From an uncultured Gammaproteobacteria bacterium (GTDB lineage Bacteria > Pseudomonadota > Gammaproteobacteria > Arenicellales > JAANXG01), in assembly GCA_947259175.1 (NCBI GenBank), contig CAMYKW010000004.1, positions 79,403 to 143,402 on the forward strand: DNA of 64,000 bases, read 5' to 3'. Shown in pieces: positions 1 through 64,000 of the stretch. The notes beneath the pieces are model-generated. The model did no database searches and had not been told where the DNA came from. It saw only the letters and a program-made list of their open reading frames with translations. Position numbers and translations under genes: made by a program. The stretch's first letter is position 1; the number at the start of each line of letters is the position of its first letter.

Positions 1-363
1 ATCATCCTGGTAGCGGTAGCCAGCATTGCAGTAGCCGTATTGATGGCCGGCAACCTGATTTACCTGCTCGAGCCGGGGACCGTATCCAACGCCTTCGGCG
101 GCGTGTGGTGGAGCCTGGTGACGATGACGACGGTGGGGTATGGTGACATCGTGCCGCAAACCACCGCCGGAAGATTGCTCGCCGCGCTGTTGATGATCAT
201 GGGCATCGCCATGTTCGCCATGATTACCGGTGTGGTGTCGTATAAGATATCCAGTACCATGAGATCCCGACGTCCCTGTGGCAGCTGCCACCGGTCGATC
301 GAGGCCGGTTTCACCTATTGTCCTAATTGCGGCGCGTTGCAGCGGGCCGCAAAACGGCCATAA
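1..363 (+). CDS. K+ channel family protein, 3' part (gene starts upstream of window) with C-terminal zinc ribbon
   Basis: Frame 1 is open from nt 1. It has the selectivity filter TTVGYGD, the inner helix LLAALLMIMGIAMFAMITGVV and the tail CGSC-x10-CPNC. Confidence 0.75.
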   Translation: MILVAVASIAVAVLMAGNLIYLLEPGTVSNAFGGVWWSLVTMTTVGYGDIVPQTTAGRLLAALLMIMGIAMFAMITGVVSYKISSTMRSRRPCGSCHRSIEAGFTYCPNCGALQRAAKRP

Positions 364-401
364 ACGGTACAGCATTTAGACACGCCGCGCCGATCCCTGC
401 C

Positions 402-878
402 TCAAACTGCGTACAGCGACATCTTGCCCGCGCCGTAACCCTGAATGTCGACCTCGATGTCGGCGCGTTGGCCGGCGGCGTTCAACAGAGCGTTAATGTC
501 ACCTGGAAATTCCGGCGGTGAGGTATGCAATTGGTGGTAGCGGATATGCGGGACGTTGCCCTGATTGAAAAACGCCACCATGATGTTGAAGACTTCCTGA
601 AGGTTCTCGCGGATCTCGTCGGAAAGTTTCCCGGATCGGATATTCGAGGCAGCGGTGTCAGTGGGAATCATCGTCAACGCGGCTCCGGTATAACTGGCCA
701 GCGGGAGATCCACCAGGCCCAGCGCTCCGACATTGCCTTGTTGATCGATATAGGTGCCGACTATTGTAGGTGACGTAGTGATGGGAGATCCTTGGGTCAC
801 CGATACCTGTTTGTTCAACAACAGCGACAGCGTGTCGGACACGTCATCAAGCGCGGGAAAAGAAAATAAAGCACTCAT
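402..878 (-). CDS. CheX/CheC-family CheY-P phosphatase-like protein
   Basis: 158 aa, the last gene of the che operon directly after cheY. ENLQEVFN-x22-P fits the CheC/CheX/FliY active-site pattern (D/S)-x3-E-x2-N-x22-P except for E at the first position. GAGGA lies 8 nt upstream of the ATG. Confidence 0.5.
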   Translation of the reverse strand: MSALFSFPALDDVSDTLSLLLNKQVSVTQGSPITTSPTIVGTYIDQQGNVGALGLVDLPLASYTGAALTMIPTDTAASNIRSGKLSDEIRENLQEVFNIMVAFFNQGNVPHIRYHQLHTSPPEFPGDINALLNAAGQRADIEVDIQGYGAGKMSLYAV

Positions 879-957
879 AACAATGATCCTCGTTACTTAT
901 TTCAGACTCGCATGATCGATTAACCAGCGGGTGGCGTGGACTGACCCCGAACGCGCG

Positions 958-1320
958 CTAGCCGATGATCGGTGTCAGGGTTTTCTCCATGGATTCGGGT
1001 GTGAACGGCTTGGTAATGAAGAAACGGGCGCCCGCTTCGGAGGCCATGGCGCGCATCTCTTCCGAGGCCTCGGTGGTCACGAACCCGAAGTTGACATCGG
1101 TTCCCTGTTCGCGCAGTGATTGCAATAACTGGATGCCGGTCATTTCCGGCATGTTCCAGTCGGAAAGCACCAGATCGGGTTGCTCCGACTGCACCACGCC
1201 GATGGCCTCCGAGCCGTTGGTGGCTTCAATGGTGTCGTGGTCGCCGAAACCGGCCAATCTCAAGGTCCGCTTCACCAGCAGACGCATGGCTTTGCTGTCA
1301 TCAACAATTAGGATCTTCAT
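958..1320 (-). CDS. cheY: CheY-like single-domain response regulator
   Basis: REC motifs ILIVDD, LSDWNMP, FVTTE and ITKPF. A GGGAGA SD favours the ATG at 1320 over the longer ORF start at 1341. Confidence 0.9.
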   Translation of the reverse strand: MKILIVDDSKAMRLLVKRTLRLAGFGDHDTIEATNGSEAIGVVQSEQPDLVLSDWNMPEMTGIQLLQSLREQGTDVNFGFVTTEASEEMRAMASEAGARFFITKPFTPESMEKTLTPIIG

Positions 1321-1444
1321 GGGCTCTCCCGAGTTTCGCAAGTTCCGGTTCAGTTAATGCTATTATCGGTATATACGGCGAAAACTTGACCGAATTGCGT
1401 CTGGCCGGACCGGCACATTGATCCGGGTATCACGAAAATATCCA

Positions 1445-2263
1445 CTAGGAGGGCGTGTGCGTGGCTTTGAAACACACCGTCTTTCCATCGAAGATTCTTA
1501 TGAACTCGCTCGACGCATCGATGCCGGTCTCCGACGCGCCAAGGAAGAGGTATCCGCCTGGCCGCAGTATCCGGTGGATGTCCGTAAGCACGCGACGCCG
1601 ATGTTCCTCGGAGAAATAGATCAGCACATTGCGCAGAAAAACGATATCCATCTTCGGTAGCGTGTCGGGTGGGTCGAGCGCGTTGATCACGCGAAAATCG
1701 ATCATTCGCGCGAGCCGGTGATCGATGCGCCAGCGATTGCCGTACGCATGAAAATATTCGTCCCGTGTTCGCGGTGTTAGTCCGCGTTTGATCTGATACG
1801 CGCTGTAGATGCCGCTGCGCGCAGCCTCCACCATACTTGCGCAGATGTCGCTGGCGAGTATGCGGAACCGCGCTTGCTCGTATACGGGGAGATATTCCAT
1901 TAACAACATGGCAATGCTGTAGGCTTCCTGGCCGGATGCGCACCCGCAAGACCAGATATGCAGCCGACGGTCTTGGGTGCGCGCGAGCAGCGCGGGCAAC
2001 ACCGAAGACGCCAGTAGCTCGAAAGGATAGGTATCGCGAAAGAACGAGGTTTCGTGGTTGGTAAACGCCTCGATGAAGCATTCGAACAGGTCCGCGGGCG
2101 CGTGCGTACGGAGCAGCTGCAGCAGACGGTCGACACTTGGCACCTGGTGACGGCGGCATAGGGATAGCAAGCGTTGATGTATCAGAGATTCGTGCATGTC
2201 GAGCGCGATGCCCGAGCGATCGCGGATGAGTTCGTGTATATATTGGAGGTCACTGGCGAGCAC
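1445..2263 (-). CDS. cheR: Chemotaxis protein methyltransferase CheR
   Basis: CheR N-terminal helical domain plus SAM-MTase core (TSFFRD, LHIWSCGCASGQEAYS). GTG start overlaps the cheB stop. Confidence 0.9.
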   Translation of the reverse strand: MLASDLQYIHELIRDRSGIALDMHESLIHQRLLSLCRRHQVPSVDRLLQLLRTHAPADLFECFIEAFTNHETSFFRDTYPFELLASSVLPALLARTQDRRLHIWSCGCASGQEAYSIAMLLMEYLPVYEQARFRILASDICASMVEAARSGIYSAYQIKRGLTPRTRDEYFHAYGNRWRIDHRLARMIDFRVINALDPPDTLPKMDIVFLRNVLIYFSEEHRRRVLTDIHRILRPGGYLFLGASETGIDASSEFIRIFDGKTVCFKATHTPS

Positions 2264-3377
2264 GACCGCTTACCTGATCCACGCGTCCGCTGGCTGCCGG
2301 AGCGATCCGGCGGATAATCCCCGCCGCCAACTCGTGGAGCGGCAGGATGACGTTGGCGAGACCGGCCTTAGCTACCGCGCCGGGCATGCCCCAAACCGCG
2401 CTACTGGCCTCGTCCTGCACCATCACCTCGCCGCCGGCATCGCGGACGGCCTCGCAGCCGAGCAGGCCATCTTGCCCCATTCCGGTCAACACCACCGCCA
2501 ATACCCGCCGCCCGTACAACCGCGCCGCGGACACAAACAGGGGATCCACCGACGGCCGCGAAAAATTCTGCGGCGCGTGCTTGTTCAGGCGCACCATGAT
2601 CGGCTGTCGATCAGGCGCGGCCAGCTCCATATGGCGGTCACCCGGTGCGATCAGCACATGACCCGGCTGCAGCGGCGCGCCGTCTTCACCCTCGGCGACG
2701 GGAACCACACACGTTTGCGCCAGTCGCTGCGCGAACAAGCGCGTAAACATCGCCGTCATATGTTGCACAACGAGCACCGGCGCCGGGAACGCCGGTGGCA
2801 ACTCAGCGAGCAATTGTGTGAGGGCCTGCGGGCCTCCGGTGGAGGCGCCGATAACCACTACCGACGGCCTCGTCCGGGGAACAAGATCCCGGATCACGGG
2901 CGCGGGCGTCGTGGGCCGAGGCGCCTTGGTTTTTTTGTCGGAGCAACGCCGCCGCAAACTCCTTTTTTGATCGACCAACGCTTTGATTTTCGGTAACAAG
3001 GCGGTGCGTATGACGCGCTTTGCCTCGTCCATGCCGCCGCTCGGTTTGGCAACGTAGTCGCTGGCGCCCCGGGCGAGGGCTTGCAGGGTTTGCACCGCGC
3101 CGCGCTGGGTGAAGGTGCTGAACATCACGACCAGCAGTTGCGGGTGCCGCTCCTGCAGCACCGCGACCGTCTCCAGGCCGTCCATGACCGGCATCTCGAT
3201 GTCCAAAATCACGACATCAGGCTGCGCCTCCGCGATCTTGTCCAACGCTTCCACACCGTTACCGGCAGTGCCTGCGACCACAATTTGCGGATCCTCCGTC
3301 AACAGCATCACGACCAGACGTGTGATTATCCGGTCATCATCCACCACCAGGACTCTGACGGCCTCCATTTGCTTCAA
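2250..3377 (-). CDS. cheB: Chemotaxis response regulator protein-glutamate methylesterase CheB
   Basis: N-terminal REC (VLVVDDD, ILDIEMPVMDG) plus methylesterase domain (VVVIGASTGGPQAL, LTGMGQDG). Confidence 0.92.
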   Translation of the reverse strand: MKQMEAVRVLVVDDDRIITRLVVMLLTEDPQIVVAGTAGNGVEALDKIAEAQPDVVILDIEMPVMDGLETVAVLQERHPQLLVVMFSTFTQRGAVQTLQALARGASDYVAKPSGGMDEAKRVIRTALLPKIKALVDQKRSLRRRCSDKKTKAPRPTTPAPVIRDLVPRTRPSVVVIGASTGGPQALTQLLAELPPAFPAPVLVVQHMTAMFTRLFAQRLAQTCVVPVAEGEDGAPLQPGHVLIAPGDRHMELAAPDRQPIMVRLNKHAPQNFSRPSVDPLFVSAARLYGRRVLAVVLTGMGQDGLLGCEAVRDAGGEVMVQDEASSAVWGMPGAVAKAGLANVILPLHELAAGIIRRIAPAASGRVDQVSGRARQ

Positions 3378-3387
3378 TTACGGCGTA

Positions 3388-5586
3388 TCAAGCCGCATTC
3401 GGATGCGCCAGTTGCGGTGACAGCGCATTGTCCTCCTGGAGATGCGACAGGAATACGTGTTTGATGTCGTTAACGGCATCGACATCCACGTTCGCCTCAC
3501 CCACCAGACACTTTTCGTGCAGTTGTGCGCACGCCGCAGCGAAATTTTCGTGTTCGCGAAGTGTCACGTTTGTGTCCGCCTCAGCGCGCTCGCCGAGCAG
3601 CCGCCGGGTGAAATCCACATGGGATTGAACCTGGTCAGCTATAATGCCCAGGATCACCACCAGCCGGGTTTGCAATTGCCCCGCTCCGGCCGCCTGATTG
3701 AGCTGGTTGATGAGTCCCACCAGCGCCTCATGCTGCTGGTCCAGCGCATTCACCCCGACCGCACATCCCTCGTCCCAAACGATTAGCGGCTCGTAATCCT
3801 CGTGACGCCTGAAATGTGCAATCATCTCCTTCAGTTCGGACGTCATTGTCTTCAAATGATCCGCGGATTCCCGCACTTCCCGCGCCGCGCCCACCGGGCC
3901 CTCCGCGGTTTGGGCCAGGCCGTCCAGGATATTTGGTATGTCTGCGCTGCCTTGCGCGGCGCCGGCGACATCCCGGGAAATCGCTTTGGTGACCGCCATC
4001 TGTTCCTCCAAGGCGCTGGCAATGCCGGTTTCAATGTCGTTGATCTTGGTGATTATTTCGTGAATCACACCGATCGCTTCCACGGCTTTGCCGGTATCGC
4101 TCTGAATCCCGGTAATCTTGAGACCGATTTCTTCGGTGGCGCCTGCGGTCTGCCGGGCCAGCTCTTTAACCTCGTTAGCGACCACGGCGAATCCCTTTCC
4201 GGCGTCTCCGGCGCGCGCGGCTTCAATGGTGGCGTTCAGCGCCAGCAAGTTGGTTTGCCCGGCAATGGCGGTGATCATGTTGACCACGTCGCCGATCTCA
4301 TTACTCCGTTCTCCGAGTTGCCCGATGGTCTTGGAGGTGTCCTCGGCCGCCGACAAAGCGGACACGGCGACAGTCAGGGCCTGCGCCGCGTTCCTGGCAA
4401 TCTCCGAGACGCTTGCGGTCATCTGCTCGGTCGCGGCGGCCACCGACTGGATGCGTTCATTCAGGTCCTGGGTGGTGGCTGACGCGGAATTGACGCCTTC
4501 GTGCACGCCGCTGGAGCTCTTTTTGATCTGCTCGCTTGCGCGAATGAGGTTTCCAGATGACTTGAATACTGCATCGGCGTTTTCGTCGATGGCGGCGATG
4601 CGCTTGCGAATGCCGCCGAGGAGAACGTTTACCTCGTCGGCAAGCTGGCTTATGGCGTCGTCGCCGGGGCACGACAACTGTTTGGTCAGATCCCCGTCGG
4701 TGGCCGATCGCACGACCTCGAGAATACCGCCGACGCGGTTTTGCAGTTCGTCGACGCGTTGCAGGTTTTGTTCGCGTTGAGTGCGCAGCTGCCGCTCGGC
4801 GGCGACCGTATCGGTGATCAAGTCGCAATGTAAGACAGCGGCGATTCCCGGCCTCTCGGCATCGCCGACCGGAGCGGCCGCCACACGTACCGATTCGGGA
4901 CCCCAAGTGACCACCATCTCTTGCGATGCGCCCGGGGGTTGTCCGAACACGCCGCGCACGAATTCGAGTTGCGGATTCAGCTGCGTGAGTGGTTGGTCCA
5001 ACACTTGATCCAGCGGGTGCCCGAGGTGCGGCGCGAGGCGCGACAGCAGCTTGCTTGACCAGGGATTGGCGTAGCGGACGATCAAGTCCCGGTCGACGCC
5101 GATCACTGTCGCCGCCAGGTTGTGTGTCGCCAACATGTGCTGCTGCAGGCGCATCCTCTCCGCCGCAAGTTCCGCCCAATCCACTGTTTCGGTCGCCAGC
5201 GCGCCGCGTATTGCGGCGGTGGCCTGGTGCACGGCTCGAGCGACCGGATGGCGCCGGCCTGACGGTGCGGTCGGGGCATGTACGCTGAGGTCCCCACGCG
5301 CCACCGCATCCAGTGACCGCACCGCGCGCCGAGCGTGCGCCATATTCCGCCTAGCAACGAGGACCCCGCCAAGCCCCATCAACGCGACCAACACCGCCAC
5401 ACCGAGAGCGGCGAAGACGATTGTGTGCGGTTCCGTCAGCAGCTGGGGGTCATCGGCGTGCAGCACCACCCGGCGATACAGTCCGTACAACAGTGCGCTC
5501 AACACCAGGCCCCCACTCGCGGTGATGATCGCAAGACTCGTCGCTAGATCGGGGAGATCCCAATTGCTTATTCGTAGTCTTCTCAT
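3388..5586 (-). CDS. Methyl-accepting chemotaxis protein: 2 TM, HAMP, PAS-like, MCP signalling domain, C-terminal hemerythrin-like domain
   Basis: MCP hairpin core [36 protein letters not shown]-terminal 131 aa start [28 protein letters not shown] (hemerythrin signature). The ATG at 5586 overlaps the cheW stop (TAATG) and is preferred over the ORF-track start at 5739. Confidence 0.88.
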
Positions 5587-6080
5587 TAGCGGTGCTCCAT
5601 GTGGGGCAGCGCGACGGGAGCGGTATGAGCAGACTGCCCGCCGCCGGTCGCTTGGTTCAGGTCTATGGCGCGCGCCAGGTCCAGCATCAACAGCAGCCTG
5701 TCCGGCAATTTGAAGGCACCGCGGATCAGATCGCGCCACACACCCCCGAGATGCTCCGGCGCCGGTTCGTAGGCCTCTTCCGGAACTTCAATGACTTCGC
5801 CGATTTCGTCCACTAGGAGACTCACCATGGCGCCGTTCTTGTGCACGACCACGTTCATCGGCGGGCGGTCTTCCGCTGGTGGCTCCAGATCCAGACGCAG
5901 GCGCAGGTCGATCGCGGTCACGATCTCGCCGCGCAGATTGATCAGTCCGCTCACCGCGGGTGGCGCCAGGGGAACGCGGGTGATGTTCTGGGACCTCAGC
6001 ACCTCGCGCACATGTCCGGTGCTCAGGCCGATAAGATAGCCGTCGACGAGAAATGTGCAGACCTGATGCACGGCGGACAC
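5586..6080 (-). CDS. cheW: Chemotaxis coupling protein CheW
   Basis: Single CheW-like domain ([25 protein letters not shown]). GTG start abuts the cheA stop. Confidence 0.9.
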
Positions 6081-8375
6081 TTATCCCTCCCCAACCGCGG
6101 CGGCGCGTTTCGGCCGTTTGCGCATGGTGGAAACCTCGCGTTGTAAAGCGGCAATATCGAACACTTCGGTGATTTTTCCGTTCACGACGATCGTGCCCAA
6201 AGTGCCTTTGCGTGTCGGCGGGCCTTGCGTGGCGGAACATTGCTCGACGATGTCCTGAATGCGGTCCACGACCACGCCGACTGAGCACTCGTCCACAGAG
6301 TAGACCAGGGCGTGTACCGCATCATTTGTGTGGCTGGTTTTGTCGCTGGTGATCAGCCTTGGTTTTCTGCGCCGTTCCCGCAACAGGTCAGTCAGTTCTA
6401 TCAAAGGCAGAATCTCCCGGCCGTACTGCACCACCGTGCGGTTGCCGGTGTGCTCCAGGGATGTGCGTTTAAATTCCTCCAATCTCACTACCGAGTCCAT
6501 CGGAATGGCGATGCGCCCTCCGTCCGAGGTTGTGGCGATGATCAACGCGCAGCGATCCTCATGGTCATCCAGCGAAGATGCAGCATCAACGTCGCTAAAC
6601 CGTTCCTGATGCTCGGAAAGCAATCTGGCGTGTTTCGCCACACCAAGGACGTCGAGGATCAGGGCGACTTTGCCATCACCGGTGATCGTTGCTCCAGCGT
6701 ATACCGGTAGCGCTTTCAGTAAATCGCACAGCGGCTTGACGACGATCTCGGTGGAATCCTCGATGGCGTCGACAACCAATCCGAATTTTTTGGTGTCGGC
6801 CTGCAACACCACGATGTTCAATGCCTGGTCGCCCTGAGGCGCAGCTCCCAAGTTCAGTTCCTGGTGCAAGTAGATGAGTGGCAACAGCTTCCCGCGCAGC
6901 CGGAATACCGGTACCCCGTGGATCGACTCGATGCCGGAGCCCGGGGTATCGGGATTCATGCGGATCAGTTCCAGAATGCCGCCTTGCGGAATCGCGAAGT
7001 TTTCCTTGCCGCTGCGCACCAGCAACGCGGGGACAATGGCCAGCGTCAAGGGCAGCTGTATGCGGAAGGTGGAGCCGCGGTCCCGTTTCGATTCGAGCTC
7101 GATGAAACCGCCAATCTTTTCCAGGTTGGTCCGCACCACGTCCATGCCGACACCGCGACCGGAAATATTGGTCACTTTTTTCGCAGTCGTCATTCCGGGA
7201 GCGAATATCAACCGGCAGATGTCCTGGTCCGGCATTTGCGTGGCCTGAGCGGTGGTGATCATTCCCAATGCGATGGCCTTTTCACGCAAGCGATCGACGT
7301 CGATGCCGGCGCCGTCATCGGCAATTTCGATGATCACCTGGCCGCCGCCGTGATAAGCCGTGAGAGAGACGCATCCCTCGGCGGATTTTCCTTTGGCGAC
7401 GCGATCATCCGGCGACTCGACACCGTGATCCACCGCATTGCGGATCAAGTGGGTAAGAGGATCTTTGATCGCCTCGATGAGACTCTTGTCCAGTTCCGTC
7501 TCCTTGCCCTCCATTTCGATGCGAACTTGTTTACCGCAGTGTTTCGCCAGGTCGCGGACCACCCGGGGGAACTTGTTCCATATGGTGTTGATCGGCTGCA
7601 TGCGGGTCTTCATTACGTCCTGCTGCAGCTCACCGGTGATCGAATTCAATCGTTGGCAGGCGCCGGTCAACAACGGATCCTGTTGTATGGCGGAATGCGC
7701 CAGGATCTGGTTGCGGGCAAGCACCAACTCACCCACCAGGTTCATCAGGTTGTCCAGGATATCCACATCCACCCGGATGGTGCTCTCGGCGGCAGATAAA
7801 CCCGCCGCGGTGGTGGTGGGATCGGGCGCCGGCGCGGATTTTGCCGCGGCCGCGGACGGCTCGGGAGGGATTTCGGCCGCGGCTTGCGGCTCCCCTTCGG
7901 ACCGCGCTGCCGTCGGCCTCACGGGCGAAGTGCGCTCGCCGTGGGCGGCACCGTCGTCGGCTCGCCCGGGACCTTCGGCCAGGCGTGCCAGGGTCGCCAC
8001 CAGATCCGCGTAGTCTTTTTTACCATCGTTGTTGGCGGATTCGATGGCCGTCAGCATCTCGCGAACCGCATCCCCCAGGCTCAGCAGGACCGTGGCGATC
8101 TCCTGACTGAAATCCAGTTCGCGGTCACGCAGCCGGCTGAGCAGATTTTCACCGGCGTGGGATACCGATTCCAAGCGGGAAAAGCCGAAAAACCCACAAG
8201 TGCCCTTGATGCTGTGAATGGTGCGGAAGATGCTGGCAAGCAGCTCGTGGTTAGCCGGATCCGCCTCGAGGGCAATCAGGTCGTTGTCCATCTGATCCAG
8301 GCCCTCGGCGCTCTCAGCGAGAAACTCCTCGATGACTTCTTCCATTCCCTCCAGAGGGTTGTCTTGTTCCGTCAT
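6081..8375 (-). CDS. cheA: Chemotaxis histidine kinase CheA
   Basis: HPt motif HSIKGTCGFFG, kinase boxes HLIRNAVDHG, DDGAGID and GRGVGMD, and a C-terminal CheW-like domain. Confidence 0.95.
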   Translation of the reverse strand: MTEQDNPLEGMEEVIEEFLAESAEGLDQMDNDLIALEADPANHELLASIFRTIHSIKGTCGFFGFSRLESVSHAGENLLSRLRDRELDFSQEIATVLLSLGDAVREMLTAIESANNDGKKDYADLVATLARLAEGPGRADDGAAHGERTSPVRPTAARSEGEPQAAAEIPPEPSAAAAKSAPAPDPTTTAAGLSAAESTIRVDVDILDNLMNLVGELVLARNQILAHSAIQQDPLLTGACQRLNSITGELQQDVMKTRMQPINTIWNKFPRVVRDLAKHCGKQVRIEMEGKETELDKSLIEAIKDPLTHLIRNAVDHGVESPDDRVAKGKSAEGCVSLTAYHGGGQVIIEIADDGAGIDVDRLREKAIALGMITTAQATQMPDQDICRLIFAPGMTTAKKVTNISGRGVGMDVVRTNLEKIGGFIELESKRDRGSTFRIQLPLTLAIVPALLVRSGKENFAIPQGGILELIRMNPDTPGSGIESIHGVPVFRLRGKLLPLIYLHQELNLGAAPQGDQALNIVVLQADTKKFGLVVDAIEDSTEIVVKPLCDLLKALPVYAGATITGDGKVALILDVLGVAKHARLLSEHQERFSDVDAASSLDDHEDRCALIIATTSDGGRIAIPMDSVVRLEEFKRTSLEHTGNRTVVQYGREILPLIELTDLLRERRRKPRLITSDKTSHTNDAVHALVYSVDECSVGVVVDRIQDIVEQCSATQGPPTRKGTLGTIVVNGKITEVFDIAALQREVSTMRKRPKRAAAVGEG

Positions 8376-8499
8376 TGCCTGTAGCTGTGCTCGTTACTGT
8401 TCGATCCCGGCTTGCCTGTATGGAAACCACGGTTGCGGTGAGCGCGTATGAGTGCACGCCGCCGCACCGGGTGTTGATCACTGCCGCCGTCGTAAGGAG

Positions 8500-8526
8500 T
8501 TATCGTCTCGCGCGTCGGAAAATTTA
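8500..8526 (-). promoter_or_regulatory. sigma-28 (FliA)-type promoter for the cheA operon
   Basis: The minus strand reads TAAATTTT-N11-GACGATAA, against consensus TAAAGTTT-N11-GCCGATAA. It lies about 120 nt upstream of the cheA ATG. Confidence 0.6.
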
Positions 8527-8611
8527 GGCGCGCGGCGAATATTTACCGAATATTCCCCGCAAATCCGCTATCCTGTAACTTGAGTCGAACCAAAAAAACA
8601 GGCGCCAGTCC

Positions 8612-9457
8612 ATGAACAACGACACCGAGCAGCTGGTTCTCAAGCTGCGTGATATTCCTCCACTCTCCGAGATGCAGACGCTGCTGCAGGCGGTGAGCAA
8701 CCAAGACGTCGATTTTCAGGAGCTCGCGAAGATCATCGAATCGAGTCCGCCCACGGCGGCGCGCATCATCAAGGTCGCTAATTCCGCCTTTTACGGGACC
8801 ACCGCGCAGGTCGATTCTGTCAAGGACGCAATAATCCGCGTGCTCGGTTTGGATGTGGTGCGCAGCTTGGTCATGGGGTTGGCGGCAAGTTCGGCCTTCA
8901 ACGCGGAGCGTTGTCCTGCGTTCGACACCCACCGCTACTGGTGCAGCGCCCTGTTGACGGCCAACCTCGCTCGCAGACTCGCGGGTATCGTCACATTAGA
9001 CGATGCCCCGGTACCTGATTTCGCCTATCTGGGTGGCCTGCTGCACAACATCGGGCTGATCGCCCTGGCCCATATCGCACCGACGCAGATGTCGGAGGTG
9101 TTTGCCGCTGCCGAAAGAAACCAACGCCCGCTACACGAAGTGGAATCGCAGGTCCTGGGGCTGGATCACCGCCAGGCCGGTGCATTGATCGTGGCCCAGT
9201 GGGGCATGCCTGAGCAGCTTCACACCGTGATCGTGCATTACCACGAGGATGGCTACCGTGGACCGGAGTGGGTGGCGTGTCGCCTGGTGCGGCTTTGTTC
9301 CGACTGGGCCCAACAGGCCCTCCGGGGTGCGGCGCCAGGCATCGACGGCGATTCGGTCGCCGAGTTGCAAATGGATACGCGCGATCTGAATGCGGTAATC
9401 GGCACCGCCCACCAGGAAGTGCAGTCCATCATCGATCTCGCCCAGCTGTTCCACTGA
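8612..9457 (+). CDS. HDOD domain protein
   Basis: IPPLSEMQTLLQAV..FQELAKIIESSPPTAARIIKVANSAFYG..VKDAIIRVLG..GGLLHNIGLIAL is the typical HDOD layout. Confidence 0.8.
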   Translation: MNNDTEQLVLKLRDIPPLSEMQTLLQAVSNQDVDFQELAKIIESSPPTAARIIKVANSAFYGTTAQVDSVKDAIIRVLGLDVVRSLVMGLAASSAFNAERCPAFDTHRYWCSALLTANLARRLAGIVTLDDAPVPDFAYLGGLLHNIGLIALAHIAPTQMSEVFAAAERNQRPLHEVESQVLGLDHRQAGALIVAQWGMPEQLHTVIVHYHEDGYRGPEWVACRLVRLCSDWAQQALRGAAPGIDGDSVAELQMDTRDLNAVIGTAHQEVQSIIDLAQLFH

Positions 9458-9733
9458 CGGCGTTCCGGGGCCGGGGTCAACGCCGCCCTGGGGGTACGCG
9501 GCCTGGCTTGTCGCCGGTGGTGGCTCGAACGGCCGTGCCCCGGCCTAACCCGCATATTGCACCAGTCGCCCAGCTACTATTCCCGGCAAGCGATCAAAAC
9601 GATGTTCGGCTGAGTATTCATGGAAATGACGTTGTGAGCTCCGCTAAGCTACGGCTATGACTTTCGTTCCAGTCCGGCGTTCAGCCGCCCCTGTCCTGCG
9701 CCAGCTTCCCAGATACTGATGCAATATGCGGGC

Positions 9734-9760
9734 TAAAGATTTCGCCCCGGCTGCCGATAA
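9734..9760 (+). promoter_or_regulatory. sigma-28 (FliA)-type promoter
   Basis: TAAAGATT-N11-GCCGATAA is a near-perfect consensus match, 126 nt upstream of the ATG at 9886. Confidence 0.65.
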
Positions 9761-9885
9761 TAGATCGAAGGTGTGTGTCTCCGGTACCGTGCCGAGATCC
9801 TACGCGGACGCGCGGCGAAGCGATCCAAGGTGTAAACCGGAGGTGTCGCGCGTTACCGCATTTGAACACGAAAGGTGGTATAGCC

Positions 9886-10209
9886 ATGACTACGAAATTA
9901 AAGCATTGCTGGGAAATCAAGGGATGCGGCCGTGAGGTGAATGGCGCGAAGGTGCATGAATTGGGAGAGTGTGTCGCCGCGACCGAGGGACTCGGTCACA
10001 GCTGCTGGGCCATTGCCGGCACCCTGTGCGGTGGCGTGGTGCAGGGCAGTGTGGCGCAGAAGGAACAGAACTGTGTGGCGTGTGAAGTCTACCAGCGCTA
10101 TCACCGAGCCCTGGGATCCGACGGCGAGGCAGTCGTCGAACAATACCCTGACGAAGAGCATCGATACAATCAGATGCTTCTCGCCCGGATGCAGCAAAAC
10201 TCCAAGTAA
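9886..10209 (+). CDS. Small cysteine-rich protein, two-CW-like domain
   Basis: 107 aa from the ATG at 9886, preceded by AAAGGTGG. Seven Cys are arranged as HCWEIKGCG-x14-C-x10-CWAIAGTLCGG-x15-CVAC, with no TM segment. The ORF-track start at 9775 has no SD and is rejected. Confidence 0.6.
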   Translation: MTTKLKHCWEIKGCGREVNGAKVHELGECVAATEGLGHSCWAIAGTLCGGVVQGSVAQKEQNCVACEVYQRYHRALGSDGEAVVEQYPDEEHRYNQMLLARMQQNSK

Positions 10210-10267
10210 TGCTTGCGCCGAGTGCCGCCCGTTGCGGAAGCGGTTTGCGCATGAGAACACCGCGGCG

Positions 10268-10631
10268 ATGACGGATTCCTCCCATTCGGCGGCGGGTTCC
10301 GTGCTCATAGTGGACGATTGCCGCACGACGCGCATGATCCTGCGGCGGGCTCTGGAGGCACTGTCGTTTGTCGTCGACGAAGCCGTGCATGGCCAGGATG
10401 CATTGCAGCGTTGCGACGCCAACGGCGGTTACGATCTGGCGCTGATCGATTGGAATATGCCGGTGATGGACGGGCTCAATCTGGTCTACGCGCTGAACGA
10501 AAAGCCGCAATATCAACAGATGAGCATCCTGATGATCTCCACGCGCAACGAGCGCCACCGACTATCTGACCAAACCGTTCAGTGTGGACGAATTAAAGGA
10601 AAAGCTGGTTGATCTCGGTTTTCCGGTCTGA
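10268..10631 (+). pseudogene. CheY-like receiver gene with internal deletion and frameshift
   Basis: Frame 2 reads VLIVDD..LIDWNMPVMDG..ILMISTRNERH and then nonsense to a stop at 10612. Frame 3 from 10560 reads DYLTKPFSVDELKEKLVDLGFPV*. The T-to-K spacing is about 11 residues instead of about 22. Confidence 0.6.
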
Positions 10632-10678
10632 GGGAATCCATCCTTCCGGTTGTGGCGGCGGCTTTAAGCCGCGACAAG

Positions 10679-11890
10679 TTATCCGGCGCTCAGCAGGTGA
10701 CGCATTTTTTCCACCTGCTGCTTGGTGTTCTCCGCCAGCCGGCGGGCCGAGTCTACACTCAGATCGCCCAAGCCCAATGCCGCCAACGACGGCAGCTCAT
10801 GTAACGGTGGGATGTCCGGGTTGGAGTCATTGCGAATCCTGATCAACAGGTTTGCAAACAGCACCAAACCGCAATAGTCGGGGGCGGTGGTGGGACTGCG
10901 ATAGTAATCCGTTGCGGAGAGGGGCACCAAAGATACCTCGTCGGGAAATCCCCAGCAGCGCAGCATCATGCTGCCGACATGGGCATGCAGTTTGACGATA
11001 ATACGCTCGAGCTCGCCGGGGCGTTGGACGATTTCAGGGTATTTTTCCGCATGCGCAATGACCGCGATGGCGCCGACGTTTTGCAGCAGTCCCGCGAGCA
11101 GCGCGGTTTCGGGTTCGAAATCCTTGATTTTGCCGGCAATGGCAAAGCACGTGGCGGCAATATCGACACTGTGTCGCCACAGCTTCTGCATGTGTCGTTT
11201 GAGCGTGGAGGATTTTGTATTGAACAGCTCACGCATGGCGAAACCGGTGACCAGCTCCCGCGTCGTGGACCAACCCAGCCGCACCAGTGCGTCGGAGGTG
11301 GTGTGCACCGGGTCGTTGCCGCGGTAACGCACGGCGATTTCCGGCAAACTGGGTAATTGCAGCTTGTCGTCCTGACAGCCGACGTACAATTCACGGAAGA
11401 GCAGGTTTTCACGCAATTCAGCACCCGCGTCGACCTCTTCCACCACATAGGCCGACGACGATTGCTCATTCAGGCACCTTTGTAACACGTCACGATCGAC
11501 GCACAGAACTTGCACCGGAGAAGTGGTGGTGACGTTGTAACGGTGAGGCTGCAGCAGGGATACGGCGTATCCAGCTTCGTTGCTGCCGCCTTCCAGGCTG
11601 CGCCGTGCGCCGTTACCGGACTCGATTGTCAGGCGGCCCGTTATAAGATACACCGCGTATTGGCTGCTTGTGCCGATTTGCGCAAGCCGCTCTTCGGCGG
11701 GGAATTCGCGAATCGCGGAATGCCGGGCGATTTCCGTCAACGTCTCCTCTGACAGTGATGCGAACTGCTTGAATCGGCGCAGCGAGTCCATGCCTGGGTG
11801 CGCATCCTCGGCAACGCGTGGGTCTGTCGGGACGTCGTAGGTTTGTTGCGCGGGTGTATGTGCTCTGTGAAACATCTCTGGTCCCCTCAC
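10679..11890 (-). CDS. Cyclic-nucleotide-binding-domain / HDOD-domain protein
   Basis: The N-terminal half is cNMP-binding-like (FPAEERLAQIGTSSQYAVYLITGRLTIE). The C-terminal half is HDOD-like (LPSLPEIAVR, DALVRLG, AGLLQNVGAIAVIAH, KLHAHVG). The start may instead be the ATG at 11875. Confidence 0.65.
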   Translation of the reverse strand: MRGPEMFHRAHTPAQQTYDVPTDPRVAEDAHPGMDSLRRFKQFASLSEETLTEIARHSAIREFPAEERLAQIGTSSQYAVYLITGRLTIESGNGARRSLEGGSNEAGYAVSLLQPHRYNVTTTSPVQVLCVDRDVLQRCLNEQSSSAYVVEEVDAGAELRENLLFRELYVGCQDDKLQLPSLPEIAVRYRGNDPVHTTSDALVRLGWSTTRELVTGFAMRELFNTKSSTLKRHMQKLWRHSVDIAATCFAIAGKIKDFEPETALLAGLLQNVGAIAVIAHAEKYPEIVQRPGELERIIVKLHAHVGSMMLRCWGFPDEVSLVPLSATDYYRSPTTAPDYCGLVLFANLLIRIRNDSNPDIPPLHELPSLAALGLGDLSVDSARRLAENTKQQVEKMRHLLSAG

Positions 11891-12013
11891 TCATCAGGTC
11901 GGTCACTGCCGGATTCGGGTCCTGGTTCGCAGATTATCCGTACCCCGTAACCGGGACCGGAAACATCGCGTGGAGCGCTATTGGCGGTACTTGGCCTCTA
12001 TACATATGTGTGA

Positions 12014-12040
12014 GTATCGGTTCCGACGACGGAATCTTGA
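12014..12040 (-). promoter_or_regulatory. Candidate sigma-28-type promoter (weak match)
   Basis: The minus strand reads TCAAGATT-N11-ACCGATAC, about 120 nt upstream of the cNMP/HDOD gene. Confidence 0.35.
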
Positions 12041-12130
12041 GCGTTGTCGTGGAAATTCGCCGGGTCTACCCGGGCGGCAACGCGCGGACCGCCGGTTCGC
12101 ATCGGCGCGCCCTTGGCATGCGTTGTCGTC

Positions 12131-12157
12131 TAAAGTCTCTCCGATTGCTGCCGATAG
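12131..12157 (+). promoter_or_regulatory. sigma-28 (FliA)-type promoter
   Basis: TAAAGTCT-N11-GCCGATAG, 77 nt upstream of the ATG at 12234. Confidence 0.6.
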
Positions 12158-12175
12158 TCTCAGAAACCAACGCTT

Positions 12176-12196
12176 GGCCAGAGCGGCTCTCTGGCC
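12176..12196 (+). promoter_or_regulatory. Leader hairpin in the 5' UTR of the DOMON-like gene
   Basis: GGCCAGAG-cggct-CTCTGGCC is a perfect 8-bp stem lying between the predicted TSS and the AAGGAGG SD. Confidence 0.3.
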
Positions 12197-12233
12197 CCCG
12201 GCATGAATCAACAGTGAAGGAGGGCGATAAGCC

Positions 12234-13077
12234 ATGGGTAATTCAGGAGCATTTCATTCACTTGTCACGATAATCGGGATGCTGTCGGGAGTGACGCTGT
12301 CGGCCGCGGCCACCGCCACCACCATCACCATGCACAGTCTGGACGCCGCGCCTGTGCTCGATGGACAAGGCCAGGACTGGTCGGGTGTGCCGGTGACCTC
12401 GATCGCGCTCAAACCGAGCCGGTCCGGGATCACTACCGCGGTCGACAGCGTTGACATCAAGGGGGGCGTGCACGGGGACTATATATATTTTCTGGTCGAA
12501 TGGCAGGACAGCACCGAGGATAGTGTGCACAAGCCGTGGGTGTGGGACAAGGACAAAGGTAAGTACGTCAAGGGACCGCAGCGGGAGGATCGTTTTGCGC
12601 TGCAGTTTGCCATGCAAGGCGATTATTCCACCAACTGGTTGTCGGGCAAGGAGTTCATGGCCGACATGTGGCACTGGAAGTCGACGCGTTCCAATCCGCT
12701 GGGCCTGGTGCACGACAAGAGCACGATCATCAGCGCCAAGAAGATGGCCAAGACGCGGGCATTTACCGCGGACGGCGGCGGCAAGGTGTATATCGCGCGT
12801 CCCAGCGATGCCGGGGACAAGCTGTACACGACCAAGCGCTATCACAAATACGACCAGGAGGTGAGAAAACCCACAGGGTTCCACCACCGACGTCGAAGTC
12901 AAGGGCAAGTGGCAGGACGGCAAGTGGTGCCTGGAGATTCGCCGCAAGCGGGATACCGGCCACGCGGACGACGTGGTGTTCCCCACCAGCGGCACGCTGG
13001 TCGGCGGCATCGCGGTGTACGACCATTCCGGTGACGATGATCACACCGTCTCCGACAACCTGGTATTTCAATTCTGA
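12234..13077 (+). pseudogene. Periplasmic DOMON / ethylbenzene-dehydrogenase-like (EB_dh) haem-binding-domain protein, apparent +1 frameshift
   Basis: Signal peptide IIGMLSGVTLSAAATA. Body motifs are DGQGQDW, GDYIYFLVEWQDSTED, DRFALQF and DMWHWKSTRSNPLGLVHD. After YDQEVRK frame 3 turns into Arg-rich nonsense. Frame 1 from 12865 reads ENPQGSTTDVEVKGKWQDGKWCLEIRRKRDTGHADDVVF..GGIAVYDHSGDDDH..LVFQF*. Confidence 0.55.
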
Positions 13078-13092
13078 ACAACGCATCCAGCC

Positions 13093-15585
13093 ATGATCGA
13101 TCGAGCAAAGGCAGAAACCAGAGATGCGGCGATTGTCGCAGCCGAGACAGACGCCGCCACCGGCGGCGCCGACGCGGCGGGTCATGGCGTGACTCGAGAG
13201 ATCGCCGTCACCTGGTCCATCGGCGCCGTGCTTGCGGTAATGCTGTTGATCACCGTCATCGGTGGACTGTATGTCGCCACCAAGCTAAACGTCGCCTCTG
13301 AACGGGCAGGGGAGAATCACGAACTGATCGAGCAGAGCGACGCCAACATACGCAAACTGGATCAGGCGTTGTTGCCGGTGGTGCGGCGTCTGTATCACCT
13401 CGAGCAGGTGGTGCAGCGCCATGGCTTTGAATTCGAAATGCTGGTGCTCGACACCGACCGCGAGACCGGCGCCCTGGCCGCGGCCGCGAGCGGGGTCCAG
13501 GAGGCATTCGCGGCGCTGGGGGACACCGGCGGCGGCATCCTATCCCAGGAGTTGCTGGCGCAGATCGAGGAGCTGGTCGCGGTGATGTCGGCGATGACCG
13601 ATGAGTTGCTGGAGACCGAGGATCGCAACGAGCGCTTCGATCTGCTTTTAGATGCGCAGGACATGCAGCTGCAGTCGCGGACGACGATCAAAACTGCCTC
13701 GGCGCAGTTGGAAGAGGAGAGCAAACGTCTAACCGCCCTGGCGGCGGAGAACACCTCCAAAGCGCACCACCATCTGGAGGAACAGTACGGCACACTGCGG
13801 TCGGTCCAATATGGCGCCGGGTGGAGTTTGGGGGTGAATCTCATTGTGGTCATCGCGGCCATGTTGCTCCTGTACCGGCTGCTCGACCGGCGCCTGGGCC
13901 GGGTGGCCGATTACGCCAACCGGATTGCCGGCGGCGACTTCGACGCCCGCCTCGAGACAACCGCCACGGACAAGATCGCCCAGGTCGCGGCCGCCGTGGG
14001 TACGATGGGTAAGAGCCTCGCTGCATTGGTGCGCGACGGCGAACAGAAAAACGCCCTCGCCGAGGAAGCCAAGGCAAAGGCGGAGCGCGAGAACTGGATG
14101 AACGAGAGCCTGCGCCGGGTGTCCGAGGCGACACAGGGGGAAACCCGGATCGAGCGGCTGCTGGACCAGGCGCTGTCTATCCTGTGTGAGCGGCTGGCAC
14201 TGTCTGGCGCGTGGGTGAGTGAATTCAACCGCGGCGAGGCGCTATTGCTGGCGGCGTGCGGAGATATCGACGAAGCCACGCGAAGCGCCTTGGTTGTTGA
14301 AGGCGGCGCGATGAATAACGTCGCGCGCGACGGCGAGTCTCGATGGCTGGAGTTACCCCATGGGGATACCGCTCACACCTTATACGTCGCTGCGTTGAAC
14401 GAGTCTCGTAACGAACCCATGGTGCTGGCGCTGGTGTTCGCGGACTCGCCGGATGAGATCCAAAAACGCCTGGTAAAACACACCATGGTGAATCTCGGCG
14501 TCAGCGTACGCGCCGCCAACCAGGCGCAGACTTTGGAGCGCAACAACGCCGAGCTACGCCATAAGGTCGACGAAATGCTCGCAGTGGTCAATGCCGCGGC
14601 CAAGGGGGATCTCACCCGGGAGGTGAAAGTCTCGGGTGCGGATGCGATCGGCCAGATGAGCCAGGGATTGAATGGATTCTTCAAGGAACTACGCAGCCAC
14701 ATTGGCACCATCGCGGTGAACGCCCAAAGCTTGACGGCGGCGTCGGAGCAACTGTCCGGGGTGGGCACGCAGATCGGCACCAACGCGGAGCAGACTTCCG
14801 ATCGGGCCACGGCGGTGCTGGCGGTCGCCGAAGACGTGACCAAAGGCGTGGAAACCGTGGCGGCCGCCGCGGAACAGATGAACGCCAGCATCCGCGAGGT
14901 TGCCGACAACGCGAGTTCTGCGTCCGCGGTGGCGACCAACGGCGTCGAGATCGCCACCACCACCAACGCCACGGTGGCCAAACTGGGTGAAAGCAGCAAT
15001 GAGATCGGTAACGTCGTCAAGGTGATCACCACGATCGCCGAGCAGACCAATCTGCTGGCGTTGAACGCCACCATCGAAGCGGCGCGCGCCGGTGAGGCGG
15101 GTAAGGGGTTTGCGGTGGTGGCCAACGAAGTCAAGGATCTGGCCAAGGAAACCAGCCAGGCCACCGAGGATATCAGCAACAAGATCGAGGCCATCCAGGT
15201 GGACACCCGCAGCGCGGTGCAGGCGATCGGGGAGATCGGCGACATTATCGGCAAGATCCATGAGATCCAACAGCGTATCTCCTCCGGCGTTGAAAATCAG
15301 GCCCGCACCACGGATGAGATCACCCGGGTTGTGGCCGGTGCGGCGCAGGGGAGCACGGAGATTTCCCAGAGTGTCGCCAGCGTTAACCAGGCGGCGCAGG
15401 ATACCTTGAGCGGCGCCACCCAGGCGCAGCACGCGGCGCAGGAATTGTCGCGCACCGCCGCCGAGCTGCAGCGCATGGTGGGGCGGTTCACCTACGAACA
15501 GCCGCGGGAGGCCACGCCGTCCGGATTCGGTGATCGGGTGCGGGCCTTGTCTGAAGCCCCTGTGCCACAGCAAAAGGTCGGCTGA
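13093..15585 (+). CDS. Methyl-accepting chemotaxis protein (periplasmic helical sensor, HAMP, GAF-like insert, second HAMP, MCP signalling domain)
   Basis: Two TM segments flank about 190 aa. HAMP motif RIAGGDFDARLE. MCP core [35 protein letters not shown]. The gene starts 16 nt after the DOMON-like stop. Confidence 0.9.
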   Translation: MIDRAKAETRDAAIVAAETDAATGGADAAGHGVTREIAVTWSIGAVLAVMLLITVIGGLYVATKLNVASERAGENHELIEQSDANIRKLDQALLPVVRRLYHLEQVVQRHGFEFEMLVLDTDRETGALAAAASGVQEAFAALGDTGGGILSQELLAQIEELVAVMSAMTDELLETEDRNERFDLLLDAQDMQLQSRTTIKTASAQLEEESKRLTALAAENTSKAHHHLEEQYGTLRSVQYGAGWSLGVNLIVVIAAMLLLYRLLDRRLGRVADYANRIAGGDFDARLETTATDKIAQVAAAVGTMGKSLAALVRDGEQKNALAEEAKAKAERENWMNESLRRVSEATQGETRIERLLDQALSILCERLALSGAWVSEFNRGEALLLAACGDIDEATRSALVVEGGAMNNVARDGESRWLELPHGDTAHTLYVAALNESRNEPMVLALVFADSPDEIQKRLVKHTMVNLGVSVRAANQAQTLERNNAELRHKVDEMLAVVNAAAKGDLTREVKVSGADAIGQMSQGLNGFFKELRSHIGTIAVNAQSLTAASEQLSGVGTQIGTNAEQTSDRATAVLAVAEDVTKGVETVAAAAEQMNASIREVADNASSASAVATNGVEIATTTNATVAKLGESSNEIGNVVKVITTIAEQTNLLALNATIEAARAGEAGKGFAVVANEVKDLAKETSQATEDISNKIEAIQVDTRSAVQAIGEIGDIIGKIHEIQQRISSGVENQARTTDEITRVVAGAAQGSTEISQSVASVNQAAQDTLSGATQAQHAAQELSRTAAELQRMVGRFTYEQPREATPSGFGDRVRALSEAPVPQQKVG

Positions 15586-15652
15586 GCCCGCTCAGCTCCG
15601 GCGGGTCCGGGCCCGCCGCAACTCAAGCCCCACGGGCGCCATAGCTATGGAG

Positions 15653-15683
15653 AAAAACGAAAATCGCACTTTTCGTTTTTTTT
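15653..15683. terminator. Bidirectional hairpin terminator between convergent mcp and glycosyltransferase genes
   Basis: AAAAACGAAAA-tcgcac-TTTTCGTTTTT plus TTT is a perfect 11-bp AT-rich stem with T-runs on both strands. Confidence 0.45.
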
Positions 15684-15783
15684 GAAAATTCAGGGATGAA
15701 TTATTCAGAGCTTCCCTAAATTCGAGGCGTTGGTCTTTTTCGAGTGCGACGCCGGCTTAGCGGCTATCGGCGCAACCGGCGGG

Positions 15784-18700
15784 TCAGGATGACGCTACGG
15801 CGTCTGCGCGCACCGCGGGCGGTTCCTCGCGCAACGCAAACCGCTCGATCACCGCGTCCGATAAAAGCGCCGCGTACCAGCAGCCGAGCCGGTCTTCCAG
15901 CATGTGGTGTGTGTGCACCCAGGCGCGCAGCCGTTCGCCATCCTTGGCCAGTGCGTCGCGGTCATGGATGCGGTCGCGGATGGCGGCGAGCCACGCTTCC
16001 GTGTCGTTGGCCACGCGGGTGATCGGCTGCGCCGCGTAAGGTGGGATATCCGTGGCGATCACCGGCCAGCCCATGGCCCCGTATTCGAGCACACGCAGGT
16101 CGCTCTTGCACTCGTTGAAGGCGTTGATCTCCAGGGGTGCAACGGCAAGGTCCAAGTCCAGTTGTGCGAGTTGTGCCGGATAGTGGCGGTAAACCACCGG
16201 CTGATAATACTCAGCAACATATGGCCGCAGCGCACGCGGGCACATACCCATCATCACCCAGTCCACTTCTCCGGCCAACGCCTCCATCACCGGCGCCAGG
16301 ATGGTGAGATCGCCATCGTGTTGTTGCGCGCCCACCCAGCCGACGCGGGGTCTGGCGGCTCGTCGGCGGCGTATTTCCAGGTGTCCCCAACGCTGGCGCT
16401 CGAGGAGGTTGGGGACCACGCGCACGTCATCGATGAACCCGCGGTACGCTGCGGCCAGTGGCTCCGTGGGAACCACCAGCCGGTGGCAGTGGGCCAGGGC
16501 GTCGCGAAGCCGCTGTTCCAGGTCCGCCGGCATCAGGCCCCGCCGGTCGTTGTCATCGGGCATGGCGAGCAGGTGGTCGTCGAGTCCGAACACCAGCAAC
16601 GCCTCGCCCGACTTCCGGTAGCGGGGCAGCCAGTGCAGGAAGGGATCGGTGAAGCCGTGATGGATTAGCACGGTGTCGGGCGCGGCCCGTTTCAATTCGC
16701 ACAATGTCGGCACCCGCGTGGGTACGGCGCCCTCGTGGTCGGGCAAGAACGCGATTTCGGCGTGTGCTGCACGATCCAGGGCCTGTAACGGTTGGCGCAC
16801 GCGGTATTCGCCGCTGCCCTGCCGGTTCAGGGGAAACGCCCACACCCGGGGCCGGGGGTGCTCCGGCGGCGTCCACGGCACCGCGAGTTCGTCTTCCACA
16901 CGCATGTCGCCGCGGGCGAGGGAAAGGTTCCGATTGTAGGCCGGGTCGTTCGCCAACAGGTCAGGCCAGCGTGCTATCAGCGTCGTGTTATCCGCCGTGG
17001 TCTTGGAGTTCGGATCGGGAGGGGCAGGCGATTGCGGCTCGTGGCTTTCGTGCTTCAGCAAGGTCGCGAACGGTGTCCACACCACCTCGTATCCCGCCTG
17101 GCGGGCGCGCAGACACAAATCCACATCGTGGCCGCACTGCGTGAATCCGGTTTCGTCGAAACCGCCCAGCTGCGCGAAAAGTTCCCGGGAAAGCAGCATA
17201 CAGGCGCCACTGACCGCCGAGAAGTTTTGTGCGACCTGTAGACGGTTGAGGTAACCGGGTGACTGCATCGCGTGTCCGGTAAACGCTCGCCCGGCGCCGT
17301 CGTCTATGCCCAATATCAAACCCGCATGCTGTACCCGTCCGTGCAGGTCAATGAGGCGTGCGCCCACCACCCCGACTTCCGGGCGCTGTACGTTGGCCAC
17401 CATTCGCGTCAGCCATTCGTCATGGATAGCCTGTGCATCAGGTTCGAGCACCAGCAACAGTTCGCCCCGCGATTCGGCGGCGGCGACATGGGTCAACGAT
17501 GCCGATCCCACGGCGCCGGGTGTGCGCAGCACGCGCACTTTGTCGTCATACGTGCGCGCCAGCTCGTCCAGCAGATCCGAATCGCCGCCGCCGCAATCGC
17601 TCAGGACGACCTCAAAGTCGGGGTAGCGGGTTTTCTGCAGCAAGCCTTCGATGCATAGGGGCAGCCATTTATAACGTCTCTCCACTGGAATCAGAATAGA
17701 CACCGAAGGCGGGTCGTGCGCCTGGTAATCGACAAAAAACGTTCCCGCGATCTCATGATGGGTCACTTGGGCGGTGAGACCGTTGCGTTCGAGGTGCGTC
17801 TCGACCGCGATACGGTCGTTTTCGGCGTCCGCGGCACCGATGGGCTCGCGGTCTTTGTCGCGCGGATAGTGGACGAGCACTTCCGGTATGTGGCCGACAG
17901 CGGATTCTCCGGCCGTATCCAGGATGCGCAACACCGCGTCGAAAACACCGGCGCCCGCGCCAAATCCTCCGCAACGGGTGAGCACATCACGCTCCAGCGC
18001 CAGCACGTCACCCATGTATGGCGTCGAACGCAGCAGGTCCAGGTTGAAGTCGGGTTTGAATCGCGGTTGATCGCGAGTCCCGTCTCGCGCAATATGGTCG
18101 TCGTCACAGTAGATTATCCGCCATTGCGGATATCGGTTCATATAGTCGCCCCAGCGCAGCAGGGCGTGGGGCGCGAACTGCACGCCCGATTTGGCGCGGA
18201 TGATCCAGTCGGCCTGGGATTCGCTGACGATCCGATTCAAGGTGTCGACTAGATCCCCGCGGATCTCCACCCACTCCAGATTGGGCAGTCGATGAAAACC
18301 CGCGTCCGGCGCCGGACAGTCCGCTATCACCGACAGGCCCCACCCCGGATACAGCTGTCGACACAGACTGTCGAGGGTGTCGGCCAGCGCGTCGTGCTGA
18401 TTCCCCTGGTGGATGGCAATCAACTGAAAGCTGGGCCGTAGCCGCCATGCGAGCATCATGCGCTCCGCCATGTATTGCGCCTTGTTTTCGGTAAGCGCGT
18501 GCGGCTGTTGCCACCGCGCGTAGCGGTCTGCATCGCTGTGCGCTGATCCTTCGTCGCGCCGCGCGCCTTCGAGTTGTGTCAGCGCCTGCGTCCGTCTCAG
18601 TTCCACCTGCGCATTGCCCGGCAGCGGGTAGCGTGCGTAGATTTTACGGTGCAAGGCTGGAAAGTCGTGCCGCTCGCGCTGACTCATGTTGTCGTCCCTG

Positions 18701-21105
18701 GCCTCGGGCCGCAGGCGGACCTCGGCGGTGATACGCGGCACGTGCACCGGGGCGGTAATCCGCGCAAGGCGCAGTAATAGGTCCCAGTCCTCGAGGGCGT
18801 TGAGCGTCACATCGAAGTCTCCGGTGCAGGCGATCAATTCGCGCCGGTGGGCCCAGGTGTTAACCGGAATGAAATTGCCGACATGCAGTTGTTCCAGGGA
18901 GTATTGGATGTGCGAATACGGCGTGGTGCGCGACAAAACTTGACGTTTACCGCCTGCGAGGCGTTCGCGCACGTACTCCGCTTCGGTATAGACCAGGCCG
19001 GCTTGGTTGCCGCGCATGCCGTCGACGATCGTTTCGAAGTGGTCCGGGCACAACCGGTCATCGTCATCCAGATAACAGAGAATCGCCCCCGCAGACAGGG
19101 AGATGCCGGTATTGCGCGCGGCGGAAAGGCCGCGATTTTGAGCGTGTCGAACGTAGCGAATCCGGCCGTGGGGATCCTTGGCGGTAATCCAGTCGCCGAT
19201 GTCTTCGCCGCCGTCGTTGACGACGATGGCCTCCCAGTTATTGTAACTCTGGGCAAGCACAGAGGCCACCGCATCGCGCAGTAAATCGGGACGGTCGAGG
19301 GTGGGAATGATCACCGACACCAACGGCGTAGCATCGATCGGCGGCAACTCTGGTGCGGATCGGGCATTGTCCGTCTCGGCTAAATCCAAGAACCGGAGCA
19401 GCAAGGTGTTGTGAGGATGAGTGTCACGGGTGCGCGTTAGTTTGGCGTGCTGCGCCGGCGATACGTGTTTGAGGCGTTCCTCCGCGTCGCTGATCTCATG
19501 CGGGTCAAACACACCGGATTGGTGTGGCGCCAATTGCGCGCGCACGTAGTCAAGATTTTCGAGTGTGTCTGCGACCATGCTGTTATCGCGGTTGCGGTAC
19601 AGGAACAGCGGTTGCGATACATGGTGTGATTTGAAACCGCATGCAGCGGCCGCCAGCCAGAATTCCCAGTCCTCGCCTCCCAGGTACATGGCCGGTGAGT
19701 AACCCCCGGTTCGCTCCCACACCTCGCGGCGGTACAGGCTGCAATAGTCGTGGATGTTGTGCCGCTTCAGGGCTTCCAGGGATACGCGGCCCTTGACGTG
19801 GACATGATCCGCAAGGCCGAAATTCTGCTCGTCCACGTAGACGATGGCGATATCCGCATACCGATCGAGCACGGTGACGGTCTGTGTAAGATAGTCCGGG
19901 TGCAGTTTGTCATCGGCATCCAACGGCAGGATGTAGCGGCCCTGGGATGCGTTGATACCGGAATTGCGGGCGCTGGCAAGCCCGGCATTGGCTTGGGAGA
20001 TCAAACGAATTCTACCGTCGCCGCGGGTCGCCGCGAACCGACGCACGACCTGCACACAGTCGTCGGGGCTCCCGTCGTCTACCACTACGCACTCCCAATC
20101 CGTGAAGCGCTGGGCAACGACACTTTCCAGCGCTTCGGTGACGTATTGCGCCTGAAGGTAACAGGGGATGACGATGCTGACCGCCGGCTGGTGATGCACT
20201 GCAACGGCATTATGCGCACGCAAGCCCCGCGACAAGATGCCGCGAACGCGGCGAATGTCCCGGTCCAGCGTCCATGCCGCCGCTCCGCAGGACTCGATAC
20301 GCCGGTCCAGATGCGCCAGGATCTCCAACTCCAATCCGCGCAGTCTCTCCGCCGCCGCGGAGTACGCGGCGCGGGCTACCAGGCGCAGATGTGTCTCGAG
20401 CAGCCCGGAGTCCGCCAGGCACTGCTGCGGGTCACTTCCCGCGTCGAGACGTCGCCGGACGCCCGGCGTGCGTGAGTAGAAGAAGTTCGGATTTTCGATG
20501 GCCAGGCGCGTAACCAGTTCCCATGCTTCGGCGCCGCGGGCCGACGGTTGGAATTCTCCCAACCGTAGCAGATCGCTGCCGCGGTACACGGTGGCGGCGG
20601 GATCGATATGGTTCCCGTGGGTGAGCAGTAAGCCGAGATCGTTGCGGCCTCCGGCGTAGTCTTGCGCCGCCAGTCCCGGGTGAGGGGGAGGCTGCTTGGT
20701 GTCTTCCTGGGTGCCGGCATATTCCGGCGCGGCATAACCCAGGGAGCATTCGGGATGCGCCTCCAGGCCGGCGATGATTCGCGCCAGATGACCGGGCAGC
20801 AGGTGTTCATCCCCCCGCAGCCAAGTGTGATAACGCCCACACCCCGGTTCCAGGGCGTGTGTCTGGAAATGTTGTGGCGTGGGATTTTTCGGCACACGGA
20901 CGCAGTTGATGCGTCCATCGGCGAGGTATGGTGCGACGGCCTCACGCAGACCATCGCTGCGGCCGTCATCCAGGATTATGATCTCCAACGGCGACACGTC
21001 CTGCAGCTGCACGCTTTCAACGCAGCGACCGAAGCTCGACGCATCCTCGTGCGGCCGGATAAAAACCGTGACGAGCACCTCGTTGTTCAATTCCCGAGTA
21101 TTCAC
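15784..21105 (-). CDS. Giant multidomain glycosyltransferase (several GT-A/GT2-like modules plus C-terminal GT-B-like module)
   Basis: 1773 aa. GT2-like starts are VTVFIRP..IIILDDG, VSIVIPCY..VVVDDGSPDD..DADD, VSVIIPTLDR..AQSYNNWEAIVVNDGG..DDDD and VSILIPV..VVLSDCGGGD. The C-terminal 370 aa carry VGWVGAQQHDGD..LDLAVAPLE..NECKSDLRVLEYGAMGWPVIATD. GTG start. Confidence 0.8.
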   Translation of the reverse strand: MNTRELNNEVLVTVFIRPHEDASSFGRCVESVQLQDVSPLEIIILDDGRSDGLREAVAPYLADGRINCVRVPKNPTPQHFQTHALEPGCGRYHTWLRGDEHLLPGHLARIIAGLEAHPECSLGYAAPEYAGTQEDTKQPPPHPGLAAQDYAGGRNDLGLLLTHGNHIDPAATVYRGSDLLRLGEFQPSARGAEAWELVTRLAIENPNFFYSRTPGVRRRLDAGSDPQQCLADSGLLETHLRLVARAAYSAAAERLRGLELEILAHLDRRIESCGAAAWTLDRDIRRVRGILSRGLRAHNAVAVHHQPAVSIVIPCYLQAQYVTEALESVVAQRFTDWECVVVDDGSPDDCVQVVRRFAATRGDGRIRLISQANAGLASARNSGINASQGRYILPLDADDKLHPDYLTQTVTVLDRYADIAIVYVDEQNFGLADHVHVKGRVSLEALKRHNIHDYCSLYRREVWERTGGYSPAMYLGGEDWEFWLAAAACGFKSHHVSQPLFLYRNRDNSMVADTLENLDYVRAQLAPHQSGVFDPHEISDAEERLKHVSPAQHAKLTRTRDTHPHNTLLLRFLDLAETDNARSAPELPPIDATPLVSVIIPTLDRPDLLRDAVASVLAQSYNNWEAIVVNDGGEDIGDWITAKDPHGRIRYVRHAQNRGLSAARNTGISLSAGAILCYLDDDDRLCPDHFETIVDGMRGNQAGLVYTEAEYVRERLAGGKRQVLSRTTPYSHIQYSLEQLHVGNFIPVNTWAHRRELIACTGDFDVTLNALEDWDLLLRLARITAPVHVPRITAEVRLRPEARDDNMSQRERHDFPALHRKIYARYPLPGNAQVELRRTQALTQLEGARRDEGSAHSDADRYARWQQPHALTENKAQYMAERMMLAWRLRPSFQLIAIHQGNQHDALADTLDSLCRQLYPGWGLSVIADCPAPDAGFHRLPNLEWVEIRGDLVDTLNRIVSESQADWIIRAKSGVQFAPHALLRWGDYMNRYPQWRIIYCDDDHIARDGTRDQPRFKPDFNLDLLRSTPYMGDVLALERDVLTRCGGFGAGAGVFDAVLRILDTAGESAVGHIPEVLVHYPRDKDREPIGAADAENDRIAVETHLERNGLTAQVTHHEIAGTFFVDYQAHDPPSVSILIPVERRYKWLPLCIEGLLQKTRYPDFEVVLSDCGGGDSDLLDELARTYDDKVRVLRTPGAVGSASLTHVAAAESRGELLLVLEPDAQAIHDEWLTRMVANVQRPEVGVVGARLIDLHGRVQHAGLILGIDDGAGRAFTGHAMQSPGYLNRLQVAQNFSAVSGACMLLSRELFAQLGGFDETGFTQCGHDVDLCLRARQAGYEVVWTPFATLLKHESHEPQSPAPPDPNSKTTADNTTLIARWPDLLANDPAYNRNLSLARGDMRVEDELAVPWTPPEHPRPRVWAFPLNRQGSGEYRVRQPLQALDRAAHAEIAFLPDHEGAVPTRVPTLCELKRAAPDTVLIHHGFTDPFLHWLPRYRKSGEALLVFGLDDHLLAMPDDNDRRGLMPADLEQRLRDALAHCHRLVVPTEPLAAAYRGFIDDVRVVPNLLERQRWGHLEIRRRRAARPRVGWVGAQQHDGDLTILAPVMEALAGEVDWVMMGMCPRALRPYVAEYYQPVVYRHYPAQLAQLDLDLAVAPLEINAFNECKSDLRVLEYGAMGWPVIATDIPPYAAQPITRVANDTEAWLAAIRDRIHDRDALAKDGERLRAWVHTHHMLEDRLGCWYAALLSDAVIERFALREEPPAVRADAVASS

Positions 21106-21340
21106 CTAATCAATGTTGTGAGGTCGTGTACGCCGTGGGTGTAACTCGATGCCCCGGTTGTGTGCCTGCAAATCGCGGCAACAAAATCTATTTACCCCCC
21201 AGGTTGAACACGTGCGGAGCGCACGCGCCGAGACTCCGCCGACACCGTTGTATTTTGGCGCGTCGAACGACGGATCGCCTGGATCGCGGGCGTTGCCATT
21301 TGTATTCCGGTTTCCGTTCTTTGGTGACTACAAGGGGTTT

Positions 21341-21356
21341 TGCAATTTCCATACCA
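21341..21356 (-). promoter_or_regulatory. Candidate sigma-54 promoter upstream of the giant glycosyltransferase
   Basis: The minus strand reads TGGTAT-GGAAA-TTGCA with GG-N10-GC spacing kept, about 235 nt upstream of the GTG at 21105. Confidence 0.3.
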
Positions 21357-21507
21357 TCGGTGGAAAGCGGGCCTGGATCGGCGAGGCGTCGGGCTTTTGA
21401 CGCTCTGCACCGGCAAGCCTTTGCCCGGCGCGGCAAGTTTTCGGCGTGCGCGGGCTAGATGAGCGCCATGATCACCGTTTCGTAGCGGCGACCGTCAAAC
21501 GCGGTGG

Positions 21508-22077
21508 CTACAGCAGATCGATCAACAGGGGTTTGCAGGTCTCTTTCACCGTCGAGATGGCCAGGATACCGGCCAGAATCACCAGTATCGTCAATAAATC
21601 CCATTCATTCAGGACATATCCCAGCGCCAACGCCGCCGCCGGCGGGTGCTCGGTTTGGGTGATGACCATCGCCAGGATCGCGCTGCCCGTGGCCAGCGCG
21701 CCGCAGACGATGAGCAGCGGCGCCGGACTCGACCAAATTCCCGCGAGCGCGACCACGGAAGCAACCGTCGCCCAGGCGCAACCCACGGCCGTGCCGACGA
21801 TATAACCGCCAATGAGAAAACGTCGCTTCGATGCGTTGACATGCGGCATGGTAAAGGCGATGAATGCGCTCGCGCCCAACGACGCAATCAGCACCGTCTG
21901 GTGCATCGCATCCAGTAATAACAAAACGATCAATATCGTTACGGTTGCGATTCCGCACTGTGCGATATAACGCGTGGGATGCCGGCGGAACTTGGGATCC
22001 ACGAGACGGCCCCAACGCGGCCGGCGCGCGTGCATGGACGTGCTGGATTTCGATGAGAGTTGACTGCCGGATGTCAT
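21508..22077 (-). CDS. HPP family membrane protein
   Basis: Four or five hydrophobic segments and the HPP signature ITQTEHPPAAALALG. Confidence 0.7.
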   Translation of the reverse strand: MTSGSQLSSKSSTSMHARRPRWGRLVDPKFRRHPTRYIAQCGIATVTILIVLLLLDAMHQTVLIASLGASAFIAFTMPHVNASKRRFLIGGYIVGTAVGCAWATVASVVALAGIWSSPAPLLIVCGALATGSAILAMVITQTEHPPAAALALGYVLNEWDLLTILVILAGILAISTVKETCKPLLIDLL

Positions 22078-22191
22078 TGTCTGATTTCGTTTCGCATGGT
22101 GCGAGGTGCCGAATGACGTCCAGTATTCCGCGCAGTCACTGCGCCAACACGGTAAATGTCGACCGATTTAGAAGATAGCTGAGAGCTCGAA

Positions 22192-22485
22192 TTACTCACG
22201 GGCGTCAAATGGGTGTTCGATCGATTGCAGTCGATAAATGAATGCCAACACCTCCGCGACCGCCTGGTAGAGCTGCACCGGGATATCGGCATCGAGATCG
22301 ACCTGCGCGAGCAGACCGACCAATTCGGGATCTTCGTACAGCGGCACGCCTGCTTGTCTTGCAATGCCGATAATCTGTTCGGCGATCAGCCCGCGTCCTT
22401 TCGCCACTACCCGCGGCGCGTGATCGTCGCGTTCATACTTGAGCGCAACGGCATTGCGGTAATCACCGTGTCGTTTAGACTTCAC
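22192..22485 (-). CDS. Free-standing FlhB C-terminal-domain-like protein (EscU/YscU/FlhB family fragment)
   Basis: 97 aa reading AVALKYERDDHAPRVVAKGRGLIAEQIIGIARQAGVPLYEDPELVGLL..VAEVLAFIY. GTG start overlaps the upstream stop (GTGA). Confidence 0.75.
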   Translation of the reverse strand: MKSKRHGDYRNAVALKYERDDHAPRVVAKGRGLIAEQIIGIARQAGVPLYEDPELVGLLAQVDLDADIPVQLYQAVAEVLAFIYRLQSIEHPFDARE

Positions 22486-23648
22486 GCCTGGACGTCCAGC
22501 AGTGGTTGTTGAATACCCGGAAAATCCGCCTCATGGATGCCCGACGCACAGACCACGGATTCCGGAACCAGGCCGATGTTGCGCAGTCGGTCGCATAGAC
22601 CGTCGAGGTGGGATTGGGCGAGTGCTACCGTCGCATCGCGTTCCGCGCGTAACACAACGGAAATCAAGTCGCCGGAGAGGGTTAAGCGCGCCTGCATTGC
22701 GCCGATGGACGGCAGCTCGATTGAGACGACGGTGGAAAATACGCCCCCCCCTTGTCCACCCCGCGACGACGGTCGTTTCTCGATTCTGAATCTCACCATT
22801 TGCACCTCGTCTCCGTCTCGTACCGGCAGCTCCAGATTCCACGCGGATCTCGAACCCTCGACTTCGATCAGCGATGTGAGTTGGTGCAGCTGAATTCGCG
22901 CGAGCGCGCTTTCCACCTGTTGGGACAAAGCGTTTAATGTCTTGACGACCGCGGCGTCGCCAGGCGACGCTGTATTTGTATTGCCATGCGCCTGCTGATT
23001 TGTCGTGGCGGGTGCACTGCGGCTGCGAACCGGGCGCGAACCGCCCGGATTCACCATATCAGCCAGTGCGGTACGCAGCCGCACCAGTCCCGCCTTGAAA
23101 TCCCGTTCCAACGCGCCACGATGGGAGTCCGACAGCAGCCTGAGCAGGCGCTGTTCCAGAAAATGACCGCTGTTCAATATCGCCTGTTTTACAGATTCCC
23201 CGGACAAGGATCCGCTGATCTGGGTCAGACTATCGACGACGTGGCGAGCCAATTGCGTGATCGAGCCGGGTAGTCGCGTACCACCGGACTGGCGCGCGAT
23301 ACGATGTAAATTTGTCAACAACTCGATAATCGATCCCTGTTTCGGCAGTTGTTGCCGAATCGCCTGCACCAGGTTGGACGGATGCAGTTGCTGGTCGAGA
23401 ATCCTGAGCCGAATCTCCGGTCCGATCTTCTCCACCACCAGCGCCAGGGATTGACCGGCGATCAGTGGCAGCGTAGTGCGAGCAGTGAACGTAGCCTGGT
23501 TCAGTTGCAGCGTCACCGTTCCCTGCTGGGCGACGGTGAGGACGGTGCCGGAAAGCTGCTGGCCGACCGCGAGCCCACTGAGCTGCGCGTGATTCGACGC
23601 CACCGTGAGCAACTGCTGGGTGACCAGTGAGGTTGATATGGATTCCAT
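22482..23648 (-). CDS. FliK-like protein (flagellar hook-length control C-terminal-like domain)
   Basis: 388 aa. The C-terminal block WNLELPVRDGDEVQMVRFRIE..VVSIELPSIGAMQARLTLSGDLISVVLRAERDATVALAQSHLDGLCDRLRNIGL follows the Flg_hook-type pattern. It is translationally coupled to the FlhB-like gene. Confidence 0.6.
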   Translation of the reverse strand: MESISTSLVTQQLLTVASNHAQLSGLAVGQQLSGTVLTVAQQGTVTLQLNQATFTARTTLPLIAGQSLALVVEKIGPEIRLRILDQQLHPSNLVQAIRQQLPKQGSIIELLTNLHRIARQSGGTRLPGSITQLARHVVDSLTQISGSLSGESVKQAILNSGHFLEQRLLRLLSDSHRGALERDFKAGLVRLRTALADMVNPGGSRPVRSRSAPATTNQQAHGNTNTASPGDAAVVKTLNALSQQVESALARIQLHQLTSLIEVEGSRSAWNLELPVRDGDEVQMVRFRIEKRPSSRGGQGGGVFSTVVSIELPSIGAMQARLTLSGDLISVVLRAERDATVALAQSHLDGLCDRLRNIGLVPESVVCASGIHEADFPGIQQPLLDVQA

Positions 23649-23781
23649 TGCGGTTGGGTTACTGACTTGCCGTTGGCATCCGGCCGGCTCGAGGCGACGG
23701 ATTTACTGCACAATGACTATGTCGCCTGGTGAATCGGGATGCCGTATGAGTGTGGGCGAAATGCACTGGAATTCATCGATG

Positions 23782-24129
23782 TCAAGCGATGAGCAGTTCA
23801 TCCGACGTCTTCTGTCGCAGCAGCGTCAGGGCAAAACCAATCCGCTTCGAACACATGCGCAACCCAAAGTCACCCGGCGTGAAACTGTGATACGACGCGT
23901 CCTCTTCGAGACGAGGTTCAAGGTTTCGCACGTAGTGACGAACCCAGTGTGGCGCCTGCCGATAAAAAAGGTACGCGACAAAAAAATGCTCGATCTCCCG
24001 GTCGTTCACGCTTCTGTTGAACCAAGCCACGTGTGCAGCCTTGAAGATGTCGAATTCGCTGGCTCCTCGATCGTTTGCGGCGCTCGCCACCAGATCCGTG
24101 TCAGTTTGACAGCGTTGTTTCCGGTTCAT
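23782..24129 (-). CDS. Hypothetical protein (no recognisable domain)
   Basis: The ATG at 24129 has a GGAGG SD 5-6 nt upstream and gives 115 aa. It is on the same strand and upstream of the FliK-like/FlhB-like pair. Confidence 0.5.
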   Translation of the reverse strand: MNRKQRCQTDTDLVASAANDRGASEFDIFKAAHVAWFNRSVNDREIEHFFVAYLFYRQAPHWVRHYVRNLEPRLEEDASYHSFTPGDFGLRMCSKRIGFALTLLRQKTSDELLIA

Positions 24130-24244
24130 CTCGCCTCCCTGTTCGTTCGCTAGAGACGTCACATTGCGGCAGTTATTGATAATAGTCGGCCAATCCGGCG
24201 AAAACTGAAGTCCCAGCCCGCGATCCCCGCGCGTTCTCCGGGGT

Positions 24245-24271
24245 TAAAGATCGATGTCCCACAGCCGTTAT
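24245..24271 (+). promoter_or_regulatory. sigma-28 (FliA)-type promoter
   Basis: TAAAGATC-N11-GCCGTTAT, 33 nt upstream of the ATG at 24304. Confidence 0.55.
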
Positions 24272-24303
24272 TCAAACAAAGGAGTATCTGGGCTGAAGAC
24301 GTT

Positions 24304-25170
24304 ATGCAATCGACGGTAACACCGGTGGACATGGCTCATGGAATCCGGCAACTACGCGAACTTCCCCCGGTTCACGAAAGCCATCAACGTTTGATGAGCG
24401 TCTTGAACGAAGACACCGACGCCAGGGAACTGGCCTCCGCCATCGAGACGTGTCCCGAGATCGCAGCCAGGGTCGTGGGGCTCGCGTGCTCGGCCTATTT
24501 CGCCCAGCGCATCCCGTGCAGGTCGGTGCATGATGCAATCGTGCGTGTGCTGGGTTTTCGATTGGTGAACAGCCTGGTGATCGGCATCGTTATGAGCGGT
24601 GCGTTTCCATCACACCGCTGTCCAGGATTCAATTCCCACACTTTCTGGTCGAGCTCCGTATTGAGCGCCACTGTTGCGCGCTCGCTGGCAAGGATTACTG
24701 CGCCCCACCATAGACCGGATGCGGACGATTGCTTCATGTGCGGTCTGCTGCACAATATCGGGGTGTTGGTCTTATCTCACTTGTACCCGCGGGAAATGTC
24801 CCGGGTGTTCACCGAGGCGGCGCAACATCCGGAATGCACGCTGATGGAAACGGAAGCCAGGATTCTGCAGTACGATCACACCCAGGGCGGGGCGACATTG
24901 GCCCAACGCTGGCAGCTCCCGCCGGCGGTATATACGGTGATCGCCAGGCACCGGGATGCCGACTATCGCGGGGAATTTTGGCAGTCCTGTATGCTGGTGA
25001 ACGCGGCAGCACAGATTGCGGCCCAGATGCTTACCTCCGATATCGAGGGCGAACTGCAATTCCCCGACGTGACGATGCTGGGTATAGCCGCGGAGGATTT
25101 TGCGGCGGTTGTGCAAAGGACGGGTAAGTCGCTGCAGGGCGTCTTGGAACTAGCCGGCATGTTTGCGTAA
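24304..25170 (+). CDS. HDOD domain protein
   Basis: LRELPPVHESHQRLMSVL..ELASAIETCPEIAARVVGLACSAYF..VHDAIVRVLG..CGLLHNIGVLVLSHL. Confidence 0.8.
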   Translation: MQSTVTPVDMAHGIRQLRELPPVHESHQRLMSVLNEDTDARELASAIETCPEIAARVVGLACSAYFAQRIPCRSVHDAIVRVLGFRLVNSLVIGIVMSGAFPSHRCPGFNSHTFWSSSVLSATVARSLARITAPHHRPDADDCFMCGLLHNIGVLVLSHLYPREMSRVFTEAAQHPECTLMETEARILQYDHTQGGATLAQRWQLPPAVYTVIARHRDADYRGEFWQSCMLVNAAAQIAAQMLTSDIEGELQFPDVTMLGIAAEDFAAVVQRTGKSLQGVLELAGMFA

Positions 25171-25173
25171 ACC

Positions 25174-27549
25174 ATGACCAAGACGCACAAACCCGGATTA
25201 TTGGTCCCCCTCGACGCGGCGCGTCGTCTACGCGACGAATACTACAGTCTGGTCGAGGCGCTTTCGGCGATCAGAATGCTGTCTGATATCGATCTGCGAT
25301 CGGTTACCGAGGGTGAACTGTTGTCCCACGCCGCCACCGCTTTGGTGCGATGCCTGGATTTCGAAAACTGCAGGATCATATTGCTGCGTGACCGACGGAT
25401 CGACACGGATGTCCGTGCCCAGTGTTCGAGCGCCGAAGGCTCCGCCCCATCGGACCGGAAGCAGCGGACGGAGAGCGCCCGCACCGGGTGTTTCGAGGAT
25501 ATCGAGCTTTCGTCGCGCTGCGGCAACTGTTTGATCGAGCCGCCGGTGGCGAATGCCGATTGCCCCCACGAGGCCGATGATCCGGCGTGCGTCGCCATGC
25601 GCATCTTCGATGGTGAGGTCGTAGTCGTCCAGGGTTACAGTCGCGAGTCGGGGGAACTGCAGGTGTCGCGTCGGCGCACCCTCGTTGTGATCAGCAGCTT
25701 TTTGGGACAGCTCATGAAGAGCCACAGACTGTTCAACGACATGGAAACCCTTGTTGACGCCAAGGTTCGAGAGATCGCCAACACCAATAATCGGTTGCGC
25801 CAGGAAATCGACATACGCAAACAGGTGGAAGCCCAGGTTCACGACGCCAAGGAGAGATTCAAGGATTTCGCCGAGGTCGCCGCGGACTGGTTCTGGGAAA
25901 CCGGACCCGATCTGTCGGTGACCTACGTTTCCGAGCGCTATCAACAAGTCACCGGTGTCGATCCGCGGACCGTCATCGGAGAGTCCTATTTGCGCATGCC
26001 GCATAACGAGGCCATAGACGGCTGGGAGCAGCACATCGCTGACCTGGAAATGCAACGCGAATTCAGGAACTTCCAGTTTGTCGTCCCATGGCCTGAAGGG
26101 GAGTCGCGGATAATGAGCGTCAACGGCAAGCCGGTGTATGACGACAACGGAAAATTTCGTGGATACCGCGGCGCGGGCCAAGATATTACCCAGGCCCAGA
26201 AGTTGAGTGATGAGCTCGCCTATAACGCCACCCACGACCCCCTAACCGGGCTGATCAACAGGCAGCAGTTTGAGCTCAATGTGCAGCAGCTCATAGTGGA
26301 GTCTAAAACCCACCACTCCGAGCATTACCTCTGCTATCTCGATCTGGATCAATTCAAAGTCATCAATGACACATGCGGGCACGAGGCGGGCGACGAGTTG
26401 TTATGCCAGCTCGCGCAGCTGCTGCCGCAACAGGTGCGTAAAGATGATGTGTTCGCGCGCTTGGGGGGGGACGAGTTCGGATTACTGATAAAAAATTGTT
26501 CTACCGGTGACGCCACACGTATCGCCAATGCGTTGTATCAATCAATTCAGAAATTCCGGTTCTCCTGGGGTTCCTCCATGTTCAGCCTCGGTATCAGCAT
26601 CGGTGTTGTGCCTATCAATCAACGCACCACCAGCGTCGCCAGTGTGCTGAGCGCCGCGGACACCGCCTGCTACGTGGCAAAAAGCGAGGGACGAAACCGC
26701 ATCCACGTCAACGACGAAAATGGTGTTCAGCTGGTTCGCTGGAAGCGTGAAATGCAGTGGGTGTCGGAGATAACCCGTGCTCTGGAGGAGAACCGGCTGA
26801 CCCTCTTTTTTCAACCCATCGTCGGCGTTCTCCAAGATCACAGCTACGGGGTCAGGTACGAACTCCTGGTGAGGATGCTGGACGACGCCGGCAATCTAAT
26901 AATGCCCGGTGAATTCCTGCCCGCCGCCGAACGCTATTCCATGTCACCCAGGATTGATCGCTGGGTGGTGAACGCCGGCCTGGAGTGGCTGTCAGCGCAT
27001 CCCGGGCATGTTCAACAGCTGGCGTCCTGTTCGATCAATTTGTCCGGGCATTCAATCGGCGACCGTGAATTCTTGAAGTATTTGAACGAGCGCTTCGATG
27101 AAAAACACGTCCCGGCAGACAAGATCTGCTTCGAAATTACGGAAACCGCGGCGGTCGCCGATCTTGAAAACACACAGTCGTTTATGCAGGATTTCCGCGC
27201 CCGCGGCTTCCGGTTCGCTCTCGACGACTTCGGCAGCGGGCTGTCTTCGTTTGCGTATCTCAAGACATTGCCGGTCGATTACGTAAAAATCGACGGTTTG
27301 TTCATCAGAAATATCACCGAAAACCCCATCGAGTTTGCTATGGTCAGATCGATTAATGAAATCAGCCACCTGATGGGCAAGCAAACCATAGCGGAATATG
27401 TGGAGAGCGAACAGGCGTTGGACATGTTGCGCCGAATCGGCGTCAACTATGCGCAGGGCTTTGGCATCAGCCGCCCGTTACCGTTAACGGAAAAAGGAAT
27501 AAACGCGTTCAGGGAGCGTGCCGGCGCGAGCTGGCAATGTCCGTTTTAG
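25174..27549 (+). CDS. Sensor (N-terminal GAF-like region, PAS) GGDEF-EAL protein
   Basis: PAS region FAEVAADWFWETGPDL. I-site RKDD lies 5 residues before an intact GGDEF (ARLGGDEFGLL). EAL-domain motifs are YELLVRM, EITETA, ALDDFGSG, VKIDG and AQGFG. Confidence 0.9.
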   Translation: MTKTHKPGLLVPLDAARRLRDEYYSLVEALSAIRMLSDIDLRSVTEGELLSHAATALVRCLDFENCRIILLRDRRIDTDVRAQCSSAEGSAPSDRKQRTESARTGCFEDIELSSRCGNCLIEPPVANADCPHEADDPACVAMRIFDGEVVVVQGYSRESGELQVSRRRTLVVISSFLGQLMKSHRLFNDMETLVDAKVREIANTNNRLRQEIDIRKQVEAQVHDAKERFKDFAEVAADWFWETGPDLSVTYVSERYQQVTGVDPRTVIGESYLRMPHNEAIDGWEQHIADLEMQREFRNFQFVVPWPEGESRIMSVNGKPVYDDNGKFRGYRGAGQDITQAQKLSDELAYNATHDPLTGLINRQQFELNVQQLIVESKTHHSEHYLCYLDLDQFKVINDTCGHEAGDELLCQLAQLLPQQVRKDDVFARLGGDEFGLLIKNCSTGDATRIANALYQSIQKFRFSWGSSMFSLGISIGVVPINQRTTSVASVLSAADTACYVAKSEGRNRIHVNDENGVQLVRWKREMQWVSEITRALEENRLTLFFQPIVGVLQDHSYGVRYELLVRMLDDAGNLIMPGEFLPAAERYSMSPRIDRWVVNAGLEWLSAHPGHVQQLASCSINLSGHSIGDREFLKYLNERFDEKHVPADKICFEITETAAVADLENTQSFMQDFRARGFRFALDDFGSGLSSFAYLKTLPVDYVKIDGLFIRNITENPIEFAMVRSINEISHLMGKQTIAEYVESEQALDMLRRIGVNYAQGFGISRPLPLTEKGINAFRERAGASWQCPF

Positions 27550-28052
27550 GCGCGCGCCAGCGCCTTCGAATCGGGTGTGGCAACCGCCCCGTTTCGGTCG
27601 TAGACTTCGGGTCGGGATTGTTCACCGCGAAGATGCGCCAGCATCTGCTTGATCATGCGTTGCGCCGTGGCATTGAGTTGGGCGCTATGACTGTTGGCGT
27701 CGAGGCAACGGGCGGACAGCGAACGCACCGTCTCCCAGTCCTCTTTCAACGGCGTCTGTTGCGCGGCGTCGCAGGCGTCGAGGAATCGTTCGAAGTCGGC
27801 GGACTCCGCGGAGAAACCGGCGTCGGCGAGCTGCGAGCGGCGCTGCCGATCGAGCTGAAGCAGTGTGTCCAGGCAGCGGTCTTTCTCGTGGATGGCGTGT
27901 TCGAGCGCGGCGATATCGTTGCCCTGAAGGGCGCGCAACTCGTTATTGATGTGTCCGAGCAGGGACTGCAGGATTTCGCGCTCCTGCCGAATCACGCCCA
28001 GCAAAGACTCCGCACAGGCGGCGGCCCTTGCAGCGGCGGGCTCAGTTTCCAC
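27546..28052 (-). CDS. flgN: Flagellar chaperone FlgN
   Basis: 168-aa helical protein directly downstream of flgM and overlapping it by 11 nt. It has an FlgN-like LLGVIRQEREILQSLL..ALEHAIHEKDRCLDTLLQLD region. Confidence 0.7.
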   Translation of the reverse strand: METEPAAARAAACAESLLGVIRQEREILQSLLGHINNELRALQGNDIAALEHAIHEKDRCLDTLLQLDRQRRSQLADAGFSAESADFERFLDACDAAQQTPLKEDWETVRSLSARCLDANSHSAQLNATAQRMIKQMLAHLRGEQSRPEVYDRNGAVATPDSKALARA

Positions 28053-28380
28053 TGCGCTGCATGGCGGTGTCGAAGGCGATCAGTTTTTCCGCGACGCGAT
28101 TCGCATCGATATCGAAGCTGCCATTTTCCAGCGCCTGCTTGACTGCGGTAACACGCCGGGTGTCGACATCCGGCAGTCTTGCCAATTGTTCCTCGATTTG
28201 TTGCAGCGCGGACGCCGCCGAGGTGATGCTGACGCGGTCGTCGCGGCCGGCGGCGGAACTATCGCCCGACACCGTATGCTGTGATTCGGGTTTGGCCTCC
28301 GTGCGCTGATCGGCGCTGACGCCGCCCCCGACTCGCACGTTGTTCGGCGCCGTGGGGGAACCAATATCGTTGACTGACAT
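28042..28380 (-). CDS. flgM: Anti-sigma-28 factor FlgM
   Basis: 112 aa. C-terminal signature VDTRRVTAVKQALENGSFDIDANRVAEKLIAF. GGAGA SD. Confidence 0.88.
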   Translation of the reverse strand: MSVNDIGSPTAPNNVRVGGGVSADQRTEAKPESQHTVSGDSSAAGRDDRVSITSAASALQQIEEQLARLPDVDTRRVTAVKQALENGSFDIDANRVAEKLIAFDTAMQRSGN

Positions 28381-28409
28381 GGCTGAGTTCTCCTACCTGT
28401 TCACGCTTA

Positions 28410-28436
28410 ATAACGGCCGCAGCGACGAAAACTTTA
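28410..28436 (-). promoter_or_regulatory. sigma-28 (FliA)-type promoter for flgMN
   Basis: The minus strand reads TAAAGTTT-N11-GCCGTTAT, about 30 nt upstream of the flgM ATG. Confidence 0.65.
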
Positions 28437-28561
28437 GCGGCGCGTACATCCGCTGCGGCCCGCCGCCCGCGGCGACGCTGTCCGTGGTTCCATCGTAACT
28501 ATAAAAAGACCTATAAACAATAGGTTGCAAATTTAAGTTAATGCTAAATATCATTGCGTTG

Positions 28562-29401
28562 TCAATGATTGACGTAGATCACGCCGGCTGCGGACACCGT
28601 GCCCTCGACAATGCGACCGGAGCTCAGGTTCTTAACCCGCACGCGGTCTCCGGATGCACCATCCATCAGCGCCTTGCCTTTCATCTGCACCGCGAGCCGG
28701 CCCGCGTTCGCCAGTATGGTGACGCGCTCGCCGCGGCGCACCAGGCGTCGGTTTTCCAACGCCGATGGATCGATAATCATGCCGATGGCGAGGGGACGCC
28801 TGGCTACGCGCCCCAGGGCCTTGGACGGCGACTCCAGATAACCGGCAGTGAGGCCGGACACGTCGCGCTGCTCGAGCCTGATATGCTGGTTTCCAAGCAA
28901 GACATTGCGCGGCACCGCGCGCGTCGTGACCACCACATCGCGGTACAGTTTGACTCGAGCCGGAACATAAATCAGCCATGGCGAGGGACCCAGGCAACGT
29001 ACACCAACGGTTGTATTCCCCGACCGCGCGCCGCCCGGGGAATAAAACATCTTGAGTGGCTCGCCGCAACGCGCCAACCGCAGTCGTGGATCTATGACGC
29101 CCACTTCCACGTGGTCCGGTGACGACAGCATGCCGTTGGCGGCGCGCAGGAACTCACCCACGGCCCGGCGTATCTCGGCCACTTCCTGCACCGCATAGGC
29201 GCCCGCGGATGGCTGGGGCGCCATGCCGGCAGCCACCGCCAACGTCAACATCAAGGCGTCCGACCAGCGCCGGAACAATGACCGTGTTACCGCCCCGGCA
29301 TGACAGATACCGGGTGTGATTGAATTCGCCACTTGAGACACAAGCATACTCCTGTTATCACCGCCACCTTTCGCCACGCGCGTACTTGTCGTGGCGATCA
29401 T
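28562..29401 (-). CDS. flgA: Flagellar basal-body P-ring formation chaperone FlgA
   Basis: The C-terminal half reads GERVTILANAGRLAVQMKGKALMDGASGDRVRVKNLSSGRIVEGTV. The signal-like segment is ALMLTLAVAAGMAPQPSAGA. The start is uncertain (29401, 29347 or 29251). Confidence 0.8.
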   Translation of the reverse strand: MIATTSTRVAKGGGDNRSMLVSQVANSITPGICHAGAVTRSLFRRWSDALMLTLAVAAGMAPQPSAGAYAVQEVAEIRRAVGEFLRAANGMLSSPDHVEVGVIDPRLRLARCGEPLKMFYSPGGARSGNTTVGVRCLGPSPWLIYVPARVKLYRDVVVTTRAVPRNVLLGNQHIRLEQRDVSGLTAGYLESPSKALGRVARRPLAIGMIIDPSALENRRLVRRGERVTILANAGRLAVQMKGKALMDGASGDRVRVKNLSSGRIVEGTVSAAGVIYVNH

Positions 29402-29500
29402 CGATTACCGCTGGCGGTGTCGAATTTCCGTCGTTGCCGCCGCTACGGGTATCTGCAGCAAGAACTGTGCCGTGAACACCGGCCCATCGGCGGCGGTCAG

Positions 29501-30421
29501 CTACGCCTGGTTGTCGCCAAGGCCCGGCGCAAGGTCGCTGATGATGCGGCTCAACGCCGCGTCCCGTTGCGCGGCATAGGAGGCAATCAATTCGTCAGCG
29601 CGTCCAGGGGTGACGACCCCCGGTGCGCCCTGGGGCGCACCGACCTCGAGACCTGCGAGGGCCAAGCCCTTTTCACTCAACGCGTGCTCAATATCCGCTC
29701 TTGCGGCCTCCAGCGCGGCGCGCAGTCCCGGATCCTGGACGCCGAACGCCAGCTCCACGGTATCGTCACGGATATCGACCTGCGCTTCGATACGGCCGTA
29801 AACAGGATGGTCGACTGCGAATTCGCCATTGGGTACTTCCGCGTGCGACATATTGGCGAGCGCTTGGCCGATTTTTTCACCCAGATAGCCTGGATCCTGC
29901 AGCTTGTCTAGGGGCGGTGTTTCGTGTTTCACCGCCTCGGCGTCTGCGGCCTGGTTGTCCGCGGGCGGGGCCGGCACCTGGGCGACATCGTTGATCGCGG
30001 GTTGCTCCGTCGGCGCGCCGATGTTCGCCAGCATTTCGGCGAGGGCGTGTTGCGGTTGTTCGTCAGCGCCGCCGTGGAGGGTGTTGAATATCTCGTTGCC
30101 GTTGATCGTGATCCGTGAATAGGTCACCGATTCCAAGGTGACGCCCGACGGCGGCAGCACGCCGGCGGGTGCAAACGGAAAATTTCCGCCACCCATGGCA
30201 AGGGATTGCCACGGCGAACAACACCCGGACTGAGGCGCGGCGGCGGCAGCCAACCCCGCCTGATGGGGTGGTTGCAACTGCTGAAGCTGCTGGTTGAAAA
30301 GTGCGTGAAAAGGCGATTGACCGTCGGCGATAGCGGCGTTATGCGGGTTCGACGGCGACGCTGCGACCGGTAATCCGGTGGCGCCGTTCGGTCCAAGCAG
30401 CGATGCGAGTAGCTGTGTCAT
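29501..30421 (-). CDS. FliK-like protein (Pro/Gln/Ala-rich N-terminal part, Flg_hook-like C-terminal part)
   Basis: 306 aa with a GGAGGA SD. The C-terminal block reads EFAVDHPVYGRIEAQVDIRDDTVELAFGVQDPGLRAALEAARADIEHALSEKGLALAGLEVG. Confidence 0.5.
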   Translation of the reverse strand: MTQLLASLLGPNGATGLPVAASPSNPHNAAIADGQSPFHALFNQQLQQLQPPHQAGLAAAAAPQSGCCSPWQSLAMGGGNFPFAPAGVLPPSGVTLESVTYSRITINGNEIFNTLHGGADEQPQHALAEMLANIGAPTEQPAINDVAQVPAPPADNQAADAEAVKHETPPLDKLQDPGYLGEKIGQALANMSHAEVPNGEFAVDHPVYGRIEAQVDIRDDTVELAFGVQDPGLRAALEAARADIEHALSEKGLALAGLEVGAPQGAPGVVTPGRADELIASYAAQRDAALSRIISDLAPGLGDNQA

Positions 30422-30468
30422 GAAATCCTCCAGATCCGCAGTTTGAACAAGTAGATGGATCTGGAATC

Positions 30469-30484
30469 AGCAATGTTCGTGCCA
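30469..30484 (-). promoter_or_regulatory. sigma-54 promoter for the FliK-like gene and flgA
   Basis: The minus strand reads TGGCAC-GAACA-TTGCT, a perfect -24/-12 consensus, about 50 nt upstream of the ATG at 30421. Confidence 0.7.
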
Positions 30485-30519
30485 GATTCCACCGCAATCC
30501 GCCGGCGCCGGATACAGGC

Positions 30520-30547
30520 TAAAGAATCTCCGCGTTGCTCCCGATAA
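30520..30547 (+). promoter_or_regulatory. sigma-28 (FliA)-type promoter for motA-motB-pilZ
   Basis: TAAAGAAT-N12-CCCGATAA, about 130 nt upstream of the motA GTG. Confidence 0.5.
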
Positions 30548-30678
30548 CTAACTACGAGGTCAGAGGCTCACCGCCGCATAACGGTACCGTACCTAGCTTG
30601 AGTCACGCTATCCGGTCGGGCGGCGTGACCAAGGTGACGGTGAGGTGGTGGTTTTTCGGTTGTCTGCTGGAGAAACGT

Positions 30679-31440
30679 GTGGATGTTGCAACGTTAATTG
30701 GTCTGATCGGTTGTTTGTCAATCATCGGCGCCGCGATTGTGATTGGGCCGAACGCCCTGATATTCGTCAACGTGCCGGGATTGTTGATCGTGCTGGGCGG
30801 CACCTTCATGGCAACCCTGGTCAAATTTCCCCTGGCTACCACACTCGGCGCGTTCAAGGTTGCGGTGAAAGCGTTTTTTCACAAGTCGGAGAAACCCGAC
30901 GAATTGATCAAAACCGGGGTGGAGCTGGCGGGCATCGCGCGCAAGGGCGGTTTACTGGCATTGGAGGACACCAAGGTCAACAACGACTTCCTGCGCCAGG
31001 GCATTCAGTTGTGTGTTGACGGCCACGACCCGAAACTGGTGCGTCGCCTGTTGGTCAAGGATATCAATCTCACCATCGAACGCCACGACGAGGGGCAGGC
31101 GATCTTCAGGGCCATCGCCGATGTCGCGCCCGCGATGGGCATGATCGGCACCCTGGTCGGCCTGGTGCAAATGCTGTCCAACATGGACGATCCGAAAAAA
31201 ATCGGGCCGGCCATGGCCGTGGCGCTGCTGACCACGCTCTACGGTGCCGTCATTGCCAACGCCATCGCCATCCCCATCGCCGCCAAATTGGCGCATCGCA
31301 GCAAGGAGGAGCGGACCAACCGCTCGCTGATCCTGGAAACCATCGCCTCGATTCAGGAGGGTCTCAATCCGCATGTGATGGAGGATCTTCTCAAGACCTA
31401 CCTGCCGGGGAGCCAGCGCAAACCGAAGAAGGCCGCGTGA
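30679..31440 (+). CDS. motA: Flagellar stator protein MotA/PomA
   Basis: The GTG at 30679 with a GGAGA SD gives MDVATLIGLIGCLSIIGAAIVIG, the canonical MotA/PomA N-terminus. MotA/ExbB core reads APAMGMIGTLVGLVQML..ALLTTLYGAV. The ORF-track start at 30535 is rejected. Confidence 0.9.
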   Translation: MDVATLIGLIGCLSIIGAAIVIGPNALIFVNVPGLLIVLGGTFMATLVKFPLATTLGAFKVAVKAFFHKSEKPDELIKTGVELAGIARKGGLLALEDTKVNNDFLRQGIQLCVDGHDPKLVRRLLVKDINLTIERHDEGQAIFRAIADVAPAMGMIGTLVGLVQMLSNMDDPKKIGPAMAVALLTTLYGAVIANAIAIPIAAKLAHRSKEERTNRSLILETIASIQEGLNPHVMEDLLKTYLPGSQRKPKKAA

Positions 31441-31479
31441 GCGTATGCCGCTCCCGAACGCCAAATCCTGATTCGACCT

Positions 31480-32490
31480 ATGGACGACGCACCGTTACCA
31501 CCGAAGTCGGAACCAGAGGGCGGCGCGCCGATGTGGATGGTGACATTCGCCGATCTGGCCACCTTGCTGATGTGCTTTTTCGTCTTGATTCTAAGCTTTT
31601 CGGAGATGGACCTCATCAAGTATAAGCAGATCGCCGGTTCCATGAGCGAGGCATTCGGTTTGCAGCGGGAGGTGAAGACCAAGGAGCCGCCACGGGGTAT
31701 CAACGTGATTGCGCGTGAATTCAGCGCCGGACGACCCGAACCGACGCTGCTGAACCGCGTCGAGCAGAAGACTGTGGACCGTCTGAAACACTATCTGGAT
31801 GTGCCCGAGCCGAAGAACCTTGGCGCCGCAGACAAGATAGAATCAGGATCAAAGCAATTCGACGCGCACGGGGAAATCCCGCAACCGGCGGAAATCGAAC
31901 GCATCGAGGAAGCGCTTCGGCAGGAGATCGAGGCAGGGCTGATCGAGGTCGGGAACGAAGATAAGAAACTCGTCATCCGCATCCTGGAAAAGGGTTCATT
32001 CGCGTCCGGCGGCGCCCATATGATGTCGGAGTTCAAACCTGCGCTGGCCAAGATTGCGGCTATCCTCGAGTACACCCCGGGCGCCGTAACTGTCGCCGGT
32101 CATAGCGACGATGTACCCATCAACACGGCGCACTATCGATCCAACTGGGAGCTGTCGGCGGCCCGCTCGGCCAGTGTGCTACACGAGCTCCTCAAGCACG
32201 GCGAGCTGGACGCCACGCGTTTTCAGGTCGTCGGATTCGCCGACACCCGGCCGATAGCCGCGAATGCCACCGCTGCCGGGCGAGCGCAAAATCGCCGCGT
32301 CGAACTGATGATCATACGCGGCGACGACCGGGATGGTGCGATATTTTCGACGCGCCCACGTGCGGAGCCGGAGGTCAACACCCTGGGGATACTGGAAGCG
32401 AACACCAGGATTCTCGATGACATGATTCGATCGGTGGACCGTGGCACTGAAGCGGCACCGCGCGCCGCCGCGCCCGCCGACGGGCCGTAA
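31480..32490 (+). CDS. motB: Flagellar stator protein MotB/PomB (OmpA-like C-terminal domain)
   Basis: Plug/TM segment PMWMVTFADLATLLMCFFVLILS. OmpA-like region VAGHSDDVPI..SNWELSAARSASV..NRRVELMI. Confidence 0.9.
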   Translation: MDDAPLPPKSEPEGGAPMWMVTFADLATLLMCFFVLILSFSEMDLIKYKQIAGSMSEAFGLQREVKTKEPPRGINVIAREFSAGRPEPTLLNRVEQKTVDRLKHYLDVPEPKNLGAADKIESGSKQFDAHGEIPQPAEIERIEEALRQEIEAGLIEVGNEDKKLVIRILEKGSFASGGAHMMSEFKPALAKIAAILEYTPGAVTVAGHSDDVPINTAHYRSNWELSAARSASVLHELLKHGELDATRFQVVGFADTRPIAANATAAGRAQNRRVELMIIRGDDRDGAIFSTRPRAEPEVNTLGILEANTRILDDMIRSVDRGTEAAPRAAAPADGP

Positions 32491-32508
32491 AACGCAGGTC
32501 GACATCCG

Positions 32509-33117
32509 ATGAAGGTCAAACCCGACAAATCATCAGAGGTCCCCAGCGGGACGCCAAGCGAAAGACGCAGTTACTTTCGCATCAACGACGATGTCATTGT
32601 GAAGTACAGCGTGATCCACAGTCGCGGCGACGGCCGAAACAAGGTTGTCGACTTGCATGGACGCGACGGTATCGACCCGGTGATGGGCAACGCCGGGTTG
32701 ATGCTGAGCCGGATATCCCAGAGCGATCCTGATGTGGCGCAGTATCTGAGCTATCTCGAGTCCCGCCTGAACCAGATGTTCCGGCTGTTGCTCGCGCAGG
32801 AATTGGAATTGAGCGAATCCCGGGTCATGGAAGCAAGTCTCAGCGGCGGTGGGTTGGCGTTCTACGCCGGCGAACACCTGGCGCCACGCACCTGCCTGCA
32901 AATCAAACTGCTGCTGGTGTCCTCCTGCGTGGCGATACTCACACCGGCGCGCGTCATCCGCAGCGAGCGACGTTCCCGCTACCTTCCCACACACCCCTAC
33001 CGAATAGCGGTCGAGTTCGACGCCATCGACGAGGTTGACCGCGACGTCTTGATCAAACACATACTGAAGCGGCAAGCCGAGAAATTGCGGCATGCACCAC
33101 CGGCAGGGCCGCCGTAG
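32509..33117 (+). CDS. PilZ-domain protein with long insertion between the two c-di-GMP-binding motifs
   Basis: RRSYFR (RRxxxR) at aa 19-24 and EASLSG ((D/N)xSxxG-like) at aa 108-113. It starts 18 nt downstream of motB. Confidence 0.65.
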   Translation: MKVKPDKSSEVPSGTPSERRSYFRINDDVIVKYSVIHSRGDGRNKVVDLHGRDGIDPVMGNAGLMLSRISQSDPDVAQYLSYLESRLNQMFRLLLAQELELSESRVMEASLSGGGLAFYAGEHLAPRTCLQIKLLLVSSCVAILTPARVIRSERRSRYLPTHPYRIAVEFDAIDEVDRDVLIKHILKRQAEKLRHAPPAGPP

Positions 33118-33235
33118 CGCCACGGCCCGGGCGATGCGGCGACTTTGCCGCGGCGGCGGCAGAAGATTGCCGCGCACCGCAGCGGACGGCGCCGTCACCG
33201 CCGCGTATTGGCGGCCATCGCCACACGCGTCTCGT

Positions 33236-33251
33236 TGGCACGAAGCTTGCT
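33236..33251 (+). promoter_or_regulatory. sigma-54 promoter for flgBCDE...
   Basis: TGGCAC-GAAGC-TTGCT, a perfect consensus, 38 nt upstream of the flgB ATG. Confidence 0.75.
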
Positions 33252-33288
33252 GTTGTACTGGGGGACAGCAATTAAATCGGAGACCACA

Positions 33289-33696
33289 ATGGGATTGAGC
33301 GTGGACCACGCACTGGGCATTCACGACGACGCCTTGCTCATCAGAGCCAGGCGTGCGGCGATCTTGGCGTCCAATCTCGCCAATGCCGACACGCCGCATT
33401 TCAAGTCCCGCGACATCGATTTCAAAGACACCCTGCGGCAAATGGCTCCGGACAGCCCATCTTCGAGTGCGCGTCTGATTCGTACCCATGCCGGTCATCT
33501 GGGTGGCGCGCAAAACGCGTTATTTGTGACCGATGCCCTGTATCGCATACCGAGCCAGCCGTCACTGGATGGAAATACCGTAGATGCGGACACCGAACGG
33601 GTGGAGTTCACCAAGAATTCCATGGCCTACCTGGTCAGCCTGCGGTTGTTGAGCGGCCGTATACGCTCGGTGCTCAGCGCATTGAAAGGAGAGTAA
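33289..33696 (+). CDS. flgB: Flagellar basal-body rod protein FlgB
   Basis: ILASNLANADTPHFKSRDIDF with the ATG at 33289 downstream of the sigma-54 promoter. Confidence 0.92.
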   Translation: MGLSVDHALGIHDDALLIRARRAAILASNLANADTPHFKSRDIDFKDTLRQMAPDSPSSSARLIRTHAGHLGGAQNALFVTDALYRIPSQPSLDGNTVDADTERVEFTKNSMAYLVSLRLLSGRIRSVLSALKGE

Positions 33697-33698
33697 CC

Positions 33699-34130
33699 AT
33701 GTCTTTATTGAATGTATTCGATGTCGCCGGTTCCGGGATGAGCGCCCAGGCGCTGCGGCTGAATGTGATCGCCAGCAATCTGGCCAACGTCGATGCCGTC
33801 GCCGGCAACGCCGGTCAGGTGTATCGTGCGCGACAGCCGGTTTTCGCCACGCAGACGCCGCGCTTCGCCGCGGTGCTGGATGATTTCACCGCGCAGTCTT
33901 CGGTTGGCGTGCGGGTGGCGGGCATCGTGGAAAGCGGCGCGCCGCCAATCCGGCAATACCAACCGGGTCACCCGTTCGCGGATGAACAGGGCTATGTCCT
34001 GCATCCGAACGTCAATCCGGTGGAAGAGATGGCCAATATGATTTCCGCGTCGCGCTCTTACCAGACCAACGTGGAATTGATGAACACCTCGAAGCAACTG
34101 TTGCTGCGCACGCTTTCCCTCGGGCAGTAA
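33699..34130 (+). CDS. flgC: Flagellar basal-body rod protein FlgC
   Basis: VIASNLANVD at the N-terminus and SASRSYQTNVELMNTSKQLLLRTL at the C-terminus. Confidence 0.93.
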   Translation: MSLLNVFDVAGSGMSAQALRLNVIASNLANVDAVAGNAGQVYRARQPVFATQTPRFAAVLDDFTAQSSVGVRVAGIVESGAPPIRQYQPGHPFADEQGYVLHPNVNPVEEMANMISASRSYQTNVELMNTSKQLLLRTLSLGQ

Positions 34131-34159
34131 TCGATGAAACTTAAAACAGAGTTCGCGCC

Positions 34160-34846
34160 ATGGTAAACCCGGTTGACAAAAGCCCTTCCTCGCCGTTTGA
34201 GAGTCTCGGCATCGGGCTGCAAAAGACGGAAGCCGAGCCGCATAACAAGCTGGGACAAGAGGATTTCCTGCAGCTGATGCTCGCCCAGCTCCGCCATCAG
34301 GACCCGTTGAAACCGTTGGAGAACGGCGAATTCATCGGCCAGATGGCGCAGTTCAGCACGGTCAGCGGTATCCAGGACTTGAGCACCGCGTTTAATGATT
34401 TCGCCAACTCGCTGCAATCCAACCGCGCGCTGCAGGCGTCGAGCCTGGTGGGTCGCTCGGTGATGGTGCCCGCCGACCAGGTGAGGCTGGATTCCGGCGG
34501 CGTCGTGCACGGCATGGCGGAATTGCCCGCAGCGGCAACCGCGGTGACGGTAAACGTCGAGGATGCCACCGGTCAGACTGTGCGCAGCTTTGAACTCGGG
34601 CCGCAATCGCCGGGGCAGGTCAAATTCACCTGGGACGGGCTGAGCGGCACCGGCCAGGCATTACCGCCGGGGGAGTACCGGATTCGTGTCGATGCCCTGA
34701 TTGACGGGGAAGTATCGGCGCTGACCACCTCGCTCGCGTCCAAGGTCGAGAGTGTCAGCCTCGACCAGGGCGGCGGCAAGGACATCACTCTGAACGTTGC
34801 GGGAGTCGGTCCGGTTCCGTTGTCCCGTGTGAATGAAATCCTATGA
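34160..34846 (+). CDS. flgD: Flagellar hook capping/assembly protein FlgD
   Basis: LGQEDFLQLMLAQLRHQDPLKPLENGEFIGQMAQFSTV plus a FlgD Ig-like C-terminal part. Confidence 0.92.
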   Translation: MVNPVDKSPSSPFESLGIGLQKTEAEPHNKLGQEDFLQLMLAQLRHQDPLKPLENGEFIGQMAQFSTVSGIQDLSTAFNDFANSLQSNRALQASSLVGRSVMVPADQVRLDSGGVVHGMAELPAAATAVTVNVEDATGQTVRSFELGPQSPGQVKFTWDGLSGTGQALPPGEYRIRVDALIDGEVSALTTSLASKVESVSLDQGGGKDITLNVAGVGPVPLSRVNEIL

Positions 34847-34887
34847 CCCGCGTTTGACGCAGTCGCCACTTAACATAGGGGGTAAAC

Positions 34888-36177
34888 ATGCCTTTTCGAA
34901 CCGCAGTAAGTGGACTGAATGCTTCCCAGTCCGACCTCAAGGTCATCAGCAACAACGTCGCCAACAGCAATACCACCGGATTCAAGTCGTCCCGGGCCGA
35001 ATTCGCCGATGTGTTCCCAGCCAGCCAGTTCGGCGGGAACTCCCTGGCGATCGGCGGCGGCGTGCGATTGTCCAACGTGCGTCAACAGTACACCCAAGGC
35101 ACGGTCAGCTTCACTAACAACAATATGGATCTGGCGATCAACGGCAACGGTTTTTTCCGCGTCAATAACGGCGGCGAGACCGTGTATACGCGAGCCGGCG
35201 CGTTCGGCGTTGACGACGAGGGGTATATAGTCAATTCGGCGGGCATGCGCCTGACCGGTTTCGGCGCCAATGACGGCGAAGTCAGCGGCGTACTGGAAGA
35301 TATGCGCATCTCCGCCGCCGACAATCCACCGCGTACCACCAGCGATGTCGAATTCCTCGCCAATCTGGACGCAGGGGAACTGGCCAAGACGCCCGCGGAT
35401 CCGCCGCTGGTGCTGGGTCCTGCGATGCTTGATGACAACGGCAACCCGTTCGTACCGCCGCGTTTCGAGCCGCCGGACCCGGACAGCTACAACCATACCG
35501 CGTCGTTCCAGATATTCGACAGTCTCGGCGTGGCCCACAGCACCACCATGTATTTCCGTAAGGTCGCGGACAACGATTGGGAGGTGCAAATGTCGGTGGA
35601 CAACCAGGCGTTCTCGGTCCCCGCGGAAGGCACCAATATTCAATTTGACAACAACGGCAACATCATCGCCCCCGCCGGACCACCGCTCGGGGTATTGACC
35701 CATGCAGCTATTCCGGTGGGCACCGGAGCCGCCGACCTGGCGTTTACCATCGACCTTGCGCAGACCACGCAGTTCGGCAGTCCGTTCGGAGTCAATGCAT
35801 TGATCCAGGACGGATTTACCACCGGCCGTTTGAGCGGAGTCGAGGTCGATGACGAAGGCAAGCTGATCGGCCGCTACACCAATGGCGAATTGCAGACCTT
35901 GGGGCAGGTGGCGCTGGCCAACTTCTCCAACCAGGAGGGTCTGCGGCCGCTCAGCGACACGGTATGGGCGGAATCCCCGGATTCCGGTGCCGCGCTGCTT
36001 GGCGCGCCGGGAACCGCGAGCCTGGGTGTGATTCAGTCCGGCGCCCTGGAGGACTCGAACGTCGAACTCACCGCGGAGCTGGTGAAACTGATCGTGGCGC
36101 AACGCAACTTCCAGGCCAATGCCCAGGTAATCCGCACCGCGGACGATGTCACCCAAACCATCGTCAATCTTCGCTAA
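34888..36177 (+). CDS. flgE: Flagellar hook protein FlgE
   Basis: ISNNVANSNTTGFK at the N-terminus and LVKLIVAQRNFQANAQVIRTADDV at the C-terminus. Confidence 0.95.
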   Translation: MPFRTAVSGLNASQSDLKVISNNVANSNTTGFKSSRAEFADVFPASQFGGNSLAIGGGVRLSNVRQQYTQGTVSFTNNNMDLAINGNGFFRVNNGGETVYTRAGAFGVDDEGYIVNSAGMRLTGFGANDGEVSGVLEDMRISAADNPPRTTSDVEFLANLDAGELAKTPADPPLVLGPAMLDDNGNPFVPPRFEPPDPDSYNHTASFQIFDSLGVAHSTTMYFRKVADNDWEVQMSVDNQAFSVPAEGTNIQFDNNGNIIAPAGPPLGVLTHAAIPVGTGAADLAFTIDLAQTTQFGSPFGVNALIQDGFTTGRLSGVEVDDEGKLIGRYTNGELQTLGQVALANFSNQEGLRPLSDTVWAESPDSGAALLGAPGTASLGVIQSGALEDSNVELTAELVKLIVAQRNFQANAQVIRTADDVTQTIVNLR

Positions 36178-36206
36178 CTCATCGAGCGCATTGAGAGGTT
36201 AACGGT

Positions 36207-36947
36207 ATGGATCGCATGTTGTACGTCGCCATGACCGGAGCCGGCGAGGCGATGCTGAATCAGGCGGTTACCAGTCACAATCTGGCAAACGTGAACACGT
36301 CGGGATTTCGCGCCGATTTCACTGCGATTCGCAGTCAAGCGGTTGTCGGCCCCGGTTACCCGTCTCGCGTGTACGGCGTGATGGATCAACCCGGGGCGAA
36401 TCTTGCAGCGGGAGGAATTCAGCGCACCGGTCGCGATCTCGACGTCGCCGTGCAGGGTGATGGATGGCTGGCGGTGCAAGGCCCGGACGGCAACGAAGCG
36501 TACACCCGCGCGGGCGATCTGCGTTTGACTCCCAACGGCGTGCTGCAAACCGGCGCCGGGCATCCGCTGCTCGGCGACGCCGGGCCCATCGCCCTGCCAC
36601 CCGCGGAGAAGCTCGAAATCGGGCCTGACGGGACCATATCGGTTCAGCCGCTCGGCCAGAGCCCGCAGAATATTGCGGTAGTCAATCGCATCAAGCTGAC
36701 GCGGCCGGCGCCGGACAGCCTGGAGAAAGGCAAGGATGGCTTGATGCGAATTGCCGGCGGCGGGATCGCGCCGGCGGATGGCGCGGTGCGCCTGGAAGTC
36801 GGCGCGCTCGAGGGCAGCAATGTGAACGCGGTGGACGCGATGGTCAGTCTCATTGAGCGATCGCGGCAATTCGAGATGAACGTCAAGCTCATGAAGATCG
36901 CCGAAGTAAACGACCGAGCATCGACTCAATTGATGTCCATCAGTTAA
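36207..36947 (+). CDS. flgF: Flagellar basal-body rod protein FlgF
   Basis: [14 protein letters not shown] at the N-terminus and [19 protein letters not shown] at the C-terminus. Confidence 0.93.
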
Positions 36948-36984
36948 CGATCGAAGCGAAAAAACTCGCGAACAGGAGCAACCC

Positions 36985-37770
36985 ATGAATCCAGCATTAT
37001 GGATCGCCAAAACCGGGCTCGATGCGCAACAGACGCGCATGTCCGTCATCTCCAATAACCTCGCCAACGTCAACAGCACGGGATTCAAGCGCAGTCGCGC
37101 GGTGTTCGAAGATCTCCTGTATCAGAATATCCGCCAGGTAGGCGCTCAGTCCTCGCAGGACACGCAGCTTCCGTCCGGTCTGGCGCTCGGCACCGGCGTG
37201 CGCGCGGTCGCCACCGAAAAGCTGTATACCCAGGGCAATATCGAGCAGACGGACAATCCCCTGGATATGGCGATCCAGGGGCGCGGTTTCTTCCAGATTC
37301 TTTTGCCTGACGGCAATCTCTCTTATACCCGCGACGGGTCGTTTCAGATCAGTGCCGACGGCGAAATGGTTACCGCCGGCGGTTATCAATTGCAGCCGGG
37401 TATCTCCATTCCGGAAAACGCGATCACCGTGACCATTGGTTCCGACGGCATCGTATCGGTGCTGACCCCGGGATCCGCCGCGCCCACCCAGGTCGGCAAC
37501 GTACAGCTCGCCGATTTCATTAATCCCACCGGACTGCAGGCGATGGGACAGAACCTGTTCTTGGAGTCGGCGGCCAGCGGATCACCGCAGACCGGCACCC
37601 CCGGATTGAACGGATTAGGCACCCTCGTCCAGGGATCGGTGGAGAGTTCCAACGTCAATGTGGTGGAAGAGCTGGTCAACATGATCGAGACCCAGAGGGC
37701 TTACGAGATGAACTCCAAGGCAATCTCGGCGACCGATCAGATGCTGGCTTACGTGAACAACAATCTGTGA
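36985..37770 (+). CDS. flgG: Flagellar distal rod protein FlgG
   Basis: [14 protein letters not shown] at the N-terminus and [25 protein letters not shown] at the C-terminus. Confidence 0.95.
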
Positions 37771-37789
37771 TCGTCGACGGGCCAATGAC

Positions 37790-38476
37790 ATGAACATCGA
37801 CCGATTGTTTCGTTTGCCGTTGCTGGGCATCGTCCTGATGGCGACCGGGTGCGCGACCTATTACGAACCCAGGCCCGGATATGAGGTTACCTACCCGCCG
37901 TCGGTGACCCCGCCGCGCCAGCACAACGGCTCGATCTACCAGGAGGGTTACGTGAGCCTGCCGCTGTTCGAGGATCGCCGGGCGCGACAGGTCGGGGACG
38001 TGCTCACCATCGTTCTCAACGAAGAGATCAGCGCGGACAACGAATCCGAGGCCAACACCAGCAAGGAAAACGACATCGACATCGACAGCCCCAAGTTGTT
38101 CGGTTACACGCTGCCCCGCGGCAACGGGACGTTTACCCTCGATCAGGAGCTCAAGTCGTCCCAGGAATTCAGCGGCAGGGGCGCCCGCAAGCAGGGGAAT
38201 TCCATGACCGGCACGATCAGCGTCACCGTGGCCCACGTATTCCCGAACGGTAATTTGATGGTGCGCGGCCAGAAGTGGATCCGCCTCAATCAGGACAACG
38301 AGTACATCCAGATATCCGGCATCGTCCGACCCGAGGATATCGATGCGGACAACATCGTTTTGTCGACCCAAGTCGCCGATGCGCGGATCGTATACCAAGG
38401 CAAGGGTCCGGTCGCAAGCGCCAGTAAGCTGGGGTGGCTGGCACGGTTTTTCCTGGCGCCGATATGGCCGTATTGA
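37790..38476 (+). CDS. flgH: Flagellar L-ring lipoprotein FlgH
   Basis: Lipobox LMATGC. Body motifs are DRRARQVGDVLTIVL and GNLMVRGQKWIRLNQDNEYIQISGIVRPEDI. Confidence 0.93.
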   Translation: MNIDRLFRLPLLGIVLMATGCATYYEPRPGYEVTYPPSVTPPRQHNGSIYQEGYVSLPLFEDRRARQVGDVLTIVLNEEISADNESEANTSKENDIDIDSPKLFGYTLPRGNGTFTLDQELKSSQEFSGRGARKQGNSMTGTISVTVAHVFPNGNLMVRGQKWIRLNQDNEYIQISGIVRPEDIDADNIVLSTQVADARIVYQGKGPVASASKLGWLARFFLAPIWPY

Positions 38477-38509
38477 GCAGGCATCGGCGTGTCGCGAATA
38501 GGTGAAACG

Positions 38510-39619
38510 ATGAATAGACTATGCAAACAATCTCTTTGCGCGGCTGCGGCGCTGGTGATGATGGTCGGCGCGGCGCATGGCGAACGCATCAAGGACCTCG
38601 CCAGTATCGCCGGAGTGCGTAACAATCAACTGATTGGATACGGGCTGGTGGTGGGATTGGACCAGAGCGGCGATCAGACCAGTCAGGTACCGTTTACCAC
38701 ACAGAGCCTGAAGAGCTTGTTGAAGCAGTTCGGCGTCAACCTGCCGTCGCGGACGAATCTACAGACTAAAAACGTCGCCGCGGTGATAGTGCACGCGACG
38801 CTGCCGCCTTTTGTCCGGTCCGGTCAGACCATCGATGTCACGGTATCGTCGCTGGGTAATGCCAAGAGCTTGCGCGGCGGCAGTCTGTTGCTGACTCCGC
38901 TGAAGGGCGTAGACGGTCGAGTGTACGCTGTCGCCCAAGGGGACTTGATCGTAAGCGGTTTCGGCGCCGAGGCCGACGGGTCCAGCATTACCGTCAACGT
39001 GCCCAGCGCCGGGCGGATTCCCAATGGCGCAATCGTGGAACGCGGCGTGCCGAGTCCTTTTGCGTACAGCGACCGGCTCGTGTTTCAACTCCACGATATG
39101 GATTTCACCACGGCCAAGCGCATGACCGACACCATTAACGCCATCGCCGGGCCGAATCAGGCGCGTGCGATAGACGGATCGACCGTTGAGGTCATCACTC
39201 CAGTGGACCCGGCGAGCCGCGTCGAGTTTGTGTCGGTACTCGAAAACCTCACCATAGAGCCTGGTGAGTCTCCGGCCAAGGTGATCATCAACGCGCGTAC
39301 CGGCACCGTGGTCATCGGGCAGCACGTGCGCGTGATGCCGGCCGCGGTGTCCCACGGAAACCTGACGGTGACCATTACCAGCGATCCGATTGTCAGCCAG
39401 CCGCTCCCGTTCTCAGACGGCGACACGGTCGTGGTCCCGCGCAGCGACATCGAAATCAGCGAGGAAGGCAACCGTATGTTCCTGTTTGAACCGGGCGTCA
39501 CCCTGGACGAAATTGTGCGCGCGGTCAATGAAGTCGGAGCCGCCCCCGGAGATCTCGTCGCCATCATGGAGGCATTGAAGGAAGCCGGCGCGCTGCGCGC
39601 CAGGCTGGTGGTCATGTGA
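38510..39619 (+). CDS. flgI: Flagellar P-ring protein FlgI
   Basis: The signal peptide ends AAHG. The mature start is [39 protein letters not shown] precedes the ATG at 38510. Confidence 0.93.
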
Positions 39620-39644
39620 GGCGCGCGGAGCGGGGTGTGAGCAG

Positions 39645-40670
39645 ATGATCGAGGGCGAAGCCACCACACGTTTTTCTCTGGATTTCTCGCGATTCAACGG
39701 ACTGCGCAGCGCGGCGCGCGCCGGATCGGGCGTGGCGCTGGAGGAGGCCGCAGCGCAATTCGAGTCCCTGTTCGTGCAATTCGCGCTTCAGGCCATGCGC
39801 GAGGCGACCCTGGGCGACGGCCTGTTGGACAGTGAACAGAGCAAATTCTATCAAGGCCTGCTTGATCAACAATTCGCCTTGTCGCTGACCTCGGGCCACA
39901 GATCCCTGGGTTTGAAGCGTATGCTCACCGATCAACTCGGTAAGCATCAGGAACCGGCTGCGGCCGCCAAGGACGCGCGTGAAGGCTCTTCGCCAGGTGC
40001 GGATATCCCGCGGTTAAAGAAAACATCCCCCGCGGCCGCTAATTTCTACAAGGCGGTGCACGACGCGTTGGATCAAGAAGTGCCCGCTGCATCGGATGCC
40101 GGCGCCGGCGCTACGACCTCGGACGGTCAAAGGATTGCGCCATCGCCGGACACAGGGGCCTCGGCGGCGGACATCGGACGTTCGCGCGAGGCGTTTGTTC
40201 GCGGTCTTTGGCCGTTGGCCGAGGAGGCGGGCCGCCATCTCGGAGTATCGCCGCGGGTATTGGTTGCGCAGGCGGCGCTCGAGACCGGCTGGGGTAGATA
40301 CATTCCCCAACGCGCGGATGGCACCCATGGCCACAATCTGTTCGGCATCAAGGCGGGCGGCGGCTGGCGGGGCGAGCGTGTTGCGGCACATACCTGGGAG
40401 GTCGAGGACGGGCAACGGGTGCCCGCCCGCGCCGAGTTCCGCGGCTACGATTCGTTTGCCGAGAGTTTCAACGACTACGTGAACTTTCTGCAGACCAATC
40501 CACGCTATGCCGGTGCGTTGCGCGCCGCCGCCGATCCGGAGGCGTTTGTGGACGCATTGCAGCGGGCGGGATTCGCTACCGATCCGCAATATGCACAAAA
40601 GATCAGAGCCATCATGGACAGCAGGATAGGCGCGTACGAACCCGACGCGGCCGGCGGGAAGTTTGGGTGA
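39645..40670 (+). CDS. flgJ: Flagellar rod assembly protein / peptidoglycan hydrolase FlgJ
   Basis: N-terminal FlgJ rod-binding part (AAAQFESLFVQFALQAMRE) and C-terminal glucosaminidase part (AQAALETGWG, HNLFGIKAGGGWRGE). Confidence 0.9.
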   Translation: MIEGEATTRFSLDFSRFNGLRSAARAGSGVALEEAAAQFESLFVQFALQAMREATLGDGLLDSEQSKFYQGLLDQQFALSLTSGHRSLGLKRMLTDQLGKHQEPAAAAKDAREGSSPGADIPRLKKTSPAAANFYKAVHDALDQEVPAASDAGAGATTSDGQRIAPSPDTGASAADIGRSREAFVRGLWPLAEEAGRHLGVSPRVLVAQAALETGWGRYIPQRADGTHGHNLFGIKAGGGWRGERVAAHTWEVEDGQRVPARAEFRGYDSFAESFNDYVNFLQTNPRYAGALRAAADPEAFVDALQRAGFATDPQYAQKIRAIMDSRIGAYEPDAAGGKFG

Positions 40671-40724
40671 GCACCGCACATTCGGCGGCGATGCACGAGG
40701 TGATATCAAAGACGGGGTAACGAA

Positions 40725-42683
40725 ATGGCGGTAGGCGACATACTTGGAAACAGCATCTCGGCGCTAATGGCGTTTCAACGCGCGATCGCCACTACCAGCC
40801 ACAACATCAGCAATGTGGGCACCGAGGGTTACAGCCTGCAACGCACGGAACTGGCGACGCGTCCCGCACAGGAGTCATCGGTGGGGTTTATCGGCAACGG
40901 GGTCGAAGTTGCCACGGTGCGGCGGATGCGTAATGCGTTCCTCGAAGTGCAAATGCGCGAGAGCAGCAGCACCTTCGAGTACTTCGATGTGCTGCACGGC
41001 TTCGCCGGCCGGATTGATTCCCTGCTGGGCGACGCGGACACCGGGCTCAACCCGTCTATCAACGAATTTTTCGTGGCGGTGGAGGGTGTAGCCGCCGATC
41101 CTACGTCCATCGCCGCCCGTGGGGTGCTGATCGGAAGCGCGCAGTCGCTGGTGAGCAAGTTCAATCTCATTGACAAGAACGTGGTGCAGCTGCAAGCTCA
41201 GTTGGATGGAGAGCTGCGCAATGTGGTCTCCGAAATAAACAGCCTCGGCGGCGCCATCGCCGACCTCAACCGGGAAATTGTCTTCGCCCGCAGTCAGGCT
41301 TCGGGACAGCCGCCCAACGATCTGCTGGATCGCCGCGATCAGTTGATTCTGGACCTCGCGGAACGCGTCGGCGTATCGACCATCGCCATGCAGGACGGTT
41401 CCATCTCCGTCGCCATCGGCGATGGACAGCCGTTGGTTAACGGATTTCAGGCGCGCACGCTGTCGGTGAACACAGACCCGTTTGACGCGTCGCGGCTCGA
41501 AGTCGCCTTCGATGACGGGGTGGCGATCTCCGACACGCTGACCGGCGGGCGCATCGGCGGATTGCTGGGCACCCGGGATCTGGTGCTGGATCCGGCGTTG
41601 AACGGCTTGGGCCGCGTCGCCCTCGGGCTGGCGGAGACATTCAACCAGCAGCACCGTCTGGGTCTCGACCTGGAGGGTTTGCTGGGCCAGGCTTTCTTCA
41701 CCACCGCCCGACCCGCGGTCTCTTCGCACCCCGATAACACCACCAGCAATGCGCCGGATGTGATGATTCAGGATGTCAGCGGATTAACGGCATCCGATTA
41801 TCTGCTGCGCTTCGACGGCGCCGCGTGGAGTCTGACTGATCGCGCTATGGGACAAACCGTCGCTATGACGGGAACCGGCACCGCTGCCGATCCGTTCATC
41901 GCCGACGGATTGAGTATCAGCGTGCAGCCGATCGGCGCCGTGGCGGGTGATGACTACCGATTCGTGATACAGCCGACGCGCCACGGCGCGCGGCAGCTGG
42001 GCGTCGGCATTAGTGACCCGACCCGGGTGGCCGCGGCGGCTCCGTTACGCGCGGCGTCCGCGGCCGGCAACTTGGGAGATGCGGGCGTCGACGTGGTTGC
42101 AGTCAGCGACGCCGCGTCGCTGCCGCTGTCGGTGAATGGCGGCGACATTACCCTGACTTTCGACGTCGACGCCCTGGGGCCGGGTGTGCCGGGTTTCACC
42201 GTGAGTGGAGGCCCCGGCGGCGTGCTGGCCTACGATCCCGCGATGGAGAGCGCAGGCAAGACATTCGTGTTGGCGCCGCCGTTCGACGGGATATCGTTCG
42301 CGGTGACCGGGTCTCCACAAGACGGAGATTCGTTTGTGATCACGGATAACGGCAACGGCGTCGGAGACAACCGCAACGCCATTAAGATCGGCGAACTGCG
42401 GGATGCCCTGAGTTTGCTCGACGGGAACGCCACGATCCAGGACGCGTATAACCGGCTGGTTGGCGACGTCGGTATCACCACCCGCCAGGCGGAGATCGGA
42501 CGCGACACCCAGGAAAGCGCACGCAGCCTGGTAGCCGCCACCCGCGAGTCGTTCTCCGGGGTCAATCTTGATGAGGAAGCCGCCAACCTGATGCGTTTCC
42601 AACAGGCCTATCAAGCCTCCGCTCGGGTCATCTCTGTTGCCAATGACTTATTTCAGGAACTGATCGGTGCGGTAAGGAGATAA
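40725..42683 (+). CDS. flgK: Flagellar hook-filament junction protein FlgK
   Basis: TSHNISNVGTEGYS at the N-terminus and EEAANLMRFQQAYQASARVISVANDLFQELI at the C-terminus. Confidence 0.93.
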   Translation: MAVGDILGNSISALMAFQRAIATTSHNISNVGTEGYSLQRTELATRPAQESSVGFIGNGVEVATVRRMRNAFLEVQMRESSSTFEYFDVLHGFAGRIDSLLGDADTGLNPSINEFFVAVEGVAADPTSIAARGVLIGSAQSLVSKFNLIDKNVVQLQAQLDGELRNVVSEINSLGGAIADLNREIVFARSQASGQPPNDLLDRRDQLILDLAERVGVSTIAMQDGSISVAIGDGQPLVNGFQARTLSVNTDPFDASRLEVAFDDGVAISDTLTGGRIGGLLGTRDLVLDPALNGLGRVALGLAETFNQQHRLGLDLEGLLGQAFFTTARPAVSSHPDNTTSNAPDVMIQDVSGLTASDYLLRFDGAAWSLTDRAMGQTVAMTGTGTAADPFIADGLSISVQPIGAVAGDDYRFVIQPTRHGARQLGVGISDPTRVAAAAPLRAASAAGNLGDAGVDVVAVSDAASLPLSVNGGDITLTFDVDALGPGVPGFTVSGGPGGVLAYDPAMESAGKTFVLAPPFDGISFAVTGSPQDGDSFVITDNGNGVGDNRNAIKIGELRDALSLLDGNATIQDAYNRLVGDVGITTRQAEIGRDTQESARSLVAATRESFSGVNLDEEAANLMRFQQAYQASARVISVANDLFQELIGAVRR

Positions 42684-42686
42684 TCG

Positions 42687-43883
42687 ATGCGTATTTCTAC
42701 CTCGCTGCTGTTTTCCCGTGGGTTGGATGTGATACTCAACCAGCAGGCCACCGTGGCGCGCACCCAACTCGAGGTCGCGACCGGAAAGCGGATTCAAAGT
42801 CCTTCAGAGGATCCCGCGGCGGCGACCCGGGCGCTGGGCATTCGCGATGCGCTCGCTGAGACGAAGCAGTTCGCGGCGAACATTGACAGCGCCCGCAGTT
42901 ATTTGTCTATCGAGGAAGCGGTGCTGACCAACACCGTGGATGTGCTGCAACGCGTGCGCGAACTGGCGGTGCGCGCCAACAACGGCACGCTGAGCGACGA
43001 CGAACGGCTCGCCATTGCCGCCGAGGTGGAGGAGCGCGGCAAGGAACTGCTCGGCCTCGCCAACACCCGCGGCAGCAACGGCGAATACCTGTTTTCCGGA
43101 TTCCAGAGCCGTACCCGGCCGTTCACGCCCAATGCCGCCGGCGACTTCGACTACCACGGCGACGAGGGTCAGCGCCACCTGCGTGTTTCCTCGTCTTTGC
43201 AGATTCCGGTGAGCGATTCCGGTGCCGAGATATTTCGCGACATTCGCACCGGGAACGGGACCTTTGCTGTCAATGCATCGCCCGGCAACACCGGCTCCGG
43301 CGTCATCGACAACGGCAGCGTCACGAATCCGTCGCTGTGGTTGCCGGATACCTACGCAATCAATTTCGTCGCCGCCGGTGCGTACGAAGTGCGCGACAGC
43401 GGCGGCGCCCTGGTGACCAGCGGCGCATACGTCGATGGCGGCGCGATCAGCTTCAACGGCGTCGAAGCGCGCATCGGCGGAGCGCCGGCGGCGGGCGACA
43501 GTTTCGTCGTCGAACCGAGTCGCAATCAAGATGTTTTCTCCACCGTTTCCGATTTCGTCGACGCGTTGAATATTCCCGTCACCGACGCGGCCTCCGAGGC
43601 GGCAATGAACCAGGGCATAAACAACGCACTCGCCAATCTCGACCAGGCGTTGAACAACGTTCTAGAAGTGCGTTCGCGGATCGGCGCCAGGATGAATACC
43701 GCCGACGATGAAGCGCGCGCCAATGCCGGCATCGATACGCAACTGCAGCAGGCGATATCGGATATCGAGAATGTGGACCTGGCGGAAGCGGTCAGCCGCT
43801 TGAATCGTCAATTGTTCGCGTTGGAAGCGGCGCAGCAGAGTTTCGCGACCATCCAGAATCTTTCCCTGTTCCGCTATCTATAA
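42687..43883 (+). CDS. flgL: Flagellar hook-filament junction protein FlgL
   Basis: Flagellin-like termini (SGKRIQSPSEDPAAA at the N-terminus, EAAQQSFATIQNLSLFRYL at the C-terminus), positioned after flgK. Confidence 0.9.
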   Translation: MRISTSLLFSRGLDVILNQQATVARTQLEVATGKRIQSPSEDPAAATRALGIRDALAETKQFAANIDSARSYLSIEEAVLTNTVDVLQRVRELAVRANNGTLSDDERLAIAAEVEERGKELLGLANTRGSNGEYLFSGFQSRTRPFTPNAAGDFDYHGDEGQRHLRVSSSLQIPVSDSGAEIFRDIRTGNGTFAVNASPGNTGSGVIDNGSVTNPSLWLPDTYAINFVAAGAYEVRDSGGALVTSGAYVDGGAISFNGVEARIGGAPAAGDSFVVEPSRNQDVFSTVSDFVDALNIPVTDAASEAAMNQGINNALANLDQALNNVLEVRSRIGARMNTADDEARANAGIDTQLQQAISDIENVDLAEAVSRLNRQLFALEAAQQSFATIQNLSLFRYL

Positions 43884-44055
43884 GGCACCACGTCCTCCGG
43901 TGGATCAGTGTTTCAGTGATTCTCAGCGGCGACGCCGGCCGAACAACCCGCAACGCCGATGCCGCTTATTCGCCAACCAGCGCCGGTATTGCGAAAAAAC
44001 GTAACGGTAAACGGCGTGGCCGTATAACGCCGGCGCCGTTGGGAGGAGTACGCAT

Positions 44056-47000
44056 ATGAACAACAACGCCGGTGAGCAGCGCGACGTCGCGCAGTTGAAT
44101 CGAGAAGGCGAAAACCTGTTCCAGGACGGCGATATCGCCGGCGCAATGGCCAAATTCGAGCTGGCGCTGACGGTGGATGATGCACATCCGGAGACTTTGA
44201 ATAACCTCGGCGTCGGCCATCTGCACCTCGGCGATACCGAGCGCGCGCTGCAGTGTCTGGCGCGGGGGTTGGAATCGCACCCGCAAAATCGCGAGCTGCT
44301 GACCAATGCTTGCACCGTACTCCGCGAGCTGGGGTATGACCGGGATGCGGAGATACTCGAGCTTGGTGTCGAGGCCCTCAGCCGTGGAGATACGGACACA
44401 TGTTGGGCGCCCGGCGAACAGGCACGGGACTTCGTGGCCGGTTTGGCGCCCCTGGGCGCACGGCCGTTGGTGTCGGTGGTCGTCATTGCCGACAGCGGTT
44501 TGGCGGCCATGCAAAGCGCCTTGGGTACACTGGCCGCGCAGAGCTATGACAACTGGGAGGCGGTGATTATTTCCAGTCACCGTGAGGCAGCCGCGCTGCG
44601 GGACCGTCGTCACGCCCCGGACGCGCGAATTCGTTACCATGAGACGCGTGCCGACAACCCCGCCGGCGCCCGCAACGACGCCTTGCGCGCGGCGCAGGGG
44701 GAGGTGATCTGTTATCTCAACGATACCGAATTGTTCCTGCCCCACCATCTGTCCACGGTCGTCGCTGCGTTGCGGGAGCGTGCAGTCCCGTTTGTTTACA
44801 CCGATGCGCAGGTGGTGCACGGTGTGGCCGCAGACGGAGCGTGCGAAGCGCTGTTCACCGATCAGGTGTCGAGCGACGCGGAGTTTTGTCGGGACCGGAT
44901 TCTGGTCGACAACCCGATATCCATCGCGACCTGGGCGCACCGAGCCGGATTTGTCGAAAGCCTGGGCGGTTTCGATGAGTCGCTGCGGGCGTGCGAGGAT
45001 TGGGATCTACTGCTGCGATTCAGCGGCCACCGCCCACCGGTGCACGTCCCCCGCGTGAGCGTGCAGATCCGGCGTCAAGGCGGCGCGGTGGACCTGGCGC
45101 GGACCGCCCTCCCAGGGCATCTCGCGGACGGCGTCGTCGATATCCTGTACCGACGCTATCCGGTGACCGCGCCGGCGTTACAGCGGGCGAGGAATGCCCG
45201 GTTACGGCAGTTGGCGCACGAGCGGCGGCGCCAAAGCGCGGACTCGCCGTACGTGCGCATGGACGAATTGTACCCGTTATGGGTCGAGAAACATCAGCTG
45301 TCCGAGGCGGACGGAGAGATTCTCGCTGAACGGATGATGACCGACTGGAGTCACCAGCCGACCATTGAGATTTTGATGGTTGCCGAACCGGGCGATGAGT
45401 CCCGCATGTGCGACACCGCGGTTAGCCTGCGTCGTCAGTTATATGGCCAGTGGCGTTTGACGGTGATTTGCCCCGAACCGATGACCCCATGCCCTGGGCT
45501 GCCTCAAGCCCGGTTCCGCGCGATCGTCCATCGCGGCGATCCAACGGCGGCGTTGAACAGCGTGGCCAAGGGCACCGCGCGGGACTGGATCGCGCTCATC
45601 GACCCCGGCGACCTCCTGCCGCCCCACGCGCTGTTTGCCTGCGCCGACTACATCAGACTCCATCCAAACTGGCGGTTGCTGTACACCGACGAGGACTGTA
45701 TCGACCCGGCGGGCAATCGTTTTGATCCTAAATTCAGACCGGATATCAATATGGACTTGTTGCGGTCCACCGCCTACACCGGACCTTTCTGCTTGGTGCG
45801 TGCCGATGCGTGGCGGGCGTTGGCGGGCGTCACCACGGTCGATGACAGTAAGACTTACGACTTGACGCTAAAGGTCGTGGATCGGTTTGGGGAGGACGGC
45901 GTCGGGCACATCGCCGATGTGCTGTATCACCGCCGGCGCGGTAAACGCACAAACGACGACGGCGAGATCCGCCGCGGCGAGCTGCGCGCGCTCAAAAATC
46001 ATTTCGAGCGCAATGGGATTGGCGCCGACGTCGAACCCGGCTATCTGCAGGGCACCCATTTCATCACCTACCGGCACGATCAATCCCAGCCGCTGGTGTC
46101 CATCATCGTCCCGACGCGCGACAAATTGGAGTACCTGCGTCCCTGTGTCACCAGCGTCTTGGATAAGACCCGTTATGAGTCGTACGAGCTGATCATCGTC
46201 GACAACGGCAGCGACGATCCGCAAACCCTCGAATTTCTTGATGAACTGGAGGGCGCGCATCGACACGTTCGCGTGCTTCGCTATCCACATCCGTTCAATT
46301 ACGCCGAGATCACCAATTGGGCGGCGGTTCAGGCCCGGGGTGATTACCTGTTGCTGCTGAACAACGATACCCATGTAGTGCACGACAACTGGCTCGGGCG
46401 GATGGTGAACCAGGGAATGCGTAGCGAGGTGGGTGTGGTCGGCGCGCGCCTGGTATTCGCGGATATGCGCTTACAGCATGCCGGGGTGGTGACCGGCATA
46501 CATGATATTGCCGACCATGTGTTTCTCAAACTGCCCATGGATGAACCCGGTCACTTGGGCCGGGCGCAGTGCGTACAGAATTACTCGGCGGTAACCGCGG
46601 CTTGCATGCTGGTGCGCAAATCGGTATTCCTTGAGGTCGGGGGGATGGACCAAGCCGAACTTGCGGTGCTGTACAACGATGTGGACCTGTGCCTGAAGAT
46701 CGGCGCGCGGGGGTTGAAAGTGGTGTGGACGCCCTACGCGACTCTGATACACCACGGTTCGCGCAGTATCCGCGAATACAACGACAAATCGGATCTTCTG
46801 CAGCGTAAATCGGAGGCCCACTGCATGGTGCGCAGGTGGTTGCCGCGGCTTGCCCGGGATCCTGCGTACAACCGCAACCTGACGCTGAAGCACTGCGATG
46901 CGCGTGTGGAAACCCAGGTCGACGTGAGCTGGGACCCGAGTTTCCACGACCGGCCGCGGGTGATGGCGTTTCCGTTTCATCGCTGGGGTTCGGGTGAATA

Positions 47001-47976
47001 CCGGGTACGCGCGCCGGTGCGCGCGCTGCACGATGCCGGTCGCATTCAATATGCGTTGATGCCCTTGAACAACACGCGACGGGCGCCCCATCTGTGCGAG
47101 CTGGAGCGGGTGGCGCCGGATGTCCTGCTGATGCACAACACCCTGCATGACGAGTACCTGAAACTTCTGCCGCTGTACAAGCAATACAATTCCGCTTACC
47201 GCGTGTTGGGTCAGGATGATCTGATAAGTGCATTGCCCCCGAAAAATCCTTATCGGAAAACGGTGTATCCGGACATAGAGCAACGCATCCAACGCGCCTT
47301 GGAATGCTGCGATCGTCTGCTGGTTAGCACGGAACCGTTGGCGCAGGCGTTCGCAGGGATGATTGAAGACATTGTGGTGTTGCCGAATTACCTCGAGCGT
47401 GCGCGATGGGGCCGGTTGCGCTCCGCGAGGCGTCGCGGCGCGCGGCCGCGCATCGGTTGGGCGGGTGCGCAGCAGCATCAAGGTGATCTGGAGTTGCTGA
47501 TCGAAGTCGTGCGGGCCACCCGCGACGAAGCGGATTGGGTGTTCATGGGCATGTGCCCGGAACAGATCCGGCCGTGGTGTGCGGAGTATCATGACGGTGT
47601 GACTATCGACCGCTATCCACAGGTGCTTGCGTCTCTGGATCTCGATCTCGCCGTGGCGCCGCTCGAGGTCAACGCGTTCAACGAGGCGAAAAGCAACCTG
47701 CGGCTGCTGGAGTACGGCATCCTGGGATGGCCGGTGGTGTGCACCGACATCTTTCCCTATCGCGACGCACCGGTGTGCCGCGTCGCCAACACCCCCGGCG
47801 CGTGGATCGACGCGCTGCGCGAGCGCATCCACGATCTCGAGGCCGCGGCGCGGGAGGGCGATGCGCTCAGGCGCTGGGTTCGCGAGCGCTGGATGCTGGA
47901 CGATCACCTCGATGAATGGATGGCGGCGCTGCTGCCGGGGCAGGGCATGGCCTGTGCTCGGGATGTGCGCGGCTAA
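44056..47976 (+). CDS. TPR-containing multidomain glycosyltransferase, likely flagellin glycosyltransferase; paralog of 15784-21105
   Basis: 1306 aa. TPR-like N-terminus (AMAKFELALTVDDAHPETLNNLGVGH). GT2-like modules are AAQSYDNWEAVII and VSIIVPTRDK..LIIVDNGSDD..LLLNNDT. The C-terminal module reads IGWAGAQQHQGD..LDLAVAPLE..NEAKSNLRLLEYGILGWPVVCTD. It is located between flgL and fliC. Confidence 0.8.
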   Translation: MNNNAGEQRDVAQLNREGENLFQDGDIAGAMAKFELALTVDDAHPETLNNLGVGHLHLGDTERALQCLARGLESHPQNRELLTNACTVLRELGYDRDAEILELGVEALSRGDTDTCWAPGEQARDFVAGLAPLGARPLVSVVVIADSGLAAMQSALGTLAAQSYDNWEAVIISSHREAAALRDRRHAPDARIRYHETRADNPAGARNDALRAAQGEVICYLNDTELFLPHHLSTVVAALRERAVPFVYTDAQVVHGVAADGACEALFTDQVSSDAEFCRDRILVDNPISIATWAHRAGFVESLGGFDESLRACEDWDLLLRFSGHRPPVHVPRVSVQIRRQGGAVDLARTALPGHLADGVVDILYRRYPVTAPALQRARNARLRQLAHERRRQSADSPYVRMDELYPLWVEKHQLSEADGEILAERMMTDWSHQPTIEILMVAEPGDESRMCDTAVSLRRQLYGQWRLTVICPEPMTPCPGLPQARFRAIVHRGDPTAALNSVAKGTARDWIALIDPGDLLPPHALFACADYIRLHPNWRLLYTDEDCIDPAGNRFDPKFRPDINMDLLRSTAYTGPFCLVRADAWRALAGVTTVDDSKTYDLTLKVVDRFGEDGVGHIADVLYHRRRGKRTNDDGEIRRGELRALKNHFERNGIGADVEPGYLQGTHFITYRHDQSQPLVSIIVPTRDKLEYLRPCVTSVLDKTRYESYELIIVDNGSDDPQTLEFLDELEGAHRHVRVLRYPHPFNYAEITNWAAVQARGDYLLLLNNDTHVVHDNWLGRMVNQGMRSEVGVVGARLVFADMRLQHAGVVTGIHDIADHVFLKLPMDEPGHLGRAQCVQNYSAVTAACMLVRKSVFLEVGGMDQAELAVLYNDVDLCLKIGARGLKVVWTPYATLIHHGSRSIREYNDKSDLLQRKSEAHCMVRRWLPRLARDPAYNRNLTLKHCDARVETQVDVSWDPSFHDRPRVMAFPFHRWGSGEYRVRAPVRALHDAGRIQYALMPLNNTRRAPHLCELERVAPDVLLMHNTLHDEYLKLLPLYKQYNSAYRVLGQDDLISALPPKNPYRKTVYPDIEQRIQRALECCDRLLVSTEPLAQAFAGMIEDIVVLPNYLERARWGRLRSARRRGARPRIGWAGAQQHQGDLELLIEVVRATRDEADWVFMGMCPEQIRPWCAEYHDGVTIDRYPQVLASLDLDLAVAPLEVNAFNEAKSNLRLLEYGILGWPVVCTDIFPYRDAPVCRVANTPGAWIDALRERIHDLEAAAREGDALRRWVRERWMLDDHLDEWMAALLPGQGMACARDVRG

Positions 47977-48131
47977 AAGCCGCTCCCACAAAAGACCCTT
48001 AAAAAGTTTTTCGCAGACTAAATCGAGGAAGAATTTCCGGGACCATCGCTTACCGGGAAGTATCCACGGCGTGTCCCGGATATTCTCCCTTGATTCAGCC
48101 CCGCCTTGGATCGATTCCGCCAGCAAACCGC

Positions 48132-48158
48132 TAAAGTTTCCACCGCTCGTGCCGATGA
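48132..48158 (+). promoter_or_regulatory. sigma-28 (FliA) promoter for fliC
   Basis: TAAAGTTT-N11-GCCGATGA, about 115 nt upstream of the fliC ATG. Confidence 0.75.
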
Positions 48159-48273
48159 TGTATTCGAGGGCGGACGATTGCGATGGGAAACGAGTTATCC
48201 GTTGGTCGATCCGCATGGGTGTTGAAAGTGGATGTTATCCATTTTTGAATTTTAAACTTTGGGAGAATTTAGA

Positions 48274-49122
48274 ATGGCTTTAGTGATCAACTCAAACCTA
48301 GCATCGCTGAATGCCCAGCGGAATCTGGTCAACACGCAGATGGATTTGAGCCGTTCCCTGCAACGACTCTCTTCTGGGCTTCGTATCAACAGCGCGCGCG
48401 ACGATGCCGCCGGACTGTACGCCGTGGAAAAGATGTCAGCAGACATCCGCGGCATCAATCAGGCGGTGCGCAACGCCGCAGACGGCATCTCGCTGGCCCA
48501 GACCGCGGAAGGCGCGTTGGCGCAGATCGCCAACAACCTGCAGCGGATTCGGGAGATCGCCGTGCAGGCGGCGAACGACACGGTGGAGGACCGCACCGGT
48601 CTGCAAAAAGAGGTGGATCAGTTGACGCAGGAAATCTCGCGCATCGTCAAGACCACCGAGTTCAACAAAAAGGAGTTGCTAACCAACACCACCGCGTTGA
48701 AATTCCAGGTGGGTCAGGACGGCGATGCGGACAATCAGATCAGCGTCAAAGGCGTGGAATTGGATGTCGCGGGCTCTGGCGGCTTGCACGCCTATAACGG
48801 CACCCTGAGCGCGACCGGTGTGGTTGACGTGGATGATGCGGCCGGGGCGTCGGCGGCGCTGGCGAACATCGAGGACGACATCGAGAAGGTTGCCGAATCC
48901 CGCGCGACTTTCGGTGCGGTGCAGAACCGTTTCGACGCGGTGATTGCCAACTTGCAGAACTATTCCGAGAATCTCAATGCTGCGCGCAGCCGTGTCCAAG
49001 ACGCGGATTTCGCACAGGAAACAGCCAACCTCACGCGGGCGCAGATCCTGCAACAGGCCGGTGTGGCGATGCTTGCGCAAGCAAATTTCCAGCCGCAGTC
49101 GGTGTTGGCGTTGCTGCAGTAG
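48274..49122 (+). CDS. fliC: Flagellin (short, 282 aa)
   Basis: MALVINSNLASLNAQRNL at the N-terminus and LTRAQILQQAGVAMLAQANFQPQSVLALLQ at the C-terminus. GGGAGA SD. The ORF-track TTG start at 48259 is rejected. Confidence 0.95.
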   Translation: MALVINSNLASLNAQRNLVNTQMDLSRSLQRLSSGLRINSARDDAAGLYAVEKMSADIRGINQAVRNAADGISLAQTAEGALAQIANNLQRIREIAVQAANDTVEDRTGLQKEVDQLTQEISRIVKTTEFNKKELLTNTTALKFQVGQDGDADNQISVKGVELDVAGSGGLHAYNGTLSATGVVDVDDAAGASAALANIEDDIEKVAESRATFGAVQNRFDAVIANLQNYSENLNAARSRVQDADFAQETANLTRAQILQQAGVAMLAQANFQPQSVLALLQ

Positions 49123-49144
49123 TGAACCTGGTGGGTGATGAAAA

Positions 49145-49170
49145 GCGTCCGAGGCAGGGGCCTCGGACGC
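49145..49170 (+). terminator. Hairpin after fliC (attenuator/terminator)
   Basis: GCGTCCGAGGC-aggg-GCCTCGGACGC is a perfect 11-bp GC-rich stem 23 nt after the stop, with no clear U-tract. Confidence 0.5.
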
Positions 49171-49199
49171 CGAATCCACCCTCAAGAATGTAGGTGCCT

Positions 49200-49574
49200 A
49201 TGATGCCCATTCAAGGTCTAAATGGTGTCGGCGGTCCAAGCGTAACAAAGCTGGAGAACCGCCCCGAGGCGTCTGCGGCTGAACGGAAAGCGGCTGCAGA
49301 CGATCATGTGGCCATGGCGCAGAACAAGGAGAGTCAGAAGGCGCCAGTGGACGGTGATCGAGTGGATCGTGTCGTCGAGTCGCTGAACAATCTTGCGCAG
49401 TCGCTCAAGCGCAAGATCGAGTTCAGCATCAACGACGACACGGGTCAGACGGTGATCCGAATCGTCGATTCGGAGAATGATCAGGTGATCCGGCAGATAC
49501 CGCCCGAGGAAATGCTCCGCCTGGCGGAACACCTCAAAGACGCCCAGGGTCTCATTGTGGATTCCAAGGCGTGA
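49200..49574 (+). CDS. flaG: Flagellar protein FlaG
   Basis: IEFSINDDTGQTVIRIVDSENDQVIRQIPPEEMLRLAEHL is the typical FlaG C-terminus, positioned between fliC and fliD. Confidence 0.8.
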   Translation: MMPIQGLNGVGGPSVTKLENRPEASAAERKAAADDHVAMAQNKESQKAPVDGDRVDRVVESLNNLAQSLKRKIEFSINDDTGQTVIRIVDSENDQVIRQIPPEEMLRLAEHLKDAQGLIVDSKA

Positions 49575-49604
49575 TGATTACACTGCACGATCGGAGCATG
49601 ACCC

Positions 49605-50930
49605 ATGATTAGCGCACCCGGCGTTGGATCCGGTCTCGACGTAAACTCGATCATCAATCAATTGATGGCCATCGAGAGCCGGCCGCTGCTGCAGATCGAC
49701 AGCCGCGAGGGGGAATACAACGCCGAACTGAGTGCTTTGGGTCAGGTGAAGGGCGCCTTGTCATCATTCCAGGACGCGATGAGCGGCCTCGCGGACACCG
49801 CGAAATTCAACGTGTATTCGGCACTGAGCTCCGACGAAGACGTGCTCACCGCCAGCGCCACGAATTCAGCAGCCCCGGGCTCGTTCGCAATTCAGGTAAC
49901 GCAACTCGCACAGCACCACAAGATGGCGTCCAATCCGTTCGCCGACGAGGACACGGTGGTCACCGCCATCGCCGGCGCAAAGGCGACGATTGAAGTGGAC
50001 AGCGATAGTTTTGACGTCGTAATCCAGGACAAGACCCTGGCCGAGATACGCGACGCCATCAATCAGGCGGCCGACAATACCGGAGTGACCGCCACCATCA
50101 TCAACGAGGACCTGGGTACACGGCTGATCGTGACCGCCAATCAAACCGGCACGGCCAATGCCGTATCCATGTCGTTCACGGATGGTAACGATGCGCCGAT
50201 AGCCGACCCCCTGGGCATGGCCACCATCGCCGGCTCTGAAGCCCAGGATGCGCAACTGACCGTGGACGGTTTCAACGTCACGCGTTCGTCTAATGTCATT
50301 GACGACGTCATCGAAGGCGTCACGCTCAATCTGCACGATGAGGGTTCGGGACCGGTGACGTTGAACCTGGCCCGGGACAATGACGCCATCGTCGAGTCGG
50401 TGCAGGCGTTTGTCGACGCATACAACAACCTGCAGAACGTACTTTCCGATGTCGGTGCCGGTACGTTGTCCGGTGACGGTATTTTGCTGACCATTCAATC
50501 GCGCATATTGTCTGAATTCAACACACCCGCCGGCGGCGTGAGCAGCAGCTTCTCATACCTTTCGGAGGTCGGCGTTTCGATCCAGAAGGATGGGAAACTC
50601 GGGTTGGATAACGACAAAGTAAGCACGGCTCTGATTGATGACTTCAACGGCTTTGCGCAGCTGTTCGCGGACAGCAACGAGGGATTTGCGGTGCGCCTGG
50701 AGAGCCTCGCCGGGGCGATGATCGATGACGACGGGCTGCTCGACGTCCGCACGGATTCCCTCAATGACCGCATCGACGGCCTCGCCGACGACCGCGACGC
50801 CGTCGAGCGGCGATTGGATTCCACTGAGCAACGACTGCGCGCGCAGTTTGCGGCTCTCGACAGCTTACTGGGTCAGATGCAGGCGACCAGCAGTTTCCTG
50901 ACGCAGCAGCTATTCGGGCTGACGGGTTGA
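49605..50930 (+). CDS. fliD: Flagellar filament cap protein FliD
   Basis: ISAPGVGSGLDVNSIINQLMAIESRPL at the N-terminus and RLRAQFAALDSLLGQMQATSSFL at the C-terminus. Confidence 0.93.
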   Translation: MISAPGVGSGLDVNSIINQLMAIESRPLLQIDSREGEYNAELSALGQVKGALSSFQDAMSGLADTAKFNVYSALSSDEDVLTASATNSAAPGSFAIQVTQLAQHHKMASNPFADEDTVVTAIAGAKATIEVDSDSFDVVIQDKTLAEIRDAINQAADNTGVTATIINEDLGTRLIVTANQTGTANAVSMSFTDGNDAPIADPLGMATIAGSEAQDAQLTVDGFNVTRSSNVIDDVIEGVTLNLHDEGSGPVTLNLARDNDAIVESVQAFVDAYNNLQNVLSDVGAGTLSGDGILLTIQSRILSEFNTPAGGVSSSFSYLSEVGVSIQKDGKLGLDNDKVSTALIDDFNGFAQLFADSNEGFAVRLESLAGAMIDDDGLLDVRTDSLNDRIDGLADDRDAVERRLDSTEQRLRAQFAALDSLLGQMQATSSFLTQQLFGLTG

Positions 50931-51001
50931 GTGCGCGATCGTCGATGACGACATGATTGTTAATCTTTGAATGAATACAGTTTAGAGAAGAGGATGGCAC
51001 G

Positions 51002-51442
51002 ATGAATAACGCTTACGCAGCCGGTGTGGTCAAACAATACGAGCAAGTAGCCAAGCAGACAGCCGCCGTGTGCGACGACCCGCACCGTCTGGTGACCTTG
51101 CTGTTGGAGGGCGCCTTAGACCGCTTGTCGCTAGCCAAAGGGCATGCCGCGCAGAACGTGTTCCACGAAAAAGGCCGCCATATCCAGTCGGTGATGGCGA
51201 TCATCGACGGGTTGCGCATGAATCTGAATAAACAGGCCGGAGGCGAAATCGCTCAGAATCTGGACCAATTGTACGACTACATGAACCGCCGGTTACTCGA
51301 GGCGAATTTGAAAAACGATGTGTCGATGATGGACGAAGTGATCGGTCTTTTGAATGAGATCAAGGCCGGATGGATCGCCATTGGAAAGGGAAACGCGGTA
51401 AGCGGTGAAACTGCTTCCCGCGCAGAGGGTATCTCGCCGTGA
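51002..51442 (+). CDS. fliS: Flagellin chaperone FliS
   Basis: 146 aa reading PHRLVTLLLEGALDRLSLAKG..IQSVMAIIDGLRMNLN..AQNLDQLYDYMNRRL. Confidence 0.9.
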   Translation: MNNAYAAGVVKQYEQVAKQTAAVCDDPHRLVTLLLEGALDRLSLAKGHAAQNVFHEKGRHIQSVMAIIDGLRMNLNKQAGGEIAQNLDQLYDYMNRRLLEANLKNDVSMMDEVIGLLNEIKAGWIAIGKGNAVSGETASRAEGISP

Positions 51443-51789
51443 GCACAGAGGCAATCAACGAATCCGCCGGCGCGGCGCCTTACCAGTCCGCGTCATGGGA
51501 GGATGTATTGGCGATGACTCAAGAGATGCTGCATGCTGCGAAATCGGAGCTTTGGGAACGTGTCGGTGAATTGGAAGCGGCCCGCCATCCACTGTTACAC
51601 GCCGTCATGGATCGGCCGGTGACCGCCGCGGATGCGCGGACCGTCGCAGACAACATCCATTCCGTCGTCGACGCCGATAACGAGATCCAACAACTCGTTC
51701 GGGAGCGGCTCAGCGGCCTGCAGACGCAACTGACAGGTATGAGGAAGACCCGGCGCGCCAGCCTGGCGTACGCCCGCGGGAGCGTGTGA
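51439..51789 (+). CDS. fliT: FliT-like flagellar chaperone (putative)
   Basis: 116-aa helical protein overlapping the fliS stop by 4 nt. The call rests on position and size; motif support is weak. Confidence 0.45.
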   Translation: MSTEAINESAGAAPYQSASWEDVLAMTQEMLHAAKSELWERVGELEAARHPLLHAVMDRPVTAADARTVADNIHSVVDADNEIQQLVRERLSGLQTQLTGMRKTRRASLAYARGSV

Positions 51790-51805
51790 CGACGGTTGTT
51801 CTTTT

Positions 51806-53308
51806 TTATCCGGGATCGCCGTTGCCGGTGGAAGAATGCGCGTCACGCCCGGCAAGCGGTCGGGCCGCCGACGCGGCCTTGGATTCCCAGATCGTGATGC
51901 GCATGTCGTTTCCCGAGGTTGCCAGCCATCGGCCGTCGCGGGAAAACGCCACCGAGACCACCGATACCGTGTCACTATCGAGGTTCTGCATGAGCGCACC
52001 GGTTGCCGCATCCCAGACCCGCGCCTGTCCGTCTTCGGAACACGAGACCAGATAACGTCCATCCGGCGAGTAAGCAAGCGAGCGTATCGTAGCCGTATGC
52101 CCCGGAATACTGCGTTCCACGCGGCGCTGCGCTAGAGACCAGATACGAATGACTCGATCCGTTCCCGCCGAGGCGACGTAGCGCCCCTCGGGTGAGAACG
52201 TGACCGCGTTAACCGCACCGCTATGTCCTTTCAAGGCGGAGAGTTCCCGTCGATTGGGTGCGTGCCACAGGCGAATGGCGGCATCCTGTCCCCCGGAGAC
52301 CAGCATCTCGCCTCCGGGAGCGAACGCCAGCGCGCGTAATCGATGCTCGGCGGCCGGGAGTTGTGCGATACGAACGCCCGAAAACGGGTCCCATAAATTC
52401 ACCTGATTATCGGCGTCCAGGGAGGCAAGACTCAGACCGTCCGGGGAGAAGTGCACCTGGGCGACGCGATCCCGATGACCGAGAAAGGTCCGCACCTGTG
52501 CGCCGGTCTGCGGCTGCCACAACTTGATCGTGCGGTCCCAGCTCGACGACGCCAACCACATTCCGTCCGGGGAAAAGCTGATATCCGAGATGCGGTCGCT
52601 GTGACCGGTGAGGGTGTGCAGCACCTTCCCGGTTGCGGCATCCCACAGTCTGATCGTATGGTCGGCGCCGCCGGATGCGAGCCGGTCGCCGGCCGGGGAA
52701 AAGGCGACCGACAGGATCTCGCCTTTGTGTCCGGAAAGCGTGCGCGCCGGCGTGAAAATCGCGACTCGCGGTTTAGTTTGCTTCGCCGGCGCCGGCGTCG
52801 GCGGCTGCCGACGACCCGCGATGTCCTTGGCCGGCTGCTGCATCGTGCCGATGCGTGACCCGAGGTGCTCGACGCGGAAACTCAATTGGTCGAGGTGTCC
52901 GCTGAGCCGTTTGATTTCTTTGATGATCAGTTTTCGCTCTTCGGCGAGCAGTTGCAATCTTTCGATCAACGCGACCTCACTACCGCCCAACATGGCCTCG
53001 CCATCCCCGTTTCCGGCGGCGGCCCGTTCATTGATGCGCGTGCTCAAGGCCTCGAATTCGGTGTGTAGCGCGGCGACCACGGTGTTGTGTTCGTCCAGTT
53101 GTGCGCGCAGCAAGTTGTCCGTGGCGCGGCCGCGTATCGCCAGGGTAATCAGTATCGCCAGTATCGCGGCCACCGCCACCGATACCGCGATCGTAATCCA
53201 CGGAATGTCGGGCGCCGGTGGCACCGGTGGCGCGGGTTGCTCTTCGGATGTCAACGGTAAGTCCCCCAAGCTTGGTGATACTGACCCATCATCGCGCGAC
53301 ACCGTCAA
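51806..53308 (-). CDS. Membrane-anchored coiled-coil / seven-bladed WD40 repeat protein
   Basis: One TM segment WITIAVSVAVAAILAILITLAI followed by RGR, then about 90 aa of heptad-like sequence. Seven repeats follow, of the type GH..V.SVAFSPDG..LAS.S.D.TI.LWD. The start is TTG at 53308 or GTG at 53302, with no ATG available. Confidence 0.8.
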   Translation of the reverse strand: MTVSRDDGSVSPSLGDLPLTSEEQPAPPVPPAPDIPWITIAVSVAVAAILAILITLAIRGRATDNLLRAQLDEHNTVVAALHTEFEALSTRINERAAAGNGDGEAMLGGSEVALIERLQLLAEERKLIIKEIKRLSGHLDQLSFRVEHLGSRIGTMQQPAKDIAGRRQPPTPAPAKQTKPRVAIFTPARTLSGHKGEILSVAFSPAGDRLASGGADHTIRLWDAATGKVLHTLTGHSDRISDISFSPDGMWLASSSWDRTIKLWQPQTGAQVRTFLGHRDRVAQVHFSPDGLSLASLDADNQVNLWDPFSGVRIAQLPAAEHRLRALAFAPGGEMLVSGGQDAAIRLWHAPNRRELSALKGHSGAVNAVTFSPEGRYVASAGTDRVIRIWSLAQRRVERSIPGHTATIRSLAYSPDGRYLVSCSEDGQARVWDAATGALMQNLDSDTVSVVSVAFSRDGRWLATSGNDMRITIWESKAASAARPLAGRDAHSSTGNGDPG

Positions 53309-53344
53309 AAATACGGCGTTGCGCGGCGAAACGTAATAGAAATA

Positions 53345-53360
53345 TGCAAGTTTCAGACCA
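53345..53360 (-). promoter_or_regulatory. Candidate sigma-54 promoter for the WD40 gene
   Basis: The minus strand reads TGGTCT-GAAAC-TTGCA with GG-N10-GC spacing kept, about 38 nt upstream of the TTG at 53308. Confidence 0.35.
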
Positions 53361-53443
53361 GGAAAATATGATCTGGATCAAGTCCCGGCGCAACACGCGA
53401 ACGCGGTCGCCCCGGTGCACCGGCCTGCGGCCGGCGCGGTGGT

Positions 53444-53472
53444 TTGACACTTTTACATTCCCTTGCTATTAC
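53444..53472 (+). promoter_or_regulatory. sigma-70-type promoter for fleQ
   Basis: TTGACA-N17-TATTAC, leaving a leader of about 200 nt before the fleQ ATG. Confidence 0.55.
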
Positions 53473-53491
53473 AGAGTGTAGTGCGAAGTTT

Positions 53492-53505
53492 TTCAATTAA
53501 TTGAC
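53492..53505. promoter_or_regulatory. Palindromic FleQ-box-like operator/UAS
   Basis: TTCAATTAATTGAC has a perfect 12-bp palindromic core TCAATTAATTGA. It matches 12 of 14 positions of the P. aeruginosa FleQ consensus GTCaNTAAAtTGAC as I recall it. Confidence 0.4.
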
Positions 53506-53681
53506 GACAAAAATTCTGGTTCCGGTTCTACGCAAAGGGGGAGGCGCTTGTCGCTAATTCACGCAAGACTCATTGGGTCGCGGATACGCTGGTAATTGTG
53601 ATTGCGCGGCCGCAAAGACGATCCGTTAACGGCCCGCAGGCTCGCGGCGCGGCGTCGGCGGTTTAGGACGAGGCGAGTGCG

Positions 53682-54968
53682 ATGACTGAGCGCGGTATTG
53701 TCATTGTTGAAGGTGACAGCGAACAACGAAAACAGATTGAATGCCTGCTTGCGGCGATCAGTGAACGGATCGTGGCCACCGACTTTGACCATTTACGCCG
53801 TATTACGGATCAGGATCAGGGCAAATCCCCGCTGTGGGCGGAGGTTCAGGGGTTGATTAGGGCCTCCAGGCAGCAGGCCGGGCCATCGAAAACGGACTGC
53901 TCCGCCAAGGATCAGCGATCCCCGGAATTGTTTCGCTGTCTGGTGGGTTCCAGCCCCGGTCTGATGCGGGTCAAGAAGGCGATCATGCAAGTGGCGGACT
54001 CCGACACCAACGTGATGTTGCTCGGCGAATCAGGTACCGGTAAGGAGGTGGTCGCACGCAACATTCATTATCACTCCCGGCGCCGGGGAAAGCCGTTCGT
54101 CCCTATCAATTGCGGGGCAATTCCCGCTGAGTTGCTGGAAAGCGAATTGTTCGGCCACGAAAAAGGTGCGTTCACCGGCGCGATCTCCAGCCGCCGCGGA
54201 CGGTTCGAAATGGCGCAGGGCGGCACTTTATTCCTGGACGAGATCGGGGACATGCCCACCGCGATGCAGGTTAAACTGCTGCGCGTTCTGCAGGAACGCA
54301 ACTTCGAACGCGTGGGAAGTGAAAAAACCGTTCAGTCGAACGTTCGCATCATCGCCGCCACGCATCGCGATTTGGAGAGCCAAATCGAAGCGGGAAACTT
54401 TCGCGAGGATCTTTACTACCGGTTATGCGTGTTTCCTATCAACATTCCACCGCTGCGGGAACGTATCGAGGATTTGTCCGCATTGATCGAGTGCGTGCTC
54501 GATCGTTTGAAGAACGAAAGACAGGCGAAGATCAGCTTGACCAAGGGCGCAACGACTATCCTGCGCCGCTATGCCTGGCCCGGCAACGTACGCGAATTGG
54601 CCAATCTCATCGAGCGTTTGTTGATCATGTATCCCAACCAACGCGTAGATATTGCGGACCTGCCCGAACGCTACCGGCGAAACGTCGAAATCGAGGAGAT
54701 GGAATTCGATCCCCCGGCGGACGCCGGAGGTCAGCAGACGTCGACTGCCACACTGCCCGCCGGCGGAATCGATCTCAAACAGCACCTCTCCGACGTCGAG
54801 CGATCACTGATTGAACAGGCGTTGCTTCAAGCCGACGGCGTGGTGGCGCGGGCCGCGGAAATTCTTAAAACGCGGCGCACGACTCTGGTGGAAAAGATCC
54901 GCAAATACAAACTCGAAACGACCCCGCCGCGACGGGAATTTGACGGCTGCGAGGCCGTTAATTCCTAA
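53682..54968 (+). CDS. fleQ: sigma-54-dependent flagellar master regulator FleQ/FlrA-type (short N-terminal domain)
   Basis: The AAA+ core is close to my recollection of Pseudomonas FleQ ([66 protein letters not shown]). C-terminal [23 protein letters not shown]. An in-frame stop at 53664 excludes a longer N-terminus. Confidence 0.88.
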
Positions 54969-54996
54969 CCCGCTGTTCTTATTGCGATTTCATATT

Positions 54997-55012
54997 CGGC
55001 ATTGTTTTTGCT
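54997..55012 (+). promoter_or_regulatory. sigma-54 promoter for fleS-fleR
   Basis: CGGCAT-TGTTT-TTGCT, located between the fleQ stop and fleS. Confidence 0.6.
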
Positions 55013-55028
55013 TTGCTAACGCTAGGGG

Positions 55029-56345
55029 GTGCGATCATGCGCCGCTAGCACCAACCGTCGCGGCCTCAATCGTGCTTCGGCAGGTTGGTCCGGGATCCGA
55101 TATGACACAGTGCAACGAATCAGGGTGGACAAACAGCAAACCGTGAAGCACGGCGTTTCGCAAAGCACACAGCGTCTGGAGCGGGCATTCGCTACATTCA
55201 ACAACGCGTCGCACGCGTTGGCTGACAGTTACTCGCAGTTGATGACCCAACTGGCCAGGCTGGAGAACAGGGCGGGGGGTGATGCCGATGGTGAACAGCG
55301 CGATGCATCGGTGCACGCCGGATTGGCTTTGTGGCTATCCAATCTGGTCAATGCGCTGCCAATCGCATTGGTGGTGGTCGGGGGCGATGGTTACGTGCAA
55401 CTCGCCAATCCCATCGCCGAACACTGGCTTGGTCCGGATCTGAGCGGCCAGCCGTGGCGGGATCTGTTGCGCCGGAATTTTCGCACCCTCGATGTCGAAG
55501 ATCCGGATATTTACCTGGCAGATGGACGCATCGTCAACATCTCCACTTGCCCCCTTGGAGGTGAACCGGGACAGATTGTCCTGATACAGGATGTGACGGA
55601 AAACCGGCAACTACAGGAACGGATCAGTCGTTATCAGCGATTGTCCGCGATGGGGGATATGGCGGCGCGCTTGGCGCATCAGATTCGTACCCCGTTATCC
55701 GCGGTGATGCTGTATTTGTCACAACTATCGGGACAGGGTGAAGTTGCTGATCCTCCGGGACTTATCCGCAAGAGCCTGGATCGTCTGCATTATCTGAATC
55801 AGATCCTGGATGACATGCTGTTGTTTTCCAGGGGCGGCACACAGACCACCGAAAATATCCGGGTTGGCGATCTGTTCACGGACATCGTCAAACATTGCAA
55901 AACACTTGCAAGCAAGTATGAGTGTCGGATAACGGTTCAGGATGACGCAACCGGTGCGGTGATCCGAGGAAACCGAACGCTCCTCGTTAGTATGTTTGAG
56001 AATGTAATCAATAATGCCGCACAAGCCTGTGGCGCCGGCGGCGTACTTGAATTGAACAGCCGCAATGACGGCGCGCATCACGTGATTCTCTCGTTGGCGG
56101 ACAATGGTCCCGGAATCCCGCAACAGGCCAGGCGACAGGTGTTTGAGCCTTTTTATACCACGCGTGCCGGGGGTACCGGGTTGGGATTGGCCATTGTGCA
56201 GGCCATTGCGCAGGATCATCGCGCGGATGTCGATCTCGACAGCGTCCCCGGCGACGGCACGACCATTCATTTCCGGTTTCCCCGCTGCGCGCCGCATGCC
56301 GGTGAGGTTGCGGGGTTGGAGGACGGCCGCTGTGCCGGCGCGTGA
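55029..56345 (+). CDS. fleS: Flagellar two-component sensor kinase FleS/FlrB-type
   Basis: PAS-like region, H-box MAARLAHQIRTPLSAV, and N/G boxes NVINNAAQA, DNGPGIP and GGTGLGLAIV. The start is uncertain: there is no in-frame ATG, and the GTG candidates are 55029, 55122 and 55143. Confidence 0.85.
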   Translation: MRSCAASTNRRGLNRASAGWSGIRYDTVQRIRVDKQQTVKHGVSQSTQRLERAFATFNNASHALADSYSQLMTQLARLENRAGGDADGEQRDASVHAGLALWLSNLVNALPIALVVVGGDGYVQLANPIAEHWLGPDLSGQPWRDLLRRNFRTLDVEDPDIYLADGRIVNISTCPLGGEPGQIVLIQDVTENRQLQERISRYQRLSAMGDMAARLAHQIRTPLSAVMLYLSQLSGQGEVADPPGLIRKSLDRLHYLNQILDDMLLFSRGGTQTTENIRVGDLFTDIVKHCKTLASKYECRITVQDDATGAVIRGNRTLLVSMFENVINNAAQACGAGGVLELNSRNDGAHHVILSLADNGPGIPQQARRQVFEPFYTTRAGGTGLGLAIVQAIAQDHRADVDLDSVPGDGTTIHFRFPRCAPHAGEVAGLEDGRCAGA

Positions 56346-56370
56346 AATTGACAGCGATACAGGCGCCCCT

Positions 56371-57720
56371 ATGAGCGAATCGAAAATTATGATTGTCGAG
56401 GACGACGCGGATCTGCGCGAAGCGCTGTGTGACACCCTGGACATGGCCGGATTTAATGTCGTTGCCGCCGCGGACGGACCCGCGGCGTTGCGCATCATGG
56501 ACCAGCAAGCGCTGCGAATGGTCATCAGCGACATCAAGATGGAGCCCATGGATGGGCATCACTTGCTTGCCGAAATCCGCCGCCGCGCGCAGCTGCCGGT
56601 GTTGCTGATGACGGCGTTTGGAGACATCCAACAGGCGGTGCGCGCGATGCAGGAGGGAGCGGTCGACTATTTGGTCAAACCGTTCGAGGTCGACGTGCTC
56701 ATCAGCAGCATCAACCGTTACCTCCACACCGGCAACACCGATGCCGGCGATGCGATCGCGGAAGATGACGGCAGCAAGCGTTTGTTGGCCTTGGCCGATA
56801 GGGTGGCTGACAGTGAGGCGACGGTGTTGATCACCGGAGACAGCGGCACCGGCAAGGAAGTGCTGGCACAGTATATTCACCAGCGCTCGGCGAGAAAGGA
56901 TGGTCCTTTCGTGGCCGTCAATTGCGCCGCGATCCCGGAAACCATGCTGGAGGCTACCTTGTTCGGTTACCAGAAGGGTGCGTTCACCGGGGCCTATCAG
57001 ACCAGTCCAGGGAAATTTGAGCGCGCCCAGGGTGGCACGCTGCTTTTGGATGAGATCTCGGAGATGGACCTGGGATTGCAGGCGAAGTTGCTGCGCGTGC
57101 TCCAGGAGCGTGAGGTGGAACGCCTGGGTGGCGCGCGGGTGATCGCGCTCGACGTCCGTGTGCTGGCGACTTCCAATCGCTCGTTGCCCGTGGAAGTCGA
57201 GAACGGTCGCTTTCGGGAAGACCTGTACTACCGCCTGAATGTGTTTCCGCTGCATTTGCCGCCACTGCGCGATCGACCCGGGGATATCCTGCCGCTGGCG
57301 AAATATTTCCTGACGCGCCACGCGCAGGCCACGGGGCAGGTGGCTACACCCGAGCTGTCCGAAGCCGCCGCGCGGCGACTACTCACGGCTTACTGGCCGG
57401 GAAATGTGCGCGAGCTGGAGAATCTCATGCACCGCGCATTGATACTTTCCAATCGCCGCTGCATCGAGCCCGGCGATCTGCAGGCTGAATTTGGCGCGGA
57501 CCCTGTGCTCGGGCGCGAGCGCGGCGTCGACAACGACGCGTCACCGGAAAGTCTCGACGATTACCTGAAATCCCACGAGGAGGCGCGCATTATGGAGACC
57601 TTGAAATCGGTAAACGGCAGCCGGGACGAGGCGGCCAAGCGCCTGGGTATCAGCGCGCGCACCTTGCGCTACAAGCTTGCGAAGATGCGCGCGGCGGGTG
57701 TGCCGTTAGCCACCAGTTGA
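56371..57720 (+). CDS. fleR: sigma-54-dependent response regulator FleR/FlrC-type
   Basis: REC (IMIVEDD, VISDIKMEPMDG, LVKPF) plus AAA+ (GDSGTGKE, GAFTGA, GGTLLLDEI) plus HTH AAKRLGISARTLRYKL. The ATG at 56371 is preferred over the ORF-track start at 56104. Confidence 0.92.
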   Translation: MSESKIMIVEDDADLREALCDTLDMAGFNVVAAADGPAALRIMDQQALRMVISDIKMEPMDGHHLLAEIRRRAQLPVLLMTAFGDIQQAVRAMQEGAVDYLVKPFEVDVLISSINRYLHTGNTDAGDAIAEDDGSKRLLALADRVADSEATVLITGDSGTGKEVLAQYIHQRSARKDGPFVAVNCAAIPETMLEATLFGYQKGAFTGAYQTSPGKFERAQGGTLLLDEISEMDLGLQAKLLRVLQEREVERLGGARVIALDVRVLATSNRSLPVEVENGRFREDLYYRLNVFPLHLPPLRDRPGDILPLAKYFLTRHAQATGQVATPELSEAAARRLLTAYWPGNVRELENLMHRALILSNRRCIEPGDLQAEFGADPVLGRERGVDNDASPESLDDYLKSHEEARIMETLKSVNGSRDEAAKRLGISARTLRYKLAKMRAAGVPLATS

Positions 57721-57745
57721 AGTCAAACGATTCGCGAGGTGAAAA

Positions 57746-58066
57746 ATGTCGGACATCGATGTATCAAGCTTGCTCACCCAGATGCGGACGATGGCCGCAG
57801 CCGCCCACAACGGTTCCGCCACACCGGCCGGTGCGGCGGATTCCGGAGAGTTCGCCAAGCTGTTGAATCAAGCGATCGATCAAGTGAACAACACGCAAAA
57901 AGCGGCGGCCAACATGGCCACTGCTTTTGAGTTGGGAGATGAGCGCGTCGATATGGCGGAACTCATGGTCGCGCTGCAAAAGGCGAACGTTTCTTTTCAG
58001 GCCATGCTCCAGGTGCGAAACAAGCTGGTTTCGGCGTACCAGGAAATAATGAGCATGCAAATCTAG
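57746..58066 (+). CDS. fliE: Flagellar hook-basal body protein FliE
   Basis: 106 aa reading FAKLLNQAIDQVNNTQKAA..MVALQKANVSFQAMLQVRNKLVSAYQEIMSMQI. Confidence 0.92.
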   Translation: MSDIDVSSLLTQMRTMAAAAHNGSATPAGAADSGEFAKLLNQAIDQVNNTQKAAANMATAFELGDERVDMAELMVALQKANVSFQAMLQVRNKLVSAYQEIMSMQI

Positions 58067-58139
58067 ATGACAATCACATATCCAATCGACTGCGATTACG
58101 GAGGGCGGAAGATCGTACAAGGTCTCCGATTGAATCACG

Positions 58140-59798
58140 ATGGCACAAGTAACACCTGAAATTGTCACGGTCCCGGCTCGGGGATTCGCGCAATTACCCG
58201 CGTTGCGACAGATCGGAATGATGGCGGGGCTGGCCGCGAGCGTGGCGCTCGGATTCTGGATAGTGTTGTGGTCGCGCACGCCATCCTACCAACCCCTGTA
58301 CGGGAGTTTGTCCCAGCAGGAGGCGGGGGAGGTCATCGAGGTGCTGCAAACAGCCGACATTCCATATCGGGTCGATGAATTGTCCGGTAGCGTGATGGTT
58401 CCGGGAGCGGTGGTGCACAGCGCGCGTATCAAGCTGGCCACGGAGGGTCTGCCGCGCGGATCCGCGACCGGATTTGAATTAATGGAAAAATCCAACGGTT
58501 TCGGCGCCAGCCAGTTCATGGAATCGGCCCGTTATCAGCGCGCTATCGAGGGCGAACTTGCGCGGTCCATCGCGAGTTTGCAGAATGTAAAAACGGCCCG
58601 CGTCCATCTGGCGATTCCCAAGCAGTCTTCATTCGTGCGCGCGCGCAGGAGCCCGAGCGCGTCGGTGGTCATCAGCTTTTACGCGGGGCGGCAGTTGAAC
58701 GATGAACAGCTGGCCGGCGTTGTGCACTTGGTCAGTTCCAGTATTCCCGAGCTCAGTCCGGACCGCGTTTCGGTCATCGACCAGCGGGGGCGCCTGTTGA
58801 CCGCGGCGGACGGGAACAAGGCGCTCGGGCTCAATCATAACCAGCTGTCCTACGCCCACCGACTGGAACAGAGCTATGTTTCACGTATCGAAAACATTCT
58901 CGCGCCCATCGTAGGAGTCGGCGGCGTGCGCGCCCAGGTGGTTGCGGATATCGATTTCACAGTCACCGAAAAGACCTCGGAGACGTTTGATCCTAAAAAG
59001 CGCCAGGTCAGAAGTGAGGCGATCCAAAAAGAGGAACGCATCGGCATGGATCTGGCCATGGGCGTACCCGGGGCGTTGAGTAATCAACCGCCGCCCGCGG
59101 GAGTCGCCGCCGGCGCGGATGTCGCGGCGGACGCCTCTTCGGAGAACGCGGATGGGTCGGCGAGCGGCGGCGGCGCGGCGGTGGAAAGGCCCAAGAGCAG
59201 CAGCGAGCGCGCCACCCACAACTACGAGCTCGATAAGACCATCAGTCACGTAAGAATGTCCAGCGGTGAGATCCGGCGCCTGTCCGTGGCAGTGGTGATT
59301 GATGACCGATCTCAGGACAACAAAACGAAGCCACAGGCGGGCGCCTCGAACATGGAGCGCTTGACCGAACTGGTGAAGCAGGCGGTCGGTTTCAATGAAG
59401 CGCGCGGCGATGCTGTATCCCTGGTGAGCATTCCGTTTACCACCCCGGACACCCCCGAACCGCTGCCGGATACCCCGTTGTGGGAGCGTACCTGGTTGAT
59501 GGATCTGGTCAAGCACCTGATCGCCGCAGCGGCGGTATTGGCGCTCATATTCTTCGTGTTGCGGCCGACCATGCGCCAACTGGCGGCGCGTGGCGGCCAA
59601 CTTCAGGTATTGCCCGGACAGGGCGGTGCGCAGGGCGAGGCCGCCGGCGGGCAGTTGTCCGGGCCCATGGGATTGCTCGGCCAGTCCGCGGGCGCGGGCA
59701 ATTATGAACAGGACATCGAATCGGCCAGGACGATGGTGGCCAAAGATCCGCAGCGTGTGGCGCAGGTGGTCAAAGTCTGGGTAGGTGAAGATGGTTGA
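58140..59798 (+). CDS. fliF: Flagellar MS-ring protein FliF
   Basis: 552 aa. N-terminal TM, YscJ/FliF core (LYGSLSQQEAGEVIEVLQ, ARVHLAIPKQSSF), second TM, and C-terminal VAQVVKVWVGED. Confidence 0.93.
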   Translation: MAQVTPEIVTVPARGFAQLPALRQIGMMAGLAASVALGFWIVLWSRTPSYQPLYGSLSQQEAGEVIEVLQTADIPYRVDELSGSVMVPGAVVHSARIKLATEGLPRGSATGFELMEKSNGFGASQFMESARYQRAIEGELARSIASLQNVKTARVHLAIPKQSSFVRARRSPSASVVISFYAGRQLNDEQLAGVVHLVSSSIPELSPDRVSVIDQRGRLLTAADGNKALGLNHNQLSYAHRLEQSYVSRIENILAPIVGVGGVRAQVVADIDFTVTEKTSETFDPKKRQVRSEAIQKEERIGMDLAMGVPGALSNQPPPAGVAAGADVAADASSENADGSASGGGAAVERPKSSSERATHNYELDKTISHVRMSSGEIRRLSVAVVIDDRSQDNKTKPQAGASNMERLTELVKQAVGFNEARGDAVSLVSIPFTTPDTPEPLPDTPLWERTWLMDLVKHLIAAAAVLALIFFVLRPTMRQLAARGGQLQVLPGQGGAQGEAAGGQLSGPMGLLGQSAGAGNYEQDIESARTMVAKDPQRVAQVVKVWVGEDG

Positions 59799-60801
59799 CG
59801 CCGCGACGGAAACCGGTGTCCGTCGCGCCGCCATCTTGTTGCGCGCGATCGGCGAGGAACACGCCTCCAAGGTACTTCAACACATGGGCGTCAAGGAGGT
59901 GCAGATGATCAGTAAGGCGATGGTGGAGCTCGAATCCATTGCCCCGGAGAATGTAACAAACGTGTTGGGAAATCTGCAGGAGAGCCTGGTTGGTCACACC
60001 GCGTTGGGTATCGGCACGGATTCCTACATCAAGCGGGTGCTGGAAAACGCCCTCGGTCCGGAGCGCGCCAAAGGTCTGCTGGAAAATGTGCTCGACAATA
60101 AGGTCAACAGCATAGAAGAACTCAACGTGCTGGATCCCGAATCCATTGCCGACCTGTTACGCAACGAGCACCCGCAGATCATCGCCTTGGTCCTCAGTTC
60201 GCTGGACAGCGCCCAGGCGGCGAGGGTGCTGAGCGAACTTCCCGAAGACGTGCGCGGCGACGTATTCGTACGCATCGCCAAACTCGAGACCGTGCAACCC
60301 GGAGCACTCGAGCAGCTCAAACGCAGCCTGTTGGCGCATTTCAAGGGCCAGGCGTCTTCAAAATTCAAAAAATCCCACGTCGGCGGCGCTAAATGTGCCG
60401 CCGACGTTTTGAACGAGCTGTCACCCGGTCAGCAGGACGAAATACAGGAAACGATCCGCGCAATCGACCAGGAGCTTGCGCAATCCGTGGAAGACCTCAT
60501 GTTTACGTTCGAAAATCTAAACGATGTGGATGACCGCGGCATGCAGACTTTGTTGCGCGAAATCGAAATGGATCAACTGGTCATCGCCCTTAAGGGCGCA
60601 TCGGATAAATTGAAACAAAAGATATACAAAAACATGTCGCGGCGCGCCGCGGAGCTGTTGAAGGACGATCTGGAAGCCAAGGGTCCGGTGAAACTGAGTG
60701 ACGTGGAGGCGGCGCAGAAAGCGATTATCACCCAGGCGCGGCAAATGGCTGAGGACGGAACGATCATGATGAGTGGCCGCGGTGGCGAAACCTATGTCTA
60801 A
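59785..60801 (+). CDS. fliG: Flagellar motor switch protein FliG
   Basis: RRAAILLRAIGEEHASKVLQHM..MSRRAAELLKDDLEAKGPVKLSDVEAAQKAII. The start is the GTG at 59785 or the ATG at 59791. Confidence 0.93.
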   Translation: MKMVDAATETGVRRAAILLRAIGEEHASKVLQHMGVKEVQMISKAMVELESIAPENVTNVLGNLQESLVGHTALGIGTDSYIKRVLENALGPERAKGLLENVLDNKVNSIEELNVLDPESIADLLRNEHPQIIALVLSSLDSAQAARVLSELPEDVRGDVFVRIAKLETVQPGALEQLKRSLLAHFKGQASSKFKKSHVGGAKCAADVLNELSPGQQDEIQETIRAIDQELAQSVEDLMFTFENLNDVDDRGMQTLLREIEMDQLVIALKGASDKLKQKIYKNMSRRAAELLKDDLEAKGPVKLSDVEAAQKAIITQARQMAEDGTIMMSGRGGETYV

Positions 60802-61426
60802 GATCATCGACGGAAACAGTTTGGCGGAATACGAACCGTGGAACGCGCCGCAGGTGGACGATGTGTCTGCAGTGAACCGATCCGCTGACGGCGCCGCGCG
60901 TGTTACGGTTCGTGATATAGAGGAGATACAACAGCGCGCCTACGAAGATGGCTTTAGCCGCGGTCATCAAGAGGGTTTGTGCGCGGCAAGAGAAGAGGTG
61001 CGGCATCTCGGTCTGGTCCTGACACGGTTGCAAGAGCCGCTCGCTGACATGGACGAACAAGTGTTGCAGGAACTCGTGAGTCTGGTGAAATCGACGACGC
61101 GACAACTCGTTCGCCGGGAGATAAGGATCGCCCCGGAGGGGATCGTCGCGATTCTGCGCGAGGCGATCAACGTGCTGCCCAGCAGTGCGCGGGAAATTGA
61201 AATCCACATGCATCCGGATGACGTCAAGCTGGTGCGCAACATCTTGTCCATTGATGACGATCATCCCACCTGGACGTTGACCGAAGACCCGGTTCTGACG
61301 CAAGGCGACTGCCGGGTGGTCACGGAAAACTCTCAAATTGACGCTACCCTTGAGGGGCGGTTGAACGCGGTAATTTCCGCTTTACTGGGCGGGGAGCGTG
61401 ATGACGACGAAGATATCGTACCCTGA
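60794..61426 (+). CDS. fliH: Flagellar export apparatus protein FliH
   Basis: The ATG at 60794 overlaps the fliG stop. FliH-like region [32 protein letters not shown]. Confidence 0.85.
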
Positions 61427-62771
61427 CCCCGACCGTGGTCCGATCTGGGCGCGGCGCTTGCGCGGCATGCGCCGGGGCCTGAATAAGGCGCGGCCGCTGG
61501 TGGTGGAGGGGAAGCTCACGCGCATCGTAGGTTTAACCCTGGAGGCGGTCGGATGCCGCGCCGCGGTGGGCGCACGCTGTATCGTGTCCGGCAACCGCGA
61601 CACCCGGGTAGACTCCGAAGTAGTCGGTTTCGCCGGTGAAAAACTCTATCTCATGCCGACGGGCAATATCCGCGGGCTCGCCCCGGGCGCGCGGGTGACG
61701 CCCACCGGCGAGGACACCCGGGTGTCGGTCGGGCCGGGATTACTCGGACGCGTCATCGACGGCGCCGGGCAGCCTCTGGACGGAAAAGCTCCGGTGCATG
61801 GCGTAACCCGGGTTCCGCTGCACGGCCACACCACCAACCCCCTGCAGCGCGCATTGATCACCGAGCAGCTCGACGTCGGGGTGCGGGCGATCAACTCATT
61901 GCTTACCATAGGTCGCGGCCAACGCGCCGGCATATTCGCGGCCAGCGGCGCCGGCAAGAGCGTGCTGTTGGGCATGATGACGCGGTTCACGGAAGCCGAC
62001 GTAATCGTCGTGGGGCTCATCGGCGAGCGCAGCCGCGAGGTGAAGGAATTCATCGAGAACAATCTCGGGCGCGAGGGTCTGTCCCGCGCCATCGTGGTCG
62101 CCACCCCGGCGGACCGTCCGCCGTTGCTGCGCCAGCACGGCGCGATGCTGGCGACCGCGATCGCCGAGTATTTTCGTGACCAGGGCAAGCATGTGTTGCT
62201 GCTCATGGATTCCTTGACCCGGTACGCGCAGGCGCAACGCGAAATCGCCCTGGCGGTGGGTGAACCGCCGGCGACGCGCGGTTTTCCGCCGTCGGTGTTT
62301 GCCAATATTCCGCTGCTGGTGGAGCGCGCCGGGACCGGACCGCAGGACTCGGGCACCATCACCGCTTTCTACACCGTGCTCACCGAAGGTGACGGCGAAT
62401 ACGACCCGTTGGCCGAGTGCGCGCGGGCGGTGCTCGATGCGCACATCGTGTTGTCCCCCCGGCTCGCCGAGTCGGGACATTATCCCGCGATAGACATCGA
62501 GGCATCGATCAGCCGCATCATGACCGAAATCGTATCGACGGAGCATCTCGATGCGGTGCGCCGGTTCCGACAACTGTACTCGATGTACGAGCAGAACCGG
62601 GATCTGATCAATGTCGGTGCTTATGCGCGGGGCAGCGATCCGCGGGTCGATGAGGCGATCAGCTATCACCCGCGGCTCACCGGTTTTCTGCAACAGAACA
62701 TGCGCGAGGCGGTCAATATGGCCGACAGCATCGAAACGCTGCTGGCGACCCTTAAAACGAGGGCTAAATGA
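61401..62771 (+). CDS. fliI: Flagellum-specific ATPase FliI
   Basis: Walker [18 protein letters not shown], Walker [15 protein letters not shown], and [12 protein letters not shown]. Confidence 0.95.
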
Positions 62772-63232
62772 AAAAAAGTAAACGTCTGACGAAGATTCTT
62801 GATCTGGCGGTGGACGATGAGAACGACGCCGCCCGGGCGCTCGCCGAGAGCCGGCAGCAACTCGACACCGGCAGGGCGCAGCTCGACGAACTGCGCGCCT
62901 TGCACGACGAATACGCGGAGCTGATCAGGGTACAGGGCGAGAACGGGATCCATGCCGGAAAACTCAGGCACCGATGGGCGTTTGTCAATCGACTGGCGAC
63001 GGCGGTCAGCCAGCAGCTGCAGTCGGTCAACCAGTCGCAACGCTTGGTTGACTCCAAGCGCGACGAGTGGACAAAACGCCGCGCCCGGTCCCGCGCGATG
63101 GCGGAGCTCGTGGATCGCCACCGCCACCGGGAAAGGCGTGACGAAGCCCGCAAGCTGGAAATCGATGTCGAGGATCCGCTGAATGGGCGGCGCGGGGATT
63201 CCCGCCACAAGCTTGACAATCCCGAGACGTGA
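62768..63232 (+). CDS. fliJ: Flagellar export chaperone FliJ
   Basis: 154-aa coiled-coil protein with an ATGA overlap with fliI. It reads [28 protein letters not shown]. Confidence 0.85.
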
Positions 63233-63353
63233 ACCGCCGAGCGCTGTAGTGCCGTTATCGGCCCGGCGGGGTGACGTCTCCGCCGCTGCGCCGGTCCGCC
63301 GCTGTCAGCGCCCGGGGCGTCCGCTGGTTCCGGGCTGGTTCCAACCGTCCCCC

Positions 63354-63369
63354 CGGCACGAGTCTTGCA
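63354..63369 (+). promoter_or_regulatory. sigma-54 promoter for fliK
   Basis: CGGCAC-GAGTC-TTGCA, 41 nt upstream of the GTG at 63410. Confidence 0.65.
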
Positions 63370-63409
63370 CGTATATCAGGTATCCAATCACCCCGGGGAG
63401 TCCCTATCA

Positions 63410-64000
63410 GTGTCTGAGGCGTTGCCGGTGATCGATATTCCAGTTGCGTCGTCCGGCAGCGGCGGAATCGCGCCGGTCAGCGGTGCGTCGCCGTCGCCGT
63501 CGCCGTCGCCGAACTCGCCGCCGCCGGGCAGCGCCGCATCACCGGACCCGCCGTCGCCGGCGAATTTCCAGCAGCTGTTCGCCCAGCTCCAAGGCGCACC
63601 GCTGATCGCCGCCGGCCCCGGGGCGCACGACGTGTCGCCGGCGGGCAAACCTCCGCCGCAGCCCGGCAGTCCGTTGCCGCCTGCCGACCCCGCACAGACG
63701 CCGACGCCCGCCGGTCTGCCGACGCTCCCGCAGCCCGCTGTTATGCCGCCACCACCGCCGGCCTCGACCGCTCAGGCGCCGCTGGTGCAGCCGTGGAAGC
63801 CGACGCCCGACGCCGCTGCGCCGCCGACACCGGATGCCGCCGCGCCCCCGGCGACCCCCGGCGAGCCGGGTACCGTCGCCGGCCCCGTGGCGGTGTCGGC
63901 CGTCCCGGCGCCTGGGGCGCCGGGTTCTGAGATCCTGCCGTCGGCGGTGGTCGTCCCCGCGACGCCGCCTGCGACCGGCCTGCGGCCGATGGCCGCGCCG
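63410..64000 (+). CDS. fliK: Flagellar hook-length control protein FliK, 5' part (runs off window)
   Basis: A GTG with a GGGGAG SD 9 nt upstream opens a frame that stays open for 197 codons to the window end. The product is Pro/Ala/Ser-rich (SPSPSPSPNSPPPG..PPPPPAST..) and sits after fliJ. It is absent from the ORF track because it has no stop. Confidence 0.7.
   Translation, partial: MSEALPVIDIPVASSGSGGIAPVSGASPSPSPSPNSPPPGSAASPDPPSPANFQQLFAQLQGAPLIAAGPGAHDVSPAGKPPPQPGSPLPPADPAQTPTPAGLPTLPQPAVMPPPPPASTAQAPLVQPWKPTPDAAAPPTPDAAAPPATPGEPGTVAGPVAVSAVPAPGAPGSEILPSAVVVPATPPATGLRPMAAP

Follow-up and report, generated by a model that had tools for sequence, protein, structure and literature searches.

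Genes at the fliT–fleQ locus

In the window, the 64,000-nucleotide stretch of DNA that was analysed, the flagellar gene row fliC-flaG-fliD-fliS-fliT is followed by a minus-strand gene encoding a WD40-repeat protein, and then by a divergently oriented gene for a FleQ/FlrA-type sigma-54 activator. The following features lie at this locus:

51439..51789, plus strand: fliT, last gene of the row (Pfam FliT, 1.3e-14)
51806..53254, minus strand: coding sequence of the TM-zipper-WD40 protein, 482 aa from a revised TTG start at 53254 set by orthologue comparison; stop codon at 51806-51808
53255..53308, minus strand: first 18 codons of the longer, 500-aa open reading frame, probably untranslated leader; a conserved DNA element lies there and the codons are not conserved
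53262..53267, minus strand: Shine-Dalgarno-like GGGGGA, 7 nt before TTG 53254
53303..53317, minus strand: conserved leader element GCCGTATTTTTGACG, about 47 nt after the promoter TGG
53345..53360, minus strand: sigma-54-type -24/-12 promoter TGGTCTGAAACTTGCA, 106 nt upstream of TTG 53254
53444..53472, plus strand: divergent sigma-70-type fleQ promoter (TTGACA, 17 nt, TGcTATTAC; alignment A6)
53492..53505, no strand assigned: AT-rich palindrome GTCAATTAATTGAA / TTCAATTAATTGAC, centred 138 bp upstream of the sigma-54 TGG
53682..54968, plus strand: fleQ/flrA-type sigma-54 activator gene, divergent from the WD40 gene

The WD40 gene converges with fliT across a gap of 16 nt, where a generic scan for sigma-70 promoters and terminators detected neither a promoter nor a terminator hairpin. 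The FleQ protein of the window has a short N-terminus of 86 aa that gave no match to the FleQ domain (PF06490).

The ORF list of the window contains the reading frame at 51806..53308 on the minus strand, encoding 500 aa from a TTG start. As the sequence-only reading had noted, it has only TTG or GTG starts available, and all eight relatives likewise use one of these two codons. In one orthologue (L081) an in-frame TAG lies two codons upstream of the TTG equivalent to residue 19 of the 500-aa frame, so that extension of this orthologue beyond that point is impossible. A purine-rich stretch occurs at the same place before the start in 8/8 loci (GGGAAA, GGGGAC, GGGAAC, GGGATG, GGAGGG, GGAGGG and GGCGGG in the others), and this Shine-Dalgarno-like stretch is kept across orthologues together with a TTGACA start. 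The TAG and the conserved start region therefore suggest that the true start is likely TTG 53254, giving 482 aa, and not the ORF-finder's TTG 53308, which falls within the conserved non-coding leader element. Translation from a conserved weak TTG codon is thus well supported by the sequence comparison.

To find relatives we followed the neighbour fleQ and not the WD40 protein. Seven full-length family members share 39-64% identity (alignment A1), dropping to 26-29% across loci in the N-terminal part. The sequence-only reading had proposed looking for the gene in the fliT-fleQ gap of related genomes, and every related locus that spans the gap has it there in the same orientation (L081, L082/L083, L084, L088/L090 and L091/L092); two short contigs (L085 and L087) each show one side of the gap. 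The loci come from different assemblies, and among those that span the gap FleQ identity is 71-81% in four and 61-63% in two more distant ones. Two further contigs (L093/L095) are rearranged: they lost fliT and the propeller, and carry a truncated copy of the gene that still adjoins fleQ and still has its promoter and TTG start as well as the TM helix and zipper.

The WD40 gene has a dN/dS of 0.20-0.28, a rough ratio because dS is saturated. As judged from these comparisons it is a real gene under purifying selection, with only moderate constraint, the ratio being four to five times as high as in fleQ and fliS. The family is otherwise very sparsely represented. An exhaustive phmmer search with the N-terminus against 1.84 billion cluster representatives gave two matches (P0241 and P0242), a scan of JGI metagenomes gave two loci, and a profile search with the N-terminal alignment gave no match. 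All carriers are uncultured members of a small clade of Gammaproteobacteria.

The promoter region and its candidate activators

The sigma-54-like promoter proposed from the sequence proved to be conserved. TGGTCTGAAACTTGCA has the exactly spaced GG (-24) and GC (-12) of the TGGCAC-N5-TTGCW type, and TGG-N8-TTGCA is found in 8/8 compared loci, about 80-195 nt upstream of the conserved TTG/GTG start. Alignment A4 has 11 invariant columns, those of the promoter (TGG.C....A.TTGCA) and one more, a C, further downstream, while the rest of the region has diverged. The bare pattern is unremarkable in the window, with 6 matches against 3.4 expected; it is because these are the sole invariant bases in otherwise diverged promoter DNA that sigma-54 dependence is well supported. 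Transcription of the WD40 gene from a sigma-54 promoter of its own would therefore call for a flagellar enhancer-binding protein, FleQ or FleR.

Downstream of this promoter, the leader element GCCGTATTTTTGACG is kept in five close loci, and its TTGACG also in L091. The sole other exact CGNNNTTTTGACG in the window adjoins another sigma-54-like promoter. It is possible that the element is an activator site downstream of the promoter, or that it forms a weak RNA hairpin, for which the folding values are low (a z of -1.17, a consensus energy of -3.5 kcal/mol and a single compensatory pair). An Rfam search of 51000-54200 gave no match.

The sequence-only reading had also pointed to a FleQ-box-like palindrome at enhancer distance and, from it, to dependence on FleQ. 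TTCAATTAATTGAC matches the Pseudomonas FleQ box GTCaNTAAAtTGAC at 12/14 positions and is the sole site in 64 kb with at most two mismatches, where 0.62 strand-matches are expected by chance and a palindromic site counts as two; the box itself is reported to be an unreliable genome-wide predictor (PMC6120874). Conservation of the box is mixed. Three distant loci (L090, L091 and L093) have a similar palindrome 130-157 bp upstream, but the four closest relatives (L081, L082, L084 and L085) have no FleQ-box-like palindrome even with up to four mismatches allowed. The palindrome also agrees with the IHF consensus at all positions but one, and a search for a separate IHF site between it and the sigma-54 promoter found none.

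The palindrome may also belong to the neighbouring gene. The divergent fleQ promoter, whose GTTTGACA and TTGCTAT are invariant in five loci (A6), is omitted by a generic sigma-70 scan because its -10 hexamer ends in C. The palindrome falls at about +13 to +26 of this promoter, in the fleQ leader, so that its role might instead be in fleQ autoregulation. An equally possible activator of the WD40 gene is FleR, which is encoded adjacent and is the second sigma-54 activator of the flagellar genes.

The arrangement resembles that of FleQ-dependent promoters in Pseudomonas (fleSR, flhA, fliE and fliL), which likewise have a -24/-12 promoter in a flagellar cluster beside fleQ. FleQ acts there both from a distance and near the promoter, and the candidate box about 140 bp upstream and the conserved leader element correspond to these two described placements (PMC6120874). 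A difference is that the closest relatives lack the upstream box, and the FleQ site here is putative.

Architecture of the protein

The protein reads, from its N-terminus, as a short tail, a membrane helix, two further helices, a linker and a propeller:

53198..53254, minus strand: N-terminal tail, residues 1-19, acidic and Pro-rich, predicted periplasmic
53135..53197, minus strand: single TM helix, residues 20-40, then RGR (hydropathy and flanking charges in seven members; helical in the AF2 model)
53018..53134, minus strand: membrane-proximal helix, residues 41-79, predicted cytoplasmic, with a weak heptad pattern and poor conservation
52985..53017, minus strand: Gly-rich hinge of variable length, residues 80-90 (AF2 helix break; indels in alignment A1)
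52847..52984, minus strand: conserved helix, residues 91-136, bearing a six-heptad leucine zipper (96-140) (alignments, AF2)
52757..52846, minus strand: linker, residues 137-166, Pro/Lys/Ala-rich and disordered, sequence not conserved
51881..52756, minus strand: seven-bladed WD40 beta-propeller, residues 167-458 (PF00400, AF2, Foldseek)
51809..51880, minus strand: disordered C-terminal tail, residues 459-482 (AF2), missing from the distant subgroup

Most of what the sequence-only reading had said of this layout holds. The N-terminus is acidic and Pro-rich as described, though the 35 residues given for it shrink to probably about 19 with the revised start; it closes with a D-I/L-P-W motif conserved in the five closest members. 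The one TM helix followed by RGR is a stretch of 21 residues, ITIAVSVAVAAILAILITLAI, with a mean Kyte-Doolittle value of 2.8.

Beyond the membrane, the AF2 model has helices at residues 18-79 and 91-136 (482-aa numbering). Generic WD40 homologues went into the model, and its N-terminal helices consequently rest on a single sequence. The stretch that had been called heptad-like contains, in the second helix, a near-perfect six-heptad zipper with hydrophobic residues at 12/13 a/d positions. Its family signature is RLQLLAEERxLxIxEIKRLxGxxDQLxxRVExLxxRI, and 15/19 invariant positions of the N-terminal alignment A2 lie in this helix (R99 to R134). Against the PDB, matches of the N-terminal profile were limited to the Lpp and GCN4 coiled coils, and a Pfam scan of this part (E up to 10) gave only coiled-coil noise among the families listed (the best 25 in some tables), with no DUF2802. 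The Pro/Lys linker, likewise foreseen, is disordered in the model, with pLDDT below 50 for residues 136-154 and 10-residue block means of 36-51 across residues 131-160.

The propeller is the best-defined part of the protein. Seven WD40 repeats had been counted by eye, and PF00400 finds seven stretches (E 1.4e-76, with 250 bits where the cut-off is 27), which the AF2 model folds into 28 strands forming seven blades over residues 167-458 of the 482-aa form at a pLDDT of about 98. Foldseek superposes it on the WD40 domain of Thermomonospora curvata PkwA (5yzv) with a TM score of 0.97, an rmsd of 1.1 A and 37% identity; further fold matches include WDR5 (TMt 0.9) and LIS1. It is a generic bacterial WD40 domain, 30-46% identical to thousands of bacterial WD40 proteins, and its best matches (38-46%) come from Desulfobacteraceae, Planctomycetes, Poribacteria and other phyla; such a propeller offers no pointer to a partner. 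A search with the full-length protein and a genome scan returned generic WD40 proteins only, at 47-80% query coverage, with neither an orthologue nor the protein itself among them. One genome match that apparently spanned the coiled-coil region (L070) was rejected as a 1278-aa protein with an NTPase and a WD40 array. A PADLOC hit to HEAT-ARM_XIII, an anti-phage WD40/HEAT profile, was also set aside; it covers only profile positions 106-280 of 1972 and reflects similarity at the level of repeats.

Possible function and relation to known systems

We propose that the WD40 protein is probably a lineage-specific flagellar accessory protein. The reading that we favour, at somewhat better than even chances, makes it a member of the polar-flagellum regulon of its lineage, acting in the cytoplasm as a membrane-tethered, oligomeric WD40 docking scaffold. 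The single N-terminal helix would insert in the inner membrane with the tail of about 19 residues outside and the remainder in the cytoplasm, and the six-heptad zipper would oligomerise the protein, probably as a dimer or trimer. Each chain would then carry its seven-bladed propeller on a flexible linker of about 30 residues, roughly 10-20 nm below the membrane at about 1.5 A per helical residue. The propellers may serve as docking platforms that keep a cytoplasmic partner at the membrane beside a flagellum that is being built or is already at work. This partner might be FlhF/FlhG, FleQ itself, the C-ring or the export apparatus, or else a complex of chaperone and substrate such as FliT-FliD. 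These functional statements draw on gene neighbourhood, which is circumstantial, and on sequence; a localisation at the flagellar base or pole, and any role in motility, we purely infer.

The scaffold reading depends on the topology of the protein. Most known lineage-specific additions to the motor, such as the H/T rings and PflA/PflB, are periplasmic, and the helix might instead be an uncleaved signal anchor that places the coiled coil and propeller in the periplasm, as a lineage-specific scaffold around the motor. The N-terminal tails of L081, L082 and L084 carry 2-3 Lys, a count that in L082 and L084 equals or exceeds the K+R after the helix; the Pro-rich linker seems to resemble linkers that span the periplasm; and the top PDB coiled-coil match is periplasmic Lpp (E 0.0035), a similarity generic to coiled coils. 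The charges over the whole family nevertheless run the other way. The 15 residues after the helix hold 3, 3, 2, 3, 3, 3 and 3 K+R in the seven members against 0, 2, 3, 3, 1, 1 and 1 before it, a sum of 20 against 11, and four of the seven have only 0-1 before it. The N-terminal flank carries a net negative charge in the window, L085 and L090 (-3, -1 and -2), and R or K directly follows the helix in every member, as RGR or as FRS with a further K or R. The 21-residue hydrophobic stretch also has no small-x-small site and is not a cleavable signal peptide. We therefore consider the periplasmic arrangement quite unlikely; the topology with the C-terminus in, which the sequence-only reading had predicted, is favoured, though not decisively, by the excess of K+R after the helix, which L082 and L084 do not share.

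The neighbourhood of fleQ suggests that the protein could be a regulator and not a structural part, modulating FleQ or FliT from the membrane and holding or releasing FleQ according to the state of assembly. It would then be a membrane-anchored counterpart of the FleN/FlhG anti-activator, or akin to other membrane-sequestered transcription factors. In every case the gene runs divergently from fleQ and has one regulatory region in common with it, with the palindrome within the fleQ leader; the L093/L095 rearrangement dropped fliT and the propeller yet kept the adjacency to fleQ; and the FleQ N-terminal region of the close subgroup is unusually short. The distant subgroup, however, pairs the WD40 gene with a full-length FleQ, so that the short N-terminus does not correlate with the gene. 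The protein also has no sequence relation to FleN/FlhG or known anti-activators, and a divergent arrangement alone is weak evidence; we regard a regulatory role as unlikely. The gene might even be a passenger, a horizontally acquired repeat protein sitting in an ancestral fliT-fleQ gap with no flagellar function and driven by a non-flagellar sigma-54 activator. Its G+C content of 0.62-0.65, against 0.54-0.60 in fliS, the fliD-fliS stretch and most of fleQ, would fit such an origin, as would the closest propellers being from unrelated phyla and the great rarity of the family. But position, orientation, promoter and start codon have been kept while the flanking non-coding DNA diverged past alignment, selection is purifying, the gene is present in every locus in which the fliT-X-fleQ gap can be seen, and more distant relatives with a different fleQ context do not have it. 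We consider a passenger very improbable.

The overall design of the docking scaffold has parallels in known systems. The sequence-only reading knew of no flagellar component with this architecture, and our literature search likewise turned up neither such a component nor any WD40 protein of the flagellum. In a survey of about 4,000 prokaryotic WD40 proteins, flagella and motility are never mentioned (PMC5587647). One parallel, and a precedent for the scaffold, is FipA, a DUF2802 protein that recruits FlhF as a polarity factor in Vibrio, Shewanella and Pseudomonas. FipA begins with a very short periplasmic segment, crosses the membrane once and continues in the cytoplasm with a coiled region and a protein-binding domain; it interacts with itself through a region other than that domain, and is encoded in the flagellar region of polarly flagellated gammaproteobacteria (PMC11620751). 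The WD40 protein shares the N-terminal TM helix, the predicted cytoplasmic coiled region and the flagellar locus. It differs in its C-terminal domain, which is WD40, whereas FipA has 163 aa with DUF2802. No sequence similarity between the two was detected, DUF2802 being absent also from the families listed by Pfam for the full protein. The FipA gene lies downstream of the flhA-flhF-flhG operon and the WD40 gene between fliT and fleQ. FipA is thus a functional analogue at most, and not a homologue: the same design logic may be realised with a different binding module.

A second parallel is eukaryotic LIS1/PAFAH1B1, whose N-terminal dimerising coiled coil is followed by a WD40 propeller of seven blades, the part with which it docks onto a large machine. 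LIS1 structures are among the best fold matches (7mt1, TMt 0.91; 8fdt; 8ptk), with a propeller identity of 23-27%. LIS1 is soluble, begins with a LisH motif and has no membrane anchor, whereas the N-terminus here is a TM helix and the Pfam listings for the N-terminal part and for the full protein contain no LisH; the likeness is one of design, not descent. Bacterial WD40 proteins such as PkwA (5yzv) and the STAND NTPase arrays have a similar propeller, but it is coupled to kinase or NTPase domains, and none of the listed bacterial WD40 matches has a TM-zipper N-terminus or a flagellar context.

Going further, we tentatively suggest, at rather less than an even chance, that a WD40-propeller protein is here, for the first time, part of a bacterial flagellar system: a sigma-54-controlled, inner-membrane-tethered and zipper-oligomerised adaptor recruiting an assembly, placement or regulatory factor. 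It would have arisen in one uncultured clade of Gammaproteobacteria, when an unclassified TM-zipper module, which can persist alone beside fleQ, was fused to a horizontally acquired propeller. If true, the known flagellar parts would be joined by a cytoplasmic adaptor of a new type. The accessory factors that position, count and stabilise polar flagella (FlhF, FlhG, HubP/FimV and FipA) are still emerging, and they explain how varied flagellation is obtained from one machine. Bacterial WD40 proteins, for their part, are numerous and almost entirely uncharacterised, and a member of a flagellar regulon would supply a concrete cellular context for them. The reach of the family is limited by its confinement to the small uncultured clade. 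Although its hosts are uncultured, the conserved promoter, start codon and zipper motif offer handles for heterologous tests. The closest named relatives by FleQ, at 52-67% identity, are found in Ectothiorhodospiraceae, Methylomarinovum, Methylocaldum and Candidatus Thiodiazotropha.

A rare gene fixed between fliT and fleQ

The window holds a large flagellar and chemotaxis region (MCPs, CheA, FlgA, two FliK-like genes, glycosyltransferases). After these genes comes the plus-strand row flagellin, flaG, fliD, fliS, fliT, followed by a fleQ-type activator, a fleS-type kinase, a fleR-type response regulator and fliE; the ORFs downstream of fliE correspond to fliF, fliG, fliH and fliI in syntenic relatives. 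The gene studied here encodes a WD40 protein; it and fliT are transcribed towards each other, it and fleQ away from each other.

51439-51789, plus: fliT (Pfam FliT, 1.3e-14)
51806-53308, minus: WD40-gene ORF, the sole ORF between fliT and fleQ (Pfam WD40)
53682-54968, plus: fleQ, the fleQ-type activator gene
22482-23648, minus: first FliK-type Flg_hook-domain gene
29501-30421, minus: second FliK-type Flg_hook-domain gene
30469-30484: canonical sigma-54 element TGGCACGAACATTGCT, just upstream of the Flg_hook gene at 29501-30421
33236-33251, plus: canonical sigma-54 element TGGCACGAAGCTTGCT

An Rfam search of 51000-54200 found no family. At the convergent ends of fliT and the WD40 gene only 16 nt (51790-51805) lie between the two stop codons, and we found no terminator-like hairpin there; transcription from the two sides would collide. 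One close relative (L084, 5726-6013, plus strand) has an additional 95-aa ORF without a Pfam match between the two genes, and a more distant locus (L091) has a 68-aa ORF at the equivalent position. Two giant multi-GT2 glycosyltransferase genes, at 44056-47976 (plus, 1306 aa) and 15784-21105 (minus, 1773 aa), flank the flagellar genes; the former lies directly upstream of flagellin, and relatives show the same order, with TPR repeats. The presence and placement of these genes suggest flagellin glycosylation.

Direct protein searches with the WD40 protein were flooded with generic WD40 matches; neither the query nor any orthologue was among the hits. Large protein searches returned the fleQ neighbours (P0121 being the window's own), not the WD40 protein or its four closest orthologues. 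Relatives were reached through fleQ homologues, the closest of which are 81, 80, 74, 71 and 61-63% identical. A minus-strand gene of 454-478 aa occupies the fliT-fleQ gap in L081, L082/L083 and L084, and on the short contig L085 the WD40 gene lies directly upstream of fleQ. When the N-terminal 185 residues were compared exhaustively with 1.84 billion cluster representatives, only two matches came up, one of which (P0242/P0243) is again encoded between fliT and fleQ (L087, L088/L090). L091/L092 is a further member, whose annotated start removes the TM helix that the family's TTG start restores. In alignment, the seven full-length members are 39-64% identical and share one architecture. The zipper motif, used to scan metagenomes, picked out only two loci, both already within the distant subgroup, and in the more remote FleQ relatives L096 and L097 fleQ lies behind flgM, with neither fliT nor the WD40 gene there. 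The family is therefore rare, limited to one uncultured Gammaproteobacteria clade and fixed there in the fliT-fleQ gap. Retention in this gap among relatives, which the sequence-only reading had put forward as a check, is indeed seen in L081, L082/L083, L084, L088/L090 and L091/L092. Against four relatives, dN/dS of the WD40 gene is 0.20-0.28, with fleQ at 0.06, fliS at 0.07 and fliT at 0.4-0.5, values that are approximate because dS is saturated.

Promoter and candidate activator sites

The elements discussed here, apart from the palindrome, are as follows.

53345-53360, WD40 gene's strand: sigma-54 element TGGTCTGAAACTTGCA, with exact sigma-54 spacing
53303-53317: leader element GCCGTATTTTTGACG, about 47 nt after the TGG, conserved in five close loci
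53444-53472, plus: fleQ sigma-70-type promoter (TTGACA at 53444-53449, 17 nt, TGcTATTAC), invariant in five loci
21390-21402, plus: exact CGNNNTTTTGACG, the only other in the window, 34 nt upstream of the sigma-54-like element at 21341-21356
21341-21356, minus: TGGT-type sigma-54-like element TGGTATGGAAATTGCA, about 235 nt upstream of the 1773-aa gene
54997-55012, plus: fleS sigma-54-like element CGGCATTGTTTTTGCT, within the 60-nt gap after fleQ
54933-54945, plus: one-mismatch copy, TTTGACG-type CGGGAATTTGACG, in the end of fleQ, about 55 nt upstream of the fleS element

Matches to the bare sigma-54 pattern are not unusual in the window (6, with 3.4 expected). TGG-N8-TTGCA occurs on the gene's strand in all eight loci, 79-194 nt ahead of the start codon, and in a 120-nt alignment around the element the invariant columns there are its own T, G, G, C, A, T, T, G, C, A. 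This conservation lends good support to the sigma-54-like promoter of the sequence-only reading, and to a predicted sigma-54 dependence of the gene.

The FleQ-box-like palindrome claimed at 53492-53505 fared less evenly. It agrees with the P. aeruginosa consensus GTCaNTAAAtTGAC (PMC6120874) in 12 of 14 bases, no other site in the 64 kb matches as well, and it lies 138 bp upstream of the sigma-54 element; like palindromes (TTCAAAAATTTGAA or TTCAATAAATTGAA) recur 130-157 bp upstream of the element in the distant loci L090, L091 and L093. In the four closest relatives, however, we could not find a similar palindrome at up to 4 mismatches. Its bases also fit the IHF consensus with one mismatch, and PMC6120874, which quotes the FleQ box, cautions that it predicts sites poorly genome-wide. 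Relative to the start predicted from the fleQ sigma-70-type promoter (absent from generic scan output because its -10 hexamer ends in C), the palindrome sits about 13-26 nt downstream, and could thus act on fleQ itself. FleQ and FleR are equally possible as activator of the WD40 gene.

The window's fleQ-type activator is only 428 aa long, its sigma-54 interaction domain begins at residue 87, and it gave no match to PF06490 (the FleQ N-domain). Orthologues in L081-L085 have 424-431 aa; those of the distant L091 and L095 have 477-479 aa and match PF06490. The receiver-like domain of FleQ seems truncated in the close subgroup.

RNA-structure support for the leader element GCCGTATTTTTGACG is weak. 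The recurrence of leader-type motifs near sigma-54-like elements offers a lead to a candidate shared activator site. The 1773-aa protein (15784-21105) contains four GT2 glycosyltransferase stretches, and its gene may possibly be co-regulated with the WD40 gene.

Start codon, architecture and topology

The available starts were noted to be TTG or GTG only, and the orthologues likewise have TTG or GTG, at the position of residue 19; the family as a whole thus conserves a non-ATG start. Orthologue reading frames open at the equivalent of this residue (L081 has a TAG two codons earlier), a purine-rich Shine-Dalgarno-like stretch lies 4-8 nt ahead of it in 8/8 loci, with GGGRA-N6-8-TTGACA common to the window, L081 and L082, and the 54 nt upstream of TTG 53254 include a DNA element that is conserved, with no such conservation of codons. 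These observations point to TTG 53254 as the probable start, which revises the 500-aa protein with a 35-aa N-terminus to 482 aa, of which about 19 precede the membrane helix as a tail. TTG 53308, picked by the ORF finder, is probably unused, given where the orthologue frames open.

The 482-aa form was modelled with AlphaFold2 (mean pLDDT 84); the parts of the model are as follows.

Residues 18-79: helix, its first part the 21-residue TM segment
Between 79 and 91: Gly-rich break
Residues 91-136: second helix
Residues 137-166: disordered Pro/Lys linker
Residues 167-458: seven-bladed propeller of 28 strands (pLDDT about 98)
C-terminal of the propeller: disordered tail

Together with the seven WD40 repeats found by Pfam (E 1.4e-76), the model agrees with the order of TM helix, heptad sequence, linker and repeats read earlier from the DNA. 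The second helix has six heptads in almost perfect register (a/d positions LRILVI and LLILLLM, 12/13 hydrophobic), and the majority of invariant N-terminal positions fall within it (signature RLQLLAEERxLxIxEIKRL). Run against the PDB, a profile of the N-terminal part found nothing but coiled coils of a generic kind (Lpp, GCN4), and the part matched no Pfam family. The propeller is generic canonical WD40; its top solved matches are designer WRAP-T propellers and the T. curvata PkwA WD40 domain (each 37% identity, TM 0.97), followed by LIS1 and WDR5.

The hydrophobic segment is too long for a signal peptide and has no cleavage motif, which rules out that reading. Across the seven members K+R counts are 3,3,2,3,3,3,3 after the TM helix versus 0,2,3,3,1,1,1 before it; three have an N-flank of net negative charge, and in all of them R/K stands right after the helix, as it does in the other four. 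This charge pattern makes the cytoplasmic C-terminal part proposed earlier (C-in) quite probable, and it bears against the rival reading as a periplasmic scaffold, which has the opposite topology.

A putative membrane-tethered docking platform

Most likely, the protein is tethered to the membrane, oligomerises through its zipper and holds WD40 docking platforms in the cytoplasm, and it would be made together with the flagellar regulon. Judged by helix length, propellers on flexible linkers could extend to about 10-20 nm beneath the membrane, a depth that would place them in the zone of the export gate, ATPase complex and C-ring. Rival readings are that the protein regulates FleQ or FliT, between whose genes it is encoded, or that the gene is a passenger, to be set beside its fixed position and conserved promoter element.

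The nearest functional precedent for a docking platform is FipA, in which a TM helix and a coiled region are joined to a DUF2802 domain that binds FlhF (PMC11620751). The WD40 protein has neither FipA's defining domain nor its gene position, and is thus, by this comparison, an apparent FipA analogue and not a family member. LIS1 shares the coiled-coil-plus-propeller design and nothing beyond. The sequence-only reading knew of no described flagellar component with such an architecture; consistent with this, our literature search on WD40 with FleQ, flagellar gene clusters or polar flagella turned up nothing relevant, and a survey of prokaryotic WD40 proteins leaves flagella and motility unmentioned (PMC5587647). 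We rate the protein as a lineage-specific flagellar-locus accessory protein that joins a known fold to an unclassified TM-zipper module. The genomic evidence is clean and offers testable handles; against this stand the small size of the clade, which has no cultured members, and a function that we infer.

In two loci from independent samples, L093 (5543-6544, minus) and L095 (2383-3396, plus), the gene breaks off after its first WD40 blade and runs on in frame into an unrelated tail of about 150 aa. Unrelated genes replace the fliT side, so that fliT synteny is lost. These genes could alternatively be read as decaying copies; both retain the sigma-54 element, the TTG start, the TM helix, the zipper and their place beside fleQ, a hint that the N-terminal module, with its tie to fleQ, is of importance independently of the propeller.
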